Part shown: in pieces, positions 1 to 64,000 of the stretch | How the letters are laid out: every line of letters begins with the position of its first letter | How positions within the stretch are numbered: position 1 is the stretch's first letter | Source: Patescibacteria group bacterium | GTDB taxonomy: Bacteria; Patescibacteriota; Patescibacteriia; Magasanikbacterales; UBA922 | DNA: 64,000 nucleotides | Assembly (NCBI GenBank): GCA_041651535.1 | Contig: JBAZIZ010000001.1 | Location: 96,368 to 160,367 of the forward strand | Direction of reading: 5' to 3' | Made by a program: the position numbers and the translations under genes | The notes under the pieces: model-generated | Seen by the model: the letters and a program-made list of their open reading frames with translations, nothing else | Database searches by the model: none | What the model was told of the DNA's origin: nothing

Positions 1-14
1 TTATTAAAAATTTA

Positions 15-635
15 CTAATTAGCGTAAAAATTTAATCTAGCAAGTAATTCTGAAACATTATTTATTTTTTCTATTTTGAAACCTTTTTGTAAATAAATTT
101 CGGCATGTTCGTCATTATCATCAATCAAAATTGCTTCATTATAAAGCAAATTATTTTTTTCAAAGTATTTCGCAAAAAAAACAAGAGAATCATCTTTTAT
201 ATCTTTTTTTAAAGCTTTAATTTCTGGCGATAATAAAAAATCATCAAACATTTTTTCTAAATTCATAGCCGGCATTGTAAATTTTCTAAAAGTATCCATA
301 TTATCTGAAGCTAAAACAACTTTTATTCCTTTATTTCTAATTTTATTAAGCAAAATAGGAATATCTTCAGAAACAAATTTCATGTTTTTGCTACTATATT
401 CTAAATCAGACAAAATATCAGTAAACGAGATAGAAAATTTTTCACTTAGTATTTTTGCGATATCCAAATAAGTATATTCTCCTCGCATCCATGAATCCAA
501 AAGAGGACGATTATTTATAAATAAAAATTCTCTAAATGAAGAAAAATAAATAGAATTATCCCAAAATAAAGAATTTGACAAAGTCTTGTACCAATCAATA
601 AAAATAACTTTTGGCCGAATAATTTGATCGGTCAT
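15..635 (-). CDS. hypothetical protein, possibly HAD-superfamily-like hydrolase
   Basis: 206-aa ORF; paired Asp near the C-terminus (IDDND) and VIFID near the N-terminus are weakly HAD-like; motif I is not canonical. Confidence 0.35.
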   Translation of the reverse strand: MTDQIIRPKVIFIDWYKTLSNSLFWDNSIYFSSFREFLFINNRPLLDSWMRGEYTYLDIAKILSEKFSISFTDILSDLEYSSKNMKFVSEDIPILLNKIRNKGIKVVLASDNMDTFRKFTMPAMNLEKMFDDFLLSPEIKALKKDIKDDSLVFFAKYFEKNNLLYNEAILIDDNDEHAEIYLQKGFKIEKINNVSELLARLNFYAN

Positions 636-736
636 AAATTTAATTTAATTTCTATAAATTAAGTTCCCCCATTCTATCATCTAAATAGATTATTGTAAAT
701 GTTTTCTACCCAAAAAAATTAATCACAAGAAAAATC

Positions 737-765
737 TTGACTTACAAAAAACTATATGTTATACT
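737..765 (+). promoter_or_regulatory. sigma70-like promoter TTGACT-N17-(TG)TTATACT upstream of the tRNA fragment / GIY-YIG / intron-tRNA unit
   Basis: TTGACT at 737-742, 17-nt spacer, extended -10 TGTTATACT ending at 765; the same ATATGTTATAnT motif recurs at 56241-56252, 57531-57543 and ~57594-57603. Confidence 0.4.
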
Positions 766-815
766 GTTTTCGGTTTTGTGTTTTTTATTAAAATACAAAA
801 ATTACAATTTAATAT

Positions 816-883
816 TCGGCGGTAGCTCAGCGGTACCTGCCTGCCGGTTTACATACCGTTAGGTATGCAGGCAGGGAGCAACC
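816..883 (+). other. partial duplicate of tRNA-Asn 5' portion (positions 1-28) interrupted by a 40-nt hairpin element in the D-loop
   Basis: 816-835 identical to 1152-1171 (TCGGCGGTAGCTCAGCGGTA); 876-883 GAGCAACC matches 1172-1179 GAGCAACT; the 40 nt between them is absent from the intact gene. Confidence 0.6.
836..875 (+). repeat. 40-nt GC-rich nested-hairpin element (CCTGCCTGC-CGGTTTA-CATACC-GTTA-GGTATG-CAGGCAGG)
   Basis: perfect 9-bp outer stem and 6-bp inner stem; a second 40-nt copy with compensatory substitutions at 57989-58028; simpler relative at 47899-47918. Confidence 0.6.
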
Positions 884-892
884 AAATAAAAT

Positions 893-1078
893 ATGTATAA
901 AATATATATTATACAAAGTGAGAAAAATAATTTTTTATATGTAGGGCTAACATCGAATTTAGAAATTCGATTAAAATACCACAATCAAGGTAGAGTATTT
1001 TCAACAAAAGGTTATCGATCATGGAAATTAGTTTACACTGAAGAAGTTGAAACCAGACAAGAAGCAAGAAAAAGATAA
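893..1078 (+). CDS. small GIY-YIG nuclease-domain protein (COG2827/YhbQ-like), interrupted by an in-frame TAA; reading frame continues to 1144
   Basis: YIYIIQS...FLYVGLTSNLEIRLKYHNQG...WKLVYTEE is a GIY-YIG signature; after the TAA at 1076-1078 the same frame reads KYFKSGCGKEFIKNFLYKPAI, restoring the typical ~82-aa length. Confidence 0.6.
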   Translation: MYKIYIIQSEKNNFLYVGLTSNLEIRLKYHNQGRVFSTKGYRSWKLVYTEEVETRQEARKR

Positions 1079-1151
1079 AAATACTTTAAAAGTGGTTGTG
1101 GTAAGGAGTTTATTAAAAACTTTTTATACAAACCAGCAATTTAAAATTTAT

Positions 1152-1524
1152 TCGGCGGTAGCTCAGCGGTAGAGCAACTGGCTGTCGAAATGTGGCAGCT
1201 CTTGATAGAAATATCAGGATGAAAAACGAAGTGAATTGACAGGAAACCTTTTCTCGACTTAGTCGGGATGGTAATCTGCAGCCAAGTCTTAAATTATATC
1301 CCGTTGTAAAGGCGGAAAAATATTGTTTAAGAAAGGTTCAGAGACTATCTCATTTTGAGAGTAGTCTTCCGATATATTATCGGAAGCCGAAGCGCTTCGC
1401 ACCCGTAACGCTCTTGGAAATAAACCAGGTAAATGGCGTGGGTGATAAAATAGTCCAGTCTTTTTTGAAAAAAGAAGAAATAACTGTAACCAGTGGGTCG
1501 TGGGTTCGAGCCCCACTCGCCGAG
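1152..1524 (+). tRNA. tRNA-Asn(GUU) split by a 301-nt group I intron in the anticodon loop (exons 1152-1185 and 1487-1524; 73-nt mature tRNA, no encoded CCA)
   Basis: acceptor TCGGCGG/TCGCCGA pairs 7/7; D arm GCTC-AGCGGTA-GAGC; anticodon stem ACTGG/CCAGT; spliced loop CU-GUU-AA; T arm GTGGG-TTCGAGC-CCCAC; discriminator G. Confidence 0.7.
1186..1486 (+). ncRNA. group I self-splicing intron
   Basis: P1: exon GCUGU pairs intron GCAGC (1195-1199) with U.G at the splice site; P/Q/R/S-like elements AATTGACAGGAAA (1234-1246), AATCTGCAGCC (1273-1283), GGTTCAGAGACTAT (1335-1348), AAAATAGTCCAG (1448-1459) with the R/S GACTA/TAGTC P7 pairing; intron ends in G1486. Confidence 0.75.
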
Positions 1525-1561
1525 CAAAATAAAAAAACAGACTTTTCTCAAGCCTGTTTTT

Positions 1562-2977
1562 TTAAATTTTCACTTCAATATTATTTCCTAACTCACTTCT
1601 TTCTTTTATTAATTTAATTTCTCTTTTATATAAATAAAAAGAAACTACAAAGGCAATCACATCCGAGATAGCAAATGCATACCAAATACCGTCTAAATTA
1701 AACAAATAAGATAAAATAAATAAAAATGGAATTAAAACTAAAAATTGTTTGAAAATTGAAATGAAAAAAGCTACTCCAGCTCTTCCCATCGCTTGGTACA
1801 TACCACCACTGACAACTTGTAAACCAATAAAAGGAGCAGATAAAAATATTATTTTTAAAGCATGTTCCCCCATTTCTAATAAATCTTTTTCAGTGGTAAA
1901 AATTGCCACCATAAAACGAGAAAAAAATAAAAATATAAAAAAAGCAAATACCGACAAACAAGTTCCATAAAAAACACTCAGACGAATAGTTTTTAAAACT
2001 CTTTTAACATCACCAGCTCCATAATTAAATCCTACAATTGGTTGCATACCTTGGATTAAACCAAAAATCGGCATCATAACAAAAGATACTAATCTCTGGA
2101 CTATTCCATAGGTCGCAATTGCTAAATCGCCTCCATAAAAACCCAGTAATCTATTGATAATCACAACTACCAAACTAAAAGAAGATTGACGAGCAAAATC
2201 AGAAAGTCCAATACCAAAAATTTCTTTAACAATGTTTTTTTGTAATTTAAAATTTTTAATCTTAATTTTCAATAAACTTTTTCCTAAAAAATAAAAAGAA
2301 AATATATAAAAAAAAGAAAAAACATTTGATAAAACACTAGCCCAAGCTGCTCCAGCTACTGACCAATTATATTTTATAATAAAAATATAATCTAAAATAA
2401 TATTTATTATTGAACCTAAAATCATTGATAACATTGCCATTTTTGCTTCTCCTTCTGCTCTGACTAAACTACTCGCTGCCACGCCAAAAGAAAAAAATAT
2501 TAAACCACCAAAAATTATTTGTCCATATTTTATTGATAAAGGAAGTATTTCTTCACTAGCCCCAAAAATTTTCATGAGCGGTTCAATAAAAACAAGAAGT
2601 AAAATACTGATAATTATACTGGACAAAAAAACTAAAGACAAAACATTTCCTAAAACTGTTTCCGCTTCTTCTTTTTTTCTTTCGCCTAATTTTCTAGAAA
2701 TCAAAGATGCGCCTCCAACTCCAAAAACTTGAGAAAAAGCCATGATTATCATGTAAAGTGGAAAAATAATAGAAATAGCAGTAATCGCAGTCATACCTAC
2801 TCCTCGACCAACAAAAATTGTGTCTACAATATTATACAAAGCAATAACAAACATACCAACAATAGCTGGTACAGATAATTTTATTAATAATTTATTAATT
2901 GGTGCTTCAGCCAATAAATTTTCTCGTGATTGCATAATTATTTTTTTCTTTCTTGACCAGCACGAAGTTGTCCACAA
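1562..2977 (-). CDS. MATE family multidrug/oligosaccharide efflux transporter (true start may be the internal Met at ~2935)
   Basis: 12 predicted TM segments; N-terminal ...LAEAPINKLLIKLSVPAIVGMF..IVDTIFVGRGVG typical of MATE/NorM/DinF. Confidence 0.85.
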   Translation of the reverse strand: MWTTSCWSRKKKIIMQSRENLLAEAPINKLLIKLSVPAIVGMFVIALYNIVDTIFVGRGVGMTAITAISIIFPLYMIIMAFSQVFGVGGASLISRKLGERKKEEAETVLGNVLSLVFLSSIIISILLLVFIEPLMKIFGASEEILPLSIKYGQIIFGGLIFFSFGVAASSLVRAEGEAKMAMLSMILGSIINIILDYIFIIKYNWSVAGAAWASVLSNVFSFFYIFSFYFLGKSLLKIKIKNFKLQKNIVKEIFGIGLSDFARQSSFSLVVVIINRLLGFYGGDLAIATYGIVQRLVSFVMMPIFGLIQGMQPIVGFNYGAGDVKRVLKTIRLSVFYGTCLSVFAFFIFLFFSRFMVAIFTTEKDLLEMGEHALKIIFLSAPFIGLQVVSGGMYQAMGRAGVAFFISIFKQFLVLIPFLFILSYLFNLDGIWYAFAISDVIAFVVSFYLYKREIKLIKERSELGNNIEVKI

Positions 2978-3954
2978 GCTGCTTTTATATCTTGGCCATA
3001 AGCATATCTTTCGGTCACACGAATTCCGGCTTTAAACAAGATATTTTTAAATCTTTGAATTTTTAGTGGATTTGATGGACGATATTTTTCGACTGGATTA
3101 TAACGAATCAAATTAACAACAAAAAGCGGATGGTTGATAATTTGAACCAATTCTCTAGCATCTTTTTCACGATCATTAACTCCATCAATAAGCAAATATT
3201 CAAACATAACTTGACGGTTTGTTTTATCAACATATTTTTCAACTGCTGACATAATTTTTTCAATTGAATATTTATTATTAATAGGCATCAATTCTGAACG
3301 TAATTCATTATTTGGAGCGTGCAAAGAAATAGCTAAATTAATTTGTAATTTTTCTTGGGCAAATTTATTTATTCCTTCCACAATTCCTGCAGTTGAAATT
3401 GAGATATGTCTAGCACCAATATTAAATTTATTTTTATCATTCAAAATTTCAATAGCTTTAAAAACATTTTCATAATTTAAAAATGGCTCCCCCATTCCCA
3501 TAAAAACTATATTTGTAATACGAGAATTTTCTGATTGACTATTTTTCAAAAATCTAGCAAAAAACAAAACTTGTTCAATTATTTCTCCCCAAGATAAATT
3601 TCGACGAAAACCCATTTTACCAGTAGCACAAAATTTACAAGCCAACGCACAACCAACTTGACTAGAAACACAGACAGTATTTCTACCGCTGCTATGTCGC
3701 ATCAAAACAGTTTCAATTTTTTCTCCATCTTCTAATTCCAGCAAAGCTTTAACTGAACTGGATTTTTTTGAACCAAAAATTTCTGTTTTAATTTTTAGAG
3801 GAATTTCAACTTGTAATTTTTCTTTTAAACTTTTCGGTAAATTAGTATTTTGCTCCCAATCATCAATCAAATCTACAAAAATTGCTTTTTCAACTTGAGC
3901 AAAACGATATTTAGCTTCCCCTGACAACACTTCTTTAATTTTTTCTAAATTCAT
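2938..3954 (-). CDS. rlmN: 23S rRNA (adenine2503-C2)-methyltransferase RlmN (radical SAM)
   Basis: CVSSQVGCALACKFCATG radical-SAM CxxxCxxC motif in RlmN/Cfr context; C-terminal catalytic Cys region. Confidence 0.9.
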   Translation of the reverse strand: MNLEKIKEVLSGEAKYRFAQVEKAIFVDLIDDWEQNTNLPKSLKEKLQVEIPLKIKTEIFGSKKSSSVKALLELEDGEKIETVLMRHSSGRNTVCVSSQVGCALACKFCATGKMGFRRNLSWGEIIEQVLFFARFLKNSQSENSRITNIVFMGMGEPFLNYENVFKAIEILNDKNKFNIGARHISISTAGIVEGINKFAQEKLQINLAISLHAPNNELRSELMPINNKYSIEKIMSAVEKYVDKTNRQVMFEYLLIDGVNDREKDARELVQIINHPLFVVNLIRYNPVEKYRPSNPLKIQRFKNILFKAGIRVTERYAYGQDIKAACGQLRAGQERKK

Positions 3955-3959
3955 ATTTT

Positions 3960-4700
3960 CTAAATTAAATTCAAATATTTTTTTAAAGTAAAAATCAAAT
4001 TTTCATTTTGTTCTGATTTATTTTTTGAATTTTCACTATTAAATAACCACTCTAAATAAGGTCGATCATTATTAAAAACTTCTTCAAAAGACAAGCCTTT
4101 GTACTTACCAAAATTTAAATTTTTTACTAAAACTGGAGTTTTACTTAACAAAATCATCCTAGAAATTATTTCTTCATCATTTTGTAAATTATATTTTTCT
4201 TTTAAAATTTGAACTAGATTATCAAACAAAACTTCCAAAACTAAAATATCACTAAATGCATCATGAGGATTTATTTCTTTTTCACCTAAATCTAAATTCA
4301 AAAAATAACGTAAATATTGTAATTTATAACTCGAGGAATCAATCAAATGCTGAGCTACCCGACAAGTATCAATATAACGATCATGATCAACTTTTAAACC
4401 TTCATTTTCCAAAATTTTTATATCATAAAGAGCATTATGAGCAATTAAAACATTATTGTCTAATATTTCTTGAATTTTTTCTTTTAGACCACTAGCTAAA
4501 AAAGTACTTTTATTTTGTACCATTTTATTTGTAATATGATGAACTGACATCGCTTCACAAGAAATTGAAACCTCTGGATTAAAAATTTCATTTAATTCTT
4601 CTATATTTTTTCCATCATCACGAACTTTATAAGCTAATTGAACAAGACGAGCATTATCTGCTAAATCAGTAGTTTCAGTGTCTAAAAAAATTATTTTCAT
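3960..4700 (-). CDS. DnaQ-like (DEDDh) 3'-5' exonuclease domain protein
   Basis: IIFLDTETTDL (Exo I) and AHNALYDIKIL (Exo III HNAxxD) motifs. Confidence 0.7.
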   Translation of the reverse strand: MKIIFLDTETTDLADNARLVQLAYKVRDDGKNIEELNEIFNPEVSISCEAMSVHHITNKMVQNKSTFLASGLKEKIQEILDNNVLIAHNALYDIKILENEGLKVDHDRYIDTCRVAQHLIDSSSYKLQYLRYFLNLDLGEKEINPHDAFSDILVLEVLFDNLVQILKEKYNLQNDEEIISRMILLSKTPVLVKNLNFGKYKGLSFEEVFNNDRPYLEWLFNSENSKNKSEQNENLIFTLKKYLNLI

Positions 4701-4750
4701 ACAAAAGATAAATAATAAGCTATTAGATTATAAAAGAAAAACAAATAAAA

Positions 4751-4775
4751 AACAAGCCCTGAATAGCGGCTTGTT
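4751..4775. terminator. bidirectional rho-independent terminator hairpin AACAAGCC / GGCTTGTT flanked by A- and T-runs
   Basis: 8-bp GC-containing stem followed by TTTTT; lies after the stop of the 4789..5601 (-) gene. Confidence 0.5.
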
Positions 4776-4788
4776 TTTAAAAAAAATT

Positions 4789-5601
4789 TTAGAATAATCT
4801 TTTTAACCAACCGAATAGACTAAAACTATTTTCTTCATTTTGAATTTCCGATTTTATTTCGGTTGTTACCTGTTCCATTTTTTCAATTTGATTTTCTAAC
4901 AAAACTTTATCGTCTCCAGAAACTTCATTTGCAAGAGTTTTTAATTCTTCTATTTTTTGTAAATGATTTTCTAAATTTATTTTTACTCCATCTATTTCAT
5001 TATATTTTGGCCCAATCAAAAATCTGATAAATTTGTTTTGATTTTGAACTTTTTCTAAAGAATTTTCAATATTATTTTGTAATTGATTTTGATTTTGTGC
5101 GATTTCTCTTATTTGTTCTCCGATACCACCATTTCTTTCAGCTACTTGTAACATTTCTTGAACTGCATTTGCCACTTCACTTCTTCTTTCAAGAGAACGC
5201 CCGAATTTTTTTTCTGTACTGCTAACATTATTTTTATTTATTTGCATTTGATTTTGTTCTTGATTCATTTCTTTTAATTCTGGGTTTTCCAAACCTGTTC
5301 CAGTTTCATGAATTTGTCTTTGTTCTTGATTTTCTGCTTGGACTTGCATTCTTACTAAACCATCATTATTTGTTGGTTTAGTTGGATCAATTTGAGTTTT
5401 TTCTATATTTGTCTCTTCTGATTCAGAATTTGTTACAGAATTTTCCGATAAATCCACGACAACCTGTGTTTTTATTTCTGGACTTTCTTTAGCTGAACCC
5501 GTTTGACTTTGTTCCTGATTAGAAACATTAACCATAGCTAAAGCTGTCAAAGGAGCAAACAAAACGACAAACAGAGAAAAAAATGTGATTTTTTTGTTCA
5601 T
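4789..5601 (-). CDS. secreted Q/N/E-rich coiled-coil protein with signal peptide
   Basis: N-terminal MNKKITFFSLFVVLFAPLTALA signal; low-complexity coiled-coil body. Confidence 0.5.
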   Translation of the reverse strand: MNKKITFFSLFVVLFAPLTALAMVNVSNQEQSQTGSAKESPEIKTQVVVDLSENSVTNSESEETNIEKTQIDPTKPTNNDGLVRMQVQAENQEQRQIHETGTGLENPELKEMNQEQNQMQINKNNVSSTEKKFGRSLERRSEVANAVQEMLQVAERNGGIGEQIREIAQNQNQLQNNIENSLEKVQNQNKFIRFLIGPKYNEIDGVKINLENHLQKIEELKTLANEVSGDDKVLLENQIEKMEQVTTEIKSEIQNEENSFSLFGWLKRLF

Positions 5602-5662
5602 ATTTTTAAATTAAAAATAAAAAATCTAACAATTTAACTATAACACATTTTTTAAAAAATTA

Positions 5663-6193
5663 CTAATCAATTTCAATCAATTGTTTATCCACTACTTTTA
5701 AATACTTAGAAACACCAACTGATGGCAAAGCAGTCATAGCTTCATCATCTTTTCTAACTGCAAAATTTACAACAATCTCTCCATCTAAAAAGCTAATCGT
5801 CTGAGGAGCAATACGATCACCTAGAAAAATTGCGTTAGAACCAAAACAAGCTGTTTTACTTCCAAAAGCAACGGCTACATAATAAAATATTCCGCTTCCA
5901 CCCAAATCTTGAGTCAAAATAAAAGCTGAATCAGACAAACCATCTTCATCAAAATCACCTTTTATTTCATTACCAAAATATTTAGTAATAATTTTTGAAT
6001 TGGAATCAATGATATCTTCCTCTGAATAACCGTTTTTAAGCAAAACCATCTTATCATCAATTTTATAAGCGCAATTTTTTTGATCTAAAAATATTTCACT
6101 AGTTTCTTTTGTTTTTTTAGATTCAATATAAAATAAATAACTTACTATAATAATAAAAATAATTATAATAATTAAGATATTTTTTTTATTCAT
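5663..6193 (-). CDS. hypothetical membrane-anchored protein
   Basis: N-terminal hydrophobic segment IIIIIFIIIVSYLF; no recognisable domain. Confidence 0.5.
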   Translation of the reverse strand: MNKKNILIIIIIFIIIVSYLFYIESKKTKETSEIFLDQKNCAYKIDDKMVLLKNGYSEEDIIDSNSKIITKYFGNEIKGDFDEDGLSDSAFILTQDLGGSGIFYYVAVAFGSKTACFGSNAIFLGDRIAPQTISFLDGEIVVNFAVRKDDEAMTALPSVGVSKYLKVVDKQLIEID

Positions 6194-7535
6194 ATTTTTT
6201 AATATCGATTTTATCTTTAATAAAATCTTGGTATTTGCTATTTAGGGCTATATTTTTATCTGCTCTAGAAAAATTTTTATTCATTTTTGTAACAAAAAAT
6301 TTTTTATTGTTAAGTAAAATTTCATCACCAAATTTAAGTTGAAATTCGTCACGTAAAGCAATATTTAGTTGAACATTATTTAAACTAATTTTATCATCAT
6401 AAGTAATATTTTTTAAACTCATCATTTCTTTTTCTTCTTGTTTACTTTTTTCTAAATAAATTGGTATTTTATTATTCATTTTTTCTAAATCTTCTTTAGT
6501 TTGAAAAGTAATACTAAATTGTTTTAATAACTCTTCTAATATTTCTGACATTTTTTCTGTGTAAAATTTTCTTAAATATAGACTGCATTCTAATTGTAAA
6601 CATTGTAGCATCTCACCAAAACCCGTAAAATCAAAAATTCCATCACCATGACGCATTTTCGTCAAAGCAACACTTCCAGAATAAGCACCGAATTTAAAAA
6701 CTGTATTTATAGATGGTGTTTGGTTATCTTTATTTTTTATTTCTTCTTTTTCTAATAATTCTTTTAATTTTTCAGAAAACCAAATAGCAATTCTTGGATC
6801 TAATGGCCCTTTACCGTCTTTTTGTTGTCTAGCACCAATTACTAAATCATCTCCTATTTCTGATTTACCATGAAAATATATTACTAAATGAGGCCTTTCT
6901 GCTTTATTATTTTTATCTAAATTATCCTGACTTTCTAATATTTTTTTTGTCAGATCTCTCTGTGCTTTTACTGCATTTAAATTATCTTCTTTGGTAAATA
7001 CAGTATCTTCTGATTTTATAGATGACTCCACTTCAAAAGGTAAACTATTTATATCTGTAAATAATCTGGATTTTTTGAAAATAACATGATTAGAAACATT
7101 TTTAGCAATGTCTGTTGTTTTTGATTCAAAAGAAGTTACTTTATTTTGTTTACACCAATCAATTATTTTTTTACTAGGTTTTGTCCCATGTGGAACTTCG
7201 ATATGTCCTCTTACATCTTTATTATCAATTTGGAAATCAAAATATTTAGTGATTTGTCTTTCAATAATTTTTTCTTTTTCAGAATCAGGAAGATCAGAAT
7301 CTAAATCATACATTTTATGAGATACAAGACGTCTAATTTCAGCTTCTTCAACATTTTTTTCTATATTTTTTCCTTCAGGAAATTTTTCAAAAGCGTCTTC
7401 TTTATTTTGTCCAAAATCTAATTTTTTAGATAAAATATCAACAGGTAAACTATTTTTTACTTCTTTAACAATTTTTCTAATTGTATTAAAGCGTTCAGAA
7501 CTTATTTTTGGTTCCATATTTTTACTTTTTTTCAA
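6186..7535 (-). CDS. hypothetical protein
   Basis: 449-aa ORF with AT-rich codon usage typical of the window; no recognisable motif. Confidence 0.5.
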   Translation of the reverse strand: MKKSKNMEPKISSERFNTIRKIVKEVKNSLPVDILSKKLDFGQNKEDAFEKFPEGKNIEKNVEEAEIRRLVSHKMYDLDSDLPDSEKEKIIERQITKYFDFQIDNKDVRGHIEVPHGTKPSKKIIDWCKQNKVTSFESKTTDIAKNVSNHVIFKKSRLFTDINSLPFEVESSIKSEDTVFTKEDNLNAVKAQRDLTKKILESQDNLDKNNKAERPHLVIYFHGKSEIGDDLVIGARQQKDGKGPLDPRIAIWFSEKLKELLEKEEIKNKDNQTPSINTVFKFGAYSGSVALTKMRHGDGIFDFTGFGEMLQCLQLECSLYLRKFYTEKMSEILEELLKQFSITFQTKEDLEKMNNKIPIYLEKSKQEEKEMMSLKNITYDDKISLNNVQLNIALRDEFQLKFGDEILLNNKKFFVTKMNKNFSRADKNIALNSKYQDFIKDKIDIKKYE

Positions 7536-7540
7536 AAAAA

Positions 7541-10222
7541 CTAAAATTTATTTAAAATATTTCTTGTTAATGGTCCACAATAACCTAAAGCTGGATTAAT
7601 ACCATTAGCTTTTTGAAATTTTATCAAAGCATTTTGAGTTAAACTTCCAAAATATTCTGTTTCATTTCCTTTAGAACCAATTCCTTCATTTACCAAAATA
7701 AAACCAGAATCATTTAAATATTTTTGTAATTTCTTAACATCTTCATCAATCATTCCAAATGATAAATCTTTTGTAAATTTAACATTATTTTTTACTATTT
7801 CAATATTTTGTCCTTCGACAAAATCAATATCCACAATATATATATCTGAAAAATTAAAATTGTAATAATTAAAAGTTTCTTCATCTACAATCCAACGTTT
7901 TTTATTATTTTCTATTTTATATATTTTTGGTGAATTAGAATATTTAACCAATTTACCTTCATAATTTATATTTGTTGTATCAAAATTTTTATTTTTATAA
8001 TTTTCAATAATATAAACATCACTTACTCCACCATCAATACTTCTAAATTTTATATATATTTTCTCTTGGCTATTTTTAAATTTTTCATCATAAGTTTCCC
8101 AAATAGCATTTGAAAAATCTGGTGAATTTGAGATTGCCATCTGATAAGCATTTCGCACTTCTAAATTTGATTTTGAGCTGGAAGAAAAAGATTGTGAAAC
8201 AAAAATTGATGGTAATGAAGACGCAATAAAACTACTATTAGAATTCAAACTAAAAATAGCATTTACTGAAATATTATTAAAAACATTTGTATCTTTTCTT
8301 GGATTTATTTCACTACCATCTGACCAATTTATAAAAGAATATCCTTGATTTGGGATTGCCTCTACAGTTGAAGAATCATCACCATAATTTACAGTTTGCG
8401 CTGCTAAGCCAGAGATTGTGCCACCTGAACCTGCATTATAATTTACAGAAAAAGTTGTCGTCGCACAATTTGCTGTAACTGAAATATTTTCAGAAACATT
8501 TAAATCAGTTCTATCAGTACTTGTCACACCATCTGACCAACTAGTAAAATAATAACCTGTACTAGGAATAACTGAAACTTCCAAAGCATCTTCACCTAAA
8601 TACACTGCTTGTGTTGAAGAACCAGAAATAGTGCCATTTAAGGCTGAATAACTTAAATTATAAAGAGGAACATTCAAATATTCAATTTCAAAATTATCTA
8701 AAATCGGTGTAAAAATCCCATCATCACTTGAAATTGAAACTTGATATTGAGCATATCTTTGTCTATCAGACACACAATTATTTTCGGAAATATCTTCGTC
8801 AGAAGCTCTTGAATCACATAAACTAAAATCAATCGCATCTGACATGTCTAAATTATCAAAAGTTCTAACTTTTACAAAAATTTCAGTATTAGTGGCATCT
8901 GTATAAAAATAAATAAGATCACCAAATTCAACTGGAACTTCAAAATCAAAAATAGAAGAAGTCAAAGATCCAGATAAAGCATAACGTTTTTCTTCATTTT
9001 GTGGCAAAGAAACACTTGGTTCAGAATTAGTATATTTTCTTACAAAGAAAAAAGAATAAGTCGCATAACCAGTTTTAGAAGTGCTATGTGGAGTCAAAAA
9101 TAAAGAAACATATTGGGTACTAGTCACACCCCAAGGCTCTACAGTAGATCCTCGTTGTGTCCAATCTATTCCATTGGCACTAAAAAAACCAGCAATTTGA
9201 TTGGAATTATTTTTACTTAATTTTAAAAATACTGGTAAACTAGCCGAACCACTATTTATTTGTAAATTTGGAGCAATAATTCCATCTTCACACGATCCAT
9301 AACTACAAAGTTCTCCTGATTGCGATTGATATTGAAAAGCCATACCATTTCCCGGAGTAGCCACGATAAAAACTTGTCCGTTACCTACACCAGAATTGAC
9401 TGAATTTTGTACTGTAATACCTGTTTTTGCCCAAGGATCTGAATTATATTGAGAATTTAATAAAGTTTCAGCAATAAAACCACCATCTATAGCTAAATTA
9501 CGATAAACATGAGTAGCTCCATAAACTTTTTGCCAAACATCTTCTCCGTTTGTGTTAGAAATTGACAAAACTCCGCTACCTACAGAAGCTGAACCAGAAG
9601 TTCCAATGTCTTGTTTTAACCAACCAGATGGTAAAGAAGAACCAGAAGTAAAATCAGCAAAAATCGGAAAAACTTCATTTCCATCACTAACTGTATTTGC
9701 TTCGGAATTTCCATAATAAATATAAATATTATCACCAGCTTCTGGTAAAGAAGATAATTTAACCCAAATTTTTGTATTTGTTCCATCGCAAGAATTTATG
9801 GCTGGAGCTGTACTAACCCAAATTGGTAAAATATTTTTTTCTGAATCAACAACTCTAATATCTGCACAATCACTTTGCATTTTTCCAGCATCAATAAGTT
9901 CAGAAGTGTTCAAAAAAATTGGAATTTGGTAATCAGTTAAAACTGAAGCAGAATTATTTTCAATTTCAATTTTTTGGCGATAAAACCAATCAAGATCAAA
10001 CCAATCTTCATTTTCGGCTAAAAAAATACCACTATTTGTAGATGAAACATTTTCAGAAGATAAAAATTTTGTAGAATCTGACCAAAGAGTTTGTGCTGAA
10101 CCCCCACTCCAATCACTTTGTATCCAAGAAGAAAAAGATGAAGAGGCAAAAACAAAATTAACGGACAAAAATCCTGTAATTATTATAAATAAAAATCCCA
10201 ATAAAAATATTTTTCGCTTCAT
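7541..10222 (-). CDS. large secreted surface protein: DUF2341/LamG-like N-terminal region, two Listeria-Bacteroides-type repeat domains, C-terminal PG_binding_1-like domain
   Basis: signal peptide; repeats GTISGSSTQAVYLGEDALEVSVIPSTGYYFTSWSDG and GTISGLAAQTVNYGDDSSTVEAIPNQGYSFINWSDG; C-terminal LQKYLNDSGF...GSLTQNALIKFQKANGI. Confidence 0.65.
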   Translation of the reverse strand: MKRKIFLLGFLFIIITGFLSVNFVFASSSFSSWIQSDWSGGSAQTLWSDSTKFLSSENVSSTNSGIFLAENEDWFDLDWFYRQKIEIENNSASVLTDYQIPIFLNTSELIDAGKMQSDCADIRVVDSEKNILPIWVSTAPAINSCDGTNTKIWVKLSSLPEAGDNIYIYYGNSEANTVSDGNEVFPIFADFTSGSSLPSGWLKQDIGTSGSASVGSGVLSISNTNGEDVWQKVYGATHVYRNLAIDGGFIAETLLNSQYNSDPWAKTGITVQNSVNSGVGNGQVFIVATPGNGMAFQYQSQSGELCSYGSCEDGIIAPNLQINSGSASLPVFLKLSKNNSNQIAGFFSANGIDWTQRGSTVEPWGVTSTQYVSLFLTPHSTSKTGYATYSFFFVRKYTNSEPSVSLPQNEEKRYALSGSLTSSIFDFEVPVEFGDLIYFYTDATNTEIFVKVRTFDNLDMSDAIDFSLCDSRASDEDISENNCVSDRQRYAQYQVSISSDDGIFTPILDNFEIEYLNVPLYNLSYSALNGTISGSSTQAVYLGEDALEVSVIPSTGYYFTSWSDGVTSTDRTDLNVSENISVTANCATTTFSVNYNAGSGGTISGLAAQTVNYGDDSSTVEAIPNQGYSFINWSDGSEINPRKDTNVFNNISVNAIFSLNSNSSFIASSLPSIFVSQSFSSSSKSNLEVRNAYQMAISNSPDFSNAIWETYDEKFKNSQEKIYIKFRSIDGGVSDVYIIENYKNKNFDTTNINYEGKLVKYSNSPKIYKIENNKKRWIVDEETFNYYNFNFSDIYIVDIDFVEGQNIEIVKNNVKFTKDLSFGMIDEDVKKLQKYLNDSGFILVNEGIGSKGNETEYFGSLTQNALIKFQKANGINPALGYCGPLTRNILNKF

Positions 10223-10488
10223 AACTCAGATTAACTGATTCTAGTTTAGCACAAAAAAGCAACATTCGCAAAATATTGATTAAAAAAATTTTATTTTATA
10301 AATTGGCTTATATATTGACCTAAAAAATAAGGCCAGACTAACAAAGACAAAATTGATTTCCAAAAAGTTAATTTTAAAAAACCAATTGTGAATAGCCAAG
10401 CAGCAAACCAAGAAAATGCTGTAAAGCTGTTATTCTCTATTTTTATTTTATTCATAAATTATTTTGATTAAAAATTATTTATTGAATC

Positions 10489-11571
10489 TTATATCCCCGA
10501 CTTTCTACGATTACACTCTTTACATAACATCTGACAATTTTCAGATATGGTTTTTCCACCTTTACTCCAAGGTTTTATATGATCTGCTTCCATTTCATCT
10601 ATTTCAAAATGTTCTTTACATTTTTTACATATTCCTTTTTGTTTTTCATAAGCTTCCCTTTTTTGATTTGGAGTAAAAGCACGAATGTTTAAATATTTTT
10701 CATCTCCAGTCAAAACATATGAATAAACACCAGACTTTTTTGTCACATCTTCATCTTGTAATAATTTCACAATTTCTTTTTCCAATTTTTTTGAATCAAA
10801 TTTTCCATTTTTAAATTCATTATATAAAAATCCCCAATCAATCCCCTTCATTTCTTTTCTGTATTCAGGAAATACAGCTTTCATCCAATTTATCACGCTT
10901 TGAAAATATAACCACAACTCATTTGCGTTTGGCTCATGCTGATGAGTTCCCATATATTTTTCAATTTTTCCATTACTAATCCAATTTATAATTGTTTCTA
11001 AATACTCTTGACGAATTGCTGAACCAGTCAAATAATCACTGGCTAAACCATAAGCAGCACAACCAGTTTTACTAAAATATCTTTTGGCATCAGTAAGCCA
11101 AGGACCAGTATAAATAGCATTTCGTAGTTCTTGGTCAGTCAATTTTTCTCCAGCTATATTGATAATCTTAAACCAATCCAATTTTTCTTTATCATTACCT
11201 TCGCAAAAATAGATCATAAGCTCATAATCTAAAATTTGTTTTTGGTCTGTGTCTGTAAGATTATGGAAATATAAATTATTTAAAGAAAATTTTCCAGCAA
11301 TATATTCACAAAAACTAATGGTTCTTTGCTGACCATCCAAAACTTCAAAAGTTCCATCTTCATTTTTTACCCAATACATAACATTCAAAGGAAAACCTTT
11401 GTTTATGGTATCAAGTACAGCATTTCTTTTATCATCTTTATAAACAAACTCTCGTTGATATTTCGGGCGGATATTTAATTTTCCACCATAACCAACAACT
11501 CCTTCTTCGTCGTTATTCACATAACCATTCACAACATCTTTTATTTTAATTTGTTTTAGTTGTATTTTCAT
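10489..11571 (-). CDS. DUF262 (ParB-like, DGQQR motif) + C-terminal HNH nuclease; GmrSD-like type IV restriction-family protein
   Basis: VLDGQQRTISF DUF262 signature; C-terminal CKKCKEHF...ADHIKPWSKGGKT...NCQMLCKECNRRK HNH motif with two CxxC pairs. Confidence 0.65.
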   Translation of the reverse strand: MKIQLKQIKIKDVVNGYVNNDEEGVVGYGGKLNIRPKYQREFVYKDDKRNAVLDTINKGFPLNVMYWVKNEDGTFEVLDGQQRTISFCEYIAGKFSLNNLYFHNLTDTDQKQILDYELMIYFCEGNDKEKLDWFKIINIAGEKLTDQELRNAIYTGPWLTDAKRYFSKTGCAAYGLASDYLTGSAIRQEYLETIINWISNGKIEKYMGTHQHEPNANELWLYFQSVINWMKAVFPEYRKEMKGIDWGFLYNEFKNGKFDSKKLEKEIVKLLQDEDVTKKSGVYSYVLTGDEKYLNIRAFTPNQKREAYEKQKGICKKCKEHFEIDEMEADHIKPWSKGGKTISENCQMLCKECNRRKSGI

Positions 11572-11604
11572 AAAAATTAAATTTTATTTTAAATAACTTT
11601 TTTA

Positions 11605-13287
11605 TTAAACCAACTCTCTTTTTATTTTTTCAACAAGATCATCGGTCTTAAATACATAAGGTAAAGAAAATTTAATATTGAGCTTTTTATCATCTTCTAT
11701 AATTTTTTTAATTATATTTATAGCTTCATCATAATAATTAAAAATAATATCACCATTTTTGATGGTCAATGAAATATTATTTTTTTCTGCTATCACTTTT
11801 AAAGTAAATAAAATATAATAATGAGCATAATCTAAAAAACCATAATCATTAAAATATTTTTCTAATTCTTCTTCTTTGTTATTTGCTAATAATGTTTTTA
11901 TTTTTGAACGAAATTCTTTTATTTTTTCTTCAATTTTTTTATATAAAAGATAAGGCAATAATACATAATTTCCATTCATTCTTTGTTCATCAAAAATATC
12001 ATTATAAAAATCACCAAAGATTTCTTGTTTCTTATTTTTTGCTGAACCCGGTTTATCAACATAAAAAGACAGCATAGCCTGACCTATCCTCTCAGCATCA
12101 ATCTTTTTATCTGCATTAACCTCTTTGTCTCTAAATTCATATTTTTTTCTTTCATAAAAAAAACCCATTCTCTCTAATTCTTTTTGAATTTTAATTTGAA
12201 TTAAATCATTAGACATTATATCCCTATTTTTAACAGGATTTTGAGTATTAGTAAATCTAGCAATTTCTTGTCCAATATTTCTATCTTTTTTCACTTCATA
12301 AATCCTTAATAATAAATATATGTCATTTATTTTATCTTTTAAATTATTTTTGAATGCATTATATAAAGAATGTGTAGTTTGTCCACCATTTACTATTTGA
12401 AAATTTTCTAATTCAATCAATGGACTATCAGAATTATTATGTGTAAAACTATCACAAATAGCTGTTATACCATTATTGTAATAAAAAAACTTGTAATTAC
12501 TTTCACTTTTAATTGAATCATAAATTTGTTTGTTAATTTTAGTATTAGCACGTAAATACACTCTTACATTTTCATTAAAAACATTTTCATTTAATTCTTC
12601 CTTTTCATTTAAAATTGACTTAAGAAAATTCAATGCATTAACTTCTGCTATTAAAGCCCTTATATTACCAGTTGATTCTTCAAAATAATTTTTACCTTTC
12701 AATTGCATCTTAATATCTACTTGTGCTATATTTTTTTTAACAATAGAATCAATTATTTCAGGTAAAGAAATAGATATAAATTTTGCTCTAAATTTTTCTT
12801 CTAATATTTTAACCGCGTCTTTTTTATTATTATCATTTATAGTATTACTAAAATTCGAAATAAAATATATATTAGTTTTACTATATCCATTTTCAAAAGC
12901 ATTCCAAATTTCATTAATAGCTTCTTTCATTTTATAATTTGCTTTGTTATAATAATTTTTATCTTTATTCCAAATAGCTTCCAATTTTAAAATAAAATCA
13001 CTAATTTCTTTTTCTTTAATTCCATCTTTACGATTCGCTGTTTCGAAAATATCAGTGTGTTTGAATTGAAATAAGTTAATAGTTTTCTTATTTTCATCAA
13101 TAAAATAAGCATCTATACTTAAATCATTTTGACCATCAGTGATTTGTTCTAAAGGATTATTAATTTCTGGAAAAAATTTTTCTAATATCATAACCATAAA
13201 AGCATATGGTAATGAATCTAGTTTATTTTCTCTTTTAAAAAATTCTGTTTCTTTTCTAATTAAAGAAAAATCTTGATAAGTAATCAT
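11605..13287 (-). CDS. AIPR-like abortive-infection phage-resistance protein
   Basis: N-terminal ...ITDGQNDLSIDAYFID... resembles the AIPR DGxxDxGIDA region; 560 aa; sits in a restriction-modification neighbourhood. Confidence 0.45.
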   Translation of the reverse strand: MITYQDFSLIRKETEFFKRENKLDSLPYAFMVMILEKFFPEINNPLEQITDGQNDLSIDAYFIDENKKTINLFQFKHTDIFETANRKDGIKEKEISDFILKLEAIWNKDKNYYNKANYKMKEAINEIWNAFENGYSKTNIYFISNFSNTINDNNKKDAVKILEEKFRAKFISISLPEIIDSIVKKNIAQVDIKMQLKGKNYFEESTGNIRALIAEVNALNFLKSILNEKEELNENVFNENVRVYLRANTKINKQIYDSIKSESNYKFFYYNNGITAICDSFTHNNSDSPLIELENFQIVNGGQTTHSLYNAFKNNLKDKINDIYLLLRIYEVKKDRNIGQEIARFTNTQNPVKNRDIMSNDLIQIKIQKELERMGFFYERKKYEFRDKEVNADKKIDAERIGQAMLSFYVDKPGSAKNKKQEIFGDFYNDIFDEQRMNGNYVLLPYLLYKKIEEKIKEFRSKIKTLLANNKEEELEKYFNDYGFLDYAHYYILFTLKVIAEKNNISLTIKNGDIIFNYYDEAINIIKKIIEDDKKLNIKFSLPYVFKTDDLVEKIKRELV

Positions 13288-13317
13288 AATTAATAATTAA
13301 AAAATTATTTAATAAAT

Positions 13318-14379
13318 TTATTTAATCTTTTTATTTTTAATCAATATCCTGGCATAAGGAACATTTACAACACCATTTTCAACCATATATAAATCCCCGT
13401 TTACAGCAGCCCTCTTTTGAACTTCTTTTCTATATTTTCGATGATCTTCTTTGTATGGTCTGACCCCAATTTCTATTCCTGAATTAGATATACCTAAACC
13501 TATTATTTCAAACTGCTCCGGGTTATATTTATGTAAAAAAGTAATTGGAACTCCCATCGCTCCTTTATAATCTACCGGAATATCTGCTGTTTTATCTACA
13601 TTTATAGCATCATAATTATCATATTTCGGATAATCTTTTTCATTTCCTTTATAAGTTTTATAAAGAATTAAATCTTCATGTCTTTTTTTATGATCTAAAT
13701 TTGTAAACCAAATTGTACTTGCCACAAAAGCATATTTTACACCATCTTCAATTTTATGATATTTTTCATAAGTATTAGGAACTCTAAACCAAATATTTCT
13801 TCCATCAAGACTATGACCCAACCAAAGTTTATTTTCTTTTATAAATTTAAAAATTTCTTTATAAGTAATTGCATTTTGATTTCCGATAATTATAAACTTT
13901 TTATCATATTCCATCAGTTGAGCCACGTATTCCCTAAAAAGTGAAAAAGGTGGGTTTGTGACAACAATATCGGCTTGCTTAAGCAGATTAATACATTCTT
14001 CACTTCTAAAATCACCATCATTTTTCAAATGTTTAATGCCTATCTCTTTAAGATTTGGAACTTTGTCTCCGTTTTTATCACCTGTATATTCCAAATAAAT
14101 TGCTTTTTCAGAATTATTTTGACTAAAAAGATTTACATCTTGATTTTTATAACAAGTAGTAATTAATTTTTTCAAACCCAAATTTTCAAAATTATAAGAA
14201 AAATAATGAAAAAAATTACTAACTCGCGGATCATCACAATTACAAAAAACAGTTTTTCCTTTGAAATGCTCTTTATAATGACCTAATTCTTTTTCTATAT
14301 CCGAAAGCTGAGTATAAAACTCATCTTTTTTTGCTTTATTTGCTTTACGTAAATTTTGATTTCCTTGTTTTTTAACCAT
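13318..14379 (-). CDS. putative N6-adenine (or N4-cytosine) DNA methyltransferase with NPPF motif
   Basis: IVVTNPPFSLF (motif IV) and N-terminal DEFYTQ (motif X-like); motif I not clearly recognisable. Confidence 0.5.
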   Translation of the reverse strand: MVKKQGNQNLRKANKAKKDEFYTQLSDIEKELGHYKEHFKGKTVFCNCDDPRVSNFFHYFSYNFENLGLKKLITTCYKNQDVNLFSQNNSEKAIYLEYTGDKNGDKVPNLKEIGIKHLKNDGDFRSEECINLLKQADIVVTNPPFSLFREYVAQLMEYDKKFIIIGNQNAITYKEIFKFIKENKLWLGHSLDGRNIWFRVPNTYEKYHKIEDGVKYAFVASTIWFTNLDHKKRHEDLILYKTYKGNEKDYPKYDNYDAINVDKTADIPVDYKGAMGVPITFLHKYNPEQFEIIGLGISNSGIEIGVRPYKEDHRKYRKEVQKRAAVNGDLYMVENGVVNVPYARILIKNKKIK

Positions 14380-14589
14380 ATTTTTTATAAAAACTATATC
14401 TTTATTTTACTCTTTTTTTTAACCCTCGTCAAAAAATAAAAACAAACTTTTTACAGATTGTCTTTTTGTTTGCTTTTTTCTTCGCTCAACATAAAATCAG
14501 CCTTACAGCTGATTTTAGTTTTGCTCCCAACTCGGGTTCAGACCTTTGTAAAACTGTATACCTTAGGGCTTTTTCAAGGGTCAAATTGA

Positions 14590-14700
14590 CTGTCCCACGA
14601 CAGAGTCGGGTCGGGGCTAAAATAAGGGATTTTTAGCGTGGGACAGGACACGTGGGACATTAATGAATATATTTTACTATGTCCCGAAAGTATTATCAAT
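14590..14700. other. GC-rich intergenic segment with inverted/direct GTCCCAC / GTGGGAC repeats (candidate regulator binding site or small RNA)
   Basis: GTCCCACG (14594-14601) and CGTGGGAC (14637-14644) form an 8-bp inverted repeat; a second ACGTGGGAC at ~14650-14658; GTCCCG again near 14680; GC content far above the surrounding AT-rich sequence. Confidence 0.3.
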
Positions 14701-14955
14701 TATAGAACCTTTTAATTAGTAAAAACTTATAAAGAGTTTGTATTGTGTGTATCATCTATTTTTTTCTCCAAAGACCTAAATCCTTTAATATATATGGATT
14801 AATAAAATAAACAAAAGGACCCCAAATAGGAGTAAGGATGGCAGCAATATAATAATTATCGACAAAAAATCAAATTAACAAATCACCAATTGAAAACATA
14901 ATCAACCATGATAATCTACCAATATTTTTTTGTTCTTTACGTGTTAATTTTTTTC

Positions 14956-16152
14956 TCATATTTTTAAAGCCCTTCTTTTATCTTTTTTTGTTATTTTTAA
15001 ATTATTAAATATTATTTTATCTAAACCATCTTTATTATCTATAATGGAATGTTTACGCTTACTATCTTTAATTTTTTTTAATCTATCAAGATTAACACCC
15101 AACATTCTATCCACTATTAATTTGAACTGCATATCAAAAGAAAAAATATAATTAAATTTACCATCATTAGATATAAAAGATGATTGGTAAATATAAAATA
15201 ACGTACCAATAGCCTTTTTACAAAACATTAAATTTTCTAAATTTAATCTTAATTTATCATGAACTATCAAATTTCTAATATGATAAAAATATAAAATATT
15301 ATTTCTTAATATTTTTAAATTTTCTTCTTTATAAGAATAATATTCTTCTCTAATATATTTATCTACTAACCTTCTAAACTTTATATTTTTTTTAAAAATA
15401 TTAAACTTAGAAAGTTTATTATTGCTTTTTAAATTATAATATATAAAATAATTCTCTAATGATGTAATAATTTTTCTTATACATTCATCAGGATTATAAT
15501 AAAAATATTCTGTCATTGCATCTATAAGATCTTTAATATAAGTAACGTTATAATTACCATCGTCATTTGAAGGAGGAAATCCAGGTACTGATAATGGCCA
15601 TAATACTGCGTAAATTCCTCCCAAATCATCCACAACAAACACTTCACTAATATCAAATTGCGAAATAGTTTTTACTATTATATGACCTTCATTATACTTT
15701 CTGTTTAATATTTCCTTATTTATTCTGGGTAATGTTTCACTTATATATCCAACTATAAATTGAGATGGGTTTTTTTTAGTTAATTCTTTAGAAATATAAT
15801 TATTATTTTTAAAATCACAAAAATGTTTTTTAATATCTTCTAATAATTTTTTCGAAATTATCTTATTAAAATTAACATATATTTTATTACCATTTTGAAC
15901 AACATGAAGCGGATAATCGTCAATATTAAAATTATCAACTATAGAAGGCAGTATTATAGTATATTTTATCAAAACTTCTATTTTATCCTCATCATCTATA
16001 TATTCTTGCCCTACTATGTAACTTTCATGTTTTGGTTTTTTTACAACAGACTTATTTTGAGAAATAAAAATTTTTTGTTTTTTATCCATACAACATTTTT
16101 TATATTTTTTACCACTACCACATTGGCAAGGATCGTTTCTACCAATTTTCAT
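14956..16152 (-). CDS. SEC-C zinc-finger motif protein with C-terminal Rx4H (HEPN/Abi_2-like) motif
   Basis: N-terminal RNDPCQCGSGKKYKKCC matches the SecA C-terminal metal-binding motif; C-terminal ...YHIRNLIVHDKLRL... Confidence 0.5.
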   Translation of the reverse strand: MKIGRNDPCQCGSGKKYKKCCMDKKQKIFISQNKSVVKKPKHESYIVGQEYIDDEDKIEVLIKYTIILPSIVDNFNIDDYPLHVVQNGNKIYVNFNKIISKKLLEDIKKHFCDFKNNNYISKELTKKNPSQFIVGYISETLPRINKEILNRKYNEGHIIVKTISQFDISEVFVVDDLGGIYAVLWPLSVPGFPPSNDDGNYNVTYIKDLIDAMTEYFYYNPDECIRKIITSLENYFIYYNLKSNNKLSKFNIFKKNIKFRRLVDKYIREEYYSYKEENLKILRNNILYFYHIRNLIVHDKLRLNLENLMFCKKAIGTLFYIYQSSFISNDGKFNYIFSFDMQFKLIVDRMLGVNLDRLKKIKDSKRKHSIIDNKDGLDKIIFNNLKITKKDKRRALKI

Positions 16153-16196
16153 TTTATATTATTAAAATTTAATTTGTATTATTTATATCTTTTTTA

Positions 16197-16439
16197 TTAA
16201 TATTTCCAAAAATGCAATACATTTCTTAATAAAAATTTAACTCCTACAAATGCTATTATGTGCATTAGACAGAAATAAATTTCATCAAACATTTTCCAAC
16301 CCCATAACTTATATGAAATAATAAAAATTAATAAAAAAATAATAAAATAAGTAATACTACCAATTAATCGATTAAATTTTGGTGAAAATCCGTTTTTATA
16401 TTTATTTTTTTTGTGATAATTATTATTTAATTTGTACAT
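16197..16439 (-). CDS. small hydrophobic protein (the ORF-track 130-aa ORF overlaps the upstream gene by 149 nt; start shortened to an internal Met)
   Basis: two predicted TM helices; the remainder overlaps the HNH gene and is probably not coding. Confidence 0.3.
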   Translation of the reverse strand: MYKLNNNYHKKNKYKNGFSPKFNRLIGSITYFIIFLLIFIISYKLWGWKMFDEIYFCLMHIIAFVGVKFLLRNVLHFWKY

Positions 16440-16440
16440 A

Positions 16441-17235
16441 TTATTTATGTGGTTTACAAAAATCAAACATACACCAAAAAGATATATTTGCCAATTCGCT
16501 ATTATTAAAAGGAAAACTATCTTTATCTTCTTTGAAGCAACACTTTTTTGAACTTTGTGGCCAAAAAAGATTATGAACACCCCCAACAAGAACAGGAAAA
16601 TAGTTACTGTTTTCTTTATCTAAATAAGCAAAGAGTAATATCAAAGAACCAAACTGCATAACAATTTTATAATTTTTATTATAATCTTCTATATTAAAAT
16701 CTTTTTCATCCCAAATTAAAGCTGTCTGACCTTGGATCCAATAAAATTTTTTAGTTGGGTTATGTTGTGTTCCTAATACAAAATAATTATTATTAGGTAT
16801 TTTATTTTTTAAAAATAAAAGATCTTTTTTATTTATTTCTAAAAAGTTATCTATATCACTTGAATAGTTTAACATTGATGCTGTCTTTATAAACCAACGA
16901 GCAATAACTTCTCGTTCTTTTAGGGTGAGAGAACTGATGTCTTTCTTATTTTTTATTAATATCTTTAATAAAGGTTTAACTTCTGTTTCTAAAAGACTCA
17001 TCCAACCATTATTACACTTTTCACACACAGCTTTACATTTTAGATCTTTCAAATAATGTTCTCTTTTTTTTGATTTTATTTTCTTTTTTTTAAGACAAAA
17101 TCTTGTCGGGGATATTAATTCCTTTTCAATATTTAATTCTTTTTGTAACCATTGTGGAAAAACATGTTCATTTGAAAATTTAATATCTTCATCATCTTCT
17201 CTAGATTTTCCACAAAAAATACATTTTTTTATCAT
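16441..17235 (-). CDS. putative HNH-family endonuclease
   Basis: CIFCGK...SNEHVFPQWL...CKAVCEKCNNGW: two Cys pairs flanking a His. Confidence 0.45.
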   Translation of the reverse strand: MIKKCIFCGKSREDDEDIKFSNEHVFPQWLQKELNIEKELISPTRFCLKKKKIKSKKREHYLKDLKCKAVCEKCNNGWMSLLETEVKPLLKILIKNKKDISSLTLKEREVIARWFIKTASMLNYSSDIDNFLEINKKDLLFLKNKIPNNNYFVLGTQHNPTKKFYWIQGQTALIWDEKDFNIEDYNKNYKIVMQFGSLILLFAYLDKENSNYFPVLVGGVHNLFWPQSSKKCCFKEDKDSFPFNNSELANISFWCMFDFCKPHK

Positions 17236-17236
17236 A

Positions 17237-18046
17237 TTACATTAAAATAGACAAAGAGTATTGTGGCCAATTATTATCCTTATTTTCTACAATACACATA
17301 CCTGATGAAATTTTTATTGACAAAGAAAGTAATATAATATTTTTCAAAAAAATAATTATTTCATTTAATAATCTAATTAAAAAATCATTTACATTTTCAA
17401 ATTCTTCACCATTGTGATATATCCGTTGTGAAATTACTTCTTGATTTTTCTGTTTATAAATTATATTACTTACATTTTCTAAACGACCACGATGTATACT
17501 ATCTCTTAAAAAGACTATATAAGAAATCCAAGATATATTATTCTCTATATATTTTTTTAAATTTTGTGCTTTATTATTCAAATCTAAAGATAAATTATTA
17601 TCTATGCTATCTAACACAACTTTTCCACTTTTTTTATTTTTTTTGTGCCACCCATTTAAACTAAACCCTAATAATGGATTGAGGCTTTTTGCTAATGAGT
17701 CTAAAGCAGCTTTTATCTGATTTAACATACCATCAATTTCACTTATTAAATCAATTGGATTTAAAGACATGTCTATTGTGTTAGAACTAGACAAACATTC
17801 TTTTTTAAAATCTTCTAATATTTCTTTTTCTTGCAAATTATATTTTCGTAAATGATTATTAGCTTTTAATAGACTGTGTGCAACACTCTTGATATGATTA
17901 AAATATTCTTCGCTATCTTTTTTTGTTTTAAACGAAAAAATATCTAAATTTAAACACATAACTATATTAAAAGTATTAGACATAATTTTTTTATCTACAT
18001 CATCTTTCATTTCAAAAAGCTTTGTTAAAACAATATCTTCTCCCAT
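17237..18046 (-). CDS. hypothetical protein
   Basis: 269-aa ORF directly upstream of the HNH gene on the same strand; no recognisable motif. Confidence 0.5.
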   Translation of the reverse strand: MGEDIVLTKLFEMKDDVDKKIMSNTFNIVMCLNLDIFSFKTKKDSEEYFNHIKSVAHSLLKANNHLRKYNLQEKEILEDFKKECLSSSNTIDMSLNPIDLISEIDGMLNQIKAALDSLAKSLNPLLGFSLNGWHKKNKKSGKVVLDSIDNNLSLDLNNKAQNLKKYIENNISWISYIVFLRDSIHRGRLENVSNIIYKQKNQEVISQRIYHNGEEFENVNDFLIRLLNEIIIFLKNIILLSLSIKISSGMCIVENKDNNWPQYSLSILM

Positions 18047-18300
18047 AAAATTTTACAAAATTATAATATTAATATTTTATATATATTTAATATAACTCTT
18101 TTAAATACTTGCGTCAATTATGAATTTGAATTTTACTGATGTCGGGGGGTCAAATTTTATACACAAGTAAATTTACCTAAAACTAGCCTAAAAAAAGACT
18201 TCTAAAATTTGTAAATTCGGAAACTATTTTTTTTATATCTATACTTAATTTATAAGAATGTAATCATTTATATTCTTTTTTAAAAATTAATTTATCTAAT

Positions 18301-19638
18301 ATGAAAAAAGATAAACAACTCAAAATTGAGTATATTACTGTCGAGGAATTAAAATCATACGAACAAAACCCTCGTCTTTGGTCTGAAGATGCGACAAAAC
18401 AACTTAAAGAAAGTATTAAACGCTTTGGAGTTGTCGACCCTTTAATTGTAAATTCTGCACCTGACAGAAAAAACATAGTTCTTGGTGGTAATTTTAGATT
18501 ACTTATATTAAAAGAAATGGGTATTAAAATTATACCAATTGTATATATAAATATAACTGATACTAAAAAAGAAAAGGAGCTAGTTATTCGATTAAATAAA
18601 AACATAGGAACATGGGACTATAATCTCTTAAAAGAGTTTGATGAAGGTATTTTGTCTGACATAGGTTTTAATAGTGAAGAATTAGATGAAATATTTGATA
18701 TTGAATCAGAGCCTGAAAAATTTGATCTACAAAAAGAATTAGAGAAATTAAATATAAAAAATATAGAAATGAAAAAAGGACAAATCTGGCAACTTGATAA
18801 ATGTCGAATAATGATTGGAGATTCAACGATCAGAAAAGATATAGAAAAACTTATGAGTGATGAAAAAGCTGATATGTGTTTAACAGATCCACCATATATA
18901 CTTGATTATCTAAAAGGTAAAAAGAAAAATGGTAAACCCACTGAAGGTTTTGGTTACAAAAGAGATCGTAAATATTTAGAAACAGATATTTTACCTGATG
19001 ATTTTACAGAGAAATGGATATCCAATATATCTAAAATACAAAAAGAAAGTTTTAGTATTATATGTTATGAAAATTGGAAGAATTTACGAATCATTTGGAA
19101 TGAAATGGAAAAATACTGGAAAATAAAAAATATGATTGTTTGGCATTTACCTAATAGAACACAAGGATTTGCAGCTAAATATAAATTTTTTAGTAAACAT
19201 GATATTGCAATGGTTGGAGTTTCTAAAAAACACTCTTGTGAATTAAATACGACGAATGAAGAAGAATTACTTGAAGAAGAATATAGAACTGCTCTTTTTG
19301 CTATTTCAGGAAAACCACATTGGGAAGGCTATAAAAAAGGTAAAAAATACACACCAACTGATTTTATCGAATACAAGGCTAGTGATGAAAAAAGTTCAGG
19401 ACAAGGAATAATATTTGGTACAAAACCATTAGAAATATTAATTCCCTACATAAAAGTATTAACCAAAAGAAATGATCTAATTATCGAACCATTTGGTGGA
19501 AGTGGTAGTACACTGATAGCTTCATATAAAATGAAAAGACGTTGTTATTTAATGGAAAAGTCCCCTATCTATGCTGAAGTGATTAGAAATAGATGGGAAA
19601 AATTTTCTGGCAAAAAAGCTAAATTAATTAAAAATTAA
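18301..19638 (+). CDS. ParB-like nuclease domain fused to beta-class DNA methyltransferase (DPPY)
   Basis: N-terminal ParB/Srx-like region (IEYITVEELKSYEQNPR..VDPLIVN); motif IV CLTDPPYILDY followed by C-terminal motif I IIEPFGGSGST (beta-class order). Confidence 0.8.
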   Translation: MKKDKQLKIEYITVEELKSYEQNPRLWSEDATKQLKESIKRFGVVDPLIVNSAPDRKNIVLGGNFRLLILKEMGIKIIPIVYINITDTKKEKELVIRLNKNIGTWDYNLLKEFDEGILSDIGFNSEELDEIFDIESEPEKFDLQKELEKLNIKNIEMKKGQIWQLDKCRIMIGDSTIRKDIEKLMSDEKADMCLTDPPYILDYLKGKKKNGKPTEGFGYKRDRKYLETDILPDDFTEKWISNISKIQKESFSIICYENWKNLRIIWNEMEKYWKIKNMIVWHLPNRTQGFAAKYKFFSKHDIAMVGVSKKHSCELNTTNEEELLEEEYRTALFAISGKPHWEGYKKGKKYTPTDFIEYKASDEKSSGQGIIFGTKPLEILIPYIKVLTKRNDLIIEPFGGSGSTLIASYKMKRRCYLMEKSPIYAEVIRNRWEKFSGKKAKLIKN

Positions 19639-19642
19639 AAAT

Positions 19643-20029
19643 ATGAATCAAAAAAAGAAAAAAGAATTAATTAAATTAGTTCAAGAAAACCCAATTATTG
19701 AACTAGCATGTCGTAAAATTGGTATAGCTAGATCTACTTTTTACAGATGGAAATTTGAAGATAAAAAATTTTCTTTAGATATAGAAAAAGCTAGAGAAGA
19801 AAGTAAAGAAGTAGTTAGTGATCTAGCCGAATCACAGCTTATAACTTTAATTAAAGATGGAAAAATAAGAGCAGTAATGTTTTGGCTTAAAAGTCATCAT
19901 AAAGATTATGCAACAAAAGTAGAACTAAAAGGAAAAGTAAAATTAGCTACTGATGAATTATCAGAAGAACAAAAAATAAATGTTGAAAAAGCACTTCAAT
20001 TATATGGTCTTACTCCTAATAAAAAATAA
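19643..20029 (+). CDS. putative phage terminase small subunit (HTH)
   Basis: 128 aa; HTH ELACRKIGIARSTFYRWK; immediately upstream of and overlapping the large terminase gene. Confidence 0.45.
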   Translation: MNQKKKKELIKLVQENPIIELACRKIGIARSTFYRWKFEDKKFSLDIEKAREESKEVVSDLAESQLITLIKDGKIRAVMFWLKSHHKDYATKVELKGKVKLATDELSEEQKINVEKALQLYGLTPNKK

Positions 20030-20033
20030 TAAT

Positions 20034-21470
20034 ATGGCAATATACAATGAAATAATCAATGATAGAATAACAAGAGTGGCTATATCCAGAACAAGTCATA
20101 AATGGTTTTTTGCTACTTATTTTAATCATTATATAACTTATAAGGCTGCTAAATTTCATCATGAAATGTTTGATATAAGTGAAAATGAAAATATTAATCA
20201 AGTAGCAATGGTGGCTTTTAGAGGTTCTGGCAAATCTACTATTTTTACTTTATCATATCCACTATGGGCAATAACTGGAAAACAAAGAAAAAAGTTTGTA
20301 GTTATTTTAGCCAGAACACAAAGACAAGCAAAACAGTTACTAAATAATATAAAAAAAGAATTAGAGTCTAACGAATTACTACGTAATGATCTTGGCCCTT
20401 TTGAAGATCAATCTGATGAATGGGGTTCTTATGCTTTACTTTTACCTTGGTATAACGCAAAAATAATATCTGTATCAATGGAACAAACAATACGTGGAAT
20501 GAGACATATGCAGTATAGGCCTGATCTAATTATTTGTGATGATGTGGAAGATCTTGATTCTGTAAAAACAAAAGAAGGGAGAGATAAAGTAAAAAAATGG
20601 ATTACTGGTGAAGTTATACCTGCTGGAGATAAAAATACAAGAATTATCTTTATAGGAAATCTTTTACACGAAGACTGCTTATTAATAAATATTATAAATA
20701 AAATAAAAGAAAAAAAAATAGATGGAATATATAAATTTATACCAATTGTTGATAATAATGAAAACATAATGTGGCCAGATAAATTTAAAAACATGGATGA
20801 GATTAAAAAAGAAAAAAATAAACTATCTAATAAAATATCTTGGCTAAGGGAATATATGTTAAAAATTGTACCTGAAGAAAATCAGGTTATTCACAGAGAA
20901 TGGATAAAGTATTATGACGAGTTACCTACTAAAAAAAATATTCATTATAGACAAACGGTAATAGGTGTTGATCTTGCAATATCACAAAAAAATTCAGCTG
21001 ATTATACAGCAATGGTTTGTATGCAAGTTCATGGACGTAATGAAAATTTAAAAATATACATATTACCAAATCCAATTAACAAAAGAATGACTCATCATGA
21101 AACACTAGAAACAATAAAAAAACTCTATGCAACCTTATCAACCAATGGACATCTCTTATCAAATATATATATCGAAGATGTTGGTTATCAAAAATCAGTA
21201 GTACAAGAACTTGATAGGTTTAGAGTCCCAGCAGAAGGAGTTTCTGTTTCTGGTACTGATAAAAGAACAAGACTTACCACAGTAAGTCATCTTATACAAA
21301 ATGGTGCAGTTATATTTCCTAGAAAAGGATGCGAATTACTAATTGACCAATTAGTTCATTTTGGCGTTGAAAAATATGATGATTTAGTTGATGCATTTAC
21401 TATTGCTTTAAATAAAGTAATACAGGATGATAATAGAGGTTATTTAGCTTCTGATTTTCTTTTGTTTTAA
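20034..21470 (+). CDS. phage terminase large subunit (Terminase_6/PBSX-like); ORF-track start 19980 overlaps terS, so the Met at 20034 (MAIYNE...) is the likelier start
   Basis: Walker A-like AFRGSGKST; Walker B LIICDDVEDL; C-terminal RNaseH-like nuclease region with conserved acidic residues. Confidence 0.7.
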   Translation: MAIYNEIINDRITRVAISRTSHKWFFATYFNHYITYKAAKFHHEMFDISENENINQVAMVAFRGSGKSTIFTLSYPLWAITGKQRKKFVVILARTQRQAKQLLNNIKKELESNELLRNDLGPFEDQSDEWGSYALLLPWYNAKIISVSMEQTIRGMRHMQYRPDLIICDDVEDLDSVKTKEGRDKVKKWITGEVIPAGDKNTRIIFIGNLLHEDCLLINIINKIKEKKIDGIYKFIPIVDNNENIMWPDKFKNMDEIKKEKNKLSNKISWLREYMLKIVPEENQVIHREWIKYYDELPTKKNIHYRQTVIGVDLAISQKNSADYTAMVCMQVHGRNENLKIYILPNPINKRMTHHETLETIKKLYATLSTNGHLLSNIYIEDVGYQKSVVQELDRFRVPAEGVSVSGTDKRTRLTTVSHLIQNGAVIFPRKGCELLIDQLVHFGVEKYDDLVDAFTIALNKVIQDDNRGYLASDFLLF

Positions 21471-22585
21471 TCACAATTCGGGTTTAAAGTCCTAGTTGGA
21501 TAAGCTATTAAAAGTTCTTCTAATGAGTTGAAAACTTTTAAATTACTAGGACTTAATTCTTGCCAACTTTCACAAGAAGCTGGGTAATAATATTTAGTTC
21601 TCCAATGTGAAGAAGTATAATATTTATTATCACTTTGTGTTTCTAAAATTGATTCATTTTCTGTTTCATTATTATTTGATTCAACATTAGATGCTTGAGT
21701 TGTGTCACCATCACATGTATCAGATGACCAAAGACCTCTTAGATTATCTCTTGCTTCTTTTTCTGCTGTTTTAAATTCTGCTTGATATTTATAAGGTAAA
21801 TTATATGTATATTCATGAGCAAAACCTTGTTCAATCATATATTTATTATAAAATAAACCGTCTTCACGATAAACATATGCTAATAATCTTCCATAAATAT
21901 CAAATTCACCTTGAGTAGGATCAGTTTCTATACGAACTTTTGTCCCTGATAAAAGTTCTTTAGCTTTATTAGATGCTTCAACTCCAAAACACTGAACAGG
22001 TTTTCTAGGGTCAACTGTTTCAGGAGTATCTAATCCTATAAGACGCAAAGTGATAATATCACCGTCTTTTAAAATTTTAATGGTATCACCATCAGTTACT
22101 TTTTCAACTTGATAATAAATATATTTTGAATCATTTGTTTCTTCTTCTTTTGTATTTTCAACATATTCTTCTGTATTATTTTTTTCTGTAATACCTTCTT
22201 CTGTCTTTAATTCAATTATATTTTCATCATCATTCTGAACAATATTTTCTGAAGTTTCATTTTCTGCTATTTCATTTACTAATTCTTCTCTGTTTTTTTC
22301 TTTCAAATTATTAGCAACAAATACTTCACCTTGATTACTATTTTCAACAGGTGGTGCGGTTATTCCCATTATTATAAAAGTTGCAATAATTAGAAAAGAG
22401 AATAAAAGGAGTATGTTTTTTCTTTTAGGAACCCTTTTTAAGGTATCATAAAAAATATTTGGCTTTATTAAACCTGCTACCAAAAAAAATACTGAAAATA
22501 TAAATAGAAAAAAAGAAAAAATAAACATATTATATATAAAAATAAAAAACCAATTATAATCAGCTGGTTTTTTGTTTTTAAACAC
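21467..22585 (-). CDS. membrane-anchored SNase/thermonuclease-like nuclease
   Basis: N-terminal TM helix; VTDGDTIKIL...RLIGLDTPET...YGRLLAYVY staphylococcal-nuclease motifs. Confidence 0.7.
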   Translation of the reverse strand: MFKNKKPADYNWFFIFIYNMFIFSFFLFIFSVFFLVAGLIKPNIFYDTLKRVPKRKNILLLFSFLIIATFIIMGITAPPVENSNQGEVFVANNLKEKNREELVNEIAENETSENIVQNDDENIIELKTEEGITEKNNTEEYVENTKEEETNDSKYIYYQVEKVTDGDTIKILKDGDIITLRLIGLDTPETVDPRKPVQCFGVEASNKAKELLSGTKVRIETDPTQGEFDIYGRLLAYVYREDGLFYNKYMIEQGFAHEYTYNLPYKYQAEFKTAEKEARDNLRGLWSSDTCDGDTTQASNVESNNNETENESILETQSDNKYYTSSHWRTKYYYPASCESWQELSPSNLKVFNSLEELLIAYPTRTLNPNCD

Positions 22586-22637
22586 AAAACCCCAGACCAG
22601 CCGGACCTTGCGGTCCTATATTTGTTTCCAAATATAA

Positions 22638-22682
22638 CTCGTTGAAAAGTCGCTGATCTTGGGGATCAGTATTTTCAACGAG
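22638..22682. other. nested palindrome CTCGTTGAAAA-[CTGATC ttgggg GATCAG]-TTTTCAACGAG; candidate att core or operator for the adjacent serine recombinase
   Basis: perfect 11-bp outer inverted repeat enclosing a 6-bp inner one; in the divergent intergenic region upstream of the recombinase; further small palindromes nearby (CTCATAAA..TTTATGAG, GACGCGTC). Confidence 0.3.
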
Positions 22683-22913
22683 GTTTCATACCATGCTCAT
22701 AAAAATTTATGAGTTTAGGTATCTGGTATTATCCAGTGTTAATTGTAATTACATTTTAACTTAAAAAAGCTAAAATGTCCAATTTAATAATAGCTTAGAT
22801 ATTGATTTTTGCGAAGTCTAGTTACCAACAGTTTACCTACTTCCCTACTGGACGACAGGAACGGGACGCGTCATTAATGTAAGTAATAAGATAATAATTT
22901 TTAATTTAATATC

Positions 22914-24206
22914 ATGGAACAAGAACAAGACAATCTTCAAGAAAAAGTCCGTTATTGCCTATATGCTAGAAAAAGTACAGAGCAAGATGAACTTCAAGCA
23001 TTATCAATAGATTCTCAAATCAAAGAAATGCTTGATATGGCTAATAAGGAAGGCATGAATATAGTAGAGATAAGAAAAGAAAGCCATTCGGCTAAAGATT
23101 CAGGGCAAAGACCAGTATTCAATCAACTACTCATGGATATAAAGAAAGGAATGTTTAATGGTATTTTATGTTGGGCACCTGATAGATTAAGTAGAAATGC
23201 AGGAGACTTAGGTTCAACAGTAGATTTAATAGATCAAGGTCATTTGTTAGAAATACGAACACACAGTCAAAAATTTACCAATAATCCAAATGAAAAATTT
23301 CTTCTCATGATCTTAGGTAGTCAAGCTAAATTAGAAAATGACCATAAAGGCGAAAATGTAAAACGTGGACTTAGAGCAAAATGTGAACAAGGCTGGCGAC
23401 CTGGCTTACCTCCTCTTGGATATTGGCATGATAAATATGCTAACAAAGGTCAAAAGAAAGTTTTTATAGATACTGAAAGAGCTCCTCATATAAAAAAGAT
23501 GTTTGAGCTAGTGGCTTATGAAAATTATAGTGGTAGAGATTTAGATATATGGCTAAGAAAAAATAATGTAAAAACTAAAAAAGGTAAAAACTTTACTTTA
23601 AGTATGGTTTATAGAATATTAGCTGAACGATTCTATTATGGAGATTTTGAATATCCTGTTGGTAGTGGAAAAATATATAAAGGATCACATGAACCTATAA
23701 TATCAAAAGAGCTTTTTATGAAAACAAGAGAAAACTTAACAGTAGCACCAAGAAGGCATCCTGGAACAATAGATTATGCTTTTACTAGATTATTTTATTG
23801 TGGAAAATGTGGTTCTGGAATATCAGCTGAAGAAAAATTTAAACATCAAAAAAACGGTACAGTTCATAGGTATGTCTATTATCACTGCACCAGAGGTAAG
23901 GACAGAAACTGTAAAGAAAAAGCAATTCGTGAAGAAGATTTGATCAAGCAAATGGTTAACCTGATTGATAAGATCGAAGTGGACCAATTAAAAATTGGCG
24001 AAAAAGTGAAAGCTGAAATGGATAGATTTAGGAAGTTTAGTTCTATGCTAGGACAAACCGCTGAACAGCTCAAAAATGTTAACCTAGATGCGAGAAACTA
24101 TGCCAAGTATATTCTTTTGGAAGGAAGTAAAGAGGAAAAAAGAGAGTTATTGGAGTGTATGAGAGGAAAAGTAGTATTGAAGAATAAGGAATTATTTGTT
24201 AAATAA
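22914..24206 (+). CDS. large serine recombinase (phage-type integrase)
   Basis: N-terminal resolvase domain with catalytic YARKSTEQD; recombinase domain; Cys-rich zinc ribbon CGKCGSG...YYHCTRGKDRNC. Confidence 0.85.
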   Translation: MEQEQDNLQEKVRYCLYARKSTEQDELQALSIDSQIKEMLDMANKEGMNIVEIRKESHSAKDSGQRPVFNQLLMDIKKGMFNGILCWAPDRLSRNAGDLGSTVDLIDQGHLLEIRTHSQKFTNNPNEKFLLMILGSQAKLENDHKGENVKRGLRAKCEQGWRPGLPPLGYWHDKYANKGQKKVFIDTERAPHIKKMFELVAYENYSGRDLDIWLRKNNVKTKKGKNFTLSMVYRILAERFYYGDFEYPVGSGKIYKGSHEPIISKELFMKTRENLTVAPRRHPGTIDYAFTRLFYCGKCGSGISAEEKFKHQKNGTVHRYVYYHCTRGKDRNCKEKAIREEDLIKQMVNLIDKIEVDQLKIGEKVKAEMDRFRKFSSMLGQTAEQLKNVNLDARNYAKYILLEGSKEEKRELLECMRGKVVLKNKELFVK

Positions 24207-24208
24207 TT

Positions 24209-24952
24209 CTATTTTTTAATTTTAGACTTTATAAAATCTAAAAATTTTTGATTAACCTGTAATTTTTGCTTACCATTTTCAAGTGTTAAATTAATTCCAG
24301 AAATATTTTTAAATAAAATTAAGGCGAATCTGATTACTTTTTTTGCATTACCTTTATCTTGCTTATTTCCAATATCGAAAGAATGAATATATTTATTTCT
24401 AATATTTCTAATTTCTTCTAACATTCTCGCGTTGTCTTCATCAATAATTTTAACTAAGTTCAATATTTTTATTCTTCTTTCTTGATCTACTTTACCAAAA
24501 AGAATTTTTTGTTCATTTTTATCAAGTATATTTCCACCCATTGAAAATTTATTCATTTCCCAAACAACATAAGACATCATTTCAGCAGAAAGTCCTGCAA
24601 GTGTAATACATGAAAGATATTCACCTAGAGTAAAATATTTTTTTGCTAAAAGTAAAGGTTGAATGATTCTATTGGTAATATCTTCATAATTTTGACTAGG
24701 AGTAATACCTAAATGAGTTTCGTCATCTGTAATTTCACAATATCGTCTTATTTCATCTTTTTTTATTTTAGAAAAATCTTTACCCAAAAAATCTTCCAGC
24801 ATTGAAATAGAATGATCCTGACGTTGTTTCAAATCTTTCTTTTTTGGTTTTGTTAATAACCAATTTTTATCATCTTCAGAAAAAATAGGACCGAAGCGAT
24901 TTAAATTTAGAAGAATAGTATTTCCTTGTGACATATCAACTACTTTCCTCAA
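24209..24952 (-). CDS. hypothetical protein with HEPN-like Rx4H motif; third gene of the MTase-helicase operon
   Basis: EEIRNIRNKYIHSFD near the C-terminus; start overlaps the MTase stop by 17 nt. Confidence 0.45.
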   Translation of the reverse strand: MRKVVDMSQGNTILLNLNRFGPIFSEDDKNWLLTKPKKKDLKQRQDHSISMLEDFLGKDFSKIKKDEIRRYCEITDDETHLGITPSQNYEDITNRIIQPLLLAKKYFTLGEYLSCITLAGLSAEMMSYVVWEMNKFSMGGNILDKNEQKILFGKVDQERRIKILNLVKIIDEDNARMLEEIRNIRNKYIHSFDIGNKQDKGNAKKVIRFALILFKNISGINLTLENGKQKLQVNQKFLDFIKSKIKK

Positions 24953-27900
24953 TAACTTTTATCTCCTCATCAGTTAAATCATAAAGCTTATAAACTAACT
25001 GATCAATTTCTTCTTCTAATTTAGAAGTGTCAGCATCTGAATTTTCTTTTCTTGTTTTTAGTAATGTGTCAACTAAATTTATAATCGGTCTTTGTTCTTC
25101 TAATGAAATACTAGGAATTGGTAAATTATTTATGGCGGGCATTGTGATTTGCCACCCAACGTAAGTTTTTGTATATAAGAAATTAATAACTTTAGAATTA
25201 AGTACCGCTAATAAATATTTTAATGAAAATTTTTGATTTTTCTGCAAACAAATATAAGCAGTATTTAATAAATAAAACTGATCATTATCAATAGTACAAA
25301 CGAAAGAATTACTTCTACGTGGAAAAATTATTTTCTCTTTTGCCAAAAACAGCCGTTCTTCCCTAGGTCTATGTAATTTTTTTGTATATTTAATATACCT
25401 ATTTTCTTTCTTTTTATCATATTCAATTAGATATTTTTTTATATCTCGTCCATCTAAGACCCTTTTGTAATTTTCATCAACTTTTTCATTAGCAAAAACA
25501 TCTTCCTTTTTTTGACCAGAGTATATAATACCTTGCTGAACCTCAATTATATCTGATAAGGTTGTCGAACTAGAATTAATTTTATTTATTATACAATTTA
25601 TATTGGCTGAATTTTTAGTTAAAATGATGTCATTGATATCTGACTGTTTAATTTCTGTAATTTTTTTATTTAAATCTAATAAAATTTGGATAGAGGAATC
25701 TTTTTTAGATTTATTCTTTAAAACAATCACCGAAGTGTCAACGGCCGCTTCAAAAACACGGGAAGAAAAGTTGGAGATAGTGCAAATTTGTGTTTTTTCT
25801 AATAAATATTTTCTAATATGTCTATATTCAGAATTTGTATATAAAGATTCTGGTAGAATGAAAGTTAGAATTCCATCAGTCTTTAATAATTTTTGACCTT
25901 TTTCTAAAAATAGTGTAAATAAATTAAATCTACCTTTACCTGTATCAAATAAAATAGAAAAACTTTTTTTGTTTTTAGATGTGATTTTTTTAACACTTAC
26001 GTATGGAGGATTGCCAATTACGACATCAAAACCACTTATACCAAACATAAATTTTGGATCAAAAAATTCTGCCACCTGTTCATTATCAAATGGATGATAC
26101 GACTGCAACTGTTCAAGTTTTTTGGATTTACCAAGTAAATTACCTTGATTTTTTGTTAATAAAAGCTTGTTAAACTTTTCTTTTAGGGCTGTCTTAACCT
26201 GCGGACTGCGAGCGTTAAAATATTTATCCCTAATATCCTGCATTTGTTTTTCCAAATCATCCGCTTCATCAAACATCTGTTTTTGTTTAGTATCATCCAA
26301 AGGAATTAGACTATTTGCACAAACAAATTTAAAATCAAGGTTTGGCAATGGTTTAATTTTGTTACTATCAACTTCTTCATCGACAACAATTGACAACCAT
26401 GCTCTAAGTCGTGAAATTTCCACTGCCATTGGCTCTATATCCACCCCATGCAAATTATTTTTGATAATCTCTAGTTTCTTTTTATAAGAATCAAATGTGG
26501 CATCCAATCTTTCATAAGTCTGCAAAAGCAGAGACAGCATACCCATAGGAAAAGCTCCGGATCCGCAAGCAGGATCAAGTATTTTTATTTCATCAAGGGC
26601 TTTTAGTATGTCATATTTATATGGTTTTAATTTATCACGATAATTTCTTTGCTGATCTCTCCAATCATGCTCTTTACTATCCAACAAATTATCTATTAAT
26701 TCAAATGACTTACCTTCATCACCAAGAGTATTTTTCAAATATTGCCTGAGACTCTCGCGAGACATATAATCAACTATTTCGCGAGGAGTATAAAAAGCAC
26801 CTTTGGCTTTTCTTGCCTGTTCTCCGGTTTCTTCTGTTTGTTCAGCTAACAAATTTTCAAAAATACGCCCTAACATCTCTGGGTCAATCGCCACTTGTTG
26901 AAATGTACTAGTACTTTCATCAGTTGTAAAATTGTAATGATGAAGAAAATCAACGAGTCGGTCAAAATAATCAGCAGGAAATGTAAGCTTTGGATCACCA
27001 TGCTTATCTCCAAGTTTTTCTTCAAATAAACCACCGTTCAAAAATGGAGTAATATTATCAATACTTTTCTCTCTATCCTCAATCGGAGTATTAAAAACTT
27101 TAAAAAATAAAGTTTCCAATTTTTCTCTGTAATATTCTGTTGAATTTTTTCCGCTAGTGTTAAAATAATCAATTTTATCATTAATAATACCTTTTTTATC
27201 TAAAAACCAACAAAATACTAATCTACCAATTAAACGATTGACGAAGTAAGAAGCGTGCTTATCGTCAAAAACTTTTTCCTTAATTAAATGTTGTTTTAAT
27301 TCTACAAAGAATGAGCTTACTTCCTTGTAGAATCGTTTGTTGAGAGGTTCAATGTCAAAGCTTTGCCATAAAATTTCATGGACTTGAGCTTTGTTTGTAA
27401 AATCAAATTCTTGTAGCCATTTTGAAAATATTTCTTGTTGCGTAATAGTTAATTCTCCTGAAAGTTCCAAAGTACGAATAACATAATTTTTACTTAATAC
27501 TACTATTACTTTGTCAGATCTTTCTGGAATAACAAAATCAATCCCTACATTTAGATTTCCATAAAAAGGCTCGTCCTCAAAATTCGGAGTAAGAGCCACA
27601 AGCCAACTGATAATTGATTTTTTAGGTTTCTTAACCCAATATACTTTTAAATCTATTTTTTCCAAATTATCATTTGATATTTTGTATGAAGCTCTACGGT
27701 CAGCAAAACCTTCCGCTTCCATAAACCAGCCAGCGTTTGATCTGATTTTACCTTGAGAATCTGTAAATAATTTCCATTCATTTTTGGATTCAATACCAAA
27801 TAATGATACCAAATTATTAATTACATTTTGAGTATTTGAAAAACTCTTTTCCTGTGACAGAATTTTTATTGATTCGTTTAATTCCTGAATTTTTTCTGGT

Positions 27901-27974
27901 AGTTTATTCATTGTCTTTGACATAATACAAAACTTGTTTTGAGCTGGTAGATTGAACAGGTCTATCTTTTCCAT
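24936..27974 (-). CDS. large (~1000 aa) gamma-class N6-adenine DNA methyltransferase (Eco57I / type IIG / PglX-like architecture)
   Basis: FYTPREIVDYM (motif X), ILDPACGSGAFPMG (motif I), VIGNPPYVSVKK (motif IV); ~370-aa N-terminal region and ~350-aa C-terminal putative target-recognition region. Confidence 0.8.
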   Translation of the reverse strand: MEKIDLFNLPAQNKFCIMSKTMNKLPEKIQELNESIKILSQEKSFSNTQNVINNLVSLFGIESKNEWKLFTDSQGKIRSNAGWFMEAEGFADRRASYKISNDNLEKIDLKVYWVKKPKKSIISWLVALTPNFEDEPFYGNLNVGIDFVIPERSDKVIVVLSKNYVIRTLELSGELTITQQEIFSKWLQEFDFTNKAQVHEILWQSFDIEPLNKRFYKEVSSFFVELKQHLIKEKVFDDKHASYFVNRLIGRLVFCWFLDKKGIINDKIDYFNTSGKNSTEYYREKLETLFFKVFNTPIEDREKSIDNITPFLNGGLFEEKLGDKHGDPKLTFPADYFDRLVDFLHHYNFTTDESTSTFQQVAIDPEMLGRIFENLLAEQTEETGEQARKAKGAFYTPREIVDYMSRESLRQYLKNTLGDEGKSFELIDNLLDSKEHDWRDQQRNYRDKLKPYKYDILKALDEIKILDPACGSGAFPMGMLSLLLQTYERLDATFDSYKKKLEIIKNNLHGVDIEPMAVEISRLRAWLSIVVDEEVDSNKIKPLPNLDFKFVCANSLIPLDDTKQKQMFDEADDLEKQMQDIRDKYFNARSPQVKTALKEKFNKLLLTKNQGNLLGKSKKLEQLQSYHPFDNEQVAEFFDPKFMFGISGFDVVIGNPPYVSVKKITSKNKKSFSILFDTGKGRFNLFTLFLEKGQKLLKTDGILTFILPESLYTNSEYRHIRKYLLEKTQICTISNFSSRVFEAAVDTSVIVLKNKSKKDSSIQILLDLNKKITEIKQSDINDIILTKNSANINCIINKINSSSTTLSDIIEVQQGIIYSGQKKEDVFANEKVDENYKRVLDGRDIKKYLIEYDKKKENRYIKYTKKLHRPREERLFLAKEKIIFPRRSNSFVCTIDNDQFYLLNTAYICLQKNQKFSLKYLLAVLNSKVINFLYTKTYVGWQITMPAINNLPIPSISLEEQRPIINLVDTLLKTRKENSDADTSKLEEEIDQLVYKLYDLTDEEIKVIEESS

Positions 27975-30900
27975 CCAAAGTCTTATAAGATAAACTGATC
28001 AATTCTTTTAATTCATCTAGGAAACCTTCGTTTGCTCTTTTTTGTTTCACAATCTTTCTGACTAGTCTTCTTATTATCTGTTGATCTATAATATTTTTTG
28101 TTTGAAAAGCCAGTCTGACTTGTTCAATATCCTCTTCCAATGTTTGACTTTCAAATAAAATTCTTAGTAATTCTGTTTGTTGAGGAAGTGGAGCACCTAT
28201 TTCATCATCCTCTGAATAAGTGGCAATGCTTTGTCTTACCTTTTCATCTATCATTTGTTTGTCCACGCTAATGTTGTCAGAAACTCTTTCATTATTATCA
28301 TCAGTTGTTCTCAACCACTCTAGAGCCTGCAAATTGGTTACAGCCTGAAAATTAGATCCGTCCCTTAACATAGAGACAAAACTATGACCAATTACTTCAT
28401 AATTTTCATCACGTAAATTATTAAAGGATAAAACATCTGGTCTTTGCTCACCGCGATGAACAGTATTTGGCATAATAGCCCATTTACCAAGTGAAATATT
28501 GTATATTTTATCTCTGTACTCTTCGGATAATTTATCATTAAGATGAAAGTTTTTTAGATCTGCTACAAAAATATCTTCTGCCAACAAGAAATCAGCTTCT
28601 CTTTCTAATTTTTCCATTGCTTCAATACGTTTTTGAATATCTTCACTATAAATATCTTTTAGATTATCAGTATATTCAATCGGATTTGCTAGCTCGTCTA
28701 GTACGGGGGAATCGGTACCGATAGTATTTTTAATCAAATTAATTTTGCCTTCTAATCTTTCAACCAGTTGTAGATACTCTTCAAGTTTTGCTTCTGGTGA
28801 AATATTGTAAATATAAACTTTGTCATATGTACTACCTAAACGATTTACACGACCATTTCTTTGAATCATTCGAACAGGGTTCCAATGCAAATCATAGTTA
28901 ACAAGAATTCCACAATCTTGAAGATTTTGACCTTCCGATAGGATGTCGGTTGAAAATAAATAATCTAATTCAGTTTCATCGTCTTTGATTTTATAATTTT
29001 TTGCTTTTGGTGCAAATCTATTTGCCGAGTTTTCGCTATCAACTCTATTTTTAGATGAAATGAATGCGGAATTTTCATTTGTAATAAATTTTGCGTATTC
29101 AGGCAATGCTTCTTTTAAATATTCTACTGTATCAGCATAAAATGAAAAAATTAAAACCTTTTTTCCTGCTGGCTGTTCTTTTTGAAGATTTTTTAATAAT
29201 TCCGCAAAAGATCTAATTTTAGAATCATCTTTACCTAAAATAGAAAGTTGTCTATCAAGAATATCTATCAATATTCTTTCTCTTCGTATATCTTCTCTCA
29301 GTGCTTCTATATTATATTTTTTATCATCAATATCATCCAATTCCATTTCTTCATCAATTTTAATATCTTCAGGATTAAAATCTTCATCACCAATACCCAA
29401 CATTTCTTCAATATTACTGAGATTTTTTAGACTAACGATTTTACCAATATCCAAACCTTTTTCAAAAACATCCAATTTTCTTTTGTAAATGTCTAGAGAA
29501 CTTCTAATCGCACTAACAGATGACTCTAATCTTTTTAAGAACATCGTTCGCAAAATCCCATAGATACTTAATTGAAGAAATAATGATTTACTTTCTCTTT
29601 CATCAAGTTTCATGGCTTTTACTTCACCTCTTGTTTTTCCATAGTATTTTGTTTGATACATCATCCATCTATAAGGAACAAATCCTAACAATAAAATTAT
29701 CTGATAAACAAAAGCGACAGCTGATAAATTTGAAAATTTTTCATCATCTACTTCTGCTTCCAAATTTTCAATTTGATCAAGAGGGTGTAAAAGTGCATTT
29801 GTGTTTTTAACAATCTTATCAATTGGTAATCTGTAAATTTTACCCAGATCCACTTCATTACTTTCTAGATTTTTAACTTCATCAGCTACTTCTTTATTAA
29901 AACCATATTTTTTAACCTCTGGAACAACAGTTGGAAAATGACTTTCTTTACCACCAATATTCAATCCGCCATATTCTTTTTCTATCCCTTGCCTTGTCCT
30001 CCTAACAACAAAAGCTCTAATAATAGGAGCCATTACTTGCTGGACATAATTTTTATCAAAACTTCCATCTCTTTTTAGATCCTGTTTTATTTTCTTTTGT
30101 AAATTTTCAATTGCTTGATAAAAAGACATTTGAACCGTCTGTTTCAACTTTTTATCAACCGATGTCACTTTTAATACATCGGCAACACCTCTAGTACCAA
30201 GTAATATTTGATTTACAATATCACCTAATTGATTGTTAATAGGAGTGGCAGTAAGTAGAAGTACGTGAGCTTTGGGGTTATTTCTTATCCATTCAATAAT
30301 TTGATCAAATCTTTTTCCTCCGCGATTTTTTAAATTATGAGATTCATCAATAACAAATAACGATACACTGGCAATATTATCAAGCTCTTTTTTTCTTTCA
30401 ATTTCATTGGGATTTTGCAATGTAATTGGCGAAAGACCCAAAACTCCTTGTATTGCCATTTCTTTTTCCCATTGAGTTTTTAAGGATTTTGGACAAATAA
30501 TTTCAACACGCTGTTGTCCAGAGTCAGTATTAAGATATTGTTTTATTACTTCAATAGCAGTATATGTTTTCCCCAAACCAACAGAATCTGCCAACATAGC
30601 AACTTTATATTTTTTCAATCTTCTAACAAGGGCATGAACATTTTTGACTTGAAAATCCAAAAGATCATATTTACCTTTGATAGTTTCATCTAAGTTTTCT
30701 TCAATCAATTCATCGCTATACAAATCATAAAGTGTTTTTATATATGTTTCATAAGGACTAAAAAGAGTATCGCCAGCTGGTGAATTTTCTAATAATTCAG
30801 TAAATTGACCATTCCATTCTTCTGTTTGAGGATCATCCCAAAATTTATCAAACCAAAATAAATGACCAACTTCTTGGGTTTTAGATTTTGGTTGAAATGT

Positions 30901-31395
30901 TACAATTCTATGATCAGGTTCAAGAGAATTCAGTTCGGTATTTGAAGTCAATCCATTTTTTGTAAAATTGGATGACCCAATAATTCCAATCGCATTATCT
31001 GAAGAATAATCACCAAATATATAACATTTTGCATGAAGAAAATTCTTTCGATAAACACGAACTTCCAAATTACCATTTTTAATCATTACTTTTATTTCCT
31101 TGACTAATTCTTTTAATTCAGGGGTCGGTTGAATTCTTTCTAGATCATAAAAAAAATCTTTATCAGGATAATCTGGCTCTGGTTCAAGTTTTTTATGTCT
31201 TGGTATAAGGGGCTCTCTACCAATTAGTAGCCTGATTTTTTTATAGTCTTTGATCAAATCAAAGACTTCTTGCATTCCTTTTAGATCCCAATATCCAGTT
31301 GCAATTGAGAGATTTTGATAGTTTGAAGTTATTGATTTTATTGTATCCAATAAAACAACCCTATCATTATCAATGATTTTATGAAGATTTGACAT
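27904..31395 (-). CDS. HKD (PLD-family) nuclease domain fused to SNF2-family helicase
   Basis: single HKD motif FLHAKCYIF...GIIGSSNFTKNG; helicase motif I LADSVGLGKTYTAI, motif II DESHNLKN, motif VI QRNGRVNRLGS. Confidence 0.8.
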   Translation of the reverse strand: MSNLHKIIDNDRVVLLDTIKSITSNYQNLSIATGYWDLKGMQEVFDLIKDYKKIRLLIGREPLIPRHKKLEPEPDYPDKDFFYDLERIQPTPELKELVKEIKVMIKNGNLEVRVYRKNFLHAKCYIFGDYSSDNAIGIIGSSNFTKNGLTSNTELNSLEPDHRIVTFQPKSKTQEVGHLFWFDKFWDDPQTEEWNGQFTELLENSPAGDTLFSPYETYIKTLYDLYSDELIEENLDETIKGKYDLLDFQVKNVHALVRRLKKYKVAMLADSVGLGKTYTAIEVIKQYLNTDSGQQRVEIICPKSLKTQWEKEMAIQGVLGLSPITLQNPNEIERKKELDNIASVSLFVIDESHNLKNRGGKRFDQIIEWIRNNPKAHVLLLTATPINNQLGDIVNQILLGTRGVADVLKVTSVDKKLKQTVQMSFYQAIENLQKKIKQDLKRDGSFDKNYVQQVMAPIIRAFVVRRTRQGIEKEYGGLNIGGKESHFPTVVPEVKKYGFNKEVADEVKNLESNEVDLGKIYRLPIDKIVKNTNALLHPLDQIENLEAEVDDEKFSNLSAVAFVYQIILLLGFVPYRWMMYQTKYYGKTRGEVKAMKLDERESKSLFLQLSIYGILRTMFLKRLESSVSAIRSSLDIYKRKLDVFEKGLDIGKIVSLKNLSNIEEMLGIGDEDFNPEDIKIDEEMELDDIDDKKYNIEALREDIRRERILIDILDRQLSILGKDDSKIRSFAELLKNLQKEQPAGKKVLIFSFYADTVEYLKEALPEYAKFITNENSAFISSKNRVDSENSANRFAPKAKNYKIKDDETELDYLFSTDILSEGQNLQDCGILVNYDLHWNPVRMIQRNGRVNRLGSTYDKVYIYNISPEAKLEEYLQLVERLEGKINLIKNTIGTDSPVLDELANPIEYTDNLKDIYSEDIQKRIEAMEKLEREADFLLAEDIFVADLKNFHLNDKLSEEYRDKIYNISLGKWAIMPNTVHRGEQRPDVLSFNNLRDENYEVIGHSFVSMLRDGSNFQAVTNLQALEWLRTTDDNNERVSDNISVDKQMIDEKVRQSIATYSEDDEIGAPLPQQTELLRILFESQTLEEDIEQVRLAFQTKNIIDQQIIRRLVRKIVKQKRANEGFLDELKELISLSYKTLDGKDRPVQSTSSKQVLYYVKDNE

Positions 31396-31512
31396 GTAAT
31401 TGAATTTTAATAATTATAGATATTGTACTATTTTTGACCACAAAAGTAAAGTTATCAGAAAAACAAAAACCACTCTTTTGTAGAATGGTTCTTTTATTTT
31501 AATGAAATGACC

Positions 31513-31538
31513 TACTCGAGTCGGTTTCACCAAAATTA
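31513..31538. repeat. copy 4 of the ~29-nt direct repeat CGAGTCGGTTTCACCAAAATTAG
   Basis: 21/22 identity with the core of the 33058-33086 copy; overlaps the stop of the 31536..32117 gene. Confidence 0.55.
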
Positions 31539-32117
31539 GTCAACAAGACCAATAGATTCAGGAATGACTCCATGCAGAGGGAAAGAACTTGTGTTAATAA
31601 AAATCATCCAGTACAAAGCATCTTCAATACCAACCATAAAAGGAGCTATTTTTGCCACTACAAATTTAGAAATTTTTCTATATTTAAAATCACTTTTTAA
31701 TCTATCAAAATTAATTGGTTTGTTAATTATTAATTTTCTAAGATAGTTTGAAAACAAATACCATAATTCATCTTCATATAAAAAAACAGCAGGTATGTTA
31801 ATTTTCTTAAACAATATTTTTAATTGATCTTTTAAATGAATAAATGAAGTCAATTCTTCAATGTATTTATTAACCACATGCCGATCCCAAAGAACTTCTC
31901 TTTTATTAAATAATCTATTTAATTCTTCAAAATAATTATACATTTCTTTAATATTATCTTTTTTCTTATGCAATATCCAATCAGAATAAAATTTAATTAC
32001 CCTAAATTGTTCAGTATTTTCATCTTCTAATAAAATTCTGATCGAGGAAAAGAAATAATTTACATCAGCTTCAGATTTAAAACCTTTATCAATTATTTTT
32101 TCTATTGTTTCTTTCAT
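31536..32117 (-). CDS. hypothetical protein (possible paralog of 33164..33778)
   Basis: 193-aa ORF; same position relative to the direct repeat as the 204-aa ORF. Confidence 0.5.
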   Translation of the reverse strand: MKETIEKIIDKGFKSEADVNYFFSSIRILLEDENTEQFRVIKFYSDWILHKKKDNIKEMYNYFEELNRLFNKREVLWDRHVVNKYIEELTSFIHLKDQLKILFKKINIPAVFLYEDELWYLFSNYLRKLIINKPINFDRLKSDFKYRKISKFVVAKIAPFMVGIEDALYWMIFINTSSFPLHGVIPESIGLVD

Positions 32118-32281
32118 AAATTTATATCTAAATTCATAAAAAAATTAATGTTTTTTATCTTTTAAAACATAATAATTTGACATATTTTATGAGTTAAAAT
32201 TAAATATATTTTTATATTATCATTTTTAATTTATATTGTAAAACAAAAAAATAAACTTTTAAAAAAATTTTATTATGTTTT

Positions 32282-32998
32282 TTAATTATCTAAGTTATTT
32301 TCAATAAAAAATAAACACGAATTGATATAATCAAACAACATATTAATTAATTCACCTTGATTCAAGCTTGAACTTTCCACTATTTCTTCATCTGTTTTAG
32401 AACATGCAACTTGTTTTACATTATGTCTCATATCACTCATAAACCATGTACACTGTTTATGTTTCTTTTGATTATGTACAATGTCAACATTTCTATAATT
32501 AACAATAGAATCTATAATTTCTTTAAGCATAGGTAGATTTTTATCTTTAAATTTTTTTACCCTTTCATCATCTCCTGAATATACTTTTAATTTATTATAA
32601 AATTTAGTGATTGACCTATCACCAATGTCTCTCCAATCATAAAGAGATCTAAATAGTTCTGTAAAATCATCTAAAAAGATTTTAATAAATATATATAAAC
32701 ACTTTAAATCTAAAGAATTTTCTCTATTTATAGCTTCACTTTTTTTTCTTAAAATTTGACCTAGTTCATTAATTGTATTATTAATATTATTTTCTTTTTG
32801 AATTTCTCTTTCATTTCTTTCAAATAAAAAAATATTTCTTTCTAATCTTGTAAAAATAGTTTCAATATCATAAAAAGAACGCAAAACAACAGAAATTCTA
32901 CGGTTTAATTTATTACCTTTATTATATTTTTCTTTATTTAAAATATTAGATATATTTGATATTTTATCTCTAATATTTTTAAAATCTATAGTTTCCAT
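32282..32998 (-). CDS. hypothetical protein with HEPN-like Rx5H motif
   Basis: IVNYRNVDIVHNQKKH. Confidence 0.45.
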   Translation of the reverse strand: METIDFKNIRDKISNISNILNKEKYNKGNKLNRRISVVLRSFYDIETIFTRLERNIFLFERNEREIQKENNINNTINELGQILRKKSEAINRENSLDLKCLYIFIKIFLDDFTELFRSLYDWRDIGDRSITKFYNKLKVYSGDDERVKKFKDKNLPMLKEIIDSIVNYRNVDIVHNQKKHKQCTWFMSDMRHNVKQVACSKTDEEIVESSSLNQGELINMLFDYINSCLFFIENNLDN

Positions 32999-33057
32999 AT
33001 ATTTATTATAACAAAAACCGTCCTTTTTTAGAACGGCTTTTTTATTTGGTGATATAA

Positions 33058-33086
33058 CCCAATCGGGTCGGTTTCACCAAAATTAC
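33058..33086. repeat. copy 3 of the direct repeat CCCAATCGGGTCGGTTTCACCAAAATTAC
   Basis: 27/29 identical to 35011-35039. Confidence 0.6.
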
Positions 33087-33163
33087 CTGCTCTAATAAAA
33101 GAAACAAATCAAGGTTCAAAATAAATTTTTATAATTTTAAATAAAATCAATATACTATTTCGT

Positions 33164-33778
33164 TTATTCAAATTTGAAAGGAACAACTAAAACAGTACTA
33201 TCACTATGTAAAATATATAAATTTATAAGCCCTCCCCAAATTGGAACTGTATTTTCTTTAAGTGAAACCTGAGTTACCCAACACCCTAATTTTATAGGAT
33301 TTGCTTTTATATTTTCAATAATAATTTTATCTTTCTTTTTTGTTAAATTCTGTGATAAGTGTATAGGGCAATCTTGTAAAATTTTAATAAGATTAACAGC
33401 AAAATTTTTCCAAAAATAATCGTTGTCAAAAATCGTCACATTAATACTATTTTTTTTTAATAAATACTTTATTTCAGTACGTAAATCTTTAAATGAGATG
33501 GCACCCGAAATAAGTACAGATACTAAGTTTTTATCTTTAAAAGTTTTAATATTTGATATTATTTTATTTAGTTTTTCTATAACATGTAATGCCGCAGTTC
33601 TATCCATATCAATATGAACCGACCAATTACAAAAAAATTCAAGAAGTTCTATATCTTTTTCATTAGTATTATCAATTAATTTTCTCATTAGTACCATCAA
33701 ATGAACTATATGACTCTCACTTAAATTATCAGGTAGCGTAATAATATTAGCTATTTTATTAACAATTTCATTTCTCAT
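33164..33778 (-). CDS. hypothetical protein
   Basis: 204-aa ORF. Confidence 0.5.
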   Translation of the reverse strand: MRNEIVNKIANIITLPDNLSESHIVHLMVLMRKLIDNTNEKDIELLEFFCNWSVHIDMDRTAALHVIEKLNKIISNIKTFKDKNLVSVLISGAISFKDLRTEIKYLLKKNSINVTIFDNDYFWKNFAVNLIKILQDCPIHLSQNLTKKKDKIIIENIKANPIKLGCWVTQVSLKENTVPIWGGLINLYILHSDSTVLVVPFKFE

Positions 33779-33803
33779 AATATAACTACGCTTAGTTTAT
33801 TTT

Positions 33804-34751
33804 TTAAAAAGGTAAATCTTCTATTATGTTAGAATCCTCTTTTAGAACCCAGATTGCATTTTTGTTAATTTTATATTTATTAAGATAATTATTTTTAATA
33901 TTTTCCACTTCTTCCGTTGAAATAAATTTTTCTGGTAAAGATAAAATCACCAACTCTGCAATCGACATACAATTATATGTTACTAATTTATAAAAATTAG
34001 AATTATTTACTGGAATAGTATTTTGATCTGTATGCCTTATGTTACTGATCTGATTCGCTAAATCTTTAGAGTTTTTAACAGCATCGTTAAGTAATTTTGT
34101 TAGCGATAAAACGTTCTTTTCGCTAGTCCACTTTTGAGATACCATTTTGCAAAGATTTTCACTGTAATTCTTTGTATTTTTTTTATCCTTTGGACTACTA
34201 AAAATATTTTGTATTAAATCAGCAGTGATTCTTGATAAAACTTGATAATTAGGATTCTCAATATTTGTTAAGAAAAACTCTTCCAACTTATCTTTTAAAG
34301 ACTTATTTTTTATGAATGGCACAACTGACCTAACACCGGTTATATTTTTATTAAAAAATAAATACTCATGTATCAAAAATGGCGTATCTTCTTCCTCTAA
34401 TATATAATTAATTCTTGTTATAACAATACTCCTCTTTTCTTGTTTACTAAAAATAATTAAAATTTCTAATAAATCAAATATTACTGCATCTTTTTTATTA
34501 GAATAACTTAAACAATTTTTTAAATCAACATAATCCACAATAGAATTTCCTATTTCTCTCATTCCTAACTCTTTAAGAGAATCATGATTTAAACAAAATA
34601 TATTTTTTTCCTCGTTATATACTAAAAGAAAACGTTCAATATATTCATCGCTACTTGATATAAATTTAATCTCTTCAAGAAGACGGTTTCTTATTCTTTC
34701 TTCTAGAAAATTTTTATCTGCTTGTTTATATCTTTTTGAAAATAATTCCAT
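33804..34751 (-). CDS. hypothetical protein
   Basis: 315-aa ORF. Confidence 0.5.
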   Translation of the reverse strand: MELFSKRYKQADKNFLEERIRNRLLEEIKFISSSDEYIERFLLVYNEEKNIFCLNHDSLKELGMREIGNSIVDYVDLKNCLSYSNKKDAVIFDLLEILIIFSKQEKRSIVITRINYILEEEDTPFLIHEYLFFNKNITGVRSVVPFIKNKSLKDKLEEFFLTNIENPNYQVLSRITADLIQNIFSSPKDKKNTKNYSENLCKMVSQKWTSEKNVLSLTKLLNDAVKNSKDLANQISNIRHTDQNTIPVNNSNFYKLVTYNCMSIAELVILSLPEKFISTEEVENIKNNYLNKYKINKNAIWVLKEDSNIIEDLPF

Positions 34752-34806
34752 AATAAAAAACTAAACACAAACGAGAACTACCTCGCTTAAATTAAGACCC
34801 CCAAAA

Positions 34807-34833
34807 ACGGATTGGTTTCATAAAAATTATTTT
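34807..34833. repeat. degenerate copy 2 of the direct repeat (GGATTGGTTTCATAAAAATTAT)
   Basis: about 16/22 identity to the core motif. Confidence 0.35.
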
Positions 34834-35010
34834 TTCAGGGATAAGGCTTCGTCTTTCGTCGGCTTCCACCTCCTTAGACTAGTATAATTTTATACATAAT
34901 AACAGCTTATATTGTACTATCTTTTAACCTAAAAGTAAAGTTAATTAAAAAAACAAAAATCGCCTATAAATGGCGATTTTTGCATATAAAACTTAGGTGA
35001 AGTTTTCTGA

Positions 35011-35039
35011 CCCAATCGGGACGGTTTCACCAAAATTAT
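35011..35039. repeat. copy 1 of the direct repeat CCCAATCGGGACGGTTTCACCAAAATTAT, 4 nt from the tRNA-Gln 3' end
   Basis: abuts the tRNA (35044); the same motif recurs three more times downstream on the tRNA strand. Confidence 0.6.
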
Positions 35040-35043
35040 CTGC

Positions 35044-35114
35044 TCGGGGACAGGGATTCGAACCCCGATAGCCAGGACCAAAACCTGGAGTCCTACCGTT
35101 AGACGATCCCCGAA
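35044..35114 (-). tRNA. tRNA-Gln(UUG)
   Basis: reverse complement TCGGGGA-TC-GTCT-AACGGTA-GGAC-T-CCAGG-TTTTGGT-CCTGG-CTAT-CGGGG-TTCGAAT-CCCTG-TCCCCGA-G; U1:A72 as in many tRNA-Gln; anticodon UUG. Confidence 0.8.
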
Positions 35115-35594
35115 TATTGTATATATTATTAAATTGTAATTTTCACAAAACTCACATGTTTGTTTACATACCGTTAGACCCGTCCGCCATGGCTTCGCCG
35201 TAGGCGTGCCGGGCGGGCGATCCCCGAATATTGTATATATTATTAAATTGTAATTTTCACAAAACTCACATGTTTGTTTACATACCGTTAGACCCGTCCG
35301 CCATGGCTTCGCCGTAGGCGTGCCGGGCGGGCAATCCCCGAATATTGTATATATTATTAAATTGTAATTTTCACAAAACTCACATGTTTGTTTACATACC
35401 GTTAGACCCGTCCGCCATGGCTTCGCCGTAGGCGTGCCGGGCGGGCGATCCCCGAATATTGTATATATTATTAAATTGTAAATTTCACAAAACTCACATG
35501 TTTGTTTACATACCGTTAGACCCGTCCGCCATGGCTTCGCCGTAGGCGTGCCGGGCGGGCGATCCCCGAATATTGTATTTTAACAAAAAATTAT
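35115..35594. repeat. four tandem copies of a 120-bp unit, each ending in the tRNA-Gln 5' end (positions 1-10)
   Basis: units at 35115-35234, 35235-35354, 35355-35474, 35475-35594 are near-identical; on the tRNA strand each reads tRNA[1-10] + 39-nt GC-rich segment + tRNA[11-20] + AT-rich tail; the trailing copy is truncated. Confidence 0.8.
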
Positions 35595-35602
35595 TTTAGC
35601 TT

Positions 35603-36508
35603 TTATTTCCTTAAATATTTACTCATTGCAAAAGAACTTGATAAAGCAGTGAGTAAAAATACTACTAAAAACTGAAAACTTACGAGCTCCATTATATTAG
35701 AATAATAGTATTTTGTCAATAGATCTTGCGCTGAAAAAATTACATTTAAATAATTATCCAAAAAAGAAACAGCAAATAGTATAATCAAAAAAGATAAAAC
35801 TATGCTGAGCATAGAAAATACCAAAGCTTCAATTATATATGGACCTTTTACATACCAATTTGTTGCTCCAACCAATTTTTTTATTCCAATTTCAATTCTC
35901 TGTGTATAAATTGCAACTCTGATAGTATTAAAAATTATTACAAAAGAAATAATAGCAAATAAAGCAGTCAGAAAATAAGTAAATTTTTCCAATTGGTTTG
36001 TTACATTAGTTATTTTTTCGATCGCAATTTCTGTATCATCAAAAGTTTTTGCTTCAATTATTCCACGGTATTCTGGTACATCCAAAGCAGAAATTATTTT
36101 TTTATAATCTCTTGGATCTCTAGTTTTAACAATTAAAGTTGGCCCTAATGGATTTTCTCCAAGTTCAGTCAAAGATAACATAATTTCTTCATTATCAGCA
36201 TAAAGTTTTTTAAAATTTTCCAAAACCTGTTCTTTTGTTAAAAAAGTTTCACTAGTTACTTCTGGAAAAGAACTAATATAACTTCTGATTTCAGAAATTT
36301 CTTCTTCAACAGCTTTAGCATTAAAATAAACACTAACATCAATTTGGTCTTTGACTGTATCAATAGATTTTTGTGTAATTATTCTTACAACAATCAAAGT
36401 ATTTATAGACAGAAGCATCAAAATCAAAATCAAAACTGTCATGAATGACAAACTAAAATTTCTAAAAATATCTTGAAAAGCAAATTTTAAAATTCTAATA
36501 AAACCCAT
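35603..36508 (-). CDS. ftsX: cell-division ABC transporter permease FtsX
   Basis: N-terminal FtsX fold, 4 TM segments, adjacent to ftsE. Confidence 0.8.
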   Translation of the reverse strand: MGFIRILKFAFQDIFRNFSLSFMTVLILILMLLSINTLIVVRIITQKSIDTVKDQIDVSVYFNAKAVEEEISEIRSYISSFPEVTSETFLTKEQVLENFKKLYADNEEIMLSLTELGENPLGPTLIVKTRDPRDYKKIISALDVPEYRGIIEAKTFDDTEIAIEKITNVTNQLEKFTYFLTALFAIISFVIIFNTIRVAIYTQRIEIGIKKLVGATNWYVKGPYIIEALVFSMLSIVLSFLIILFAVSFLDNYLNVIFSAQDLLTKYYYSNIMELVSFQFLVVFLLTALSSSFAMSKYLRK

Positions 36509-36517
36509 AAAAAATAT

Positions 36518-37198
36518 TTATAATCTGTATTTTCCTGACTCTTCGTCAGAAATTATTTTTCCATCATGAATTGTGATAACTCTTTTTTTCAATCTATTAA
36601 CAATATCACGGTTATGAGTAACTAACAAAACAGTAGTTCCAAAATCATTTATTTTTTTTAAAATTTCAATTATTTCTTCGGTATTTATAGTATCCAAATT
36701 TCCTGTTGGTTCATCGGCTACTAAAATTTTTGGAGCGTGTACTAAAGAACGAGCGATTGCTACTCTTTGTTGTTCACCACCAGATAATTCATGTGGATAA
36801 GAAAATTTTTTATGACTTAAACCAACAATATCCATAACTCGTGGTACAACTTTTTCAATTCTTTTACGATTATCACCTGCAACTTCCAAAGCAAAAGAAA
36901 TGTTTTCTTCAACTGTCTTTTTTGCTAATAATTTAAAATCTTGAAAAATAACTCCAATCTGACGACGTAAAAAAGGAATTTCTTTATTTGAAATATTTGT
37001 TATATCCCAACCGCCTATTTCTATTTTTCCATTATCTGGTCTTTCTTCAGCAATAATCAATTTTACTAAAGTTGTTTTTCCTGTACCACTTTGTCCAACC
37101 AAAGACACAAATTCTCCAGCTTTAATTTGTAAATTAATATCTTTTAGACCAAAACTATCTCGGCTATATTGTTTGTGAATATTTTTTAAATTGATCAT
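36518..37198 (-). CDS. ftsE: cell-division ATP-binding protein FtsE
   Basis: Walker A GQSGTGKTT; ABC signature LSGGEQQRVAIARS; Walker B ILVADEPT. Confidence 0.9.
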   Translation of the reverse strand: MINLKNIHKQYSRDSFGLKDINLQIKAGEFVSLVGQSGTGKTTLVKLIIAEERPDNGKIEIGGWDITNISNKEIPFLRRQIGVIFQDFKLLAKKTVEENISFALEVAGDNRKRIEKVVPRVMDIVGLSHKKFSYPHELSGGEQQRVAIARSLVHAPKILVADEPTGNLDTINTEEIIEILKKINDFGTTVLLVTHNRDIVNRLKKRVITIHDGKIISDEESGKYRL

Positions 37199-37280
37199 AC
37201 AAAAACATTATATCATTTTTTAGAAAAAAACACTAAACAAAAAAGAAATATTATACACAATATTTCTTTTTTTATTTTCT

Positions 37281-39575
37281 TTACTTTGTATTTTCAGAAT
37301 TTCCAGCAGTTAAACTTTTTATTTTGTCTATAACTATTTGATTGTCTGGTAATAATTCTTTTAATTTATAATAATTTTCTAAAGCTGAATTTTTATCATT
37401 TTTTCCTTCATATAATAAACCCAAACTATAATAAGCATTAGAATATTTGGAATTTAATTGAATAACATATTGCCAAATTTTTTCAGCATAATCGCGGTCA
37501 TCACCTTTGTTGCGATTATAAAGTACTCGTGCATAATTATACAAAAATTCATATTCCTGATTAGCGTTACTAATAATTCTTTCATAAGTTGCCAGTGATT
37601 TATCATAATCACCTTGCTTTTCATAAACTGATGCTAACCCAATATAAGCTGTATAATAATCATTTTTTAATTCTATTGCTTTTTCATAATTTTTTATTGC
37701 TTCATCATTATTTTCTTTATTTAAATAATAATTACCAATAAAATAAAAGAATGATGGATTTGTTGGTTCAAGTTCTATACATTTTTCATAAGAAATTTTT
37801 TCCCAATCTTTTGCTTCATTTAAAAATAAAGAAGCATTTCCATACATTGAAGCTAAATTTTCCCAAAGTCCAACTGAATTTGGTGCTAAATCAGTTGCTA
37901 ATTTAGCATAATTTACTGCTTGTGCTACTAAAACACTGATTTCTTGAGCATTAGACTCTGTTTTTTGACTAAGTTCAACTGCTCGATTTAAATAAGCTTT
38001 GGCAGCAGCTACGTAATATTTATTTTCAGTTTTTCGATAATTGACAGCTTTGCTCAAATTATTTGCTACTGTCTCAAAATCTTGTGCAGAAATCGCTTTA
38101 GCATAAAAAAATTCAGCTCGATAAAGTTTAATACCCAAAACACTAGCTAAAACTACAAAAACCAAAATTACGATTGAGATAAAAGAAAAAGCTAAAGATT
38201 TTTCTGGAGTATTTTCGATTGTCAAAACTTTTTTAGAAATTATTTTTGAATTAGAAAAAGATAATCCAACAATAATCAAACCTAATAATAAAAACCAAAG
38301 CCACCACAAAACTGTATCTAGAAAAGTAAAAAACATAATTACAGTCAAAGTAAACCAAACTACTGAAACAATAAGCAAATCAATAAAATCCTGGATTTCA
38401 TTAGTAAAATTATCCAATAATTCTTTTATGGTTGATTTACTTTCTTTAATGTTTGAATAGCTTACATTTAAAATAAAACCAAAAACATAAACTATCACAT
38501 AAAGAAAAACAACAAAAAATAAAATTCCAAATTCAGAAACTAATCCCAAAACACTATTGTTTGGTTGTCCAAAACGCAAATACCAAGCGGTAGAATCATA
38601 ATTAAAATCAATACTTCTAAATTTAGAAAATAAAATATCAAAAGTTCCAGGGCCACCGCCAAGTGCAAAATTCTTTATACTCGAAAAACAAGAAGAAAAA
38701 GTTATATCAAAACTTGGTTTATAATTTAAACTCATTTCCATTGGTGTACCAGCTTGTAAAAAACTTGGGGTGCCAAAAACCAAAAAAACCACATTAAACA
38801 CTAAAAACAAAAACAAAACAGTCATGTTACCTACTTTAATATTTTTTGTGAATAAAACTCCGCTTACTATAAGCAAAGTTAAACCCAAAAACATAAACCA
38901 CCAAATCATTTTTAAATTTAAAACCATGATCACTATAAAAGAAAAAATTGCAAATAAAATAAAAATGGTTTTTTTAAAAATATTTTCTTCTTTTTTTAGT
39001 AATTTTCCTAGAGATAACAAAAATATCATTAGATTCCAAATCGCAAATCCACTAACTTTAGGATCAATCATGTTGATAGTATCAAAACCTAAATAAGACA
39101 AAATATTTATTTTAAAAATCAAAGATAAAACACTTACAAAAGAAATCACACCACCAACATAAATAATTCCATTTAAAAGAATTGACCATCTTTTTTTGTT
39201 TTCAGCAACATTAGTAATTAATAAATAAAAAATAACTAAAGATAAGAAAAAAACTAAACTGAAAATAAAATATTCTGTTTTACCTAAAAAACTTATATAT
39301 CTATTAGCTGAAAAAACAGTTGAAAAAAGTACCAAAACTGAAGCAATAGCTAATGGTATATCTAATATTGAATAATTATAAGTTATTTTTTTAGTAAAAA
39401 CTATTTTCAAAATATATAATAATAAACTAGCAAGCACCAACCCGGTAAATAAATATTGTTTAGATATTATATAATAATTAGATAAATTTTTATCAAGAAA
39501 AAACGGAACCAAAACTATAGTTGCCGCAAGTAAAGCAAAAGACAAAATGTCTATTATCTTAACAATTTTTGACAT
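37281..39575 (-). CDS. polytopic membrane protein with C-terminal TPR repeats (O-antigen ligase/Wzy-like region plausible)
   Basis: about 12 TM segments in the N-terminal 470 aa; C-terminal TPR repeats (e.g. AYIGLASVYEKQGDYDKSLATYERII). Confidence 0.55.
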   Translation of the reverse strand: MSKIVKIIDILSFALLAATIVLVPFFLDKNLSNYYIISKQYLFTGLVLASLLLYILKIVFTKKITYNYSILDIPLAIASVLVLFSTVFSANRYISFLGKTEYFIFSLVFFLSLVIFYLLITNVAENKKRWSILLNGIIYVGGVISFVSVLSLIFKINILSYLGFDTINMIDPKVSGFAIWNLMIFLLSLGKLLKKEENIFKKTIFILFAIFSFIVIMVLNLKMIWWFMFLGLTLLIVSGVLFTKNIKVGNMTVLFLFLVFNVVFLVFGTPSFLQAGTPMEMSLNYKPSFDITFSSCFSSIKNFALGGGPGTFDILFSKFRSIDFNYDSTAWYLRFGQPNNSVLGLVSEFGILFFVVFLYVIVYVFGFILNVSYSNIKESKSTIKELLDNFTNEIQDFIDLLIVSVVWFTLTVIMFFTFLDTVLWWLWFLLLGLIIVGLSFSNSKIISKKVLTIENTPEKSLAFSFISIVILVFVVLASVLGIKLYRAEFFYAKAISAQDFETVANNLSKAVNYRKTENKYYVAAAKAYLNRAVELSQKTESNAQEISVLVAQAVNYAKLATDLAPNSVGLWENLASMYGNASLFLNEAKDWEKISYEKCIELEPTNPSFFYFIGNYYLNKENNDEAIKNYEKAIELKNDYYTAYIGLASVYEKQGDYDKSLATYERIISNANQEYEFLYNYARVLYNRNKGDDRDYAEKIWQYVIQLNSKYSNAYYSLGLLYEGKNDKNSALENYYKLKELLPDNQIVIDKIKSLTAGNSENTK

Positions 39576-39647
39576 AGCTTTTTAAAAAAATTTAATAATA
39601 AATATGAAAAAGTAAATAAAAATTTACTTTTCTAATTTATCGTTAAT

Positions 39648-39992
39648 TTATTCTTTGTACGATTTAACATCACGTAAAACAGTTCGATCACGATGAGAAA
39701 CTTTACCTTTAATTTTTTCTAATTCTACCTTTAGATGATCTTTTACTTTATCAATCGCTTTGTATAAATCTTCAGAATCTTTTCTAACAGAAATTTTTTT
39801 ATTTAAAGCTTTAATATTAAATTCAGCAAAATAAACTTTACCTTTTTGATGATGTTTGTTTTCCAAACCTATAATAACATCTACATGTTCAATTTTTTCA
39901 ATAAATTTTCCCAAACTATTAGCTTTTTCTTCGACATAAGTACGAATTGCTTCTGTCAATTCAGTATTTATCGTTTGAATATTGATATTCAT
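39648..39992 (-). CDS. hpf: ribosome hibernation-promoting factor / RaiA family
   Basis: 114 aa; MNINIQ...ELTEAIRTYVEEK...VDVIIG...KGKVYFAEFNIKA pattern of YfiA/HPF. Confidence 0.8.
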   Translation of the reverse strand: MNINIQTINTELTEAIRTYVEEKANSLGKFIEKIEHVDVIIGLENKHHQKGKVYFAEFNIKALNKKISVRKDSEDLYKAIDKVKDHLKVELEKIKGKVSHRDRTVLRDVKSYKE

Positions 39993-40012
39993 ATAAATTA
40001 ATTATGAATAAA

Positions 40013-40969
40013 TTAAAAGTTAATTAGTTGAATTTCTTCTTCCAAAAGAACTTTGTATTTATTATACACTTTTTCTTTTATTTGTTCAATTAAATTTAGA
40101 ATATCAATCGCTTTCGCTGAAGAAAAATTCAAAATAAAATTAGCATGTTTATCACTAACCTTTGCTCCACCAACAGTAAAATCTTTTAAGCCACAACTAT
40201 CAATAAGCCAACCAGCAGGAACTTTTCCACTTTCTACAAAATTTTGTGGAATTAAATCTAAAACTTCTTCTGAAAAAAAATCAATAGAAACATTTTTAAA
40301 AGTACAGCCAGCTGTCGGAAAACCTTGTGGTTGTGAATTTGTTCTTTTAGATAACAAGTCAAAAGTTTTCTTTTGAATGACTGAACCATCTGTTTTTTTT
40401 AATTTTAACCAAGCTTGTAAAATAATTGCTTTATTTTTTTTAAAAATACTGTTTCGATAAGAAAAAACACAAGCAGCTGAATCATATTCTAAAATTTCTC
40501 CGTTTTCATAAACTAAAACTTTTTGCAGACTATCTTTTATTTCTGCTTCTGGTAAACCAGCATTACCTCGAACTGCACCACCGATAGTTCCTGGAACTCC
40601 TATTCCCCATTCAAAACCTGATAAAGAATTTTTCAAAGCAAATTGAGCTATTTCTGAATTTAAACAACCTGATTCAACAATTAAAACTTCTGGATCTTCT
40701 ACAGAAATTTCTTTAGCATTACACGCATTAAAAATCACAACTCCTTCAAAATCATTATCAGAAAAAAGTAAATTCGTGCCTCCACCAATAATAATATATT
40801 TTATTCCTTCCGCATCCAAAAATTTTAATAATTCTTCCAAAAATTTTATATTATTTACTGAAATAAAATATTTAGCAATTCCACCAACTTTAAAACTACA
40901 ATGTTTTGCTAATGATTCATTGGCTTTGACTTTACCGTATTTTTTAATTTCATTATAAATATAGTCCAT
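40013..40969 (-). CDS. murB: UDP-N-acetylenolpyruvoylglucosamine reductase MurB
   Basis: FAD-binding IIIGGGTNLLFSD; MurB C-terminal domain. Confidence 0.85.
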   Translation of the reverse strand: MDYIYNEIKKYGKVKANESLAKHCSFKVGGIAKYFISVNNIKFLEELLKFLDAEGIKYIIIGGGTNLLFSDNDFEGVVIFNACNAKEISVEDPEVLIVESGCLNSEIAQFALKNSLSGFEWGIGVPGTIGGAVRGNAGLPEAEIKDSLQKVLVYENGEILEYDSAACVFSYRNSIFKKNKAIILQAWLKLKKTDGSVIQKKTFDLLSKRTNSQPQGFPTAGCTFKNVSIDFFSEEVLDLIPQNFVESGKVPAGWLIDSCGLKDFTVGGAKVSDKHANFILNFSSAKAIDILNLIEQIKEKVYNKYKVLLEEEIQLINF

Positions 40970-41016
40970 ATTTTTTTCTTGATTTTTTCCTTTATTTTGC
41001 TATAATTGTTTTTATT

Positions 41017-42228
41017 ATGATAGATCTAAAAAACAATAATGTTATTTATGTCAGCCGAGATCTGGAAAGAGCCTTGGCTTTTGATTTGGATAATCCAAAT
41101 TATTATATTATCTCAAATAACAGCGATTTTGCCAAGTCTCTTACACAAAAAAATATTTTACTTATCAACTCAGAAAGACAATTAGACACTTGGGAACTTT
41201 TGGAACACGAGGAAACTAAAAATTTTATTAAAAATATTTCAAATCCACAAATTTTAGTTTTTAAAAATACTCGACAAATTGAACGAATTTGTGAAACAAA
41301 TTCTTGGAAACTTCTAAATCCATCAGCACAATTAGCAACTTTTATTGAAGAAAAAATCAGTCAAACAAAATTTCTTAAAGATTTAACTTCTCTATTGCCA
41401 AAATTTGAAATAAAACTTTGTCGCGACATAAAATGGCAAAATAAAAAATTTATTTTACAATTTAATCGTGCACATACTGGCAGTGGCACTTTTTTTATCA
41501 AAAATAAAAAACAATTAGAAGAAATAACAAAAAATTTTCCTAATCGTGAAGCTAAAATCAGTGAATATATAAAAGGTCCAGTTTTAACTAGTAACAATCC
41601 ATTAGCAGCTGATAAAACTTTAGTTGGTAATATCAGTTATCAAATAACTGGCGTGAAAAAATTTACTGATAATAAATTTTCAACTATTGGTAATGATTGG
41701 TTTTTGGGGAAACAAATTTTATCAGAAAAACAAAAAAAAGAATATGAAGATATAGTTTTTCAAGTCGGAGAAAAAATGCGTGCTAGTGGTTGGCAAGGAC
41801 TTTTTGGGGTTGATGTTATAATGGACGAAAAAACTGGTAAACTTTATTTACTTGAGATCAATGCTCGTCAACCAGCTTCGACAACTTATGAAAGTACTTT
41901 ACAAAGATATTTTCAAAAAGATAGAAATCAAATTACTGTTTTTGAAGCACATTTACTTGCTTTACTTGAAAATAAAATTGATTCTGAATTAATTACCATA
42001 ACAGATGGCGCACAAATTTTACGCCGAATTTTAAAAAATAAAAAAAATAAATTAGTTGAAAAACAATTACAAAAAATAAAGGATAAATTTAATTTAAATG
42101 TGATTTTATATCAAAATGAAAAAGAAAATTCTGAATTAGCTCGTTTTCAAACTAAAACTCATTTTTTAAAAAAACATAATAAAATAAACAGACTGGCAAA
42201 AAAAATAAAAAAAATTAGTGCAATCTAA
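41017..42228 (+). CDS. ATP-grasp domain ligase
   Basis: GLFGVDVIMDEKTGKLYLLEINARQPAS ATP-grasp C-terminal motif. Confidence 0.55.
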   Translation: MIDLKNNNVIYVSRDLERALAFDLDNPNYYIISNNSDFAKSLTQKNILLINSERQLDTWELLEHEETKNFIKNISNPQILVFKNTRQIERICETNSWKLLNPSAQLATFIEEKISQTKFLKDLTSLLPKFEIKLCRDIKWQNKKFILQFNRAHTGSGTFFIKNKKQLEEITKNFPNREAKISEYIKGPVLTSNNPLAADKTLVGNISYQITGVKKFTDNKFSTIGNDWFLGKQILSEKQKKEYEDIVFQVGEKMRASGWQGLFGVDVIMDEKTGKLYLLEINARQPASTTYESTLQRYFQKDRNQITVFEAHLLALLENKIDSELITITDGAQILRRILKNKKNKLVEKQLQKIKDKFNLNVILYQNEKENSELARFQTKTHFLKKHNKINRLAKKIKKISAI

Positions 42229-42231
42229 AAT

Positions 42232-42969
42232 ATGAAAGAAAAAACAATAAAACTTATCAATGATTATTTAAATTTGCCATTAGGAGCACAAAATGTTTCT
42301 TGTCCTTATTATAATAACAAAAAAAAAGGTTCTCGCATCGGTTTACGTGTACTTATTGGTAAAGGGTTGCCTCAAGAAATAATCGACGAAGCTAAAATTT
42401 TTGCAATCAAACAAAAAATCAATTTACAAAATTTAACTAATGATGAACTAAAAAAATTTTTAGTAGAAAATAATTTGGGTATAGATTGTTCTGGATTAGT
42501 TTATCATCTTTTAAACGCTGAGTTTGGTAATTTAAAATTATTTTATCCGCAAGCAAAAAATATTTTTAGAAAAATAATTATAAAAATGCGACCAGTTGAA
42601 AATACTAGTGTTTTAATTTTGCATAATGAAAAAAATTCTATTGAAATTAATTTAAATGAAATTCAGACTGGAAATTTTATTATCAGTTTAAATGGCGGCT
42701 CACAAAAAAACTATAATCATATAATTTTCATAGAAAAAGTTGTTAAAGAAAATAATGTGGTAAAACAAATAGACTATATTCATTCTTTTAAATGGCCGGA
42801 AGATGGACTTTATAATCATGGAGTTAGAAGAGGAAAAATAGAAATTACTGATATAAATAAAAATATTTTAGAACAAAATTGGATAGAAAAAGATAAAACT
42901 GGAGAAAACAATTGGACACTGACTTATTTAAAAACTGCAGAAAAAGTAAAGATTAAAAAATTAAAATAG
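42232..42969 (+). CDS. putative NlpC/P60-like cysteine peptidase / amidase
   Basis: GIDCSGLVYHLL (DCSG catalytic Cys motif) and downstream His (HIIFIE). Confidence 0.4.
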   Translation: MKEKTIKLINDYLNLPLGAQNVSCPYYNNKKKGSRIGLRVLIGKGLPQEIIDEAKIFAIKQKINLQNLTNDELKKFLVENNLGIDCSGLVYHLLNAEFGNLKLFYPQAKNIFRKIIIKMRPVENTSVLILHNEKNSIEINLNEIQTGNFIISLNGGSQKNYNHIIFIEKVVKENNVVKQIDYIHSFKWPEDGLYNHGVRRGKIEITDINKNILEQNWIEKDKTGENNWTLTYLKTAEKVKIKKLK

Positions 42970-43124
42970 AAGTTAAAAACTGAAAGTCTTTGACTAAAAA
43001 GTTATAAAACCTTGTTTAATTTAAAAAAACAAATTCAGACTTTTTTTCTTCTTGTTTGACGGCAGACAGATTGACCTTTGGCTATTTTATGCTATAATAA
43101 ACAAATAAATTTTGTTTAAAAAAT

Positions 43125-44255
43125 ATGGTAATTACAGCGGAAACTTCAGAAATTTTAAAACAATCAATTGGTTTTGGACTTGCTTCTTTTTTTATTGCTT
43201 TTATTTGGGCTCCATTTTTAATAAAATTTTTATACAAAAAAAATTTAACTCGTCGCAACGAATATGATGCAACCTTAGCTATGGGTGCTCGACAAAATAA
43301 AATCGGTGTTCCAGTAATGGGTGGACTTTTGGTCATTATTACAGTTGCAATTATTACTTTTATTTTTAATTGGAATCGGAGTTTTACTTGGGTTCCAATT
43401 GGTGTCATGCTTTTAGCTTCACTGCTTGGTGGAATTGATGACTTTTTAAATATTTATGGTAAAAAAAGACGTAGCCGAAAATTAACTCAAGTTTTCCGTT
43501 TAATTTATGTCCATAAAGATTGGAAAATGAGATTATGGTATTTTATAACATTACCTTGGACTATTTTTGAAAGATCCTCAGTTTGGCTTAGTCGCGAACA
43601 AAGTAAAGGTGTTCATATTCATGAAAAACTTTTATTACAATTTTTAGCTGGTGCAATTACTGCTTGGTGGATTTATTTTAAACTCGGCGAACATTGGCGA
43701 AGTATCAATCTTCCTTTTGATGGAGCTATTGACATCGGTTGGTTTATTATTCCGCTTATTATTTTTTTTGTGATGTTTACTGCCAATGCTGTTAATGTTG
43801 CAGATGGTATGGATGGTTTAGCTGGTGGTGCGTTAATTATAACTTTTTTAGCTTTAACTTTAATCAGCTGTTTGGAAGGTTATCCAGAAATGGCAATTTT
43901 AAATTCTACCACGGCTGGAGCTTTAGCTGCTTACACCTATTTCAATATAAAACCAGCTAGATTTCAAATGGGAGATGTCGGTTCTCTTGGATTAGGAGCT
44001 TTATTGGCAATTAACGCAATTGTTATAAATAAAATGTTATTTTTACCATTTTTTGCTTTTATATTTTTTATAGAACTGTTAAGTGTAATTTTACAAGTTT
44101 TTGGTAGAATTTTTTTAGGAAAGAGAATATTCAAAATGGCTCCACTCCATTATCATTTTGCTTTGCGAGGTTGGAGTGAAGAAAAAACCGTTATGCGTTT
44201 TTGGCTATTACATTTGATGGTTGTTTTATTTGGAATTTGGTCAGTACTTTTTTAA
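43125..44255 (+). CDS. mraY: phospho-N-acetylmuramoyl-pentapeptide transferase MraY
   Basis: NAVNVADGMDGLAGG and APLHYHFALRGWSE motifs; 10 TM segments. Confidence 0.85.
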   Translation: MVITAETSEILKQSIGFGLASFFIAFIWAPFLIKFLYKKNLTRRNEYDATLAMGARQNKIGVPVMGGLLVIITVAIITFIFNWNRSFTWVPIGVMLLASLLGGIDDFLNIYGKKRRSRKLTQVFRLIYVHKDWKMRLWYFITLPWTIFERSSVWLSREQSKGVHIHEKLLLQFLAGAITAWWIYFKLGEHWRSINLPFDGAIDIGWFIIPLIIFFVMFTANAVNVADGMDGLAGGALIITFLALTLISCLEGYPEMAILNSTTAGALAAYTYFNIKPARFQMGDVGSLGLGALLAINAIVINKMLFLPFFAFIFFIELLSVILQVFGRIFLGKRIFKMAPLHYHFALRGWSEEKTVMRFWLLHLMVVLFGIWSVLF

Positions 44256-44258
44256 AAT

Positions 44259-44918
44259 ATGTATTTAAAATGGGATGAAACAAAAATTGAAGATTTTTCA
44301 GAAAAAAATATTAGCAAGCTTTATAATCAAGGCTTTGTTTTTACTAGAATAGATCATGGTATTTTAAATCAAACAAGAAGTTTAAGAATAGATTTAAAAA
44401 ATTTTGAATTTACTAGTGAAAATAAACGAATTTTAAGAAAAACCGAAAAAATAAAATTAGAAAATACTTCCCTACCTTATTCAAATTATAATTGGTCAAT
44501 TGCTAAATTAGCAAAAGATTTTTATGAAAAAAAATTTGGAAAAAATATTTTTTCAGCTAACAAAATCAAAGAAATTTTAACTACAAATAAAAACAATTTT
44601 AACCAGCTTTTGATATATAAAGAAAATGATGAAAATATTGGTTTTGCAATTTGCTACGAAAATGAAGAGATTTTACATTATTCATATCCTTTTTATAATC
44701 TGAAAAATGAAAACAAAAATATTGGTATGGGTATGATGCTCAAAGCAATCGAATACGCAAAAAAAAATAACAAAAAATATGTTTACCTTGGTTCAGCTCA
44801 AAGACCAAGTGATGTTTATAAATTTCAATTCAAAAATATGGAATTTTTTTCTGGGGAAAATTGGAGCAAAAATTTTGACGATTTAAAGGAAGCTCTTAAA
44901 TATGGAGACAACAAATAA
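44259..44918 (+). CDS. hypothetical protein, possibly FemAB/aminoacyl-transferase-fold acyltransferase
   Basis: weak GNAT/FemAB-like pattern (IGFAICYEN...YVYLGSAQ); context of cell-wall genes. Confidence 0.25.
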   Translation: MYLKWDETKIEDFSEKNISKLYNQGFVFTRIDHGILNQTRSLRIDLKNFEFTSENKRILRKTEKIKLENTSLPYSNYNWSIAKLAKDFYEKKFGKNIFSANKIKEILTTNKNNFNQLLIYKENDENIGFAICYENEEILHYSYPFYNLKNENKNIGMGMMLKAIEYAKKNNKKYVYLGSAQRPSDVYKFQFKNMEFFSGENWSKNFDDLKEALKYGDNK

Positions 44919-45816
44919 AAATCTCAAAAAACTTGAAAAATATTTTATTGCGGGAATAGATTTTATGGTTGATAAAAATGGAAAAGTTTATTTTATTGAA
45001 GCAAACAGTGTCCCTGGTTTATTTAGATCTTTAGAAAAAAAATATAAAAATGATAAAATTTTTTTAGAAATCAAAAAAGAAATTGGCCAAAATAAATATC
45101 TTTTTATCTATAATGAAAAAAATTATAATGAAGTTGAGTCCAGATATAAAATAAAAAAATTTAAAAAATATTTTGGTAAAAATAATTGTGCAGTAAAAAT
45201 TATAACTGATTTAAAAACAGATAGTATCAAAAACTGTGTTTCTGAAATAACCAAAGCAGATACCAAAGCTATCATTTATACTCCTTTTTTAAAAATAAAA
45301 AAAGAATTAACAAAAAAAAATTATTCCTACGTTTTCAACCCTTATCCCCTAGCCAAATTAACAATAGATAAAACAATTTTATATTCTAAATTACATTCAA
45401 CAAAAAACTTTCAAATTCCTTTGTCTTATCATTTTAAAACTAAAACAGAACTCCTAAAAATTATTAAAAATAAAAAATTAAATAACTGTGTTATCAAACC
45501 AAGATTTGGACAAAAAGGAAAAAATATATTTATAATTGACGAACCAAAACAAATAAAAAATATTAAATTAAAAAAAGACAATTGGATTCTTCAAGAAAAA
45601 ATTGAAATAAATAAAATAAAAAATAAATTTTATGATATTCGTGCTTTAGCCATCAATGGAACTTTTTTTAACTGCGTTGGTAGAATGTCAAAAAATCCTG
45701 TGGTTAATGTTTCTCTTGGTGGTAAAACTTTTGTTATAGACAAAAATACAAAGAAAAAAATTAAATTAGCTACTGAAGACGTAATCAAACAAATAAACAA
45801 ACTAATCAAAAAATAA
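44902..45816 (+). CDS. ATP-grasp family protein (RimK/glutathione-synthetase-like)
   Basis: CVIKPRFGQKGKNIFII and C-terminal ATP-grasp motifs. Confidence 0.45.
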   Translation: METTNKNLKKLEKYFIAGIDFMVDKNGKVYFIEANSVPGLFRSLEKKYKNDKIFLEIKKEIGQNKYLFIYNEKNYNEVESRYKIKKFKKYFGKNNCAVKIITDLKTDSIKNCVSEITKADTKAIIYTPFLKIKKELTKKNYSYVFNPYPLAKLTIDKTILYSKLHSTKNFQIPLSYHFKTKTELLKIIKNKKLNNCVIKPRFGQKGKNIFIIDEPKQIKNIKLKKDNWILQEKIEINKIKNKFYDIRALAINGTFFNCVGRMSKNPVVNVSLGGKTFVIDKNTKKKIKLATEDVIKQINKLIKK

Positions 45817-45821
45817 TAATT

Positions 45822-47228
45822 ATGAAAATTCATTTTATAGGAATTTGTGGAGTAGCAATGGGCTCATTAGCACTTGCTATGAAAAATCAAGGACATGATA
45901 TATCTGGTAGCGATGTTGGTTTTTTTCCACCGCTTTCAACTTTTTTAAATGAACACCAAATAAATTATTATCCTGGTTGGCATGTAGAAAAAATGATTAA
46001 AAATGGAAATCCTGATTTAGTTGTTGTTGGCAATGTAGCTGCTAGCTCAAATCCTGAATGGCTTTATGTTCAAGAAAAAAAACTTGATTATGTTTCTTAT
46101 CCAGAACTCATAGAAAAATTTTTTATAACAAAAAATAATATTGTTTGTGCAGGAACTTATGGAAAAACAAGTACTACAGCTTTATTAGCATTTATTTTAA
46201 AAGAAAATGATTTAAACCCAAATTATATGTTTGGCGGTTTGAGTCAAGAAAAAAAATTTTTAGCAGCTGAAATTAATGGTGGTAATTTTTCTGTTCTTGA
46301 AGGCGACGAATATAAAAGTTCTCGTTGGGATGAAAAAGCCAAATTTTTTCACTATCATCCAACTCACTTATTATTAACTGCTTTAAAATGGGATCATGCA
46401 GATATTTACAAAACTGAAAAAGATTATTTTGCTGCTTTCCAAAGTTTAGTTAATAATTTAAAAAAAGATTCTTTATTAATTTTATCAGAAGACTTAAAAT
46501 CTGGTCCGCTCAAATTTTCAAATTTAAAAATCAAAACTTACGGAAAAAATTTAACTGCTGATTATTTTTATTCTGATTTAAAACAAACTACAGATGGAAT
46601 AGAATTTCAAATAAATTTTACAGAAAAAAATAATAAACAAAAAATTAAAATAAATTCTCCACTTCTTGGGGACTATATGGCTGAAAATATCACAGCTTGT
46701 TTTTCTCTAGCTCATGAAATCGGTCTGGATACAAAAAAAATAATTGCTTCTATCAAAAAATTTTCTGGATTAAAAAGAAGAATGGAAAAAATTTTAGACA
46801 AAGATGTTGTTATTATTGATGATATCGCCCACTCCCCAATCAAAGCAAATTCAGTTCTAAAAAATTTAAAAAAAACATACCAAGGAAAAATATATGCGAT
46901 TTTTGAACCAAATACCGGTAATCGCAAAAACGCAGCGACTTCAGCTTACCAAAATTCTTTTATTGATGCTGACGAAGTTATAATTCCTAAATTAACCCAA
47001 ATTAAAATTGATCCAAATGATTTAGAACCACCTTTTGATGGAAAAAAATTGAAAGAAATTATAGCCAAAAGTCATAAAAATTGTTTATATATTGAAGATG
47101 ATGAAAAATTAGTTTCTTATTTAATAAAAAAATTAAGAAAAAATGATGTAATTGTTTTTCTCGGTTCACATGGTTTTCGGGGCATGATAGATAATTTAAA
47201 AAATAAATTAGATAAAAAATTAATTTAA
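45822..47228 (+). CDS. Mur ligase, MurC/Mpl family
   Basis: N-terminal MKIHFIGICGVAMGSLALAMKNQGHDISGSD (MurC/Mpl Rossmann); AGTYGKTSTTALLAFIL P-loop. Confidence 0.8.
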   Translation: MKIHFIGICGVAMGSLALAMKNQGHDISGSDVGFFPPLSTFLNEHQINYYPGWHVEKMIKNGNPDLVVVGNVAASSNPEWLYVQEKKLDYVSYPELIEKFFITKNNIVCAGTYGKTSTTALLAFILKENDLNPNYMFGGLSQEKKFLAAEINGGNFSVLEGDEYKSSRWDEKAKFFHYHPTHLLLTALKWDHADIYKTEKDYFAAFQSLVNNLKKDSLLILSEDLKSGPLKFSNLKIKTYGKNLTADYFYSDLKQTTDGIEFQINFTEKNNKQKIKINSPLLGDYMAENITACFSLAHEIGLDTKKIIASIKKFSGLKRRMEKILDKDVVIIDDIAHSPIKANSVLKNLKKTYQGKIYAIFEPNTGNRKNAATSAYQNSFIDADEVIIPKLTQIKIDPNDLEPPFDGKKLKEIIAKSHKNCLYIEDDEKLVSYLIKKLRKNDVIVFLGSHGFRGMIDNLKNKLDKKLI

Positions 47229-47231
47229 AAT

Positions 47232-47789
47232 ATGAAAATTCCTAAACAAGCAAAAAAAGTTTATCAAGGAGTTTTATTTTCAGTTTATGAATGGCCACAA
47301 AAAATGTTTGACGGGACTATAAAAAAATTTGAAATGATCGCTCGCCAATCTTCAGTTGATGTCATTGCTCTTACTCCAGACAAAAAAATAATTACAATTT
47401 ATCAAACTCAACCAGGAAGAAAATGGTATCCTGGTTTACCGGGTGGACTTATTGAAAAAAATGAAAAACCACGAGCAGCAGCTATTCGTGAACTTTTAGA
47501 AGAAACTGGTTATAAAGCAAAAAAAATAAAACAAATTTGTCATTATGAAGGTTTTAGTAAATTTTATTTTCCTGAATATCAATTTGTGGCTAATGATTGT
47601 GTAAAAATTAGTAAACAAAAATTAGATGCTGGTGAAAAAATAAAAATTAGAATAAAAACTTTTGCTGAATTTTTAAATTTAGTTCGCAATCCTCTTTTTG
47701 CTGTTCCTCTCGGATTAAAACTCAAGATGTACGAAGCGCTTGTAGACAAAAATAAATATAATGAATTTAAAAAAAATTTAGGAATCTAG
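47232..47789 (+). CDS. NUDIX hydrolase
   Basis: Nudix box GGLIEKNEKPRAAAIRELLEETGY. Confidence 0.75.
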   Translation: MKIPKQAKKVYQGVLFSVYEWPQKMFDGTIKKFEMIARQSSVDVIALTPDKKIITIYQTQPGRKWYPGLPGGLIEKNEKPRAAAIRELLEETGYKAKKIKQICHYEGFSKFYFPEYQFVANDCVKISKQKLDAGEKIKIRIKTFAEFLNLVRNPLFAVPLGLKLKMYEALVDKNKYNEFKKNLGI

Positions 47790-47898
47790 ATTTCTGATTT
47801 TAGAATTAAAAAATAAAATTCTTGAAAAGTAAAAATAATTTAATATTAAAAAACTCCCTTATCAGGAGTTTTAACTTTTTAATTTTGCATTTTCAATT

Positions 47899-47918
47899 CC
47901 TGCCTACCGGCAGGCAGG
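47899..47918. terminator. GC-rich hairpin CCTGCCT-ACCGGC-AGGCAGG between convergent genes (bidirectional terminator); related to the outer stem of the 40-nt hairpin elements
   Basis: 7-bp GC stem extended by TTCAA/TTGAA, followed by TTTTT. Confidence 0.5.
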
Positions 47919-47935
47919 TTGAATTTTTAATTTGT

Positions 47936-48100
47936 TTATTTCCCTTCATCAACAATTTCTGTTTCTACATTTCCATCTTCAGTAATTTTTGTCACTAAAA
48001 GTGTAATTCCACAAATATCACATTCAATAACCTGATTTTCAGTTAAATTAGGGTAATTTTCTAAATTAATTTCGTTTTTACATTCTGGACAAATAAGTTT
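47936..48100 (-). CDS. small zinc-ribbon protein (LysW-like fold)
   Basis: MKLICPECKNEINLEN...VIECDICGITLLV: two CxxC pairs; ORF-track start at 48286 overlaps the divergent gene, so the Met at 48100 was chosen. Confidence 0.35.
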   Translation of the reverse strand, partial: KLICPECKNEINLENYPNLTENQVIECDICGITLLVTKITEDGNVETEIVDEGK

Positions 48101-48177
48101 CATAATGATAAAATATTTAAAAATGACTTTTATATTATATAAAAATATTACTAAACAGTCAAACCACCTAAAATTAT

Positions 48178-49095
48178 ATGAAAACACCGCAAGAATCCTA
48201 CAAAAAACTAAACGACTTTTTAAAAATAGATATTTATTTAAAAAGAGAAGATTTGCATCATTATGGTTCTCACAAAGGCCGTTCAATTCCGCTCATGATC
48301 AAAAAATATTTTAAAGAAGAAAAAATAAAAAAATTTATTATCAGTTCTTCTGGTAATGCGGCTTTAGCGGCTATTTTTGCTGTACAAAATCATAATTCAA
48401 ACAACGAAGAAAAAATTCAACTTTCAATTTTTGTCGGCAAAAATATTAATACTGAAAAATTAAAAAGATTAAATGTTTTGATAGAAAATGACAAAAATAT
48501 AATTCTCAAACAAGTAAATAATCCTAAACAAGAGGCTTTCAAAACAGAAAAACAAAATTTTCAAAATGAAAAAACAAAATTTTTACGTCAATCAACTGAC
48601 GAAAACGCACTGATTGGTTACCAGGAACTAGCCGAAGAATTAATAAATATCCCAAATTTAAAAGCAATTTTTATTCCAACCTCTTCTGGAACTACAGCTG
48701 AAGCATTAGGAAATTCTTTTGAAGAAATGAAAAAACATGAAAAAATAAAAGAAATTCCTGAAATTCATATTGTTCAAACAACAAGTTGTTTTCCGATTGC
48801 TCAGGAAATTTTTAAACAAAAAATCACAAAAGAAAAATCTTTAGCTGATGCTATTGTTGATAAAATCGCCCACCGCAAAAACAAAGTTTTAGAAAAAATA
48901 AAAAACAGTCAAGGTTCAGCTTGGATTATAAATAATGAAGAAATAAAAAAAGCACAGGAGTTAATTGCTGAAAATTGTGATTTAGCAATTTCAAATAATA
49001 GTGCTTTGTCTTTTGCAGGACTTTTGAAAGCTTTAGAAAATAATTGGAAATTCAATTCAAAAGATGCTGTGGTTTGTTTAATTACTGGTTTATAA
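48178..49095 (+). CDS. PLP-dependent enzyme of the tryptophan-synthase-beta/threonine-synthase (PALP) fold
   Basis: YGSHKGRS (PLP-lysine region); SSGNAALAAIFAV glycine-rich loop. Confidence 0.55.
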   Translation: MKTPQESYKKLNDFLKIDIYLKREDLHHYGSHKGRSIPLMIKKYFKEEKIKKFIISSSGNAALAAIFAVQNHNSNNEEKIQLSIFVGKNINTEKLKRLNVLIENDKNIILKQVNNPKQEAFKTEKQNFQNEKTKFLRQSTDENALIGYQELAEELINIPNLKAIFIPTSSGTTAEALGNSFEEMKKHEKIKEIPEIHIVQTTSCFPIAQEIFKQKITKEKSLADAIVDKIAHRKNKVLEKIKNSQGSAWIINNEEIKKAQELIAENCDLAISNNSALSFAGLLKALENNWKFNSKDAVVCLITGL

Positions 49096-50571
49096 TTTTT
49101 TATTAAAAATTCTATAAATAATTGTAACAATTTCTTCGTATAAAGTTATTGGTTTCATAATAAATACAATCGCTAAACTTAAATAAAATATTCCTAAAGC
49201 ATGGAATAAAACTGGCGTTGTTATATTAATAATTAGTAAACTACAAAGTCCAGCTAATAAACCGATATAAGCATCATGATAATCGCTCACCAAGCGAATT
49301 TTTTTTATCAATTCAAAAATTAAATAAAAATAAAAAACAATAAATAAAAAAGTTGTAATTGAACCAAGTTCGGCTATCATTTCTAAATATCCCCAATCAA
49401 AATGTTTTTCATTAACCATTAAAAAAGTATAAGGATTTAGATAACTTATTTCAGCTCCTAAACCAACTCCGAACACTGGATTATTTTGAATTAAATTTAA
49501 AATTGGATCAAGTTTAACCATTCTAGTATTTGTACTTGTTTCAATTTCAGGTGTAAACATACTTTCAAATCTAAAACCAAGCAATTCTAAACCAAAACTT
49601 TTTCCAAAACTGGAAATAAATAGAATAGACACAAACAATATAATAGTTATTAAAACCGACCAAAGTGAAACTTTTAACCAACGAGATAATTTATGTTTAT
49701 ATTTTAAAATTAAAAAACCACAACAAATTCCCAAAAAATAAGCACGAGAAAAATTTAAAATCAAAATAAGTGCAGCTGCTATAAAAAAAACTCGCCACAT
49801 CTTATTATGTTTTTCATTACGCATCAAAAGCGAAGAAATAAATAAAAGTGCTGGTGGTACAAGCAGATGTTCTGGTAAAACTATTCGATAAAAATAATAA
49901 GTTAAAAAAGTTATTTTTCCAGTCAAGACATCGCGAAACCATTTATAATATTCATCATGAATTTCAAAAATACCAAGTCTAAACATAATAAAATTGAATA
50001 GCGAGAAAATTGCGCTTCCTAATAAAAAAATCAATAACAATCTTACAAAAAAATATTTAAATTTCTTATCTTCAAAAAGATGGAAAAAAGCTAAGACAAA
50101 AGCAAAAATTGTATAAGGAATAAAGTCAGCAATTACAGATTCAAGACCATGATTATTTTTTAAACCAATAATTCCAGAAATTCCTACCAAAACTAATAAT
50201 ATTGCCAAAAAATAAAATAATTTATCATTAATATTTAAAATAAAAATTTGTTTTTTATCAGAAAATGAATAAGCTAACCATAAAAACATAAACACGAAAG
50301 TCAAAACAGTTCTGATAGATAAACCAAAAAATTCTAGATAATGTCCAGAACCACCAAATAAAAATTCAATGGAAACTAAGGCTAAAGCATGATAAGGATT
50401 TTTAAAAAATAAAATTCCTAAAAAAATTACTAAACAAAAAACCAAAAAAGCTTGGGCAAAAGGAAACGGATTAAGACAAAAAGAAGAAATTTTTAATAAA
50501 AAAAACAAAAAAAATAAATAAAAAGTTTGTTTATCAAAAAAAATTGATTTCATTTCCAAACGATCTAGCAT
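49090..50571 (-). CDS. polytopic membrane protein, O-antigen ligase/polymerase-like
   Basis: more than 10 TM segments; adjacent GT2 glycosyltransferase. Confidence 0.4.
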   Translation of the reverse strand: MLDRLEMKSIFFDKQTFYLFFLFFLLKISSFCLNPFPFAQAFLVFCLVIFLGILFFKNPYHALALVSIEFLFGGSGHYLEFFGLSIRTVLTFVFMFLWLAYSFSDKKQIFILNINDKLFYFLAILLVLVGISGIIGLKNNHGLESVIADFIPYTIFAFVLAFFHLFEDKKFKYFFVRLLLIFLLGSAIFSLFNFIMFRLGIFEIHDEYYKWFRDVLTGKITFLTYYFYRIVLPEHLLVPPALLFISSLLMRNEKHNKMWRVFFIAAALILILNFSRAYFLGICCGFLILKYKHKLSRWLKVSLWSVLITIILFVSILFISSFGKSFGLELLGFRFESMFTPEIETSTNTRMVKLDPILNLIQNNPVFGVGLGAEISYLNPYTFLMVNEKHFDWGYLEMIAELGSITTFLFIVFYFYLIFELIKKIRLVSDYHDAYIGLLAGLCSLLIINITTPVLFHALGIFYLSLAIVFIMKPITLYEEIVTIIYRIFNKKL

Positions 50572-51263
50572 AAATTATGTTTTTTAAAAATTATCTGACG
50601 AGCTAATTCGTATTTTTTAATTTTTTGGTAAAAAAAAGGTAAAAATCTAAACGGAATTTTATAAGCAAAACTTGGTAACCAAAAACTCATAGAACCACCA
50701 CCAATTATTCTATACAATGTTTTTGCTAAATAAAAACCTAAACAATTTTTTTCACTTAAAGTCAAAAAATAATCCCAATCTTGAAATTTCTTTAAATTTT
50801 CATCCCACGAAATAACTTTCTCTCGTCTAATCAGTGCTGAAGTGTGAATATAATTATTTTTTTGTAATTTATTTTTATCAAAATTTTTAGCTGTCATTTT
50901 TTTGTTGGCAAAAAAGTAATCAGAGTAAACAAAATCTATTTTACTTTCATTGTCCAAAACTTTTTTCATTTCTAAAAACATTTTAGGTTGAGCAATAATA
51001 TCAGCATCAAAAAAAATAATATAATTACCACTAGATTTTTTAAAACCAAAATTTCTGGCACTCGGTGCTCCACCATTTTCCTTTTGGAAATATTTAATAT
51101 TTAATTTATTTTGAAACTGGGTAAAAATTTCTAATATATTTTCACTACTACCATCATTAACTAAAATAACTTCAAAATCAGTATATTTTTGTTTAGTTAA
51201 AGAATCCAAACTTTTTTTTAAAATTTGTGCTCGATTATAAACAGGTATTATTACAGAAATCAT
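50565..51263 (-). CDS. family 2 glycosyltransferase
   Basis: MISVIIPVYNRAQILKKSLDSL...DGSSEN...FFDADI (DxD). Confidence 0.75.
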   Translation of the reverse strand: MISVIIPVYNRAQILKKSLDSLTKQKYTDFEVILVNDGSSENILEIFTQFQNKLNIKYFQKENGGAPSARNFGFKKSSGNYIIFFDADIIAQPKMFLEMKKVLDNESKIDFVYSDYFFANKKMTAKNFDKNKLQKNNYIHTSALIRREKVISWDENLKKFQDWDYFLTLSEKNCLGFYLAKTLYRIIGGGSMSFWLPSFAYKIPFRFLPFFYQKIKKYELARQIIFKKHNLC

Positions 51264-51267
51264 AAAT

Positions 51268-52545
51268 TTATTTTTGTTTTAACAATTCCCTAACAACTTC
51301 TCGATCATCATGTGGAATCATTTTACCATTTTTTACACAAATCATTTTTTCACTGCCTTTGCCTGTAATTAAAATCAAATCCCCTTTTTCAGCTTTTTTT
51401 ATTGCAAAAGCAATGGCTTTTTTACGATCTAAAATTTTAAAATAATTTTGATCTAAAATTTTTCCAGAATCTACCACACCTTTTTCTACATCAGCTATAA
51501 TTTTTTCTGGATCTTCATCATAAGGGTCTTCGTCTGTCAAAATACAGATATCAGCCTTTTTACCGGCTAAAAAGCCAATTTTTGGCCTTCTAGCCCTATC
51601 TCTACCGCCACCAGTGCCACCAAAAACTTGAATTAATCGATTTTTAATAAATAAATCCACAACTTTATATAATTCAGACAAAGCTACTGGTTCAAAAGCA
51701 TAATCAACAATCACTGCAAAACCATATTTTTCCGCTTCTGAAATAAATTCTATTCTGCCTGGAACTGATTTAATTTTGCTTATAGCTTCAATAATTTTTT
51801 CTTTGTCTATTTTTAAATTTTCTAAAATTTTTATAATTCCAAGTAAATTAGCAACATTATATTCTCCAAAAATATTTGCTTGATATTTTTTATTTTCATA
51901 GACAAATTCCATTCCATTTTTAATAATTTTAGTTTCTACATTTTTAGAAGAAAACTCAATTTTATTTTCAAAATTAAAATTTAAAAATTCTTCAAAATAT
52001 TTAAAATCAGAATTAACAATTGCGATTTTATTTATTTTTTTACCATTTAATATTTTTCTTTTTGAATTAGCAACATCTTTAAAAAATTTAATTTTAGCAT
52101 TTTTATAATTTTCAAATCCACCATGAGCTTCTAAATGTTCTGGATATAAATTAGTTAATAAAATTGTATCAAAATTTATAAATTTATGACGATTTTGGAC
52201 AACCCCTTCAGAACTGACTTCAATAATTGCAAAATCACATTTTTTCTTAACCATTTCTTTTAAATATTTTTGTATTTGTGTTTTACCAAGCATGGTCATT
52301 TTTTGATCATTATCTTTTTGTACACCATCAATATAAAATTCTATTGTCGAAAGAGCACCAACTTTAAAACCTAAATTTTCTAAAATTAAACGCAAAAAAT
52401 AAACTGAACTCGATTTACCACTAGTGCCAGTTACTCCAATAACAAAAATATCTTTTGCTGGATTTCTATAAATAAAAAAACCAAACCAGGCCCACAAAAA
52501 ATGATAAAAATTTTTTATTTTTTTTGGAATCATTTTTTTTATCAT
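51268..52545 (-). CDS. Mur ligase family protein
   Basis: IGVTGTSGKSSSVYFL P-loop; Mur ligase middle and C-terminal domains. Confidence 0.65.
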   Translation of the reverse strand: MIKKMIPKKIKNFYHFLWAWFGFFIYRNPAKDIFVIGVTGTSGKSSSVYFLRLILENLGFKVGALSTIEFYIDGVQKDNDQKMTMLGKTQIQKYLKEMVKKKCDFAIIEVSSEGVVQNRHKFINFDTILLTNLYPEHLEAHGGFENYKNAKIKFFKDVANSKRKILNGKKINKIAIVNSDFKYFEEFLNFNFENKIEFSSKNVETKIIKNGMEFVYENKKYQANIFGEYNVANLLGIIKILENLKIDKEKIIEAISKIKSVPGRIEFISEAEKYGFAVIVDYAFEPVALSELYKVVDLFIKNRLIQVFGGTGGGRDRARRPKIGFLAGKKADICILTDEDPYDEDPEKIIADVEKGVVDSGKILDQNYFKILDRKKAIAFAIKKAEKGDLILITGKGSEKMICVKNGKMIPHDDREVVRELLKQK

Positions 52546-52547
52546 AT

Positions 52548-53165
52548 CTATTCTCGTATACTTAATTCATAAACTATATATTCTATTTTTTTACCAGCTG
52601 TTTTTGCTTGATCAAATTTATTACGCAAATAACTTGTCAAATTAAATTCAGTCAAATCACCGATAATTTCACTCGCAATTTTTTCTGCATATTTAACTCT
52701 GCGCAAATCTTTTTTTGTAGCCATTTTTATGGCATAACGATAAATTTCTCCAGGTACATCACAAAGTCCAGCCACATAAACCTCAGCAGGAATTTTAATT
52801 TCTTTAATTTCACCTATTTTTTGATTATCTAAAAATTGAGCAAAAATTTTTGCTTCTGCATATTCTTCTAAAGCAGCTTTATAAGAACCTTCCTCCCAAA
52901 AACGACAATCATTTTTATATTTTTTTTCTAAATCTAAAATAATTTTTTCACAAGCTTTAAATTTTTCTTGTGCTTCTACAAAATCTTCTCGATGTAAAGC
53001 AAAAATTGCTCTTTTAGCAAAATGAAGAGCGTCACCACTCGCTTTGATAATTTCTCTTCTGATTTCAGAATAATTTAATAAATCTTTTTTTATTTTTTGG
53101 ATATATTGCATAAATTTGATTAAAAAATATACTTTTATGATAGCATTGTTCTGTCTTTTTTTCAA
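52548..53165 (-). CDS. hypothetical protein, possibly Translin-family
   Basis: EEYAEAKIFAQFL ... VYVAGLCDVPGEIYRYAIKMA resembles Translin conserved helices (EYxEAxxFxxF ... YxxGxxDxxGExxRxxI). Confidence 0.35.
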   Translation of the reverse strand: MKKRQNNAIIKVYFLIKFMQYIQKIKKDLLNYSEIRREIIKASGDALHFAKRAIFALHREDFVEAQEKFKACEKIILDLEKKYKNDCRFWEEGSYKAALEEYAEAKIFAQFLDNQKIGEIKEIKIPAEVYVAGLCDVPGEIYRYAIKMATKKDLRRVKYAEKIASEIIGDLTEFNLTSYLRNKFDQAKTAGKKIEYIVYELSIRE

Positions 53166-53167
53166 AT

Positions 53168-53198
53168 AAAAAAGACCTCAGGGCAAAAAGGTCTTTTT
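53168..53198. terminator. rho-independent terminator hairpin AAAGACCT / AGGTCTTT with flanking T- and A-runs
   Basis: 8-bp stem, 9-nt loop, T-run; downstream of the pspC-like gene on the minus strand. Confidence 0.5.
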
Positions 53199-53215
53199 TA
53201 TAAATTTTTCTTTGT

Positions 53216-55129
53216 CTAAAAAGACATAAATTCATATTTTATTTGCGAATAATCATCAGTATCTTTTTCTTCAGTAAAATAATATTTTTTTCCATTAACA
53301 TACATATATTTATCTGAATTTTCATCTAAAGAATAATCATCTGTACTAACTTCATAAATTTCTTCATCTTCATTAGTTCCGTTTATTTTCACTAATTTTA
53401 AATTTTTATCTTCAGTCCATTCTGCAAAAGGAATGGTTTTTGCTTCTTCAAAAATTTTTACACTATTTTCTAATATTTCTCCCATATAAAATAATTGGGA
53501 ATTATTATGCAAATCAATCTGCCAATCAGTTTTTTCGTCAGATATTATTGAAACTTTTGCTTTACTATTATCACTTAATTTCAAAATATTTTTTTTCATT
53601 TTTAAATCAAAAATATTCAAAATTGTATTATCTTGTAATTCGGCATCAAATTCTTGAACTTCGCCGATAATTTCAGCTGAGGAATAATTTTTTAAATTTA
53701 AAATTATTTTTTGTAATTTATTAACGCCAGAAAAATATAAATTACTATTATCATTTAATTCAAGATTCAAAACATTGTTTTGTTGAATGTTATCAAGAAA
53801 AACTAAAGCATGACCATTTATTTTTAAAGAATCTAATTTTGGTAAAGAGATATTTACTTTTACTGCTTCATGATAACAAGCCAAACAATAATTATTTTTT
53901 GCAATTTCTTTTTTTTGTACAAATAAAGTTTTGTCTTCAATTTTATATGTAAAATTTTCTAAATCCACATTTCTACCTATAGCTTTTATTCCAAAATTAT
54001 CTGCGCTAGTTATAGTAACCAGCATTTCGTTTTGTTCGTTATCTGTAACTACTATATTATTAAAATCTGTTTCAGGTATTGATAATTCATTTTGGGCAAA
54101 AATCGTATTATTTTTAACTTCACTAACAACTTTTGGTGCTGAACTAACACATAAAGAAAGAAACACTACAACAGCTACAACCCAAATCGATGCTAAACTT
54201 ATCCAAGTTGATAAAGCAAATAAATTTTTCTTTTTAAATAAAGACAAACTGAATATTATTGCAGCGATGACTGGTAATAAAACAGAAAAATAAACAGCTA
54301 ACAAAGTTGGATAAAAAGGTAATAAATCAGCAAATTCTTTGATTGGTATATAACTAATTAAGTATGGTTCTTTTATATTTAATAAAGCTAGTAAACTAAA
54401 AAAAGTAATCCCAGCAAAAATAATCAAAGAAAAAATTAATAAAAACAAAGCCAAACAAATTCGACAAATTGGCAGAAATAAATTAAAAATTTTTTGTAAA
54501 AAAGTAAAAAAAGTTTTGATAATTTCTATTGGAAAAAATAAAATTTTTTTTATCACATCATTTTTTTTTATTTTTTCATAACTTTCTTTAGCTTTTTTTT
54601 GAATATTAGAAATAGTTACTGATTCACCACGCATTTCTAATTTTTGCAAATTTGTTTTTGCTTCCGGAACTATTAACCAAAAAATTACATAAATAAGTAT
54701 TCCACTACCACCAAAAATTGTTAAAAGTACAAATAAAAGTCTGATAAAAACTGGATCAATTCCAAAGTAGGCTGCAATACCTGAACAAACACCTGCGACA
54801 ATAGCATCATCTGGGTTACGATAAAGTCTATGAATTTCTTCTCCTTTTTCTTCTATTTTATTTTCAAAATCATTTTCACCATAATCTATAACTTCACCCA
54901 TAATTTCTATGATATTTTCCACATCAATCAAATTTATTATTAAATGATTGTTTTTTTCAGAAAATTTTTCCGCAATTCTAGATTCAATATCATACATGAC
55001 TTCATCATGATCTGTACTTTCATCAAGCTGTGAACGCACTTTATCTAAATAATTTTTCATTTTTTCATAAGCATCTTCTTCTATGTTAAAAATTATTCCT
55101 CCTAAATTAACACTGGTTGTTTTTTTCAT
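53216..55129 (-). CDS. PspC-domain membrane protein with large extracytoplasmic C-terminal region
   Basis: DAIVAGVCSGIAAYFGIDPVFIRLLFVLLTIFGG PspC domain; several TM helices. Confidence 0.7.
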   Translation of the reverse strand: MKKTTSVNLGGIIFNIEEDAYEKMKNYLDKVRSQLDESTDHDEVMYDIESRIAEKFSEKNNHLIINLIDVENIIEIMGEVIDYGENDFENKIEEKGEEIHRLYRNPDDAIVAGVCSGIAAYFGIDPVFIRLLFVLLTIFGGSGILIYVIFWLIVPEAKTNLQKLEMRGESVTISNIQKKAKESYEKIKKNDVIKKILFFPIEIIKTFFTFLQKIFNLFLPICRICLALFLLIFSLIIFAGITFFSLLALLNIKEPYLISYIPIKEFADLLPFYPTLLAVYFSVLLPVIAAIIFSLSLFKKKNLFALSTWISLASIWVVAVVVFLSLCVSSAPKVVSEVKNNTIFAQNELSIPETDFNNIVVTDNEQNEMLVTITSADNFGIKAIGRNVDLENFTYKIEDKTLFVQKKEIAKNNYCLACYHEAVKVNISLPKLDSLKINGHALVFLDNIQQNNVLNLELNDNSNLYFSGVNKLQKIILNLKNYSSAEIIGEVQEFDAELQDNTILNIFDLKMKKNILKLSDNSKAKVSIISDEKTDWQIDLHNNSQLFYMGEILENSVKIFEEAKTIPFAEWTEDKNLKLVKINGTNEDEEIYEVSTDDYSLDENSDKYMYVNGKKYYFTEEKDTDDYSQIKYEFMSF

Positions 55130-55147
55130 ATTTTTTAAATTATTTTT

Positions 55148-55477
55148 TTATTTTTGTAAAGAATTTACTGTATTTACTAAATCTTCCCAATTATTTTTTT
55201 GCTCACGCAAAATTTCTAAACCTTTGACAGTTATAATGTAATATTTTCGTGGTGGTCCAAATTTTGATTCTTCCCAAGTATATTCAACTAAGCCAGAATT
55301 TTTTAATCGAGACAAGATTGGATAAACAGTTCCTTCAACAGCGATTAAATTTGCTTCTTTCAATTTTTTTAAAATATCACTCGCATAAATTTTTTCTTTA
55401 GAAATTACCAAAAGAATACAAAATTCCAAAATTCCTTTACGCATTTGTGACTGAATTTTTTCTGTATTTTTTAACAT
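55148..55477 (-). CDS. PadR-family transcriptional regulator
   Basis: winged HTH ...ASDILKKLKEANLIAVEGTVYPILSRLKNSGLVEY. Confidence 0.8.
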   Translation of the reverse strand: MLKNTEKIQSQMRKGILEFCILLVISKEKIYASDILKKLKEANLIAVEGTVYPILSRLKNSGLVEYTWEESKFGPPRKYYIITVKGLEILREQKNNWEDLVNTVNSLQK

Positions 55478-55570
55478 ATTTTATTAATTTTATTTTTCTA
55501 TTTGTATTATACATTTTAGTATTATGTATTACAAGGTAGTTGGTGTGGATAAGTTTTTTTAAAAGACTTC

Positions 55571-55599
55571 TTGACCGATAATAGAAAAAAGTGTAAAAT
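55571..55599 (+). promoter_or_regulatory. promoter TTGACC-N17-(TG)TAAAAT followed by a consensus AGGAGG RBS
   Basis: -35 at 55571-55576, extended -10 ending at 55599, RBS 55623-55628, ATG 55634. Confidence 0.4.
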
Positions 55600-55633
55600 A
55601 ATCCTCGGCCCTTTTTAAAAACAGGAGGAAAAA

Positions 55634-56110
55634 ATGGAACTTACAAAAAAATGGAATGTCATTGCGGAAGTCAAAGATCAGATAAAAAAAACTGATCTGT
55701 TGTTTTTTGAAAATATGATCCAGTCAGGAGGACTGGAAATATTTTCTAGGGATGAAAAAGAATTTTTTTATTTTACAAAAGATAAGAGAGTTCTTTCGGA
55801 CGATCCTCAGTGGCAGACAGATCCACAGAGGAAAATTAAAGAACTTGTTGGGTCTTTTTTTAAGCCCAACATAAAATTATTTTCTGTGCCTGATGATGAT
55901 AGAGATATCATCATCGAGCATTTTTACAAGAGTGAATTTGACCGCTATGGTCAATTCATGCCTTTGAGTGAAAAGATACGGAGCTTAATAAAATTGAGCT
56001 CTAAAAATTTTTCAGAGAAAAAAGTTTCTCTGATCATCAAGATCGGAGAAAAATCTTTCAAAGTCAACAGAGAAAAGATTGAGGTTATTCAGCCAGGTTT
56101 CACCTGGTAG
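55634..56110 (+). CDS. hypothetical protein with atypical (higher GC) composition
   Basis: 158-aa ORF; GC and codon usage visibly richer than neighbours; strong promoter, RBS and terminator. Confidence 0.5.
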   Translation: MELTKKWNVIAEVKDQIKKTDLLFFENMIQSGGLEIFSRDEKEFFYFTKDKRVLSDDPQWQTDPQRKIKELVGSFFKPNIKLFSVPDDDRDIIIEHFYKSEFDRYGQFMPLSEKIRSLIKLSSKNFSEKKVSLIIKIGEKSFKVNREKIEVIQPGFTW

Positions 56111-56139
56111 AATATTTTTTTCTTGTTAACTCCCACCCC

Positions 56140-56167
56140 CCGGCTGCAATGTCAGCCGGTTTTTTTA
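56140..56167 (+). terminator. rho-independent terminator CCGGCTG-caatgt-CAGCCGG + T8
   Basis: 7-bp GC stem and U-tract. Confidence 0.6.
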
Positions 56168-56223
56168 TTTGCCCAAAAATCAACTTTTTGCTACAATAAA
56201 CTATATATCAAAGTTTTTTTATC

Positions 56224-56252
56224 TTGACAAAGACAAAAAAATATGTTATATT
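56224..56252 (+). promoter_or_regulatory. promoter TTGACA-N17-(TG)TTATATT inside the ORF-track ORF 56169..57242
   Basis: consensus -35, 17-nt spacer, extended -10. Confidence 0.4.
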
Positions 56253-56273
56253 ACTACGTTTAATAAATTAAAT

Positions 56274-57242
56274 ATGGAAAATCCAACTAACGAAAAAATT
56301 TTAAAAAAAATAAATAAATTAGATGCAGAAATTTCTAATTCTTCTTCTAATTCTGATAATTCAAAAACAAATAAAAAGAAAGAACCTGATGCAATTGAAT
56401 TAGCAAAAAATAAAGAGCAAATCAAAGATGGAAAAACTTTTGAAACGCAATATAATGAAAAAAACCATGAACTAGATCCTTATTTAACTGATTTAGAAAA
56501 AGATTTTTTCAAACCAGAATCTACAAAAGTACAAACACAGATGATGAGTAAAATCGATAAAAATTTTTCGGATTTAGAAAAAAATATTTTATCTTTGTCA
56601 ATTAAAAATTTTGATCAAAAAATAAATTTTAGCAAAGAACAACAAAAGGATATCAAAAAAAAACTTGATGAGATTTATAATGATTTGTTAGAAGAACTAG
56701 ATTTGACAACAGAATTAAATGAAAAAAATAGAAATGTCTTAAAATACTTTTTGCAAGTAAAAAAACAAGAAATTCTTGATAAAGTTAATGATATTATTGA
56801 AAATAAAACAATTGAAAAAACTATAGAAACAGTTGATTTTGAAGCGGAAAAAGCTGAAGCAGAATTACAACAAAAACAAGAACAAAATTTAGATGTGGAA
56901 CAAATTGAAGAAAAACTAGAAAAAACAGCCGAAGAAATAAAAAAACTAGCTGAACAGTATGCAGTGACACAAAAAAATAATGATATAAAAGAAAATAGTG
57001 ATGATTCTTTCAAAAAAGCTATAAAATTAATTACTGATTTTGCCAAAACTACAAATACACAACCAAATATTTTCGTCCGTGATTTATTAAAAATTTTTGA
57101 TGCTGAAAATAATAAAAAAACTGAAAACTTTTTAAATAAATTAATTGACTTATTTGAATATAAAGAGGAAATAGATAATGAAGGAAAATTAGATTCAGAA
57201 GATATCACACACTTACAAGGGCCGGCTTTAAATATAAATTAA
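56274..57242 (+). CDS. K/E/N-rich coiled-coil protein (start moved downstream of the promoter to MENPTNEK)
   Basis: 322 aa, heptad-like low-complexity sequence; the upstream part of the ORF-track ORF contains the promoter. Confidence 0.45.
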   Translation: MENPTNEKILKKINKLDAEISNSSSNSDNSKTNKKKEPDAIELAKNKEQIKDGKTFETQYNEKNHELDPYLTDLEKDFFKPESTKVQTQMMSKIDKNFSDLEKNILSLSIKNFDQKINFSKEQQKDIKKKLDEIYNDLLEELDLTTELNEKNRNVLKYFLQVKKQEILDKVNDIIENKTIEKTIETVDFEAEKAEAELQQKQEQNLDVEQIEEKLEKTAEEIKKLAEQYAVTQKNNDIKENSDDSFKKAIKLITDFAKTTNTQPNIFVRDLLKIFDAENNKKTENFLNKLIDLFEYKEEIDNEGKLDSEDITHLQGPALNIN

Positions 57243-57311
57243 AACTATTTAATATAAACTAATAAAAACAGTCTCGCAAAGACTGTTTTGTATTTTAGAA
57301 AATAAAAAAAG

Positions 57312-57390
57312 CCGTCTTCTCTTTTCTCTCCATTTTTTTATATTAAGGAGGGAAAAAATGTCTCTTCGTAGAGGAAAAGAGAAAGACGGC
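57312..57390 (+). other. ~18-bp inverted repeat (GCCGTCTTCTCTTTTC / GAAAAGAGAAAGACGGC) enclosing an AAGGAGGG RBS and the start of a 27-codon mini-ORF (MSLRRGKEKDGCVWCGWLKYLKNGEFTK)
   Basis: arms at 57312-57332 and 57372-57390; ATG at 57358; candidate regulatory hairpin or small-protein gene. Confidence 0.25.
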
Positions 57391-57700
57391 TGTGTCTGGT
57401 GTGGTTGGCTTAAATATTTAAAGAACGGAGAGTTCACAAAATGACAAGCCACCACAACCAAACATAACTTATAATGACACACTTCTCTTTTTTTGTCAAG
57501 AGCTTACAATTATATTTTATTTTAAAACTAAATATGTTATAATATATTCTGTTAATTTAATTAAAGAAAAACTTGACTTATTTATTATTTTGTTATATTA
57601 TATTAGCGTTATTATTTTAATAATTGACTGAAAGCTCAGTTGTAAACGTCTCGACGATACGTCGGAAAAGGTCCTGATTAATTATAAAAAATTTTAAAAT

Positions 57701-57773
57701 GGTCTGGTAGCTCAGTCGGTAGAGCAGCTGCCTTTTAAGCAGAAGGTCCTGGGTTCGAATCCCAGCCGGATCA
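57701..57773 (+). tRNA. tRNA-Lys(UUU)
   Basis: GGTCTGG-TA-GCTC-AGTCGGTA-GAGC-A-GCTGC-CTTTTAA-GCAGA-AGGTC-CTGGG-TTCGAAT-CCCAG-CCGGATC-A. Confidence 0.85.
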
Positions 57774-57781
57774 CAAGATAA

Positions 57782-57813
57782 AAATCACTTATTTAAAGTG
57801 ATTTTGTTTTTTT
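57782..57813 (+). terminator. AT-rich hairpin AAATCACTT / AAGTGATTT + T-run (tRNA-Lys terminator; repeated in each 115-bp unit)
   Basis: 9-bp stem followed by TTTTGTTTTTTT. Confidence 0.45.
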
Positions 57814-57988
57814 AATAAAGATTTTCAATTTAGAGCAGTCCCGACGATACGTCGGGAAAGGTCCTGGGTTCGAATCCCAGCCGGATCACAAGACAAAAAT
57901 CACTTATTTAAAGTGATTTTGTTTTTTTAATAAAGATTTTCAATTTAGAGCAGTCCCGACGATACGTCGGAAAAGGTCCTGTGGTTCG

Positions 57989-58028
57989 CCTGCCTGTCGG
58001 TTTATATGCCGTTAGGCATGTAGGCAGG
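57989..58028 (+). repeat. second 40-nt nested-hairpin element CCTGCCTG-TCGGTTTAT-ATGCC-GTTA-GGCAT-GTAGGCAGG
   Basis: same length and architecture as 836-875; inner stem changed CATACC/GGTATG to ATGCC/GGCAT (compensatory); inserted between TTCG and AATCC of the T-loop. Confidence 0.6.
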
Positions 58029-58127
58029 AATCCCAGCCGGATCACAAGACAAAAATCACTTATTTAAAGTGATTTTGTTTTTTTAAATAAAATTACAAAA
58101 ATAAAAAAATCGTTTTTAAACGATTTT

Positions 58128-59924
58128 TTAATCTTTGTTTTTAACACGACCAGCTTTGACTCGGTCATTTTCTGTTAAATATTTTTTTCTTATTCTGACA
58201 TTTTTTGGAGTAATTTCTAAATATTCATCTTCAGCTATTATTTCCAAACCAAGTTCTAAAGTTAATTCAATTGGTGGGGTAAGTTGAATAGCGATGTCTG
58301 CAGTTGAAGAACGAGTATTTGTTAAATGTTTACCTTTGATAGGATTAACTGTCATATCCATTCCTTTTGAAGTTATTCCAATAACTTGGCCTTCATAAAC
58401 GTCAACATTTGGTCCAACAAAAAGTGAACCTCGATCTTGTAAATTAGCTAAAGAATAAGCTAAAACTTTTCCAGTTTCTCCTGAGATCATAGCTCCAAAA
58501 TCATGTTTATCTATTTCTCCAACATAAGGTTTAAAACCTATCATTTCACTACATAAAATTCCTTCGCCTCTAGTATCAATAATAAATTCATTACGATAAC
58601 CGAGTATTCCTCTGGTTGGAATTTGGAAAACAAGACGAACATGATTGTTTTCTGGATGCATTGAAATCATTTGTCCTTTTCTTTTAGATATTTTTTCTAT
58701 GATAGCTCCTGAACATTCCTGTGGAATATCAATAGTTAATTCTTCAAAAGGTTCACACTTTATTCCATCAATTTCTTTGATAATAACTTGTGGTTGAGAT
58801 ACTTGTAATTCAAAACCTTCACGTCGCATATTTTCAAGTAAGATGGCAATATGCAATTCTCCCCTACCAAAAACTTTATAATACTCAGTTTCTGAAAAAT
58901 CTATTTTTAAACCTACATTTACTTCTAATTCTTTTTCCAATCTTTCTTTTATTTGGCGACTGGTCACAAATTTTCCTTCTCTACCAGCAAAAGTAGAATT
59001 GTTTACTAAAAAATTTAAAGATATTGTTGGATCATCAATTTTGATTGCAGGTAAAAGTGTTTGTTCTTTATCAACACAAACAGTATCGCCAATATAAATA
59101 TCAGATAAACCAGAAATCATTACTATATCACCAGCACTTACTTCTGAAACTTCTTTGCGAGTCATACCTTCAAAAGTAAATAATTTTGTTATTGTACCTG
59201 AAGAAATTTCTTCGTTTTGTTTTTTAGCAAAAATTTTTTCACCTGTTTTTATTTTTCCTTGATAAACTCTGCCAATACCCATACGTCCAAGATAATTATC
59301 ATAAGCCAAATTAAAAGGTTGGAAAATAAATGGTAATTCAACATCAGCTTTTACTGGTGGCACAACTCGTAAAATAGTATCAAGCAAAGGATCTAAATTA
59401 TTTGATTCATCATTTAAATTCATTTTTGCTATTCCTTGTTTAGCAATAGCATAAACAGTTGTAAAATTTAATTGTTCGTCATTTGCTCCTAAATCCATAA
59501 ATAATTCTAAAATTTTTTCATGAGTCCATTCAGGACGAGCAGCTGGTTTATCAATTTTATTTATAACAACAATTGGTTTTAAACCAAGTTCCAAAGATTT
59601 TCGTAAAACAAATTTTGTTTGTGGCATTGGTCCTTCTTGAGCGTCAACAACTAACAAAACTGAATCAATCGAACGTAAAACACGTTCGACTTCAGAACCA
59701 AAATCAGCGTGTCCAGGAGTGTCAACTATATTTATTTTTGTGTCTTTGTAAAACACTGAAGTATTTTTTGAATAAATTGTGATACCACGTTCTTTTTCTA
59801 AATCATTTGAATCCATGCTTACATCTTCATCTTTTATCATACCAGTTTGACGCATAAGAGCATCAGTAAGTTTTGTCTTGCCATGATCAACGTGGGCAAT
59901 TATAGCTATATTTCTAATCTCCAT
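58128..59924 (-). CDS. typA: translational GTPase TypA/BipA
   Basis: [15 protein letters not shown]1 motif, DTPGHADF G3, NKIDK G4; BipA C-terminal domain. Confidence 0.9.
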
Positions 59925-60092
59925 ATTTTATATAAAAAAATCGCTTATTGAAAGCGTCCCGCTTTGATTGCGCGAGATACCCGACATTATATACTGTTTT
60001 TTCTTTTTTGTCAATAATAAATAATAAATATTATTTTCTTAGTATTAATATTTATTTTATTTACAGTTTAAAAAACCGCCATTGGCGGAATT

Positions 60093-60509
60093 TTAATTTA
60101 ATTTTTTATATTTTTTTCCTAAACGTATACGATTCATTTCTCTTTCTATTATTGCTTGTAATTTAGCAAATTCAATATCATCTATCTTATTTTCTTCTTT
60201 GAGTAATTTTTCAGCTCTTTGTCTAGCTTGTTCTGCTCTTTCTAAATCAATATCTTCAGCTCTTTCTGCGCTATCTGCCATAATGTAAACTTTACTATCT
60301 GGTCTTATTTCTAAAATTCCTCCTGAAACAGCAAGATCAACTTCAAAATCTTTTTTATGTATAGTAATAACACCAGTAGATAAAACAGAAACTAATGGTA
60401 AATGTTCGGGCAAAACAGTTATTTCTCCGTCCATAGTTGGAATAGTGACTTTCTCTATTAAATCTTCATAAACTATTCCCTCTGGCTTTACGATTTTAAA
60501 ATCAATCAT
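60093..60509 (-). CDS. atpC: F0F1 ATP synthase epsilon subunit
   Basis: 138 aa; beta-sandwich + helical hairpin pattern; immediately downstream of atpD. Confidence 0.85.
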   Translation of the reverse strand: MIDFKIVKPEGIVYEDLIEKVTIPTMDGEITVLPEHLPLVSVLSTGVITIHKKDFEVDLAVSGGILEIRPDSKVYIMADSAERAEDIDLERAEQARQRAEKLLKEENKIDDIEFAKLQAIIEREMNRIRLGKKYKKLN

Positions 60510-60522
60510 ATAAAATTATAAT

Positions 60523-61938
<1,416 letters not shown>

Positions 61939-61943
61939 TTATT

Positions 61944-62924
61944 TTATTCTAAAGCAGCTGCACCACCAGAAATTTCAGAAATTTCTTGAGTAATTCCAGC
62001 TTGTCTAGCTTTATTAAAACTTAAATTTAATTCTTTAATCATCTCATCTGCTGATTCACTGGCATTTTTCATAGCCATCATTCTAGAACTGTGTTCACTA
62101 GCTACTGATTCTAAAACAGCTTGATACAATTGAATTTCTACTAGACGAGGGAAAACATTTTCAATTACCACATCCAAACTTGGTTCAAAAATACAATTAA
62201 CCATATCAACTTTGTCTTTTTTTAAATCATCAATTTCTTCACTAACTTTTTTTTGATTTTTTTCATCACCCAAAGAACTTATCATTTTTTCTAAATCAGT
62301 ACTTGAAAATGGTAATAATTGTCTTACTTTTGCCTCTTGCTTCATACTAGATTTAAAATCAGTATAAACAACAATCACTTTATCATATTTTTTTTCTTTA
62401 AATAAAGTTACAGCTTGTCTAGCAACTGGCACAACTTCATCCATATCAGGTCTATCAGTTAATTTTTCATAAATAGCAAGTAAATTATACCCATATTTTT
62501 TAGCAAAATTTGCTCCTTTTTTTCCAATACCAATCATATCCACATTTATTTTATCAGCTGGTAGTATTTCATTTGTATTAGAAATACGATGTCTAGCAAC
62601 ATTTTTTACATCGTCTAAGATCATTTTTGCTTTACGTAAAATATTAGAATTGAAACTACCGCACAAACCTTTATTTGAACTGACCAAAATAACCAACATG
62701 TTTTTTACTGGTCTAACTTCTAATAAATCAACATTTGGTTCTTCTATTTTAGAAACATGTTCAATGAGTTCTTGTGCTAATCGAGCATAAAGTCTAGTAT
62801 TTATAGCATTATTTATTGCTTTTCGCATCTTAACAGCTGACATCATTTCCATGGCCTTAGTAATTTTTTTCGTATTTTTAACCGAACGAATTCTGTTTTT
62901 AATTGCTTTGGTATTTACTGCCAT
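61944..62924 (-). CDS. atpG: F0F1 ATP synthase gamma subunit
   Basis: MAVNTKAIKNRIRSVKNTKKITKAMEMMSA N-terminus and C-terminal helix typical of gamma. Confidence 0.85.
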   Translation of the reverse strand: MAVNTKAIKNRIRSVKNTKKITKAMEMMSAVKMRKAINNAINTRLYARLAQELIEHVSKIEEPNVDLLEVRPVKNMLVILVSSNKGLCGSFNSNILRKAKMILDDVKNVARHRISNTNEILPADKINVDMIGIGKKGANFAKKYGYNLLAIYEKLTDRPDMDEVVPVARQAVTLFKEKKYDKVIVVYTDFKSSMKQEAKVRQLLPFSSTDLEKMISSLGDEKNQKKVSEEIDDLKKDKVDMVNCIFEPSLDVVIENVFPRLVEIQLYQAVLESVASEHSSRMMAMKNASESADEMIKELNLSFNKARQAGITQEISEISGGAAALE

Positions 62925-62931
62925 AAATCAA

Positions 62932-64000
62932 TTATTGTTTTTTAAATTCTTCGCAAGCATCTTTAAGTTGATTTTCAAATTCTGAATCCCAAACTCCTTT
63001 TTTAATTTTTTCAAGAATATCTTGTTTACTAGAATTAAAAAATCTTAAAAATTCTTTTTCAATTTTTTGAATTTCTTTAACTTCAATATCATCAAAATAT
63101 CCATGATCAACTGCAAAAATAACAGCAACTTGGTCTTCAACTTTCATTGGAGAATATTGTGCCTGTTTCATAAGTTCGACTACTCTTTCTCCTCTGGCTA
63201 ATTGTCTTTTTGTATCTTCATCCAAATCACCAGCAAATTGTGCAAAAGCTTCTAATTCTCTATATTGTGCTAAAGCTAATTTAATACTTCCAGCAACTTT
63301 TTTCATTGGTTTGATTTGTGCGTCACCACCAACACGAGATACTGATAAACCAACATTAAGAGCAGGTCTTATACCTCTAAAAAATAAATCTGTTTCCAAA
63401 AATATCTGTCCGTCAGTAATAGAAATAACATTAGTTGGAATATAGGCTGAAATATCTCCAGCTTGAGTTTCAATAATTGGCAAAGCTGTAATACTACCCC
63501 CACCGTTTTCTTTATTTAAATTGCAAGCTCTTTCAAGTAATCTAGAATGTAAATAAAATACATCTCCAGGATAAGCTTCTCTTCCAGGTGGACGACGTAA
63601 TAACAAAGAAATTTCACGATAAGCCCAAGCTTGTTTAGTTAAATCATCATAAATAATCAAAACATCTTCTCCTTTATCAGCAAAATATTCGGCTATTGCA
63701 ACTCCAGCATAAGGTGCTAAATAAGCCATTGGAGCTGGTTCACTAGCCCCAGCAACTACTACAGTTGTATAATTCATTGCTCCAGCTTCTTCTAATTTAG
63801 CAACTATACGAGCTACTTTTGATTCTTTTTGCCCAACCGCAACATAAATACATTTCATGTTTTGACCTTTTTGGTTGATAATAGCGTCAATAGCCAAGGC
63901 TGTTTTTCCAGTTTGTCTATCACCAATTATAAGTTCTCTTTGACCACGTCCAACTGGAATAAGTGCATCAACTACTTTTATACCTGTTTGCACTGGTCTA
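62932..64000 (-). CDS. atpA: F0F1 ATP synthase alpha subunit; N-terminus lies beyond the window end
   Basis: [10 protein letters not shown]-loop near the window edge; C-terminal alpha-subunit domain; the ORF-track Met at 63993 is internal. Confidence 0.9.

Follow-up and report, generated by a model that had tools for sequence, protein, structure and literature searches.

What kind of system is encoded by three tightly packed genes on the minus strand of a Patescibacteria contig? In the 64,000-nucleotide stretch of DNA that we analysed (hereafter the window), these genes bring together an HKD (PLD) nuclease fused to an SNF2 helicase, a large N6-adenine methylase, and a small HEPN-motif protein. 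Our reading is that the locus probably represents a two-gene, ATP-dependent, restriction-modification (RM)-like defence module that would sit on a serine-recombinase-type mobile element, with an optional HEPN gene attached. Such pairs occur widely and have drawn comment before; this is not a new kind of system. An earlier note on this DNA had not recognised the combination as described, yet the same operon type was reported in 2018 as a putative RM system of Lactococcus lactis pLd8 (orf33-orf35), whose authors suggested that the PLD domain acts as the restriction nuclease and remarked on a resemblance to DISARM (PMC6098607), and it is also present in a 2023 survey of programmed inversions (PMC9881135).

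Open reading frames at 27904-31395 (1163 aa), 24936-27974 (1012 aa), and 24209-24952 (247 aa) were confirmed at the places the earlier note had given. The domains it had named were all recovered in Pfam searches, and the motifs it had read in the helicase, the methylase, and the small protein proved real and invariant in homologues. Its description of one tightly packed unit also stood. The overlaps that it quoted (27904-27974 and 24936-24952) did not keep their sizes, because they were taken from the longest possible reading frames. Homologues of the methylase start with MNKLP or MSKLP, and a start at 27911 (991 aa) is therefore favored; the methylase would then overlap the helicase by 8 nt (ATGAATAA). 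Starting instead at 27923 would yield a protein of 995 aa, 100% identical to P0135, which comes from a Patescibacteria MAG. The small gene most likely begins at ATG 24934 (241 aa, the length of P0121), in which case its junction with the methylase is TGA-T-ATG, with zero overlap. With either choice of starts the genes are tightly packed and leave zero intergenic space. Overlapping junctions are also found in relatives (62 nt in L082 and, equal to the overlap here, 8 nt in L081). Genetic code 25 was tried as an alternative and left the gene models unchanged. The hairpin and the promoter-like site upstream of the helicase (Table 1) are consensus matches only, suggestive of transcription signals in an AT-rich DNA that holds 50 promoter-like sites when 38.7 are expected.

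Table 1. Coordinates of genes, predicted domains, motifs, and candidate signals of the locus (window positions).
Feature	Position	Strand	Details
HKD(PLD)-SNF2 helicase-nuclease gene	27904..31395	-	1163 aa; Pfam PLDc_2, SNF2-rel_dom, Helicase_C
Single HKD nuclease domain, aa 22-164	30904..31332	-	Pfam PLDc_2 7e-10, RE_NgoFVII 4e-6
SNF2-type ATPase core, aa 244-911	28663..30666	-	Pfam and NCBIfam matches
Helicase C-terminal region, aa 912-1163	27907..28662	-	Without family match (Pfam)
Type IIG/IIL-like N6-adenine methylase gene, putative restriction-methylase fusion	24936..27923	-	995 aa (991 from 27911)
N-terminal alpha/beta domain, aa 1-175	27399..27923	-	Candidate PD-(D/E)xK triad D75, D91, K93
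Helical spacer domain, aa 178-330	26934..27392	-	
Gamma-class methyltransferase catalytic region, aa 375-650	25974..26801	-	FYTP377-380, DPACGSG450-456, NPPY638-641
Variable region after NPPY including TaqI_C target-recognition domain, aa 651-950	25074..25973	-	
Accessory HEPN/DUF4145-family gene	24209..24934	-	241 aa from ATG 24934
HEPN Rx4H motif R179-N-K-Y-I-H184	24383..24400	-	15-sequence alignment
Best promoter-like site	31413-31440	-	Consensus scan; after hairpin, upstream of helicase
Terminator-like hairpin	31465-31493	-	Consensus scan; a short way upstream of helicase

The helicase-nuclease belongs to a large family (more than 4900 homologues at E<=1e-10, most of them 1155-1170 aa long). 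HKD/PLD nucleases of the Nuc, BfiI, and SauUSI type carry the motif HxK(x)4D...GSxN, a single copy of which implies dimerisation. In the N-terminal domain of the window protein, H121, K123, and G140-S-S-N143 are invariant in 12 diverse homologues; the best solved relative is the PLD domain of SauUSI (E=0.0065, over the HxK...GSSN motif), and the motif also aligns to BfiI. The same 12 homologues preserve GLGKT277 (Walker A), DESH353, and QRNGR849 (motif VI) of the ATPase core, which finds RapA, ISWI, and Snf2 in the PDB. The C-terminal region can be aligned only in closer relatives whose methylase retains its N-terminal domain, and it may contact the partner protein. Pfam revealed no DNA-recognition or modification-reading domain of the helicase's own. 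Other relatives of the helicase adjoin type III Mod/Res genes with DUF4391, and the family is therefore recurrently tied to methylase-based self/non-self systems.

The second gene had been called a large adenine methylase, which is correct as far as it goes; the protein is more than a methylase alone, since PADLOC matches it best to a type IIG restriction-methylase fusion (REase_MTase_IIG, 3.6e-153, compared with 1.3e-19 for DrmMI) and an extra domain precedes the methylase. Pfam matches include Eco57I (5e-33), N6_Mtase, MmeI_Mtase, MmeI_hel, and TaqI_C (7e-21). The FYTP, GSG, and NPPY motifs are invariant columns in 42 homologues, and the catalytic region matches PglX and M.TaqI in the PDB. 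With domains and motifs intact and invariant, helicase and methylase are both predicted to be catalytically competent. The N-terminal domain, in which NFED114-117 and GIDF127-130 are invariant, may be restriction-endonuclease-like: it gives weak fold matches of this kind, its candidate triad residues lie on successive strands as in the canonical fold, and across the 42 close homologues of the window's clade D91 never varies and the conservation of D75 and K93 is at least 90%. Pfam detected no restriction domain in this part of the protein, Foldseek returned zero significant matches for it, and the triad is absent in five more distant helicase-partnered methylases (L002, L003, L007, L091, and L092). 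Identity with P0137 and P0136 falls from 92-100% to 16-30% in the recognition half and recovers over the final 45 aa; DNA similarity with L081 is lost at 25996 and returns at 25053. These patterns indicate that the recognition region has been swapped by recombination. Next to the methylase of Lactococcus cremoris pJM1F lie an Mpi invertase and a spare recognition cassette in inverted orientation, and such swapping and cassettes are hallmarks of restriction specificity variation.

The helicase gene lies directly upstream of the methylase gene, and the pair recurs across many phyla, in the order helicase-methylase in every close relative inspected. A methylase of this family was found within 4 kb of the helicase in half (40) of the 80 best genome loci; 13 more end at a contig edge, and 15 with sufficient flanks contain neither a detectable methylase of this family nor type III genes. 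From the methylase side, 39 of the 120 homologues listed have a longest contig of the same length as that of a listed helicase homologue. Small plasmids carry the two-gene unit intact, as do dozens of unrelated genomes. Helicase distances correlate strongly with those of the methylase core through NPPY (Mantel r=0.83, p=5e-4, 36 loci), as against r=0.30 for the recognition half; the stronger correlation could in part stem from shared transfer history and not functional coupling. Helicase and methylase co-evolve as a conserved unit. Comparison of neighbourhoods, which the earlier note had proposed for the PLD-SNF2 fusion and large methylase, bears out a recurrent pairing; the HEPN gene is not kept with it.

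The small protein is a member of the HEPN superfamily (DUF4145). Residues R179, N180, Y182, and H184 are invariant in 15 sequences, and Pfam gives a weak DUF4145 match (E=2.5e-4) together with a HepT-like one. With the DUF4145 profile, every one of the 15 family members reaches E<=0.01 and the best of them 1e-5; the copy in the window scores 21.6 bits where the cut-off is 23.1. Just 14 homologues were found, some of them in other RM contexts (in a type I operon, and beside a type II system with a SMODS-domain gene), and a 62%-identical copy follows a divergent helicase-methylase pair in Gracilibacteria (methylase identity 29%). The gene abuts the methylase stop codon, and its conserved motif and the Gracilibacteria copy would suit an obligate three-component system with the HEPN protein as effector and helicase and methylase as sensor and self-marker. 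We regard this arrangement as very improbable. The gene is absent from L081, the closest relative (helicase identity 91%), where in the same context helicase and methylase are followed directly by a serine recombinase; a tblastn search of the 80 best genome loci did not recover it in any, and in other relatives the third gene is an unrelated one (HATPase_c, DUF2130, SMC-like ATPase, YhcG/DUF1016). The HEPN gene had to be dropped as a core component: the comparisons identify the HEPN/DUF4145 protein as a roaming, optional accessory and the core unit as two genes.

In type ISP (LlaGI/LlaBIII) and type III RM enzymes, an adenine methylase and its recognition domain are coupled to a nuclease and to a motor powered by ATP. 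Type ISP enzymes are single chains with an Mrr-type nuclease and a RecA-type helicase, and type III enzymes consist of a beta-class Mod and Res. The locus may resemble them in the way an unmethylated site communicates over a long distance, but it distributes these functions between two genes and combines an HKD nuclease with an SNF2 motor; the methylase is gamma-class and the window is without Res. Type IIG/IIL enzymes (MmeI, DrdV, BpuSI, Cj0031) resemble the methylase in having a helical spacer, a gamma-class N6-adenine methylase, and a C-terminal recognition domain in one chain, and possibly in the N-terminal PD-(D/E)xK domain, whose assignment here is weak. However, they act alone and without ATP, whereas the window methylase has a conserved, co-evolving helicase-nuclease partner. 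SauUSI (type IV), a restriction enzyme of the PLD-helicase kind, translocates in an ATP-dependent manner and forms dimers through its nuclease domains (PMC7913695); it shares the N-terminal single-HKD nuclease followed by a helicase-like ATPase and, as predicted for the locus, the coupling of translocation to cleavage, but is a single protein with its own modified-DNA recognition domain, a non-SNF2 helicase, and no methylase partner. The same organisation is found in pLd8, pJM1F, and L. plantarum plasmids, where a PLD-SNF2-helicase gene (37% identical to that of the window over 90% of its length) lies directly upstream of an N6-adenine methylase that is 'type IIG' in REBASE and uses TaqI_C as its recognition domain; in the lactococcal case the third element is not a HEPN gene but an invertase together with a recognition cassette in inverted orientation.

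It could be argued that the locus is a degraded fragment of class 1 DISARM, BREX, or a BREX-related (Hma) system. Class 1 DISARM likewise has a large type IIG-like N6-adenine methylase along with a PLD nuclease and an SNF2 helicase, and partial HMM matches extend to DrmD, PglX, BrxHII, and HmaA. HKD-SNF2 helicases beside an N6 methylase are the proposed restriction effectors of type-2 BREX-related systems, centred on a DUF499 ATPase and DUF3780 in 98% of taxa (PMC12839542), and the N-terminal fusion of HKD to SNF2 helicase seen in these systems (PMC12839542; PMC11232893) is present here. However, the methylase family differs from that of the BREX-related systems, the PLD and SNF2 parts that DISARM keeps apart are fused, and the PADLOC HmaA model (6e-22) is weaker than DrmD or 'HKD+Snf2'. 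NCBIfam scores fall far below cut-offs (DrmD, 153 of 610; BREX-1 PglX, 135.6 of 500; DrmC, 17.9 of 133). Pfam and PADLOC scans of neighbouring ORFs (about 10.5 kb to 42 kb) found none of DrmA, DrmB (DUF1998), BrxC, PglZ, or type I/III partners; neither a DUF499 AAA+ ATPase nor a stand-alone DUF3780 turned up in the flanks within the window or in the closest loci, and DrmA/DrmB were not found in related loci either. With partners missing nearby and family scores so low, and with the same two-gene unit complete elsewhere, a fragment is hardly credible, and the earlier view that this is not DISARM, BREX, or type I/III, without their partners close by, is upheld.

We infer instead a division of labour in which the large Eco57I/MmeI-family protein would recognise a DNA sequence through its exchangeable TaqI-like domain and mark host DNA with N6-methyladenine. 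At an unmethylated site, this subunit may recruit or license the HKD-SNF2 partner, a putative SNF2-type dsDNA translocase, which would travel along DNA using ATP. Cleavage would occur when two HKD domains meet, as in dimeric SauUSI, because the single N-terminal HKD motif is half an active site. In the window's clade, the N-terminal domain of the methylase may add a second cut of PD-(D/E)xK type. The HEPN/DUF4145 protein would probably be a back-up RNase that the core reaction does not need. Interaction of the two proteins, translocation, the choice of cutting nuclease, and defence activity are all predicted from sequence.

Two further explanations concern which protein cuts. Since complete type IIG fusions are the best match to the methylase, which carries a D...DxK triad that its 42 close homologues conserve, this protein might restrict alone, and the locus might combine two independent defence genes travelling together, a self-sufficient type IIG/IIL enzyme and a single-gene HKD-SNF2 enzyme of the SauUSI/Hna kind. 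Single-protein PLD-helicase restriction enzymes exist, and defence genes cluster in islands, the window itself holding another RM system. Yet we find such independence rather unlikely: gene order is fixed and start and stop codons overlap or abut across phyla, the helicase co-evolves with the methylase core and not with the recognition domain, it lacks a recognisable reading domain, and the more distant partnered methylases that lost the triad are accompanied by a still invariant HKD motif. That same loss would suit a split type ISP-like enzyme, in which a nuclease-dead N-terminal domain belongs to the methylase/specificity subunit and HKD is the sole nuclease, as would the negative Pfam and Foldseek searches and the pLd8 homologue without a restriction domain in SMART (PMC6098607). 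The conservation of D75, D91, and K93 in the window's clade, and their placement on successive strands, make it doubtful here, though the better of the two; it is in any case a sub-variant of the two-gene module that we favor and not a true alternative to it.

The mobile or defence setting that had been suggested for the locus is supported, and its serine-recombinase/terminase context is the same in L081. Between the operon and tRNA-Gln lie four ORFs, which are inserted islets of their own and not partners. The same window also contains a type II RM system with an embedded AIPR/AbiU gene.

The three minus-strand reading frames from which the earlier note started are present in the window (see the table), and every catalytic motif that it named is invariant across the homologue alignments. 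The tight packing that it described also holds, whereas the overlap extents that it quoted are a product of choosing the longest ORF. A methylase start at 27911 is backed by the homologue N-termini MNKLP/MSKLP and produces a ATGAATAA 8-nt overlap with the helicase stop, equal in length to that of L081, the closest relative locus (91%-identical helicase); the database homologue P0135 (100% identical, 995 aa) fits 27923 instead. For the small gene the most likely start is ATG 24934, which makes its junction with the methylase TGA-T-ATG. Because of these junctions, the three genes are contiguous, with zero intergenic space. Directly upstream of the helicase are a terminator-like hairpin and the best promoter-like site, weak evidence in DNA so rich in AT. 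Since one homologue of the HEPN protein is annotated from Gracilibacteria, code 25 was tried on the window and rejected: TGA readthrough fuses no major ORFs and TGA ends only 6 of the 73 long ORFs. The window reads under code 11. Note that table 11 leaves a stop inside the frame of the Gracilibacteria helicase homologue of L085, which agrees with use of code 25 (UGA=Gly) by that lineage.

Features of the locus, its surroundings and relative loci (window coordinates unless a locus is named)
Feature	Location	Strand	Remarks
Helicase ORF	27904-31395	minus	1163 aa; Pfam PLDc_2, SNF2-rel_dom, Helicase_C
Methylase, longest ORF	24936-27974	minus	1012 aa; Pfam Eco57I, N6_Mtase, MmeI_Mtase, MmeI_hel, TaqI_C
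Second invariant cluster, methylase N-domain	27399-27923		aa 114-153
Small protein, longest ORF	24209-24952	minus	247 aa; Pfam DUF4145 and HepT-like, weak matches
Islet 1 ORFs	31536-32117; 32282-32998		within 31470-35040
Islet 2 ORFs	33164-33778; 33804-34751		within 31470-35040
47-nt direct repeat, three copies	31492-31538; 33039-33085; 34992-35038		bound the two islets
tRNA-Gln	35042-35113
Recombinase-terminase block	18301-24206		adjoins the operon
Second defence unit	10489-14379		methylase 13318-14379; AIPR/AbiU-family gene 11605-13287; restriction enzyme 10489-11571
Helicase homologue, Gracilibacteria	L085 1599-4886		in-frame stop
HEPN homologue loci	L087 9001-9756; L089 4313-5029
Recognition-domain gene and invertase	L091 8763-10230		Lactococcus cremoris pJM1F
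Helicase-DUF4391-Mod-Res arrangement	L026, L047, L051, L054, L070, L073, L075, L077		also many IMG/VR loci in L093-L172

The earlier note took these genes for a three-gene operon; the unit is instead one of two genes, the helicase and the methylase, to which the HEPN gene is accessory. Among the 80 best helicase loci of a one-genome-per-species collection, a methylase of this family lies at most 4 kb from the helicase in 40, type III-like genes take its place in 12, neither is found in 15, and 13 run off contig ends. The order helicase to methylase is kept in all close relatives inspected, and 39 of the 120 listed methylase homologues match some listed helicase homologue in the size of the longest contig. 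In a comparison of 36 loci, distances between helicases show a strong correlation with those of the methylase up to NPPY (Mantel r=0.83, p=5e-4) and a weak one with those of the part that follows (r=0.30). The pair is therefore inherited together, and its recognition half is shuffled. The type III-like loci (12/80 genome loci and ~50/80 IMG/VR contigs) present a second architecture, in the order helicase relative, DUF4391, beta-class N6_N4 Mod methylase and type III Res, the last carrying an endonuclease domain at its C-terminus; a description of this four-gene arrangement was not found in the literature.

The HEPN gene is an optional accessory of the pair. L081 matches the window in context (serine recombinase, terminase, ParB-methylase), and there the methylase stop is directly followed by the recombinase stop, the ~740-bp HEPN gene being absent. 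In other relatives the third gene is an unrelated one: a GHKL-type ATPase, DUF2130, an SMC-like ATPase, or a YhcG/DUF1016 nuclease. Detectable homologues of the HEPN protein number only 14, all with a weak DUF4145 match and all keeping R179-x4-H184. Three settings are represented among them: behind a helicase-methylase pair of Gracilibacteria that is divergent (methylase 29% identical), between hsdR and hsdM of a type I RM operon, and behind an NgoPII-type RM pair and a SMODS/AGS_C cyclase-like gene. These settings fit the published account in which R-M operons contain embedded HEPN domains of the DUF4145 family (PMC3710099).

The helicase family is very constant in length, and its members, which run into thousands (4953 at E<=1e-10 among 8000 candidates scored), are spread over bacterial phyla, archaea, plasmids and predicted proviruses; its best 120 homologues are more than 50% identical yet drawn from many phyla. 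A full-length relative was not found in the GenBank phage collection, and distant relatives are present in 157 IMG/VR contigs. The protein carries one HKD motif (H121, K123, GSSN143) and the full SNF2 motif set, all invariant. Among solved structures SauUSI comes nearest to the HKD domain (E=0.0065), with BfiI second. As a restriction enzyme SauUSI is ATP-dependent and translocates, and its PLD domains cut both strands by dimerising (PMC7913695); by analogy it is the best mechanistic precedent for the window protein. The C-terminal 250 residues returned zero family matches. The top PADLOC match, 'C3a139 HKD+Snf2' (2e-44), names no system, and no NCBIfam model names the protein.

The large methylase best matches the PADLOC type IIG restriction-methylase fusion (3.6e-153, against 1.6e-31 for PglX and 1.3e-19 for DrmMI). 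Residues 1-180, modelled separately, form an alpha/beta domain (pLDDT 91), for which profile searches against PDB and Pfam gave chance matches only and Foldseek against PDB nothing significant; the fold assignment from this model is weak. In the model, D75, D91 and K93 are placed before or on successive strands, like a canonical PD-(D/E)xK site. Among 42 close homologues D91 never varies, and the conservation of D75 and K93 is at least 90%; in more distant methylases with a helicase partner, one or more of the three residues are missing. Given the weak fold assignment and a triad kept in close and incomplete in distant homologues, we treat an intrinsic nuclease in this domain as possible. The domain also has a second invariant cluster (NFED114-117, GIDF127-130, D137, R150, E153), which the candidate D...DxK triad does not account for and which is partly retained in distant relatives that have lost the triad. 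Compared with the homologues P0136 and P0137, residues 1-650 are 92-100% identical and residues 651-950, including TaqI_C, only 16-30%, a sequence pattern clearly indicating that the recognition module was exchanged by recombination. Directly downstream of the helicase-partnered methylase in L091 are a TaqI-like recognition-domain gene, which stands alone and is inverted, and an Mpi-family invertase. This spare cassette suggests phase-variable specificity, and the arrangement matches programmed inversions reported at loci of this type (PMC9881135).

HMM checks of the locus and its flanks bear out the earlier statement that the DISARM core and BREX and type I/III partners are absent: DrmA/DrmB, BrxC/PglZ, DUF499/DUF3780 and type I/III subunits were not found among the neighbours from ~10.5 kb to 42 kb, and NCBIfam models for DISARM, BREX, Dpd and Zorya components all score far below cut-offs. 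With core genes missing and models sub-threshold, we rejected assignment to DISARM, BREX, type-2 BR/Hma or type I/III systems. HKD-SNF2 fusions are proposed effectors of type-2 BREX-related systems, but these are defined by DUF499 and DUF3780, unlike the window locus (PMC12839542). Hma, which was experimentally tested, has a C-terminal PD-(D/E)xK nuclease (PMC11232893), in contrast to the HKD domain of the window helicase. The combination, which the earlier note did not recognise as a described system, is already on record. The L. lactis plasmid pLd8 bears the same operon type, for which its authors put forward the PLD domain as the restriction nuclease and saw a resemblance to class 1 DISARM (PMC6098607), and the operon type is entered in a programmed-inversion survey (PMC9881135). 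The pair is widespread, mentioned in passing in the literature, and without a name; literature searches did not find experimental work on it.

The original observation is confirmed and its interpretation partly supported. We consider it fairly probable that the locus is an ATP-dependent RM-like two-gene module whose recognition domain can be swapped and whose HEPN add-on is optional, riding a serine-recombinase-type element beside tRNA-Gln. A rather doubtful proposal is that the HKD-SNF2 protein acts as a portable 'motor-nuclease booster' for differing methylase-based modules: on one side MmeI-like type IIG/IIL enzymes, on the other type III Mod/Res with DUF4391. Enzymes of either class are known to methylate one DNA strand only. 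Driven by ATP, the booster would turn site-bound local recognition into the shredding of unmethylated DNA over long distances. It would dock through its C-terminal region on the N-terminal domain of the methylase, and roaming HEPN RNases (predicted) would supply an abortive back-up layer. If true, this would define a distinct and very widespread class of two-nuclease ATP-dependent restriction systems, now wrongly annotated as plain type IIG RM. In PADLOC the locus would be labelled by its methylase alone, as type IIG RM, and since an NCBIfam model is also missing, a common restriction architecture is probably under-counted. The two-gene module poses the mechanistic question of how a type IIG-like recognition and methylation enzyme cooperates with an SNF2 motor bearing one half of an HKD active site. 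For Patescibacteria (CPR), which have small genomes and scant experimental defence biology, it is also a record of defence cargo, of swapping of the recognition domain and of the capture of an accessory HEPN gene.

The mobile context claimed earlier is supported, and the islet ORFs were rejected as partners of the operon. These four upstream ORFs, which have no family matches and no defence-family matches, lie in repeat-bounded islets, and L081 lacks the whole 3.4-kb stretch, its tRNA-proximal sequence being joined straight to the helicase promoter region. The third repeat copy abuts the 3' end of tRNA-Gln, and the islets have the look of insertions made one after another at an attachment site linked to the tRNA. 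The block on the other side of the operon comprises a ParB-N6_N4 methylase, an HTH small-terminase-like gene, a large terminase, a staphylococcal-nuclease homologue and a large serine recombinase. It is syntenic with L081 (~74% DNA identity in the recombinase) and resembles a prophage remnant or a satellite-like element. L055, L085 and L091 likewise have a serine recombinase next to the helicase-methylase pair. Elsewhere in the window, a second defence unit is composed of a type II methylase and a type II restriction enzyme with an AIPR/AbiU-family gene between them.

Follow-up and report, generated by a model that had tools for sequence, protein, structure and literature searches.

Copies of a tRNA-Gln 3' flank bound small gene cassettes in a phage-derived island of an uncultured Magasanikbacteria genome

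Tandem accretion of genomic islands and of cis-mobilizable elements (CIMEs) at attachment (att) sites in tRNA genes is an established concept, and serial insertion at a tRNA gene, with the inserted DNA bounded by repeats of the gene's flank, is a well-known phenomenon. SCCmec and the Enterococcus cassette chromosome (ECC) are serine-recombinase islands whose att sites are direct repeats of about 50 bp containing inverted repeats, and their composite elements have multiple att copies and highly variable cargo (PMC6222049). In the literature that we searched, no description of mobile-element insertion and cargo build-up in CPR/Patescibacteria was found, and the subject appears to be little documented in these bacteria. 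Here we analyse a tRNA-Gln locus of an uncultured CPR bacterium (Ca. Magasanikbacteria), contained in a stretch of 64 kb (the window), which fits the known footprint of such insertions. The locus offers a concrete case with a testable target, namely a phage-derived serine-recombinase island that is tied to tRNA-Gln, contains a stack of small cargo modules and has a candidate attachment region of about 45 nt.

The tRNA-Gln that anchors the locus comes after ftsE/ftsX (35603-37198), as in other Magasanikbacteria (Table 1). The repeat on its 3' side has the core CCCAATCGGG(A/T)CGGTTTCACCAAAATTA, and three strong copies (A, B and C), all on the + strand, were found in the window, as compared to 0.00 expected (pattern search allowing up to 3 mismatches, 100 shuffles). 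The 17-nt part CGGTTTCACCAAAATTA is exact in all of them; over the whole motif the identity is 27/28 between A and B, 24/28 between A and C and 25/28 between B and C, and the starts of successive copies are 1953 and 1547 nt apart. A distance of 4 nt separates copy A from the 3' end of the tRNA, as given in the initial annotation of this DNA, which had also noticed that the genes coding for proteins of about 200 aa end close to the repeats. In fact, the ORF 33164-33778 ends 78 nt from copy B, and the stop codon (TAA) of the ORF 31536-32117 corresponds, in minus-strand reading, to the first 3 nt of copy C. A degenerate fourth copy (D) is weak when taken alone (3/17 mismatches, nhmmer E=0.22), and becomes significant once the tRNA-derived bases are added: when the tRNA 3' end together with the motif was aligned locally to 34796-34851, the score was 44, with respect to 21.0 ± 2.9 for shuffled sequences, none of which (0/500) reached that value.

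Table 1. Features of the tRNA-Gln locus and of the adjoining island, in window coordinates.
Feature	Coordinates	Strand	Remarks
ParB-N6/N4 methylase	18301-19638	+	phage-derived module (18301..22721)
Small terminase-like HTH protein	19643-20029	+	phage-derived module
Large terminase	19980-21470	+	phage-derived module
SNase-family nuclease	21467-22585	-	phage-derived module
LOOT RNA	22603-22721	-	phage-derived module
Large serine recombinase, candidate integrase of the island	22914..24206	+	convergent with tRNA-Gln
Defence-type cargo of the larger island	24209..31395	-	Pfam, PADLOC
DUF4145/HepT-like protein	24209-24952	-	247 aa
Type IIG restriction-modification enzyme	24936-27974	-	
HKD nuclease-SNF2 helicase	27904-31395	-	
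Unit C, distal	31398..31540	-	motif 31511-31538 inside hairpin 31496-31536; nhmmer 3.6e-40
Unit C, further parts	31465-31493; 31422-31450	-	terminator; promoter-like site ahead of the HKD-SNF2 gene
Cassette 2 gene 2	31536..32117	-	193 aa, divergent paralog of the 204-aa protein; unit C supplies the stop codon
Cassette 2 gene 1	32282..32998	-	238-aa helical protein, R169-x5-H175 invariant
Unit B	33005..33092	-	CTGCTC of the tRNA 3' end/trailer within 33086-33092; nhmmer 1e-25
Unit B, further parts	33058-33085; 33045-33081; 33013-33041	-	motif; hairpin enclosing it; terminator
Cassette 1 gene 2	33164..33778	-	204 aa; member of a large unannotated protein family
Cassette 1 gene 1	33804..34751	-	315 aa; family not detectable (no significant match)
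Terminator-like hairpin after unit D	34768-34789		
Unit D	34796..34851	-	decayed last ~18 nt of tRNA-Gln (34834-34851) and degenerate motif (34796-34833)
Unit A, tRNA-proximal	34905..35045	-	motif 35011-35038 inside hairpin 34990-35037; nhmmer 2.1e-36
Unit A, further parts	34953-34983; 34911-34939	-	intrinsic terminator; promoter-like site
tRNA-Gln (UUG), locus anchor	35043..35113	-	ARAGORN; Rfam tRNA 56.3 bits
Tandem array, 4.2 copies	35104..35578	-	114 nt, 99% identical

The repeat, which had been described as 29 nt long, is part of a larger unit of 85-140 nt made of the motif hairpin and an intrinsic terminator, with a promoter too in A and C; it is a transcription-unit boundary rather than a bare att core. 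Unit B is immediately followed by the start codon (ATG) of the next gene. The repeat is the 3' flank of tRNA-Gln, and the distal copies contain different lengths of the tRNA 3' terminus: at least 18 nt in D, 6 nt in B, where 6 of the 7 further nucleotides agree (CTGCTC), 7 nt (TTGCTCG) in the copy of a relative contig, L045, and none in C. The motif was also considered as a small peptide (LVKP[ST]R[LV]G), a reading that was rejected because a ribosome-binding site is absent and the peptides would range in length from 12 to 46 aa.

In all copies a first hairpin precedes a terminator hairpin that has a U-run after it (z-scores from -4.4 to -5.4), and the unit might therefore be a functional RNA, that is a 3'-end module (processing, stability, termination) selected in each transcription unit. 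The 3' arm of the hairpin varies (UUCACC, UCACC, UUUCAUU) and yet pairs with the invariant 5' arm by means of G-C/G-U exchanges, pairs that are possible solely on the transcribed strand. However, in the five sequences compared the changes are one-sided only, with no compensatory double change, and no Rfam family corresponds to the unit: a search of 31300-35700 at permissive threshold retrieved nothing besides the tRNA. Moreover, neither the other transcription units of the 64 kb nor the trailers of tRNA-Gln genes in other Magasanikbacteria contain the unit, and the tRNA-derived bases in B, D and L045 are left unexplained by an RNA function, which we consider quite improbable as the origin of the copies.

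The distribution of the motif also bears on its nature. In the window no other occurrence was found. When JGI metagenomes were scanned with a 19-nt motif pattern, 41 stretches matched, and in only 2 of the 41 was the surrounding sequence common to our locus; these two are tRNA-Gln-type loci of a relative (contigs L018 and L045), the units of which are alike over about 150 nt. A generic dispersed repeat (REP- or MITE-like), the case that the initial annotation had named as fatal to its proposal, or else a chance similarity, has the AT-rich background in its favour and nothing more, and with no chance matches expected and, in the window and the metagenomes, true matches at tRNA-Gln loci only, it can be regarded as extremely improbable.

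The region is variable between relatives. In L018 the order is FtsEX, tRNA-Gln, a single unit and then a type I methylase gene, whereas in L045 the unit copy is fused to a truncated serine recombinase, with Shedu nearby. Unit C is the copy closest to the single unit of L018 (83% over 141 nt); L018 is the nearest single-unit relative, and its DNA is only about 75% identical to this locus. In distant Magasanikbacteria (contigs L005-L008) the motif is absent from the tRNA-Gln trailers, though the FtsX-tRNA-Gln synteny, present also in L018, is kept. Since downstream synteny is lost as well, the attB site that was expected to emerge from related genomes is not definable from these contigs. Within the organism itself the locus is constant: the order A-cassette 1-B-cassette 2-C was seen again in independent assemblies (ENA, JGI, Logan), and exact-protein look-ups with the SNF2 gene and the 204-aa gene gave the same order in every assembly. 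Neither an empty site nor an excision product, a circular junction or a strain polymorphism was found.

The 5' side of the tRNA gene contains a tandem array, each 114-nt copy of which comprises the tRNA-Gln promoter and the first ~25 nt of the tRNA, and which is broken by a 39-nt GC-rich hairpin. This array shows that tRNA-Gln has been rearranged on its 5' side too. At three tRNA loci, parts of the tRNA are duplicated and GC-rich hairpins and small GIY-YIG genes are seen; a single break-and-repair process capturing DNA at tRNA genes is a possible, though unlikely, origin of the three features.

The two segments between the strong copies each hold a larger gene followed by a gene coding for a protein of about 200 aa. 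The 204-aa and 193-aa proteins are distant paralogs, as first proposed (BLASTP 3e-07, 21% identical), and match one shared family profile (2.3e-41 for the 193-aa protein). The larger proteins (315 and 238 aa) have no relation to each other, so that the pairwise alignment of the modules, suggested in the initial annotation, gave a relationship for the ~200-aa proteins only. The larger genes being unrelated, and the paralogs (21% identical) being far more diverged than the repeats (86-96% identical), duplication in tandem of a whole module was rejected. The Rx5H motif noticed in the 238-aa protein is present, with R169 and H175 invariant in 7 sequences (Rx4-6H), while the HEPN fold that it had suggested was sought and not confirmed.

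That the cassettes might be conserved two-gene modules of toxin/antitoxin type is an idea that does not survive the comparison of gene neighbourhoods. Homologues of the 238-aa protein are located in SMC-like ATPase operons, a different five-gene operon, and lack the ~200-aa partner. The neighbours of the ~200-aa family vary between genomes (a 322-aa protein, a 981-aa protein, tandem paralogs, Fic) and the gene may also be solitary, which rules out a conserved two-gene toxin-antitoxin or defence pair. The N-terminus of the 322-aa neighbour looked PIN-like by eye, with no Pfam match. The ~200-aa family counts 1761 clusters and has a confident structure model, for which no fold match was found in the PDB. 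The four cassette proteins gave nothing significant against Pfam, NCBIfam, PADLOC, PHROGs and PDB sequence profiles; a profile search in the 90% database found five proteins only, and a tblastn search with the 204-aa protein against plasmids and phages gave no match. Judged on context alone, the genes of the cassettes probably have accessory functions of defence type. The ~200-aa family recurs in mobile and defence contexts, which makes it a candidate for a new role in defence or counter-defence.

No recombinase domain was found in any of the four cassette proteins, in agreement with the initial statement that the segments hold no integrase. The only recombinase gene of the island falls outside the A-C interval, beyond copy C, and codes for a large serine recombinase (Pfam: Resolvase 6.7e-24, Recombinase 1e-14, Zn_ribbon_recom 4e-08); no tyrosine recombinase domain was detected among the island proteins scanned with Pfam. 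Homologues with 53-54% identity are present in two viral contigs, L078 and L079, at distances of 117 nt and 2 kb from a tRNA-Gln 3' end. As here, they are convergent with the tRNA gene, and they are accompanied by homologous ParB-methylase/terminase genes and, in L078, by a LOOT RNA, a literature search on which gave nothing usable. Since these homologues adjoin tRNA-Gln together with the same ParB-methylase and terminase genes, the region from ~18.3 to 35.0 kb, roughly 17 kb, is a phage-derived island at tRNA-Gln with defence cargo. In the window, no gene for a phage structural protein was identified. The recombinase lineage is found repeatedly at one target, that is tRNA-Gln in L078 and L079 and a tRNA-Gln fragment beside the remnant in L045. 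On the far side of the recombinase no further repeat copy was found by blastn-short and nhmmer over the whole window.

The copies of the tRNA flank, their confinement to the locus, the variability in relatives and the association of the recombinase lineage with tRNA-Gln fit serial insertion at a tRNA-linked att-like site, the process first suggested for this locus, and the genes neighbouring the stack are defence systems, a context that supports it. On balance we lean towards an insertion hot spot linked to tRNA-Gln, at which DNA was added several times, so as to build a stack in the cargo slot of the phage-derived island. The native arrangement, which is seen in a relative, would be tRNA-Gln, trailer hairpin, terminator, promoter and next gene. 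Each insertion would duplicate the segment comprising the tRNA 3' end and trailer, and as a consequence the modules would now be separated by copies of that segment. Reading outwards from the tRNA, unit A and then the decayed tRNA fragment joined to unit D come first; cassette 1 (315 + 204 aa) is next and is separated by unit B from cassette 2 (238 + 193 aa), after which unit C precedes the HKD-SNF2 gene and the remainder. The stack occupies the slot that has tRNA-Gln at one end and the large serine recombinase at the other. The recombinase-less cassettes may be what is left of larger elements, or they may have been carried in as passengers, in trans or via recombination in the ~30-140 nt of the shared unit. 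The duplications would derive from Campbell-type insertion at the att-like site, performed by the serine recombinase; this site-specific step is one that we infer, because excision product and empty site were not found.

Several observations do not sit easily with this mechanism. The tRNA-side ends of the copies are unequal (at least 18, 7, 6 and 0 nt), and this argues against one fixed crossover point. To our knowledge, classical large serine integrases leave no long direct repeats, which also counts against it. A scan of IMG/VR for a mobile element with a matching attP found none: there were 9 matches to the motif, 0 of which had the flanking motif. Furthermore, A and C are alike in terminator and promoter far past any plausible core, a likeness that homologous recombination would explain too. 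In that case the unit would be an ordinary boundary between genes (tRNA trailer, terminator, promoter) common to related islands, and cassettes would be added within its 85-140 nt by single crossovers that depend on RecA, or by unequal exchange, with related strains or elements as partners and without the help of a site-specific recombinase. The similarity outreaching the core (50 nt of promoter at 78% between A and C, the terminator at 82% between B and C), the variable tRNA-side ends, the extended likeness of the L018 and L045 units and the modules devoid of integrase are all consistent with this route. However, 85-140 nt at 65-83% identity represent a poor RecA substrate, and the recombinase lineage is linked specifically to tRNA-Gln. 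The 17-nt core is invariant in 5/5 good copies while the flanks are only 65-83% identical, a contrast that is not expected of neutral duplicates and that one would expect from a recombination core. For these reasons we hold homologous recombination to be possible but doubtful, and keep serial insertion as the preferred reading.

Compared with the accretion of islands and CIMEs, the array described here similarly lies at the 3' end of a tRNA gene, its modules are bounded by direct repeats with tRNA 3' sequence, and modules without integrase occur. It differs in that the repeat is mostly trailer, outside the mature tRNA, with a tRNA part of 0 to 18 nt, in that the sole nearby recombinase is of the serine rather than the tyrosine type, and in that its mobility is putative. 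As in SCCmec and ECC, where CcrAB acts at the rlmH 3' end, a serine-recombinase island is found at the 3' end of a conserved gene. Here, however, the target is tRNA-Gln instead of rlmH, there is one recombinase gene and not ccrA plus ccrB, this gene stands outside the repeat-bounded modules, and the backbone is phage-like (terminases, ParB-methylase); the SCCmec/ECC att motif TATCATAA was not seen on reading the units. Temperate phages and satellite islands integrated at tRNA genes and carrying defence 'morons' (promoter-gene-terminator) share with this locus the terminase and ParB-methylase genes, the integrase at the edge beside the tRNA and a slot cargo of restriction-modification, helicase-nuclease and Shedu-type genes, but here a copy of the flank of the host tRNA gene stands between one cargo unit and the next.

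A more far-reaching reading, which we regard as unlikely, is that the trailer hairpin is an att site which every insertion regenerates, thanks to a copy of the invariant half-site carried by the incoming DNA itself, and that the island is an integron-like platform stacking recombinase-less accessory or defence cassettes, including the ~200-aa family, in CPR bacteria. The co-oriented small cassettes, each ending in an imperfect-palindrome repeat, recall integron arrays and CALINs (attC clusters without integron integrase). At this locus, however, the IntI integrase is absent and no canonical R'/R'' boxes of attC (GTTRRRY) were seen in the units by eye; the cassettes have their own terminators and promoters and are bounded by repeats that originate from the flank of a tRNA gene.

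The window has a GC content of 26%, and its FtsX and FtsE proteins have their closest matches (56-72% identity) in MAGs of Candidatus Magasanikbacteria (CPR/Patescibacteria). Every gene downstream of tRNA-Gln, as far as 24209, lies on the minus strand. In this region we observed three copies (A, B and C) of the motif described in the initial annotation as a 29-nt direct repeat; they are real, none being expected by chance. The three copies contain an identical 17-nt core, CGGTTTCACCAAAATTA, and A matches B at 27 of 28 positions and C at 24 of 28. However, a size of 29 nt is too small for the repeat. In the direction of transcription, each unit comprises a trailer hairpin, an intrinsic terminator and, in A and C, a promoter-like site before the next gene; the motif represents the 5' arm and inner stem of the hairpin. 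A profile of the unit, run against the whole 64 kb, retrieved A, B and C (E = 2e-36, 1e-25 and 4e-40, respectively) and gave no other significant match.

Copy B reaches 6 nt further, into the tRNA end (CTGCTC). A fourth, degenerate copy (D) also proved real, and could be demonstrated only together with its adjacent tRNA-derived context: segment 34796-34851 aligns to a sequence formed by the final 18 nt of tRNA-Gln and the motif, with a score of 44, as compared to 21.0 ± 2.9 for shuffled sequences (0 of 500 reached 44). Therefore, unit D is a decayed 3' fragment of tRNA-Gln with its own trailer, and a terminator-like hairpin follows it. The resulting order, which is the same in three independent assemblies, is tRNA-Gln, unit A, decayed tRNA fragment with unit D, 315-aa and 204-aa genes (cassette 1), unit B, 238-aa and 193-aa genes (cassette 2), unit C, and the HKD-SNF2 gene.

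Features of the tRNA-Gln locus and of the adjoining serine-recombinase island
Feature	Position	Strand	Remarks
tRNA-Gln(UUG)	35043-35113	-	directly after ftsE/ftsX
Motif, copy A	35011-35038		
Motif, copy B	33058-33085		
Motif, copy C	31511-31538		
HKD-nuclease/SNF2-helicase, Type IIG restriction-modification and DUF4145/HepT-like genes	beyond unit C		
Large serine recombinase	22914-24206	opposite to cargo	
LOOT RNA	22603-22721	-	Rfam RF03000, 92.8 bits; 192 nt upstream of serine recombinase
SNase-family nuclease	21467-22585		defence-type gene
ParB-methylase, small terminase-like protein, large terminase	18301-21470		
LOOT RNA in viral contig L078	3454-3581	-	RF03000, 82.4 bits; 2.5 kb upstream of recombinase homologue

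When the JGI metagenome collection was searched with a 19-nt pattern taken from the motif, 41 matching stretches were obtained, and flanking sequence was common to only two of them. Both come from one sample and from one organism, whose ftsEX region is about 75% identical to that of the window. More distant Magasanikbacteria retain the FtsX-tRNA-Gln arrangement and lack the motif, and a motif scan of IMG/VR found its extended form in no viral contig. Within the 64 kb and the collections searched, the motif is thus confined to this locus and to two contigs of a relative, and therefore is not the generic genome-wide repeat that the initial annotation had named as a counter-explanation. In one of these contigs (L018), FtsE, FtsX and tRNA-Gln are followed by one unit and then by a type I restriction methylase gene. 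In the other (L045), 7 nt of the tRNA end (TTGCTCG) precede the unit; this is joined to the last 117 codons of a serine recombinase homologue, and a Shedu gene fragment comes after it. The junction lies within the coding part of the recombinase gene, where tRNA trailer and gene are briefly alike (ATTATC..TGC), and looks like a secondary deletion. The region behind tRNA-Gln differs between genomes, and in every genome examined defence genes are found there. Neither a precise empty site nor an excision product was seen, the assemblies of this organism all having the same order.

The recombinases of two viral contigs (IMGVR_UViG_3300047678_000750 and 3300042876_001093) are 53-54% identical to that of the window, and in both contigs, with the convergent orientation seen in the window, a tRNA-Gln lies 117 nt or 2 kb past the recombinase stop codon. 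The 2-kb gap holds two cargo genes, one encoding a DUF2939 protein and the other giving a weak, sub-threshold match to a NucS-like nuclease (Pfam E = 0.017). Homologues of the ParB-methylase and of the small terminase are present in both contigs, the large terminase in one and LOOT RNA in the other; this RNA may be part of the mobile-element family. We conclude that the region at about 18.3-35.0 kb, whose far boundary was not located, is a phage-derived, serine-recombinase island of a lineage tied to tRNA-Gln, and that the slot between recombinase and tRNA is a cargo-collecting site. Outside the stacked cassettes, a further defence-type gene, encoding an EcoRI-family adenine methylase, was found at 13318-14379 (Pfam 2.3e-141).

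The most likely history of the locus is serial insertion at the 3' end or trailer of tRNA-Gln, each event duplicating the segment; the outcome would be a stack of modules devoid of a recombinase. This history is favoured by the tRNA-derived bases in the distal copies, by the 17-nt core, constant in five of five good copies with flanks only 65-83% identical, and by the link of the recombinase lineage to tRNA-Gln. Moreover, unit C is 83% identical over 141 nt to the single unit of L018, which is expected if C retains the original downstream flank. On the other hand, a clean site-specific model is at odds with the tRNA-side ends of the copies, which differ (at least 18, 7, 6 and 0 nt), with the homology running through terminator and promoter, and with the position of the recombinase outside the A-C interval; in the whole 64-kb window no closing copy was found beyond it. 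The main rival, homologous recombination within the common unit, is in our judgement improbable, at a level that still deserves consideration. A function of the hairpin purely at the level of RNA is also possible, and would be compatible with the other models: hairpin and terminator fold in all copies (z-scores from -4.4 to -5.4), and pairing is kept through G-C/G-U exchanges that are valid on the transcribed strand only, but the five sequences available show no double compensatory changes and match no Rfam family.

As initially suggested, the proteins of 204 and 193 aa are distantly related paralogs (3e-07); the larger proteins of the two modules are mutually unrelated. The family of about 200 aa comprises 1761 clusters (50% identity, E ≤ 1e-3) and has no match in Pfam, NCBIfam, PADLOC, PHROG or PDB sequences. 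Its members, some of which are tandem paralogs, lie in regions that are mobile or variable; among their varying neighbours are a 981-aa protein, Fic, tyrosine integrases, a small terminase and a 322-aa protein whose N-terminus appears PIN-like by eye (no Pfam match). Tandem pairs were observed in unrelated lineages, e.g., a Margulisiibacteriota MAG (contigs L054, 5089-7501, and L061, 2604-4194); the gene after the L054 pair encodes a 259-aa protein that has the Rx4H motif RNDLSH. Homologues of the 238-aa protein are encoded at the end of a five-gene operon that includes an SMC-like ATPase and adjoins a ParB-methylase. Given these changing neighbours and this different operon, the islets are not conserved two-gene systems. 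The HEPN-like R-x5-H motif of the 238-aa protein is present and invariant among homologues, but its structure model, made of long helical hairpins, gave generic matches only; this protein is possibly a HEPN. For the 315-aa protein, no relatives were detected in annotated families. From their context, the cassette genes may have a defence or accessory role.

Rearranged tRNAs were also observed. At 35104-35578, a 114-nt segment made up of the tRNA-Gln promoter and about the first 25 nt of the tRNA is repeated in tandem 4.2 times (99% identity). A GC-rich hairpin of 39 nt (CCCGCCCGGCACGCC...GGCGGACGGG) interrupts the D-loop of each copy; because the ENA assembly breaks in this stretch, the number of copies may be uncertain. 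In L018 (1928-2300), two GC-rich hairpin inserts disrupt a copy of tRNA-Gln, after which come a small GIY-YIG gene (Pfam 1.7e-16) and the intact tRNA-Gln; in a more distant relative (L005, 3945-4010), a 5' piece of tRNA-Gln containing a GC hairpin also lies upstream of the intact gene. Another tRNA of the window shows this pattern too: a 5' fragment holding a GC-rich hairpin of 40 nt (815-880), then a 61-aa GIY-YIG gene (893-1078, Pfam 5.9e-15) and an intact tRNA (about 1152-1525), whose anticodon loop seems to hold an intron-like insert of about 300 nt, possibly group I. ARAGORN gives only the 3' part of this tRNA (1439-1525, called 'tRNA-Ser'), and Rfam does not detect it. At 57640-58090, the 3' half of tRNA-Lys (57701-57774) and its terminator are tandemly repeated (115 nt x 2.1); the extra copies have the hairpin TCCCGACGATACGTCGGGA in place of the anticodon arm, and a third copy has a GC-rich hairpin within the T-loop. 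Finally, non-coding segment 14513-14748 (GC-rich core 14592-14618) is 89% identical to L045 3379-3616, far above the surrounding conservation; it gave no Rfam match at the gathering threshold and may be an unrecognised structured RNA.

The main points of interest are the candidate att region, the link between recombinase and tRNA-Gln, and the unannotated family of about 200 aa. The initial observation thus holds and is extended, and the interpretation first given to it is supported in part. The locus is best read as a new example of a kind already known, a hot spot of insertion at a tRNA in which modules bounded by repeats are stacked, here in a CPR bacterium and tied to a phage-derived island with a serine recombinase. 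Like accretion arrays at tRNA att sites, it consists of stacked modules lacking a recombinase. It also resembles the SCCmec/ECC composite elements, in which a serine recombinase acts at att sites formed by direct repeats of about 50 bp with inverted repeats inside them; several att copies are present in many of these elements (PMC6222049).

Follow-up and report, generated by a model that had tools for sequence, protein, structure and literature searches.

A tandem array of palindrome-split tRNA-Gln fragments in a Patescibacteria genome: a probable ORF-less relic of a GIY-YIG cassette

Introduction

The tRNA-Gln(UUG) gene of a Patescibacteria group bacterium is bordered by several incomplete copies of its own 5′ end, each interrupted by the same GC-rich segment and repeated in tandem, which raises the question of whether the array is a gene, the scar of an integrated element, an assembly error or the remains of something mobile. 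Here, we analyse this array within the 64,000-nt stretch of DNA that contains it (hereafter, the window) and compare it with similarly built loci from other genomes, taking as the point of departure a previous interpretation made from the letters alone (hereafter, the sequence-only reading). The array is probably debris of a selfish element rather than a gene; relative to the cassette family described below, it is no more than an incomplete derivative.

Results

A near-perfect tandem array was detected by TRF at positions 35104-35578 (4.2 copies, 99% matches, score 936), with a period of 114 bp and a register of 35104, 35218, 35332, 35446 and 35560. The sequence-only reading had recognized a fourfold array of tRNA-Gln-derived units, but its period of 120 bp was too long and its unit starts at 35235, 35355 and 35475 are out of register; the array follows tRNA-Gln, as it had stated, in forward-strand coordinates only, whereas in the orientation of the tRNA it lies upstream (5′) of the intact gene. 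This functional tRNA-Gln(UUG) gene (35043-35113, reverse strand; ARAGORN; Rfam RF00005, 56.3 bits) marks the proximal end of the array and, as read from its sequence, shows the U1-A72 pair and G73 that characterize bacterial tRNA-Gln. Each unit, read on the tRNA strand, comprises tRNA positions 1-10 (t1-10, TCGGGGATCG), a 39-nt GC-rich palindrome (GC39, CCCGCCCGGCACGCCTACGGCGAAGCCATGGCGGACGGG), tRNA positions 11-20 (t11-20, TCTAACGGTA) and an AT-rich spacer, an anatomy that had been described correctly except for the length of the AT-rich tail, given as 61 nt and measured here as 55 nt.

All units are on the reverse strand. Proximal unit 1 (35114-35227) consists of t1-10 at 35218-35227, GC39 at 35179-35217, t11-20 at 35169-35178 and a spacer at 35114-35168, the final 9 nt of which (ATACAATAT) are the native sequence immediately 5′ of tRNA-Gln. 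Unit 2 (35228-35341; t1-10, 35332-35341; GC39, 35293-35331; t11-20, 35283-35292; spacer, 35228-35282) carries one substitution in t1-10 (TCGGGGATTG; 35333 G>A on the forward strand), unit 3 occupies 35342-35455 (t1-10, 35446-35455; GC39, 35407-35445; t11-20, 35397-35406; spacer, 35342-35396), and distal unit 4 (35456-35569; t1-10, 35560-35569; GC39, 35521-35559; t11-20, 35511-35520; spacer, 35456-35510) has one substitution in its spacer (35482 T>A). The distal repeat boundary is a further reverse-strand copy of ATACAATAT (35570-35578; tRNA positions -9 to -1), beyond which unique sequence leads to the stop codon of ftsX (35603-36508); the neighbours of the array are ftsX/ftsE and one unassigned ORF. 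The near-identity of the copies and the GGGCGAT/GGGCAAT difference at 35333, both noted previously, were confirmed, and with 99% identity and only two substitutions in the whole array, recent amplification is a sound conclusion.

GC39 has inverted termini (CCCGCC.../...GGCGG(A)CGGG) and folds with -19.5 kcal/mol in the sense and -22.5 kcal/mol in the antisense direction. Exceptional stability was rejected: the hairpin exceeds shuffled sequences by a modest margin (z about -2). No further copy was found in the 64-kb window at up to 3 mismatches (0 matches expected by chance).

Could an assembler have expanded a single unit into tandem copies? One short-read assembly (k141) breaks inside the array, and the period of 114 bp is shorter than the k-mer, so that the copy number is poorly constrained. 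However, a second public assembly (L001), which ends within the array, is identical to the window base-for-base from 35341 onward, so that the two agree exactly across 2.1 units, including unit 4; three unit variants can be told apart (canonical, 35333A and 35482A), a number that calls for no fewer than 3 units; unrelated assemblies contain tandem versions of a comparable kind; and even one lone unit would still belong to the same cassette family. An assembly artefact is, accordingly, very improbable: the repeat itself is real, and the exact number of copies (4.2) comes from one assembly.

Several other identities were considered for the units and rejected. They are not tRNA genes, as they stop at position 20, and both ARAGORN and Rfam (E <= 10) detect only 35043-35113. 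The 99% identity of whole 114-bp units and the lack of unique spacers are incompatible with a CRISPR array, and no match to a described RNA family or ribozyme in Rfam 15 was obtained over the units at either the gathering score or E <= 10. A coding array was rejected as well: 114 equals 3 x 38, and a 179-codon stop-free frame runs along the tRNA strand, but this frame has no in-frame start codon, and its Pfam matches include no stretch that passes alone. A promoter consensus scan yielded no excess over chance (5 calls versus 3.0 +/- 1.8 expected), and the sole call within the array lies in the unit with a substitution.

The sequence-only reading had raised the questions of whether the 39-nt segment exists elsewhere and whether the unit occurs at loci other than tRNA genes. 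Outside the window, numerous genomes contain relatives of GC39, and these lie almost invariably within displaced tRNA fragments next to a small GIY-YIG gene; the tRNAs concerned are Gln, Thr, Lys, Ile, Asn, Arg and Cys. In one case (L128/L129), the palindrome halves flank the GIY-YIG gene at a protein-coding locus. The presence of such relatives inside fragments of many tRNAs indicates that the segment belongs to a mobile cassette rather than to tRNA-Gln in particular. In canonical form, read on the tRNA strand, the cassette consists of a displaced 10-25-nt tRNA 5′ fragment, a GC-rich palindrome of 30-50 nt that splits this fragment in the D-stem (t10/11 or t11/12), an ORF for a single-domain GIY-YIG protein of 78-87 aa that starts 1-13 nt past the fragment, and the complete, functional tRNA gene, 0-70 nt after the stop codon.

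Scanning metagenomes for the pattern t4-10, CCCGCC, N20-40, GG and t11-18 of tRNA-Gln retrieved 42 loci with tRNA-Gln positions 1-10, a CCCGCC...GGCGGG palindrome and positions 11-18 or beyond. A GIY-YIG ORF directly follows the fragment in about 55% of these loci, in which the intact tRNA-Gln, where it could be located, lies 243-330 nt beyond the fragment. In the ORF-less loci (17 of the 38 analysed), the gap is 8-72 nt, with one of 170 nt; with a gap of 57 nt, the window array falls into this ORF-less class, as does nearly half of the family. The same architecture emerged when contexts were sampled via the GIY-YIG protein family alone, with the pattern playing no part in the choice: of 10 independent contexts, 9 were tRNA-adjacent and had a displaced fragment split by a palindrome (tRNA-Asn and tRNA-Gln, twice each; tRNA-Ile, -Lys, -Cys, -Arg and -Thr, once each). 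GC39 is 82-83% identical to palindromes at tRNA-Lys (L130), tRNA-Gln (L134) and, reverse-complemented, tRNA-Thr (L135).

The presence of the cassette varies between related genomes at one and the same site. Among ~60 loci with conserved ftsE-ftsX-tRNA-Gln synteny, most lack the fragment, ~7 carry it, and 5 of the latter also have the ORF. Tandem versions are found elsewhere (82 bp x 2.3 in L014; 62 bp x 3 or more in L028; L126; L127; and the tRNA-Lys locus of the window), with four copies seen only in the window array. Displaced fragments mostly still match the variable acceptor bases of the resident tRNA, the right tRNA flank of the palindrome is reduced to 4-5 nt in some loci, and many relatives also have tRNA 3′ fragments (t54-72) downstream of tRNA-Gln, a region of the window in which no decayed tRNA-Gln 3′ fragment was detectable. 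We found no description of the cassette in the searchable full-text literature, which does not cover subscription-only papers; it is a widespread selfish element of CPR bacteria that is apparently undescribed.

The cassette ORFs are intact and conserved, and their sole Pfam match, PF01541, spans nearly the whole protein, leaving no separate DNA-binding domain in the 78-87 aa, which falls short of establishing a sequence-specific homing endonuclease of the classical type. Only residues 1-37 are matched by the NCBIfam model for group I intron endonucleases, with a score below its cut-off. At the sequence level, the proteins resemble the single-domain UPF0213/YhbQ-type GIY-YIG proteins, and the nearest solved structures are the UPF0213 proteins 1YWL (E 1.2e-6) and 1ZG2 (E 5.5e-6). 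At E <= 1e-10, the family numbers more than 7,246 proteins, with source names mostly from CPR lineages, and the palindrome subtype co-segregates with the protein subfamily. In the searchable literature, no paper tying UPF0213 or YhbQ to GIY-YIG, or to a tRNA-linked cassette, was found.

All three tRNA genes of the window carry fragments of the cassette type. Directly upstream of the intact tRNA-Asn, a forward-strand cassette (816-1144; tblastn, HMM) comprises displaced t1-20 (816-835), a 40-nt palindrome (836-875; CCTGCCTG...CAGGCAGG), GAGCAACC and a GIY-YIG ORF (893-1144) whose codon 62 is an in-frame TAA. The tRNA-Asn(GUU) gene itself (1152-1524, forward strand; exons 1152-1185 and 1487-1524) is interrupted at 35/36 by a group I intron, which Rfam recognizes as Intron_gpI (1176-1477; 78.8 bits, E 3.4e-20); ARAGORN mis-called its 3′ half as tRNA-Ser (1439-1525). 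The parallel that the sequence-only reading had drawn with a tRNA-Lys array is borne out, since partial tRNA copies are broken by GC hairpins there too. The tRNA-Lys(UUU) locus spans 57651-58045 on the forward strand (ARAGORN, TRF, sequence). A hairpin fragment with t43-51 (57651-57676) lies upstream of the intact tRNA (57701-57774), and each of two downstream units consists of TAGAGCAG (t20-27), a hairpin and the tRNA 3′ part. The hairpin, TCCCGACG-ATA-CGTCGG(G/A)A, replaces the anticodon arm (57839-57857 and 57954-57972), and the second downstream unit has a 40-nt palindrome in the T-loop (57989-58028).

At one and the same tRNA position, the palindromes of the family can point either way. 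L096 is 97% identical to the reverse complement of L098, and L105 is 97% identical to that of L084, compared with a self-complementarity of these palindromes of about 80%. No target-site duplication is visible at any palindrome insertion. In ORF-bearing loci, the longest stretch identical to the intact tRNA is cut by the palindrome from ~20 nt (median) to ~11-12 nt; this comparison is interpretable for these loci only, as it is partly contaminated in ORF-less loci, where the compared stretches overlap. In a subset of palindromes, the complementary segments are interleaved (X Y ... X′ Y′) and covary; a simple nested RNA structure, considered for all palindromes, fails for this subset, and an H-type pseudoknot would be sterically implausible with zero-length linkers. 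In low-GC loci, perfect GC hairpins are about 2-fold denser near tRNAs (24 in 77 kb versus 48 in 293 kb), a crude measure that includes terminators and misses intron-split tRNAs and was set aside as evidence.

Discussion

Taken together, the fixed architecture, its recurrence at many tRNA genes, the link to a GIY-YIG ORF, the presence/absence polymorphism and the inversion of the palindrome make it likely that the window array derives from a homing-endonuclease-like cassette, as a relic devoid of the ORF that unequal recombination then amplified. Each unit corresponds to the left end of the cassette (t1-10, GC39 and t11-20) followed by 46 nt in place of the ORF and the 9 native nt. Under this scenario, the nuclease gene would have been lost from this copy or was never there; such loss is the usual fate of homing-endonuclease genes. 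The window units contain no GIY-YIG ORF, only the stop-free frame without a start codon and without a real family match, and the best local alignment of the 46-nt spacer with 40 cassettes scores 30 compared with a mean of 35 for shuffled sequences; in the absence of an ORF remnant in the spacer, only the comparison with the family points to loss of the ORF. Once placed between direct repeats of tRNA positions -9 to +20, the 114-bp unit would have expanded to at least four copies when sister chromosomes recombined unequally, a process possibly set off by breaks that a nuclease made within the tRNA gene. The part assigned to the palindrome is the weakest step. Its role is most likely played at the DNA level: by splitting the displaced copy where cleavage probably occurs, it may render that copy unfit as a nuclease target, and by cutting the uninterrupted homology with the functional tRNA from ~20 to ~11 bp, it could stabilize the cassette against deletion.

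Further observations sit uneasily with a cassette relic. The cassette puts back an intact version of the very sequence that it presumably targets, and self-immunity is not accounted for; the interleaved X Y ... X′ Y′ covariation is not predicted if the palindrome is a spacer or breaker of homology; and the match between fragments and tRNA acceptor bases exceeds what is expected for old junk. A rival reading is that the displaced fragment is functional, with a [tRNA 1-10]-palindrome-[tRNA 11-20] transcript or single DNA strand pairing with the tRNA gene on either side of t10/t11, the hairpin acting as a binding handle that places the domain-less GIY-YIG nuclease at the junction, and ORF-less units and arrays serving as non-autonomous guide copies supplied in trans. 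The nuclease is indeed a bare catalytic domain, the palindrome always lies within tRNA-identical sequence just 5′ of the ORF and on the same strand, its subtype follows the protein subfamily, its flanks usually remain identical to the resident tRNA, its complementary segments covary, and the design has been transferred to at least 7 tRNA identities. Yet a specific RNA handle is hard to square with either orientation of the palindrome at the same site or with a right flank as short as 4-5 nt; in the window, the clamp in tRNA sense has a C.A mismatch and the version with a G.U wobble is on the antisense strand, the array has neither an Rfam match nor a convincing promoter call, and the adjacent intact tRNA would be targeted too. 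We regard a functional guide as unlikely, albeit not negligible. Its further-reaching form, a reprogrammable guide-dependent homing system that hopped between at least 7 tRNA identities, with ORF-less arrays as non-autonomous guides and the interleaved complementarity as part of the handle or a conformational switch, has a slim chance of being correct.

It is also distinctly unlikely that GC39 is an independent REP- or MITE-like palindrome that landed in a neutral tRNA fragment, with the array produced by slippage and without any link to GIY-YIG genes. Palindromes of the CCTGCCTGCCGGCAGGCAGG type are scattered through the intergenic DNA of many such genomes, and the window has a terminator-like one at 47899; a 19-nt element is found, reverse-complemented, at tRNA positions that differ between L028 and L057, and insertions of this kind would be tolerable in non-functional copies only. 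CCCGCC-type palindromes, however, occupy the same D-stem coordinate (10/11-11/12) in many lineages and tRNA identities and change in step with the protein subfamily next to them, and in L128/L129 the palindrome halves flank the ORF itself; moreover, GC39 is found nowhere else in the 64 kb, and neighbouring AT-rich spacers and ORFs are devoid of such inserts. Integrative elements classically leave partial tRNA duplications beside tRNA genes, and the 3′ fragments (t54-72) in many relatives are likewise reminiscent of attachment-site scars, left by integrase-driven elements that repeatedly entered tRNA-Gln and were later deleted. Such an origin is highly unlikely, given that the duplicated part is the 5′ end with promoter-proximal sequence rather than the 3′ end, that no integrase gene flanks the array, that the sequence between the repeats amounts to 46 nt here and one GIY-YIG ORF of ~250 bp in relatives, with no island, and that a palindrome within the repeat is not an att feature.

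If the array is indeed a cassette relic, thousands of CPR/Patescibacteria genomes would carry a compact cassette that colonizes tRNA genes without inactivating them, which would account for the tRNA fragments, GC hairpins and short tandem arrays at tRNA loci of these reduced genomes, as well as for assembly breaks and mis-calls by tRNA finders at such loci. The cassette also places the very large family of UPF0213-like single-domain GIY-YIG proteins in a genomic setting and raises the questions of how a nuclease of ~80 residues without a DNA-binding domain finds tRNA genes and what purpose a conserved, invertible and in some cases interleaved palindrome serves.

Among known systems, group I introns with homing endonucleases have been described in tRNA genes of Patescibacteria (PMC13011429). 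They share hosts and target class with the cassette, and one resides in tRNA-Asn of the window at 35/36, but the cassette has no ribozyme and does not splice, the tRNA being kept intact through duplication and not through intron removal. The same paper (PMC13011429) makes no mention of split fragments, hairpins or tandem repeats (0 text matches for "hairpin" and "tandem"). REP/BIME, Rickettsia palindromic elements and MITE-like repeats resemble the cassette palindromes in being short, GC-rich, present in either orientation and organized in families across loci and genomes; the CCCGCC-type elements differ in showing no visible target-site duplication and in being tied to one position of a tRNA fragment and to a GIY-YIG neighbour instead of being dispersed. 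In the free-standing homing-endonuclease gene insertions of fungal and algal organelles, the invading ORF likewise brings or creates a replacement for a portion of the gene it targets, and the portion displaced in this way stays beside the ORF as a pseudo-fragment. GC-rich palindromic mini-elements, such as yeast mitochondrial GC clusters and double-hairpin elements, coexist with these insertions in AT-rich organelle genomes. The cassette, in contrast, targets bacterial tRNA genes of free-living or episymbiotic hosts, duplicates only 10-30 bp and has its palindrome at a fixed place in the displaced fragment, where it tracks the nuclease subfamily.

The Seg GIY-YIG endonucleases of T-even phages are similar to the cassette in that the nuclease gene lies among or next to tRNA genes and varies between relatives. 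Seg proteins have a DNA-binding domain and exceed 200 aa, whereas the cassette proteins are catalytic domains of 78-87 aa, encoded on CPR chromosomes rather than in phages and known here from sequence. To our knowledge, Seg loci do not leave a palindrome-split displaced tRNA fragment. SegB, which is encoded in a tRNA gene cluster, is associated with tandem segmental amplification via break-induced homologous recombination (PMC2330249, PMC13096335), and such amplification driven by SegB has been documented experimentally at tRNA loci (PMC13096335). Should the cassette origin of the window array hold, nuclease-associated tandem amplification at tRNA loci would extend from phages to bacterial chromosomes.

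The array beside tRNA-Gln

The array lies in an AT-rich (27% GC), densely coding segment of a bacterial chromosome, whose FtsE reached at best 77% identity, with proteins from Candidatus Magasanikbacteria and other Patescibacteria MAGs, indicating a CPR bacterium without a close sequenced relative. Tandem Repeats Finder delimited 4.2 copies of a 114-bp unit (99% matches) at 35104-35578, directly adjoining ftsE and ftsX and, in the orientation of the gene, upstream of an intact tRNA-Gln(UUG) (35043-35113, minus strand; ARAGORN and Rfam). On the tRNA strand, each unit consists of TCGGGGATCG (tRNA positions 1-10), a 39-nt GC-rich palindromic segment (GC39), TCTAACGGTA (positions 11-20) and 55 AT-rich nt, the last nine of which, ATACAATAT, are the native sequence directly 5' of tRNA-Gln and also mark the distal boundary of the array. 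The unit anatomy proposed in the sequence-only reading is thereby borne out, with its 120-bp period, the accompanying unit starts and the 61-nt tail in need of correction. GC39 folds into a nested three-helix hairpin of ordinary type, and its four copies all reside in the array, none being found elsewhere in the window. The units differ by only two substitutions (35333 and 35482), which nevertheless distinguish three variants and hence at least three units. A second public assembly carries the same sequence from 35341 on, its contig stopping within the array; the repeat is real, its exact copy number awaiting long reads. The array matched no Rfam family, and a coding reading was ruled out.

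The other tRNA loci of the window

Both remaining tRNA loci follow the same theme. The tRNA-Asn(GUU) gene (1152-1524, plus strand; exons 1152-1185 and 1487-1524) is split at 35/36 by a group I intron, which was overlooked when the whole window was scanned with Rfam at gathering threshold and which matches Intron_gpI with 78.8 bits at 1176-1477; the ARAGORN 'tRNA-Ser' (1439-1525) is an artefact representing the 3' half of this gene. Group I introns have already been reported in Patescibacteria (PMC13011429). Upstream of tRNA-Asn (816-1144, plus strand) lies a cassette in which displaced tRNA-Asn positions 1-20 are followed by a 40-nt palindrome (CCTGCCTG...CAGGCAGG), some further tRNA nucleotides and a GIY-YIG ORF of 83 codons with one stop (in-frame TAA, codon 62) that could reflect gene decay or a sequencing error. 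The tRNA-Lys locus (57651-58045, plus strand), next to typA, contains three partial tRNA copies, with a TCCCGACG-ATA-CGTCGGGA hairpin replacing the anticodon arm, and one of them harbours a near-copy of the 40-nt palindrome inside the T-loop. Thus embedded in two different tRNA pseudo-fragments, the 40-nt palindromes (836-875 and 57989-58028) differ in the inner stem by a compensatory A-T to G-C change (CATACC/GGTATG versus TATGCC/GGCATG), indicating that pairing has been kept. A TCCCGAC...GTCGGGA hairpin related to the tRNA-Lys one was also seen in two loci from other genomes or metagenomes (designated L), namely L014, within its tRNA-Asn array, and L116.

A GC-island scan placed the GC-rich hairpins of the window at the tRNA loci, in a LOOT RNA (RF03000; 22603-22721, minus strand; full-length match, 92.8 bits) and in two terminator-like hairpins, with few further islands. 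A perfect palindrome of the CCTGCC(TGCC)GGCAGGCAGG type at 47899-47918 precedes a T-run and is terminator-like; palindromes of this type show a REP-like intergenic scatter in many of the CPR genomes compared (L009, L016, L019, L028, L057, L088, L116). A lone island (CCCACGACAGAGTCGGGTCGGGGC) in the intergenic gap at 14601-14618 had no Rfam match at gathering threshold, and a GC-richer, hairpin-prone leader (34800-34890, minus strand) upstream of ORF 33804-34751 had none at E <= 10. Separately, two big adjoining genes at 24936-31395 (minus strand) are reminiscent of defence systems: one would encode a PglX-like adenine methyltransferase of BREX type (1012 aa), the other an SNF2 helicase (1163 aa) with DISARM DrmD-like and phospholipase-D-like matches, all matches lying below curated cut-offs.

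Split tRNA-Gln pieces in relatives and metagenomes

The order ftsE-ftsX-tRNA-Gln is kept in ~60 of 80 related loci, with the tRNA directly after ftsX in most. In a minority, a tRNA-Gln 5' piece broken by GC-rich hairpins precedes the intact gene. L003 carries a 39-nt CCCGCC...GCGGGCAGG insert precisely between tRNA positions 10 and 11, and L033, L057, L028 and L075 have a small GIY-YIG ORF between the split piece and the intact tRNA. All matches to an HMM built from the GIY-YIG ORFs, in ~850 kb of related loci, were located 0-364 nt from tRNA genes. Other small, selfish-looking ORFs, assigned by eye from motifs alone, occupy the gap between ftsX and tRNA-Gln: a LAGLIDADG-like one in L020 (7650-8330) and, in L014 (7745-8105), a four-helix-bundle one resembling 23S rRNA intervening-sequence proteins. 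GC-rich double hairpins (CCCCTC..GAGGGGTGGAC...GGACGGGGTG) in or beside a 3-methyladenine-glycosylase-like ORF (L063, 7840-7890 and 8110-8160; L071, 7830-7885) may be in-frame palindromic insertions into coding DNA.

Scanning metagenomes for an interrupted tRNA-Gln piece (GGGATCGCCCGCC-N20-40-GGTCTAAYGG) yielded 42 loci with 31-54% GC, covering both tRNA-Gln isoacceptors. In ~55% of them a GIY-YIG ORF begins 1-13 nt past the piece, with the tRNA D-loop GGTAGGA at the expected position of its ribosome-binding site, and the intact tRNA-Gln, where located, follows the displaced piece by 243-330 nt. The ORF-less class comprises 17 of 38 measurable loci, including the window, with a gap of 8-72 nt (170 nt in one) and no ORF inside; among the scan loci, only the window has tandem copies of the split unit. 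The cassette ORFs are conserved (78-87 aa), match only the GIY-YIG catalytic domain in Pfam and have UPF0213 proteins as their nearest relatives of solved structure. A profile search recovered >7,246 relatives at E <= 1e-10, the named sources being mainly CPR lineages.

For a less biased sample, we picked ten family members solely for long contigs and taxonomic spread. The cassette architecture was present in nine of these ten independent loci, at seven tRNA identities: Asn (L124, a complete Roizmanbacteria genome, and L127), Ile (L125), Lys (L130/131), Cys (L126, where the cassette is on the 3' side and its ORF is present in duplicate), Arg (L132), Gln (L133, L134) and Thr (L135/136). As a rule, the palindrome interrupts the D-stem at 10/11 or 11/12 (between AGC and TCA, or TCG and TCT) or lies at 19-21. 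The remaining locus (L128, ~1440-1830; L129, ~400-760) lies away from tRNA genes and at the 3' end of a protein-coding ORF (104 aa), with a diverged duplicate of the C-terminal coding end of that ORF downstream; here the palindrome halves, CCCGCCCGCC...GGCGGGCGGG, flank the GIY-YIG ORF, which suggests that such palindromes could mark the two ends of an element that carries the ORF. The palindromes of L130 (Lys) and L134 (Gln), and that of L135 (Thr) when reverse-complemented, share 82-83% identity with GC39, which is therefore a member of a palindrome family travelling with the cassettes. The architecture thus recurs across tRNA identities and lineages, is variably present at a conserved locus and is linked to an intact, conserved nuclease-domain ORF, alongside ORF-less and stop-interrupted versions. 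Tandem versions are likewise recurrent (L014, L028, L126, L127 and the Lys locus of the window).

Properties of the palindrome

Both orientations of the palindrome occur at one tRNA position, the inserts of L096/L098 and L105/L084 being 97% identical as reverse complements while each is only ~80% self-complementary; L028 and L057 similarly share a 19-nt element in opposite orientations. These cases suggest that the palindrome is an entity of the DNA, inverted between its terminal repeats or inserted in both directions, rather than a strand-specific RNA motif. Palindrome subtypes track protein subfamilies, CGCAA/TGCAA with '...YYEAC...GFGR' and TCGAC/TCGCG with '...TKKY.PW...AGRK'. A third of the inserts have an interleaved (A X Y loop X' Y' A') rather than nested interior, among them the 10/11 inserts of L084, L089, L091, L096, L098, L099, L105, L106, L114, L115 and L122. 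A perfect 10/10 interleaved match was found in 12 of 38 cores versus 0 of 1,900 shuffles, and the paired segments covary from one subfamily to another. A simple pseudoknot is sterically implausible given the zero-length linkers.

Proposed mechanism and alternatives

We propose that the cassette ORF encodes a homing-type nuclease, which would be transcribed from the promoter of the displaced tRNA, the downstream functional tRNA being processed from the same transcript. The cassette would spread via break repair or homology-anchored recombination, the strong conservation of the tRNA making it a portable stretch of homology. The palindrome, for which a DNA-level role is favoured, would split the displaced copy at the probable cleavage site, shielding that copy from cutting and the cassette from deletion; at ORF-bearing loci it reduces uninterrupted homology to the functional tRNA from ~20 nt to ~11-12 nt. 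The longer displaced pieces of L003, L028 and L057, with several palindromes 8-18 nt apart, fit such a homology-breaking role. In the window unit, where no ORF remnant was detectable, the ORF was presumably lost or never present, and the four copies may have arisen by unequal recombination between the -9 to +20 repeats, perhaps stimulated by breaks. SegB provides an experimental precedent for such amplification at phage tRNA loci (PMC13096335).

This mechanism has three weak points: the nuclease lacks a DNA-binding domain, the restored tRNA would offer it an unbroken target, and both the covariation of the interleaved inserts and the pairing of palindrome subtypes with protein subfamilies suggest an interaction of a more specific kind. 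The first would be accounted for, together with the tRNA-derived flanks and the subtype-protein pairing, if the nuclease bound the palindrome hairpin as a handle and the flanks paired with the target as a guide, but the orientation independence of the palindrome and the tiny right flanks of L124, L130 and L134 (4-5 nt) contradict this model, which we consider improbable. Independent REP-like palindromes combined with slippage, att scars left by an integrase and an assembly artefact all agree less well with the data.

Relation to known systems

Free-standing GIY-YIG homing endonucleases at tRNA loci (T4 SegB), organellar insertions of endonuclease genes with partial target duplication and mobile GC palindromes within AT-rich genomes are all precedents for parts of this system. 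No description of their combination, in which a minimal single-domain GIY-YIG ORF accompanies a displaced tRNA 5' piece and a cognate palindrome that is invertible but fixed in its place within the tRNA, came to light in the full-text literature searched, which covers few subscription journals. Group I introns of CPR tRNAs are a further precedent (PMC13011429). Taken alone, the array is probably debris without function, and the interest lies in the family that it reveals and in the joint working of nuclease and palindrome. We see in the array a derivative, amplified and without an ORF, of a selfish element whose kind has precedents.

Follow-up and report, generated by a model that had tools for sequence, protein, structure and literature searches.

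Integrase elements characteristically leave direct repeats of the 3′ portion of a tRNA gene beside the intact copy of that gene. Dispersed GC-rich palindromes occur in AT-rich genomes as the GC clusters of yeast mitochondria, the Rickettsia palindromic elements and bacterial REP sequences. SegB is a phage protein of about 220 amino acids. In phages T4 and T6 it acts as a free-standing GIY-YIG homing endonuclease within a tRNA gene cluster, and truncation of its C-terminal part abolishes its toxicity (PMC2330249, PMC13096335). T6 SegB cuts inside tRNA genes, at the motif RAWTSGAAC, and drives recombination-dependent tandem segmental amplification of the T6 tRNA region (PMC13096335). This motif is the reverse complement of the T-loop sequence GTTCSAWTY. 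The hairpin elements of sponge mitochondria are a further dispersed class of GC-rich palindrome (PMC2800124). Group I introns interrupt tRNA-Asn and tRNA-Asp genes in the Patescibacteria, and the paper on these introns makes no mention of fragments, palindromes or GIY-YIG genes (PMC13011429).

The locus analysed here lies in a 64,000-nt stretch of DNA (the window) from a small-genome member of the Patescibacteria (CPR) near Ca. Magasanikbacteria, and shares features with each of these systems. As with tRNA-targeting integrative elements, part of a tRNA gene (tRNA-Lys) is duplicated and the gene is intact beside the leftover partial copy. However, the Lys units are 115 nt long and in tandem, with neither integrase nor cargo, the repeat takes in 3′ flank and a piece of the D-arm, palindromes interrupt the pseudo-copies, and sister loci carry 5′-end versions. 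The SegB system offers a GIY-YIG gene beside tRNA genes and tandem amplification at a tRNA region, but SegB has a C-terminal part whereas the CPR proteins, of about 80 amino acids, comprise the catalytic domain only and are UPF0213-like. In addition, fragments are amplified here and whole tRNAs in T6, palindromes are no part of the SegB system, and the present genome is cellular rather than that of a phage. Dispersed palindromic elements are matched in the short GC-rich hairpin inserts, the AT-rich compact genome, the location inside RNA genes and the local rearrangement. They differ in that a 20-nt core is identical here across hosts of 27% to 68% GC, recurs at the D-loop/D-stem junction of fragments of several tRNA species, and is tightly linked to GIY-YIG genes. 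Patescibacterial tRNA introns and collaborative homing involve the same lineage, the same gene (tRNA-Asn, with an intron at position 35/36) and a free-standing nuclease gene beside an intron-bearing tRNA, a configuration found in the window, in its closest relative and at locus L104; the Lys locus, in contrast, is intronless.

A tandem array abuts an intact tRNA-Lys gene

ARAGORN and Rfam make a single tRNA-Lys(UUU) call, ending at 57773/4, and a head-to-tail 115-nt repeat lies directly 3′ of this gene (Table 1). TRF reports a 115-nt period over 57743–57988 (2.1 copies, 97% matches, score 469), and a repeat search delimits two units that are 98% identical plus an interrupted third copy. Two positions differ between units 1 and 2; unit 3 matches unit 2 except for an extra T and a 40-nt insertion, which sits in the T-loop between GGTTCG and AATCCC. 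The threefold presence of the tRNA-Lys 3′ part at a 115-nt period, the hairpin insertion in its last copy and the lack of cargo between copies all bear out the original prediction. The tRNA-derived stretch common to the copies measures 32 nt (57743–57774), not the 31 nt first given. Nor are the copies bare 3′ ends, because the units also hold TAGAGCAG (tRNA positions 20–27) directly before the palindrome. The unit takes in about 50 nt of 3′ flank with a terminator-like hairpin, tRNA positions 20–27 and the palindrome, with break points that fall in tRNA loops and abut palindromes. A palindrome was originally described with every copy: copies 1 and 2 have one, but the third is preceded and not followed by one. 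The AT-rich hairpins taken for terminators are present in every unit, but have only two G–C pairs and fail a consensus terminator scan.

The extra copies are pseudo-tRNAs that cover tRNA positions ~20–76 and have the palindrome CCCGACGATACGTCGGG in place of the anticodon arm. They lack the acceptor 5′ strand and the anticodon loop, and do not form a full cloverleaf above the Rfam gathering score: the tRNA model on copy 2 (57800–57888) gives 18.8 bits, under the 29-bit threshold. The sequence CGACGATACGTCGG occurs three times in the region (57652, 57842 and 57957; 0 of 100 shuffles). The first occurrence marks an upstream pseudo-fragment, psi0, placed at 57641–57680 in the original prediction; its firm part is 29 nt, 57648–57676 (93–97% identical to the unit), and its D-arm remnant GCTCAGTTGTAAAC is a weak assignment from alignment by eye alone. 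An older full unit upstream of psi0 was considered and rejected, as the similarity at 57564–57647 is weak and was matched or beaten by 21 of 500 shuffles. The promoter-like sequence farther upstream would yield one precursor containing the pseudo-fragment and tRNA-Lys.

The array is flanked by housekeeping genes (typA, ATP synthase, PadR and PspC), of which typA is convergent to it. No record was found that matches the TypA protein exactly. None of 42 genomes with TypA relatives has tRNA-Lys beside typA, and the tRNA-Lys 3′ end is unmatched in them. The Lys palindrome and unit have no exact match in viral contigs and only one-mismatch matches, in unrelated places, in CPR loci. Rfam has no family over the 40-nt hairpin, the Lys palindrome or the 115-nt unit.

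Table 1 Features of the tRNA-Lys array and of the sister tRNA loci (positions within the window)
Feature	Position	Strand	Details
tRNA-Asn 5′ fragment	816–882	+	tRNA positions 1–20, hairpin of the 40-nt family (836–875), then GAGCAAC
Small GIY-YIG nuclease pseudogene	893–1144	+	PF01541, E = 8e-15; in-frame TAA at 1076–1078
tRNA-Asn, intact, intron-containing	1152–1524		
tRNA-Gln(UUG)	35042–35113		
Array upstream of tRNA-Gln(UUG)	35104–35578	−	4.2 × 114 nt; hairpin-bearing 5′ fragments
Sigma-70-like promoter	57573–57601	+	TTGACT-17-TATTAT; 10/12 consensus matches; putative function
psi0, upstream pseudo-tRNA-Lys 5′ fragment	57634–57676	+	D-arm remnant GCTCAGTTGTAAAC, palindrome CGACGATACGTCGG (57652–57665), AAGGTCCTG (57668–57676); ends at T-stem start
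tRNA-Lys(UUU), intact	57701–57773	+	ARAGORN and Rfam; 70.8 bits; full-length cloverleaf
Repeat unit 1	57743–57857	+	tRNA positions 43–76, terminator-like hairpin with T-run (57780–57813), spacer, TAGAGCAG (57831–57838), palindrome CCCGACGATACGTCGGG (57840–57856)
psi1, pseudo-tRNA	57831–57889	+	Unit 2 plus 57831–57857
Repeat unit 2	57858–57972	+	Terminator-like hairpin (57895–57928), TAGAGCAG (57946–57953), palindrome (57955–57970)
psi2, pseudo-tRNA	from 57946	+	Unit 3 plus 57946–57972
Repeat unit 3	57973–58084	+	Extra T (~57982), 40-nt hairpin in T-loop, then terminator-like hairpin (58051–58084)
40-nt GC-rich hairpin	57989–58028	+	CCTGCCTGTCGGTTTATATGCCGTTAGGCATGTAGGCAGG; dispersed palindromic family; −19.6 kcal/mol, z = −3.6

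Partial tRNA duplications recur in the window and in other CPR genomes

All three tRNA loci of the window (Asn, Gln and Lys) show the same theme, in agreement with the earlier claim that every tRNA has a local partial duplication. The tRNA-Asn gene recognized at that stage is real but split by its intron, and ARAGORN miscalls its 3′ part as tRNA-Ser; the GIY-YIG pseudogene lies between the Asn fragment and this intact gene. Each unit of the Gln array consists of a promoter-like leader (TTGTGA-17-TATATA), tRNA positions 1–10, a 38-nt GC hairpin and positions 11–20. Across the 64 kb only two tandem arrays reach a TRF score of at least 80, and both abut tRNA genes (Lys and Gln).

In TypA-anchored loci of CPR relatives, a sample picked independently of tRNA content, a partial self-copy bordered by GC-rich hairpins lies no more than 320 nt away from 6 of the 15 tRNAs. 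Copies of the 3′ type seen at Lys are included in these six. A tRNA-Gln copy (locus L042) begins at AATCCC, the T-loop break of Lys copy 3; at L015 a terminator and hairpins precede a tRNA-Asp copy that starts in the T-loop. In the closest relative (L001), whose TypA is 85% identical, an array of 2.7 units of 120 nt is made up of tRNA-Asn positions 1–21, a palindrome, then positions 22–33 with a leader. Break points in the D-loop and T-loop recur in at least five tRNA species and several genomes.

A family of GC-rich hairpins and small GIY-YIG genes

We defined a 40-nt CCTGCC...GGCAGG hairpin family by an outer stem (CCTGCCTG/CAGGCAGG), a CGGTTTA bulge and a 6-bp inner stem closing a GTTA loop. 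The Lys insertion and the hairpin of the tRNA-Asn fragment both belong to it, as do sequences at 16 further, metagenome loci; the Lys palindrome does not. The inner stem covaries, with three pairs changed on both sides and 98.4% of cells paired (0 of 500 shuffles as high). The 20-nt core mentioned above, CCTGCCTGCCGGCAGGCAGG, is found in the D-loops of tRNA-Leu, tRNA-Asn and tRNA-Arg fragments in several CPR lineages, directly upstream of GIY-YIG genes. It mostly lies between GG(N)TA/GGCAGA and the 3′ D-stem strand, and at position 15/16 in L067. The palindromes are flanked by direct repeats of 0 to 14 nt. When viral sequences were scanned for a palindrome joined to a T-loop or D-loop motif, only chance matches came up; the D-loop pattern used is one base too long for L104.

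Each of the 13 open reading frames of this GIY-YIG family in the CPR loci examined is followed, within 17 nt of its end, by a tRNA gene in the same orientation. The residues typical of GIY-YIG domains (Tyr, Tyr-x-Gly, Arg, His and Glu) are conserved, and the nearest solved relatives are uncharacterised UPF0213 proteins. An intact gene adjoins the tRNA-Asn array of the closest relative, and the sole copy in the window is the pseudogene at the Asn locus. As to a GIY-YIG gene inside or beside the amplified unit, as in the SegB system, one is present at these two Asn loci; the Lys array has neither the gene nor any trace of it within or next to it. A tblastn search of 50,697 phage records with the CPR protein (E ≤ 1e-3) matched 11 records, comprising only Rhizobium phage and one uncultured-phage GIY-YIG gene; T4 and T6 are absent among these matches, and the Rhizobium phage homologue is not adjacent to tRNAs. 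The similarity to SegB established so far is that of the common GIY-YIG domain.

The recurrent D-loop and T-loop break points lend indirect support to a possible nuclease that cuts in tRNA genes and on which amplification would depend. Points against nuclease- or palindrome-associated breakage at the Lys array are that the units are 97–100% identical, for which plain slippage could suffice, that the Lys palindrome is found nowhere else, and that a GIY-YIG gene is absent.

Origin of the array

The pattern points to a tRNA-gene-targeting selfish element or a break-repair process. Our literature search turned up no account of such an element or process, no report of palindromes or GIY-YIG genes located at tRNA genes in CPR bacteria, and no paper that contains the palindrome sequence. 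We favour, with about even confidence, a tRNA-Lys locus that is a mosaic built by repeated breakage and recombinational repair of the tRNA gene. In this lineage of Patescibacteria the process would be frequent, and two selfish components would be linked to it: GC-rich palindromes that come to lie in the loops of tRNA genes, and very small GIY-YIG nuclease genes located immediately upstream of tRNA genes. The proposed order of events begins with the duplication, beside the functional gene, of a stretch whose ends lie at the D-loop 3′ end (position ~20) and about 50 nt past the tRNA. The palindrome CCCGACGATACGTCGGG would then have replaced the anticodon arm of the redundant copy, giving a dead pseudo-tRNA, and psi0 may be the surviving upstream 5′ piece of a palindrome-bearing copy. 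Unequal homologous recombination or slippage would have amplified the 115-nt unit, and the 40-nt hairpin element would have entered the T-loop of the last copy later. Double-strand breaks, made by the GIY-YIG nuclease and/or arising at palindromes, may trigger the duplications, and the Lys array would on this analysis be debris of nuclease- or palindrome-associated breakage and repair, comparable to what SegB brings about by amplification in T6.

A wider proposal, which we put forward tentatively, is that a mobile system, undescribed as far as we have found, underlies these loci. In it the ~80-residue GIY-YIG nuclease and a conserved GC-rich palindrome (core CCTGCCTGCCGGCAGGCAGG) would jointly target stretches of the D-loop and T-loop that are universally conserved among tRNA genes. 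Small cassettes, inserted or copied, would restore the tRNA, with palindrome-disabled fragments and tandem arrays of ~115–120 nt left behind. The system would be widespread in Patescibacteria, its palindrome would also occur in phage-like contigs of unrelated GC content, and the Lys array would be one of its footprints.

Ordinary slippage or unequal crossing-over, with no nuclease or mobile element, is a less probable account. The palindromes and the 40-nt hairpin would then be independent later insertions that survive in neutral DNA only, and a compact genome offers few neutral landing sites, pseudo-copies being one kind. The units are nearly identical, which indicates that the Lys duplication is recent, and the 75 nt by which the tRNA-containing segment differs from the 115-nt unit lie between the copies of a 9-nt direct repeat, AAGGTCCTG. 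However, both high-scoring arrays in 64 kb, and a third in the closest relative, lie at tRNAs, the same two loops are broken in different tRNA species and genomes, and GIY-YIG genes are very tightly linked to tRNA genes; none of this is expected from random slippage.

It is unlikely that the array is functional, whether as stacked terminators insulating typA, as stacked promoters raising tRNA output (Gln and the Asn array of the closest relative), or as pseudo-tRNA decoys or small RNAs. Such a role would fit the T-run hairpin of each Lys unit, the promoter-like sequence of each Gln unit, the tolerance of G–U pairs on the tRNA-sense strand in the hairpin family, and the adaptive nature of the T6 tRNA-region amplification (PMC13096335). 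But the sequence of the Lys unit is conserved nowhere else, its pseudo-copies are truncated as described above, and hairpins of the family occur in either orientation relative to the tRNA fragment (L043) and in many non-tRNA contexts. Most likely the Lys array itself has no selected function, and the three stacked terminator-like hairpins facing convergent typA are by-products.

The likeness to attL/attR scars noted in the original prediction holds as a formal pattern, with a direct repeat of a tRNA segment adjoining the intact gene. A tyrosine-integrase element that entered the tRNA-Lys 3′ half once or more and was later deleted, leaving stacked attL/attR sites, is nevertheless a very improbable source. 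A Pfam scan of essentially all window open reading frames of at least 90 amino acids found no Phage_integrase match. The only recombinase in the window, a large serine recombinase (22914–24206), sits 34 kb off in an unrelated island. Neither between nor beside the repeats is there an integrase gene or cargo; at related loci the cargo, where present, is the small GIY-YIG gene and not an integrase. The classical reading is only partly right because integrase and cargo are both missing. Moreover, the repeat is not limited to a core within the tRNA: a unit with a terminator-like hairpin, a D-arm piece and a replaced anticodon arm is not what a reciprocal crossover within a core site would be expected to give, and for tRNA-Asn and tRNA-Gln it is the 5′ end that shows the same theme.

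That the assembler invented the copy number or order is hardly credible: the source is a metagenome-assembled genome and an independent Logan contig (run SRR8542065) breaks at ~57737, 6 nt short of the repeat (contigs with ATP synthase epsilon end before the array), but the copies differ by point changes and only the last has the 41 inserted nucleotides, the period is below typical read length, assemblers tend to collapse tandem repeats rather than create them, and other genomes, assembled independently, contain analogous arrays. We also discarded split or permuted tRNA genes, as matching halves are lacking, CRISPR-like arrays, as there are no variable spacers, and archaeal-type tRNA introns, as the hairpins sit in non-functional copies only.

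Implications

Because the tiny genomes of Patescibacteria usually hold a single gene for each tRNA, essential functions are at stake wherever tRNA genes are repeatedly broken and rebuilt. Should palindromes, mini GIY-YIG genes and tRNA fragments be causally linked, they would represent a new class of tRNA-gene parasites or homing cassettes, and tRNA pseudo-fragments as well as tRNAs missed in CPR annotation would be explained. Phage T6, in which SegB-driven amplification was recently demonstrated, would then have a counterpart in cells, and a compact pair of nuclease and DNA site would become available for biochemical tests. Even without a causal link, the locus shows clearly that partial duplications of tRNA genes need not mean integrase-type islands.

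Anatomy of the tRNA-Lys array

The array at tRNA-Lys(UUU) is real, as first noted: its units repeat head to tail with a 115-nt period that begins at tRNA position 43 (97 % matches, TRF score 469). Each unit comprises the last 32 nt of tRNA-Lys (first given as 31), an AT-rich, terminator-like hairpin with a T-run, which is too AT-rich to pass a consensus terminator scan, a short spacer, TAGAGCAG (tRNA positions 20-27) and a palindrome, CCCGACGATACGTCGG(G/A), that substitutes for the 15-nt anticodon arm. With the unit boundaries read through, the extra copies are pseudo-tRNAs that span positions ~20-76 with the anticodon arm substituted. The tRNA 3′ part is present three times, as had been noted, and the copies also reach back to position ~20. 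On the tRNA model, copy 2 reaches 18.8 bits, under the 29-bit threshold.

The 40-nt hairpin noted earlier is indeed in the last copy, and part of the unit does precede the gene, as a 29-nt piece (palindrome plus AAAGGTCCTG) that is itself preceded by a weak D-arm remnant. The unit anatomy and the palindrome, which occurs three times here versus zero times in shuffled sequences, confirm the observation with these corrections. The palindrome is unique to this locus, with no other exact occurrence in the comparison CPR loci or viral contigs. Separately, a long inverted repeat (AGCCGTCTTCTCTTTTCTCT / AGAGGAAAAGAGAAAGACGGCT, 57311-57442) lies between a 357-aa ORF and the tRNA-Lys promoter; within it are a GGAGGG ribosome-binding site and the beginning of a 27-codon ORF (MSLRRGKEKDGCVWCGWLKYLKNGEFTK, 57359-57442).

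The genes flanking the array are housekeeping genes (typA/bipA, the ATP synthase operon, PadR and PspC), and the window has a GC content of ~27 %. The closest TypA matches are from Candidatus Magasanikbacteria and other Patescibacteria (best identity 85 %); in none of the TypA relatives compared does tRNA-Lys lie beside typA. The product of an ORF near the array is 100 % identical, across the 90 % of the query that aligns, to a protein from a Patescibacteria MAG.

Coordinates of features at the tRNA loci (window positions unless stated)
Feature	Position	Strand	Remarks
Promoter, good match	57573-57601		upstream of 29-nt piece and tRNA-Lys
Upstream piece, 29 nt	57648-57676		25 nt upstream of tRNA-Lys
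tRNA-Lys(UUU), intact	57701-57773	+	single call by both ARAGORN and Rfam
Repeat unit 1	57743-57857
Repeat unit 2	57858-57972		two bases different from unit 1
Repeat unit 3	57973-58084		unit 2 plus one extra T and 40-nt hairpin
40-nt GC-rich hairpin	57989-58028		T-loop of unit 3, between GGTTCG and AATCCC
typA/bipA	58128-59924		convergent with tRNA-Lys
40-nt hairpin, Asn locus	836-875		five positions different from Lys hairpin
GIY-YIG ORF, 83 codons	893-1144		PF01541, E = 8e-15; directly upstream of tRNA-Asn
tRNA-Asn(GUU), intron-split	1152-1524		~301-nt intron (1186-1486) between anticodon positions 35 and 36
tRNA-Gln(UUG)	35042-35113	-
Gln array, 4.2 x 114-nt units	35104-35578	-	upstream of tRNA-Gln(UUG)
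tRNA-Asn locus of L001 (closest relative by TypA)	226-990 of L001		GIY-YIG 3′-end remnant, palindrome-bearing fragment, intact GIY-YIG (396-641), array, intron-bearing tRNA-Asn

Sister tRNA loci in the window

The tRNA-Asn and tRNA-Gln loci carry the same theme, bearing out the claim that every tRNA in the window has a local partial duplication. The intron-split tRNA-Asn, part of which ARAGORN miscalls as tRNA-Ser (1439-1525) and in which Rfam detects no tRNA and no group I intron, fits an intron-bearing class recently described in Patescibacteria (PMC13011429). Upstream of it come, in this order, tRNA-Asn positions 1-20, a 40-nt hairpin, positions 21-27 and a GIY-YIG ORF. The hairpin differs from its Lys counterpart by changes that preserve stem pairing (one A-U to G-C on both sides, the others G-U wobbles). 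The ORF is probably a recent pseudogene, because a lone in-frame TAA (1076-1078) stands where a Glu is nearly invariant.

At the Gln locus, each unit has a 38-nt GC hairpin, which belongs to a different sequence family, between tRNA positions 1-10 and 11-20, as well as a promoter-like leader. The Gln hairpins (-26 to -29 kcal/mol) far exceed all other scanned GC-rich islands in stability, the others reaching -13.7 or weaker; for the 40-nt hairpins of Asn and Lys the folding energy is about -20 kcal/mol. Apart from the Gln and Lys arrays, none in the 64 kb reaches a TRF score of 80, and the periods of these two nearly equal that of a tRNA-Asn array in L001 (120 nt).

A hairpin family associated with tRNA genes

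The 40-nt hairpin consists of a perfectly palindromic 20-nt core, CCTGCCTGCCGGCAGGCAGG, with a 20-nt inner hairpin inserted. A single metagenome scan, with the outer parts of the pattern fixed and the inner stem free, recovered 16 loci. Their inner stems covary (CAUACC/GGUAUG, CCCGCC/GGCGGG, CCCACC/GGUGGG, CAUGCC/GGCAUG), with three pairs changed on both sides and 98.4 % of cells paired, a value equalled in 0/500 shuffles. The core itself was found in 43 copies, spread over 35 stretches of IMG/VR contigs (GC 38-68 %), some copies having flanking direct repeats of 7-14 nt. One IMG/VR contig (L104) has a tRNA-Asn fragment containing the core, then GIY-YIG and an intron-bearing tRNA-Asn, a design identical to window 816-1524. 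Another copy has entered a phage tRNA-Met at its variable loop (L097 2239-2330, a high-GC phage-like contig), and this gene is still called as a 92-nt tRNA; in a related contig (L074 ~8575-8660) the palindrome is again present and the T-arm is deleted.

In two comparison loci, L051 (tRNA-Arg) and L055 (tRNA-Leu), the hairpin occupies the D-loop of a 5′ tRNA fragment with the intact gene downstream. A further tRNA-Arg(UCU) locus (L043 480-850) is nested debris: imperfect inverted GC-rich repeats flank the intact tRNA and split an older copy at anticodon position 35/36, and two more 5′ fragments, one in opposite orientation, have the 20-nt or 40-nt hairpin in the D-loop.

Small GIY-YIG genes beside tRNA fragments

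L055 has an intact 81-aa GIY-YIG gene between its tRNA-Leu fragment and the intact tRNA-Leu. Contigs carrying homologues are all ordered promoter, tRNA-Leu 5′ fragment (its D-loop carrying the perfect 20-nt palindrome), GIY-YIG gene, intact tRNA-Leu. In two such loci (L059 and L060), the rest of the palindrome-bearing tRNA-Leu, its 3′ portion, persists downstream of the new tRNA-Leu, and ~55 nt including the palindrome stand on both sides of the cassette; the Lys locus shares this topology (upstream pseudo-tRNA fragment, intact tRNA, downstream pseudo-tRNA). In the CPR loci examined, 13/13 GIY-YIG ORFs of this family end no more than 17 nt upstream of a co-oriented tRNA gene, and the positions characteristic of GIY-YIG (Tyr, Tyr-x-Gly, Arg, His and Glu) are conserved in the family. 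One GIY-YIG-linked tRNA-Leu is directly followed by a 56-nt x 2.5 tandem repeat (L066 1515-1653), upstream of a phage-integrase-family gene.

The 32 TypA-anchored CPR loci, picked irrespective of tRNAs, contain 15 tRNAs, of which 6 have a partial self-copy no further than 320 nt away (the non-CPR control, one tRNA, being inadequate), and by inspection these copies adjoin GC-rich hairpins. A tRNA-Gln locus (L042) is of the 3′ type seen at Lys: intact gene, terminator, hairpins and a copy beginning at AATCCC, which is the T-loop break of Lys copy 3; a tRNA-Asp locus (L015) is similar. At a tRNA-Trp locus (L041), a 5′ fragment whose anticodon loop contains a 25-nt hairpin precedes an intact GIY-YIG gene and the tRNA. 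In L001, the array (120-nt x 2.7; leader, tRNA-Asn positions 1-21, palindrome, positions 22-33) has as neighbours an intact GIY-YIG gene and a duplicated leftover from the 3′ end of that gene; the entire gene-plus-fragment unit has evidently been duplicated.

Origin of the array

Break points cluster at the D-loop 3′ end (Asn, Arg, Leu, Gln and the Lys unit boundary, 19/20), in the anticodon loop and in the T-loop between TTCG and AAT. We infer, with moderate confidence, a leading model of nuclease- and/or palindrome-induced breakage and recombinational repair. Double-strand breaks in tRNA-gene DNA would be made by such a small GIY-YIG nuclease and/or at extruded palindromes, and their repair by unequal homologous recombination or template switching would yield segmental duplications. 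Redundant pieces would be, or become, interrupted by palindromes, and duplicated units would then expand into tandem arrays.

The nearest precedent from experiment comes from phage T6, whose GIY-YIG endonuclease SegB cleaves within tRNA genes, prefers the motif RAWTSGAAC and drives recombination-dependent tandem amplification of a tRNA region (PMC13096335). This motif is the complement of the T-loop, and the outcome at the Lys locus is similar; however, the CPR nuclease comprises only the catalytic domain and is of the UPF0213 type, and no T4/T6 record is among its phage matches.

Against breakage and repair, the Lys locus has no GIY-YIG gene, its small palindrome is unique, and slippage alone could give near-identical units such as those seen. 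Plain slippage with unrelated hairpin insertions is rather unlikely, and a functional RNA or regulatory role for the array is less probable still. The original comparison with attL/attR scars holds in that a tRNA segment is repeated at the intact gene, but classical integrase scars are very improbable: essentially every window ORF of at least 90 aa was scanned against Pfam and none gave a tyrosine integrase, no cargo lies at the array, and the flank is duplicated together with the tRNA segment. The sole recombinase among the scanned ORFs, a large serine recombinase (22914-24206, +), belongs to a separate defence/phage-like island (~10.4-31.4 kb). That island also encodes GmrSD-HNH, AIPR, an EcoRI-type methylase, a ParB-methylase, small and large terminase subunits, SNase, an Eco57I-like methylase and an SNF2-PLD helicase, and has a LOOT RNA (RF03000, 92.8 bits; 22603-22721, -) ~190 nt from the divergent recombinase gene. 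An assembly artefact is the least credible reading.

The palindromes are reminiscent of mitochondrial GC clusters and Rickettsia palindromic elements. The Lys locus behaves like an insertion that targets a tRNA gene and rebuilds it. We found no description of the palindrome, of its position in D-loops or of the arrangement of GIY-YIG genes and tRNA fragments in Patescibacteria in the literature covered, most subscription journals lying outside it. The Lys array is a real feature, a variant form of a known tRNA-gene rearrangement, and we tentatively suggest that it may mark a mobile system so far undescribed.
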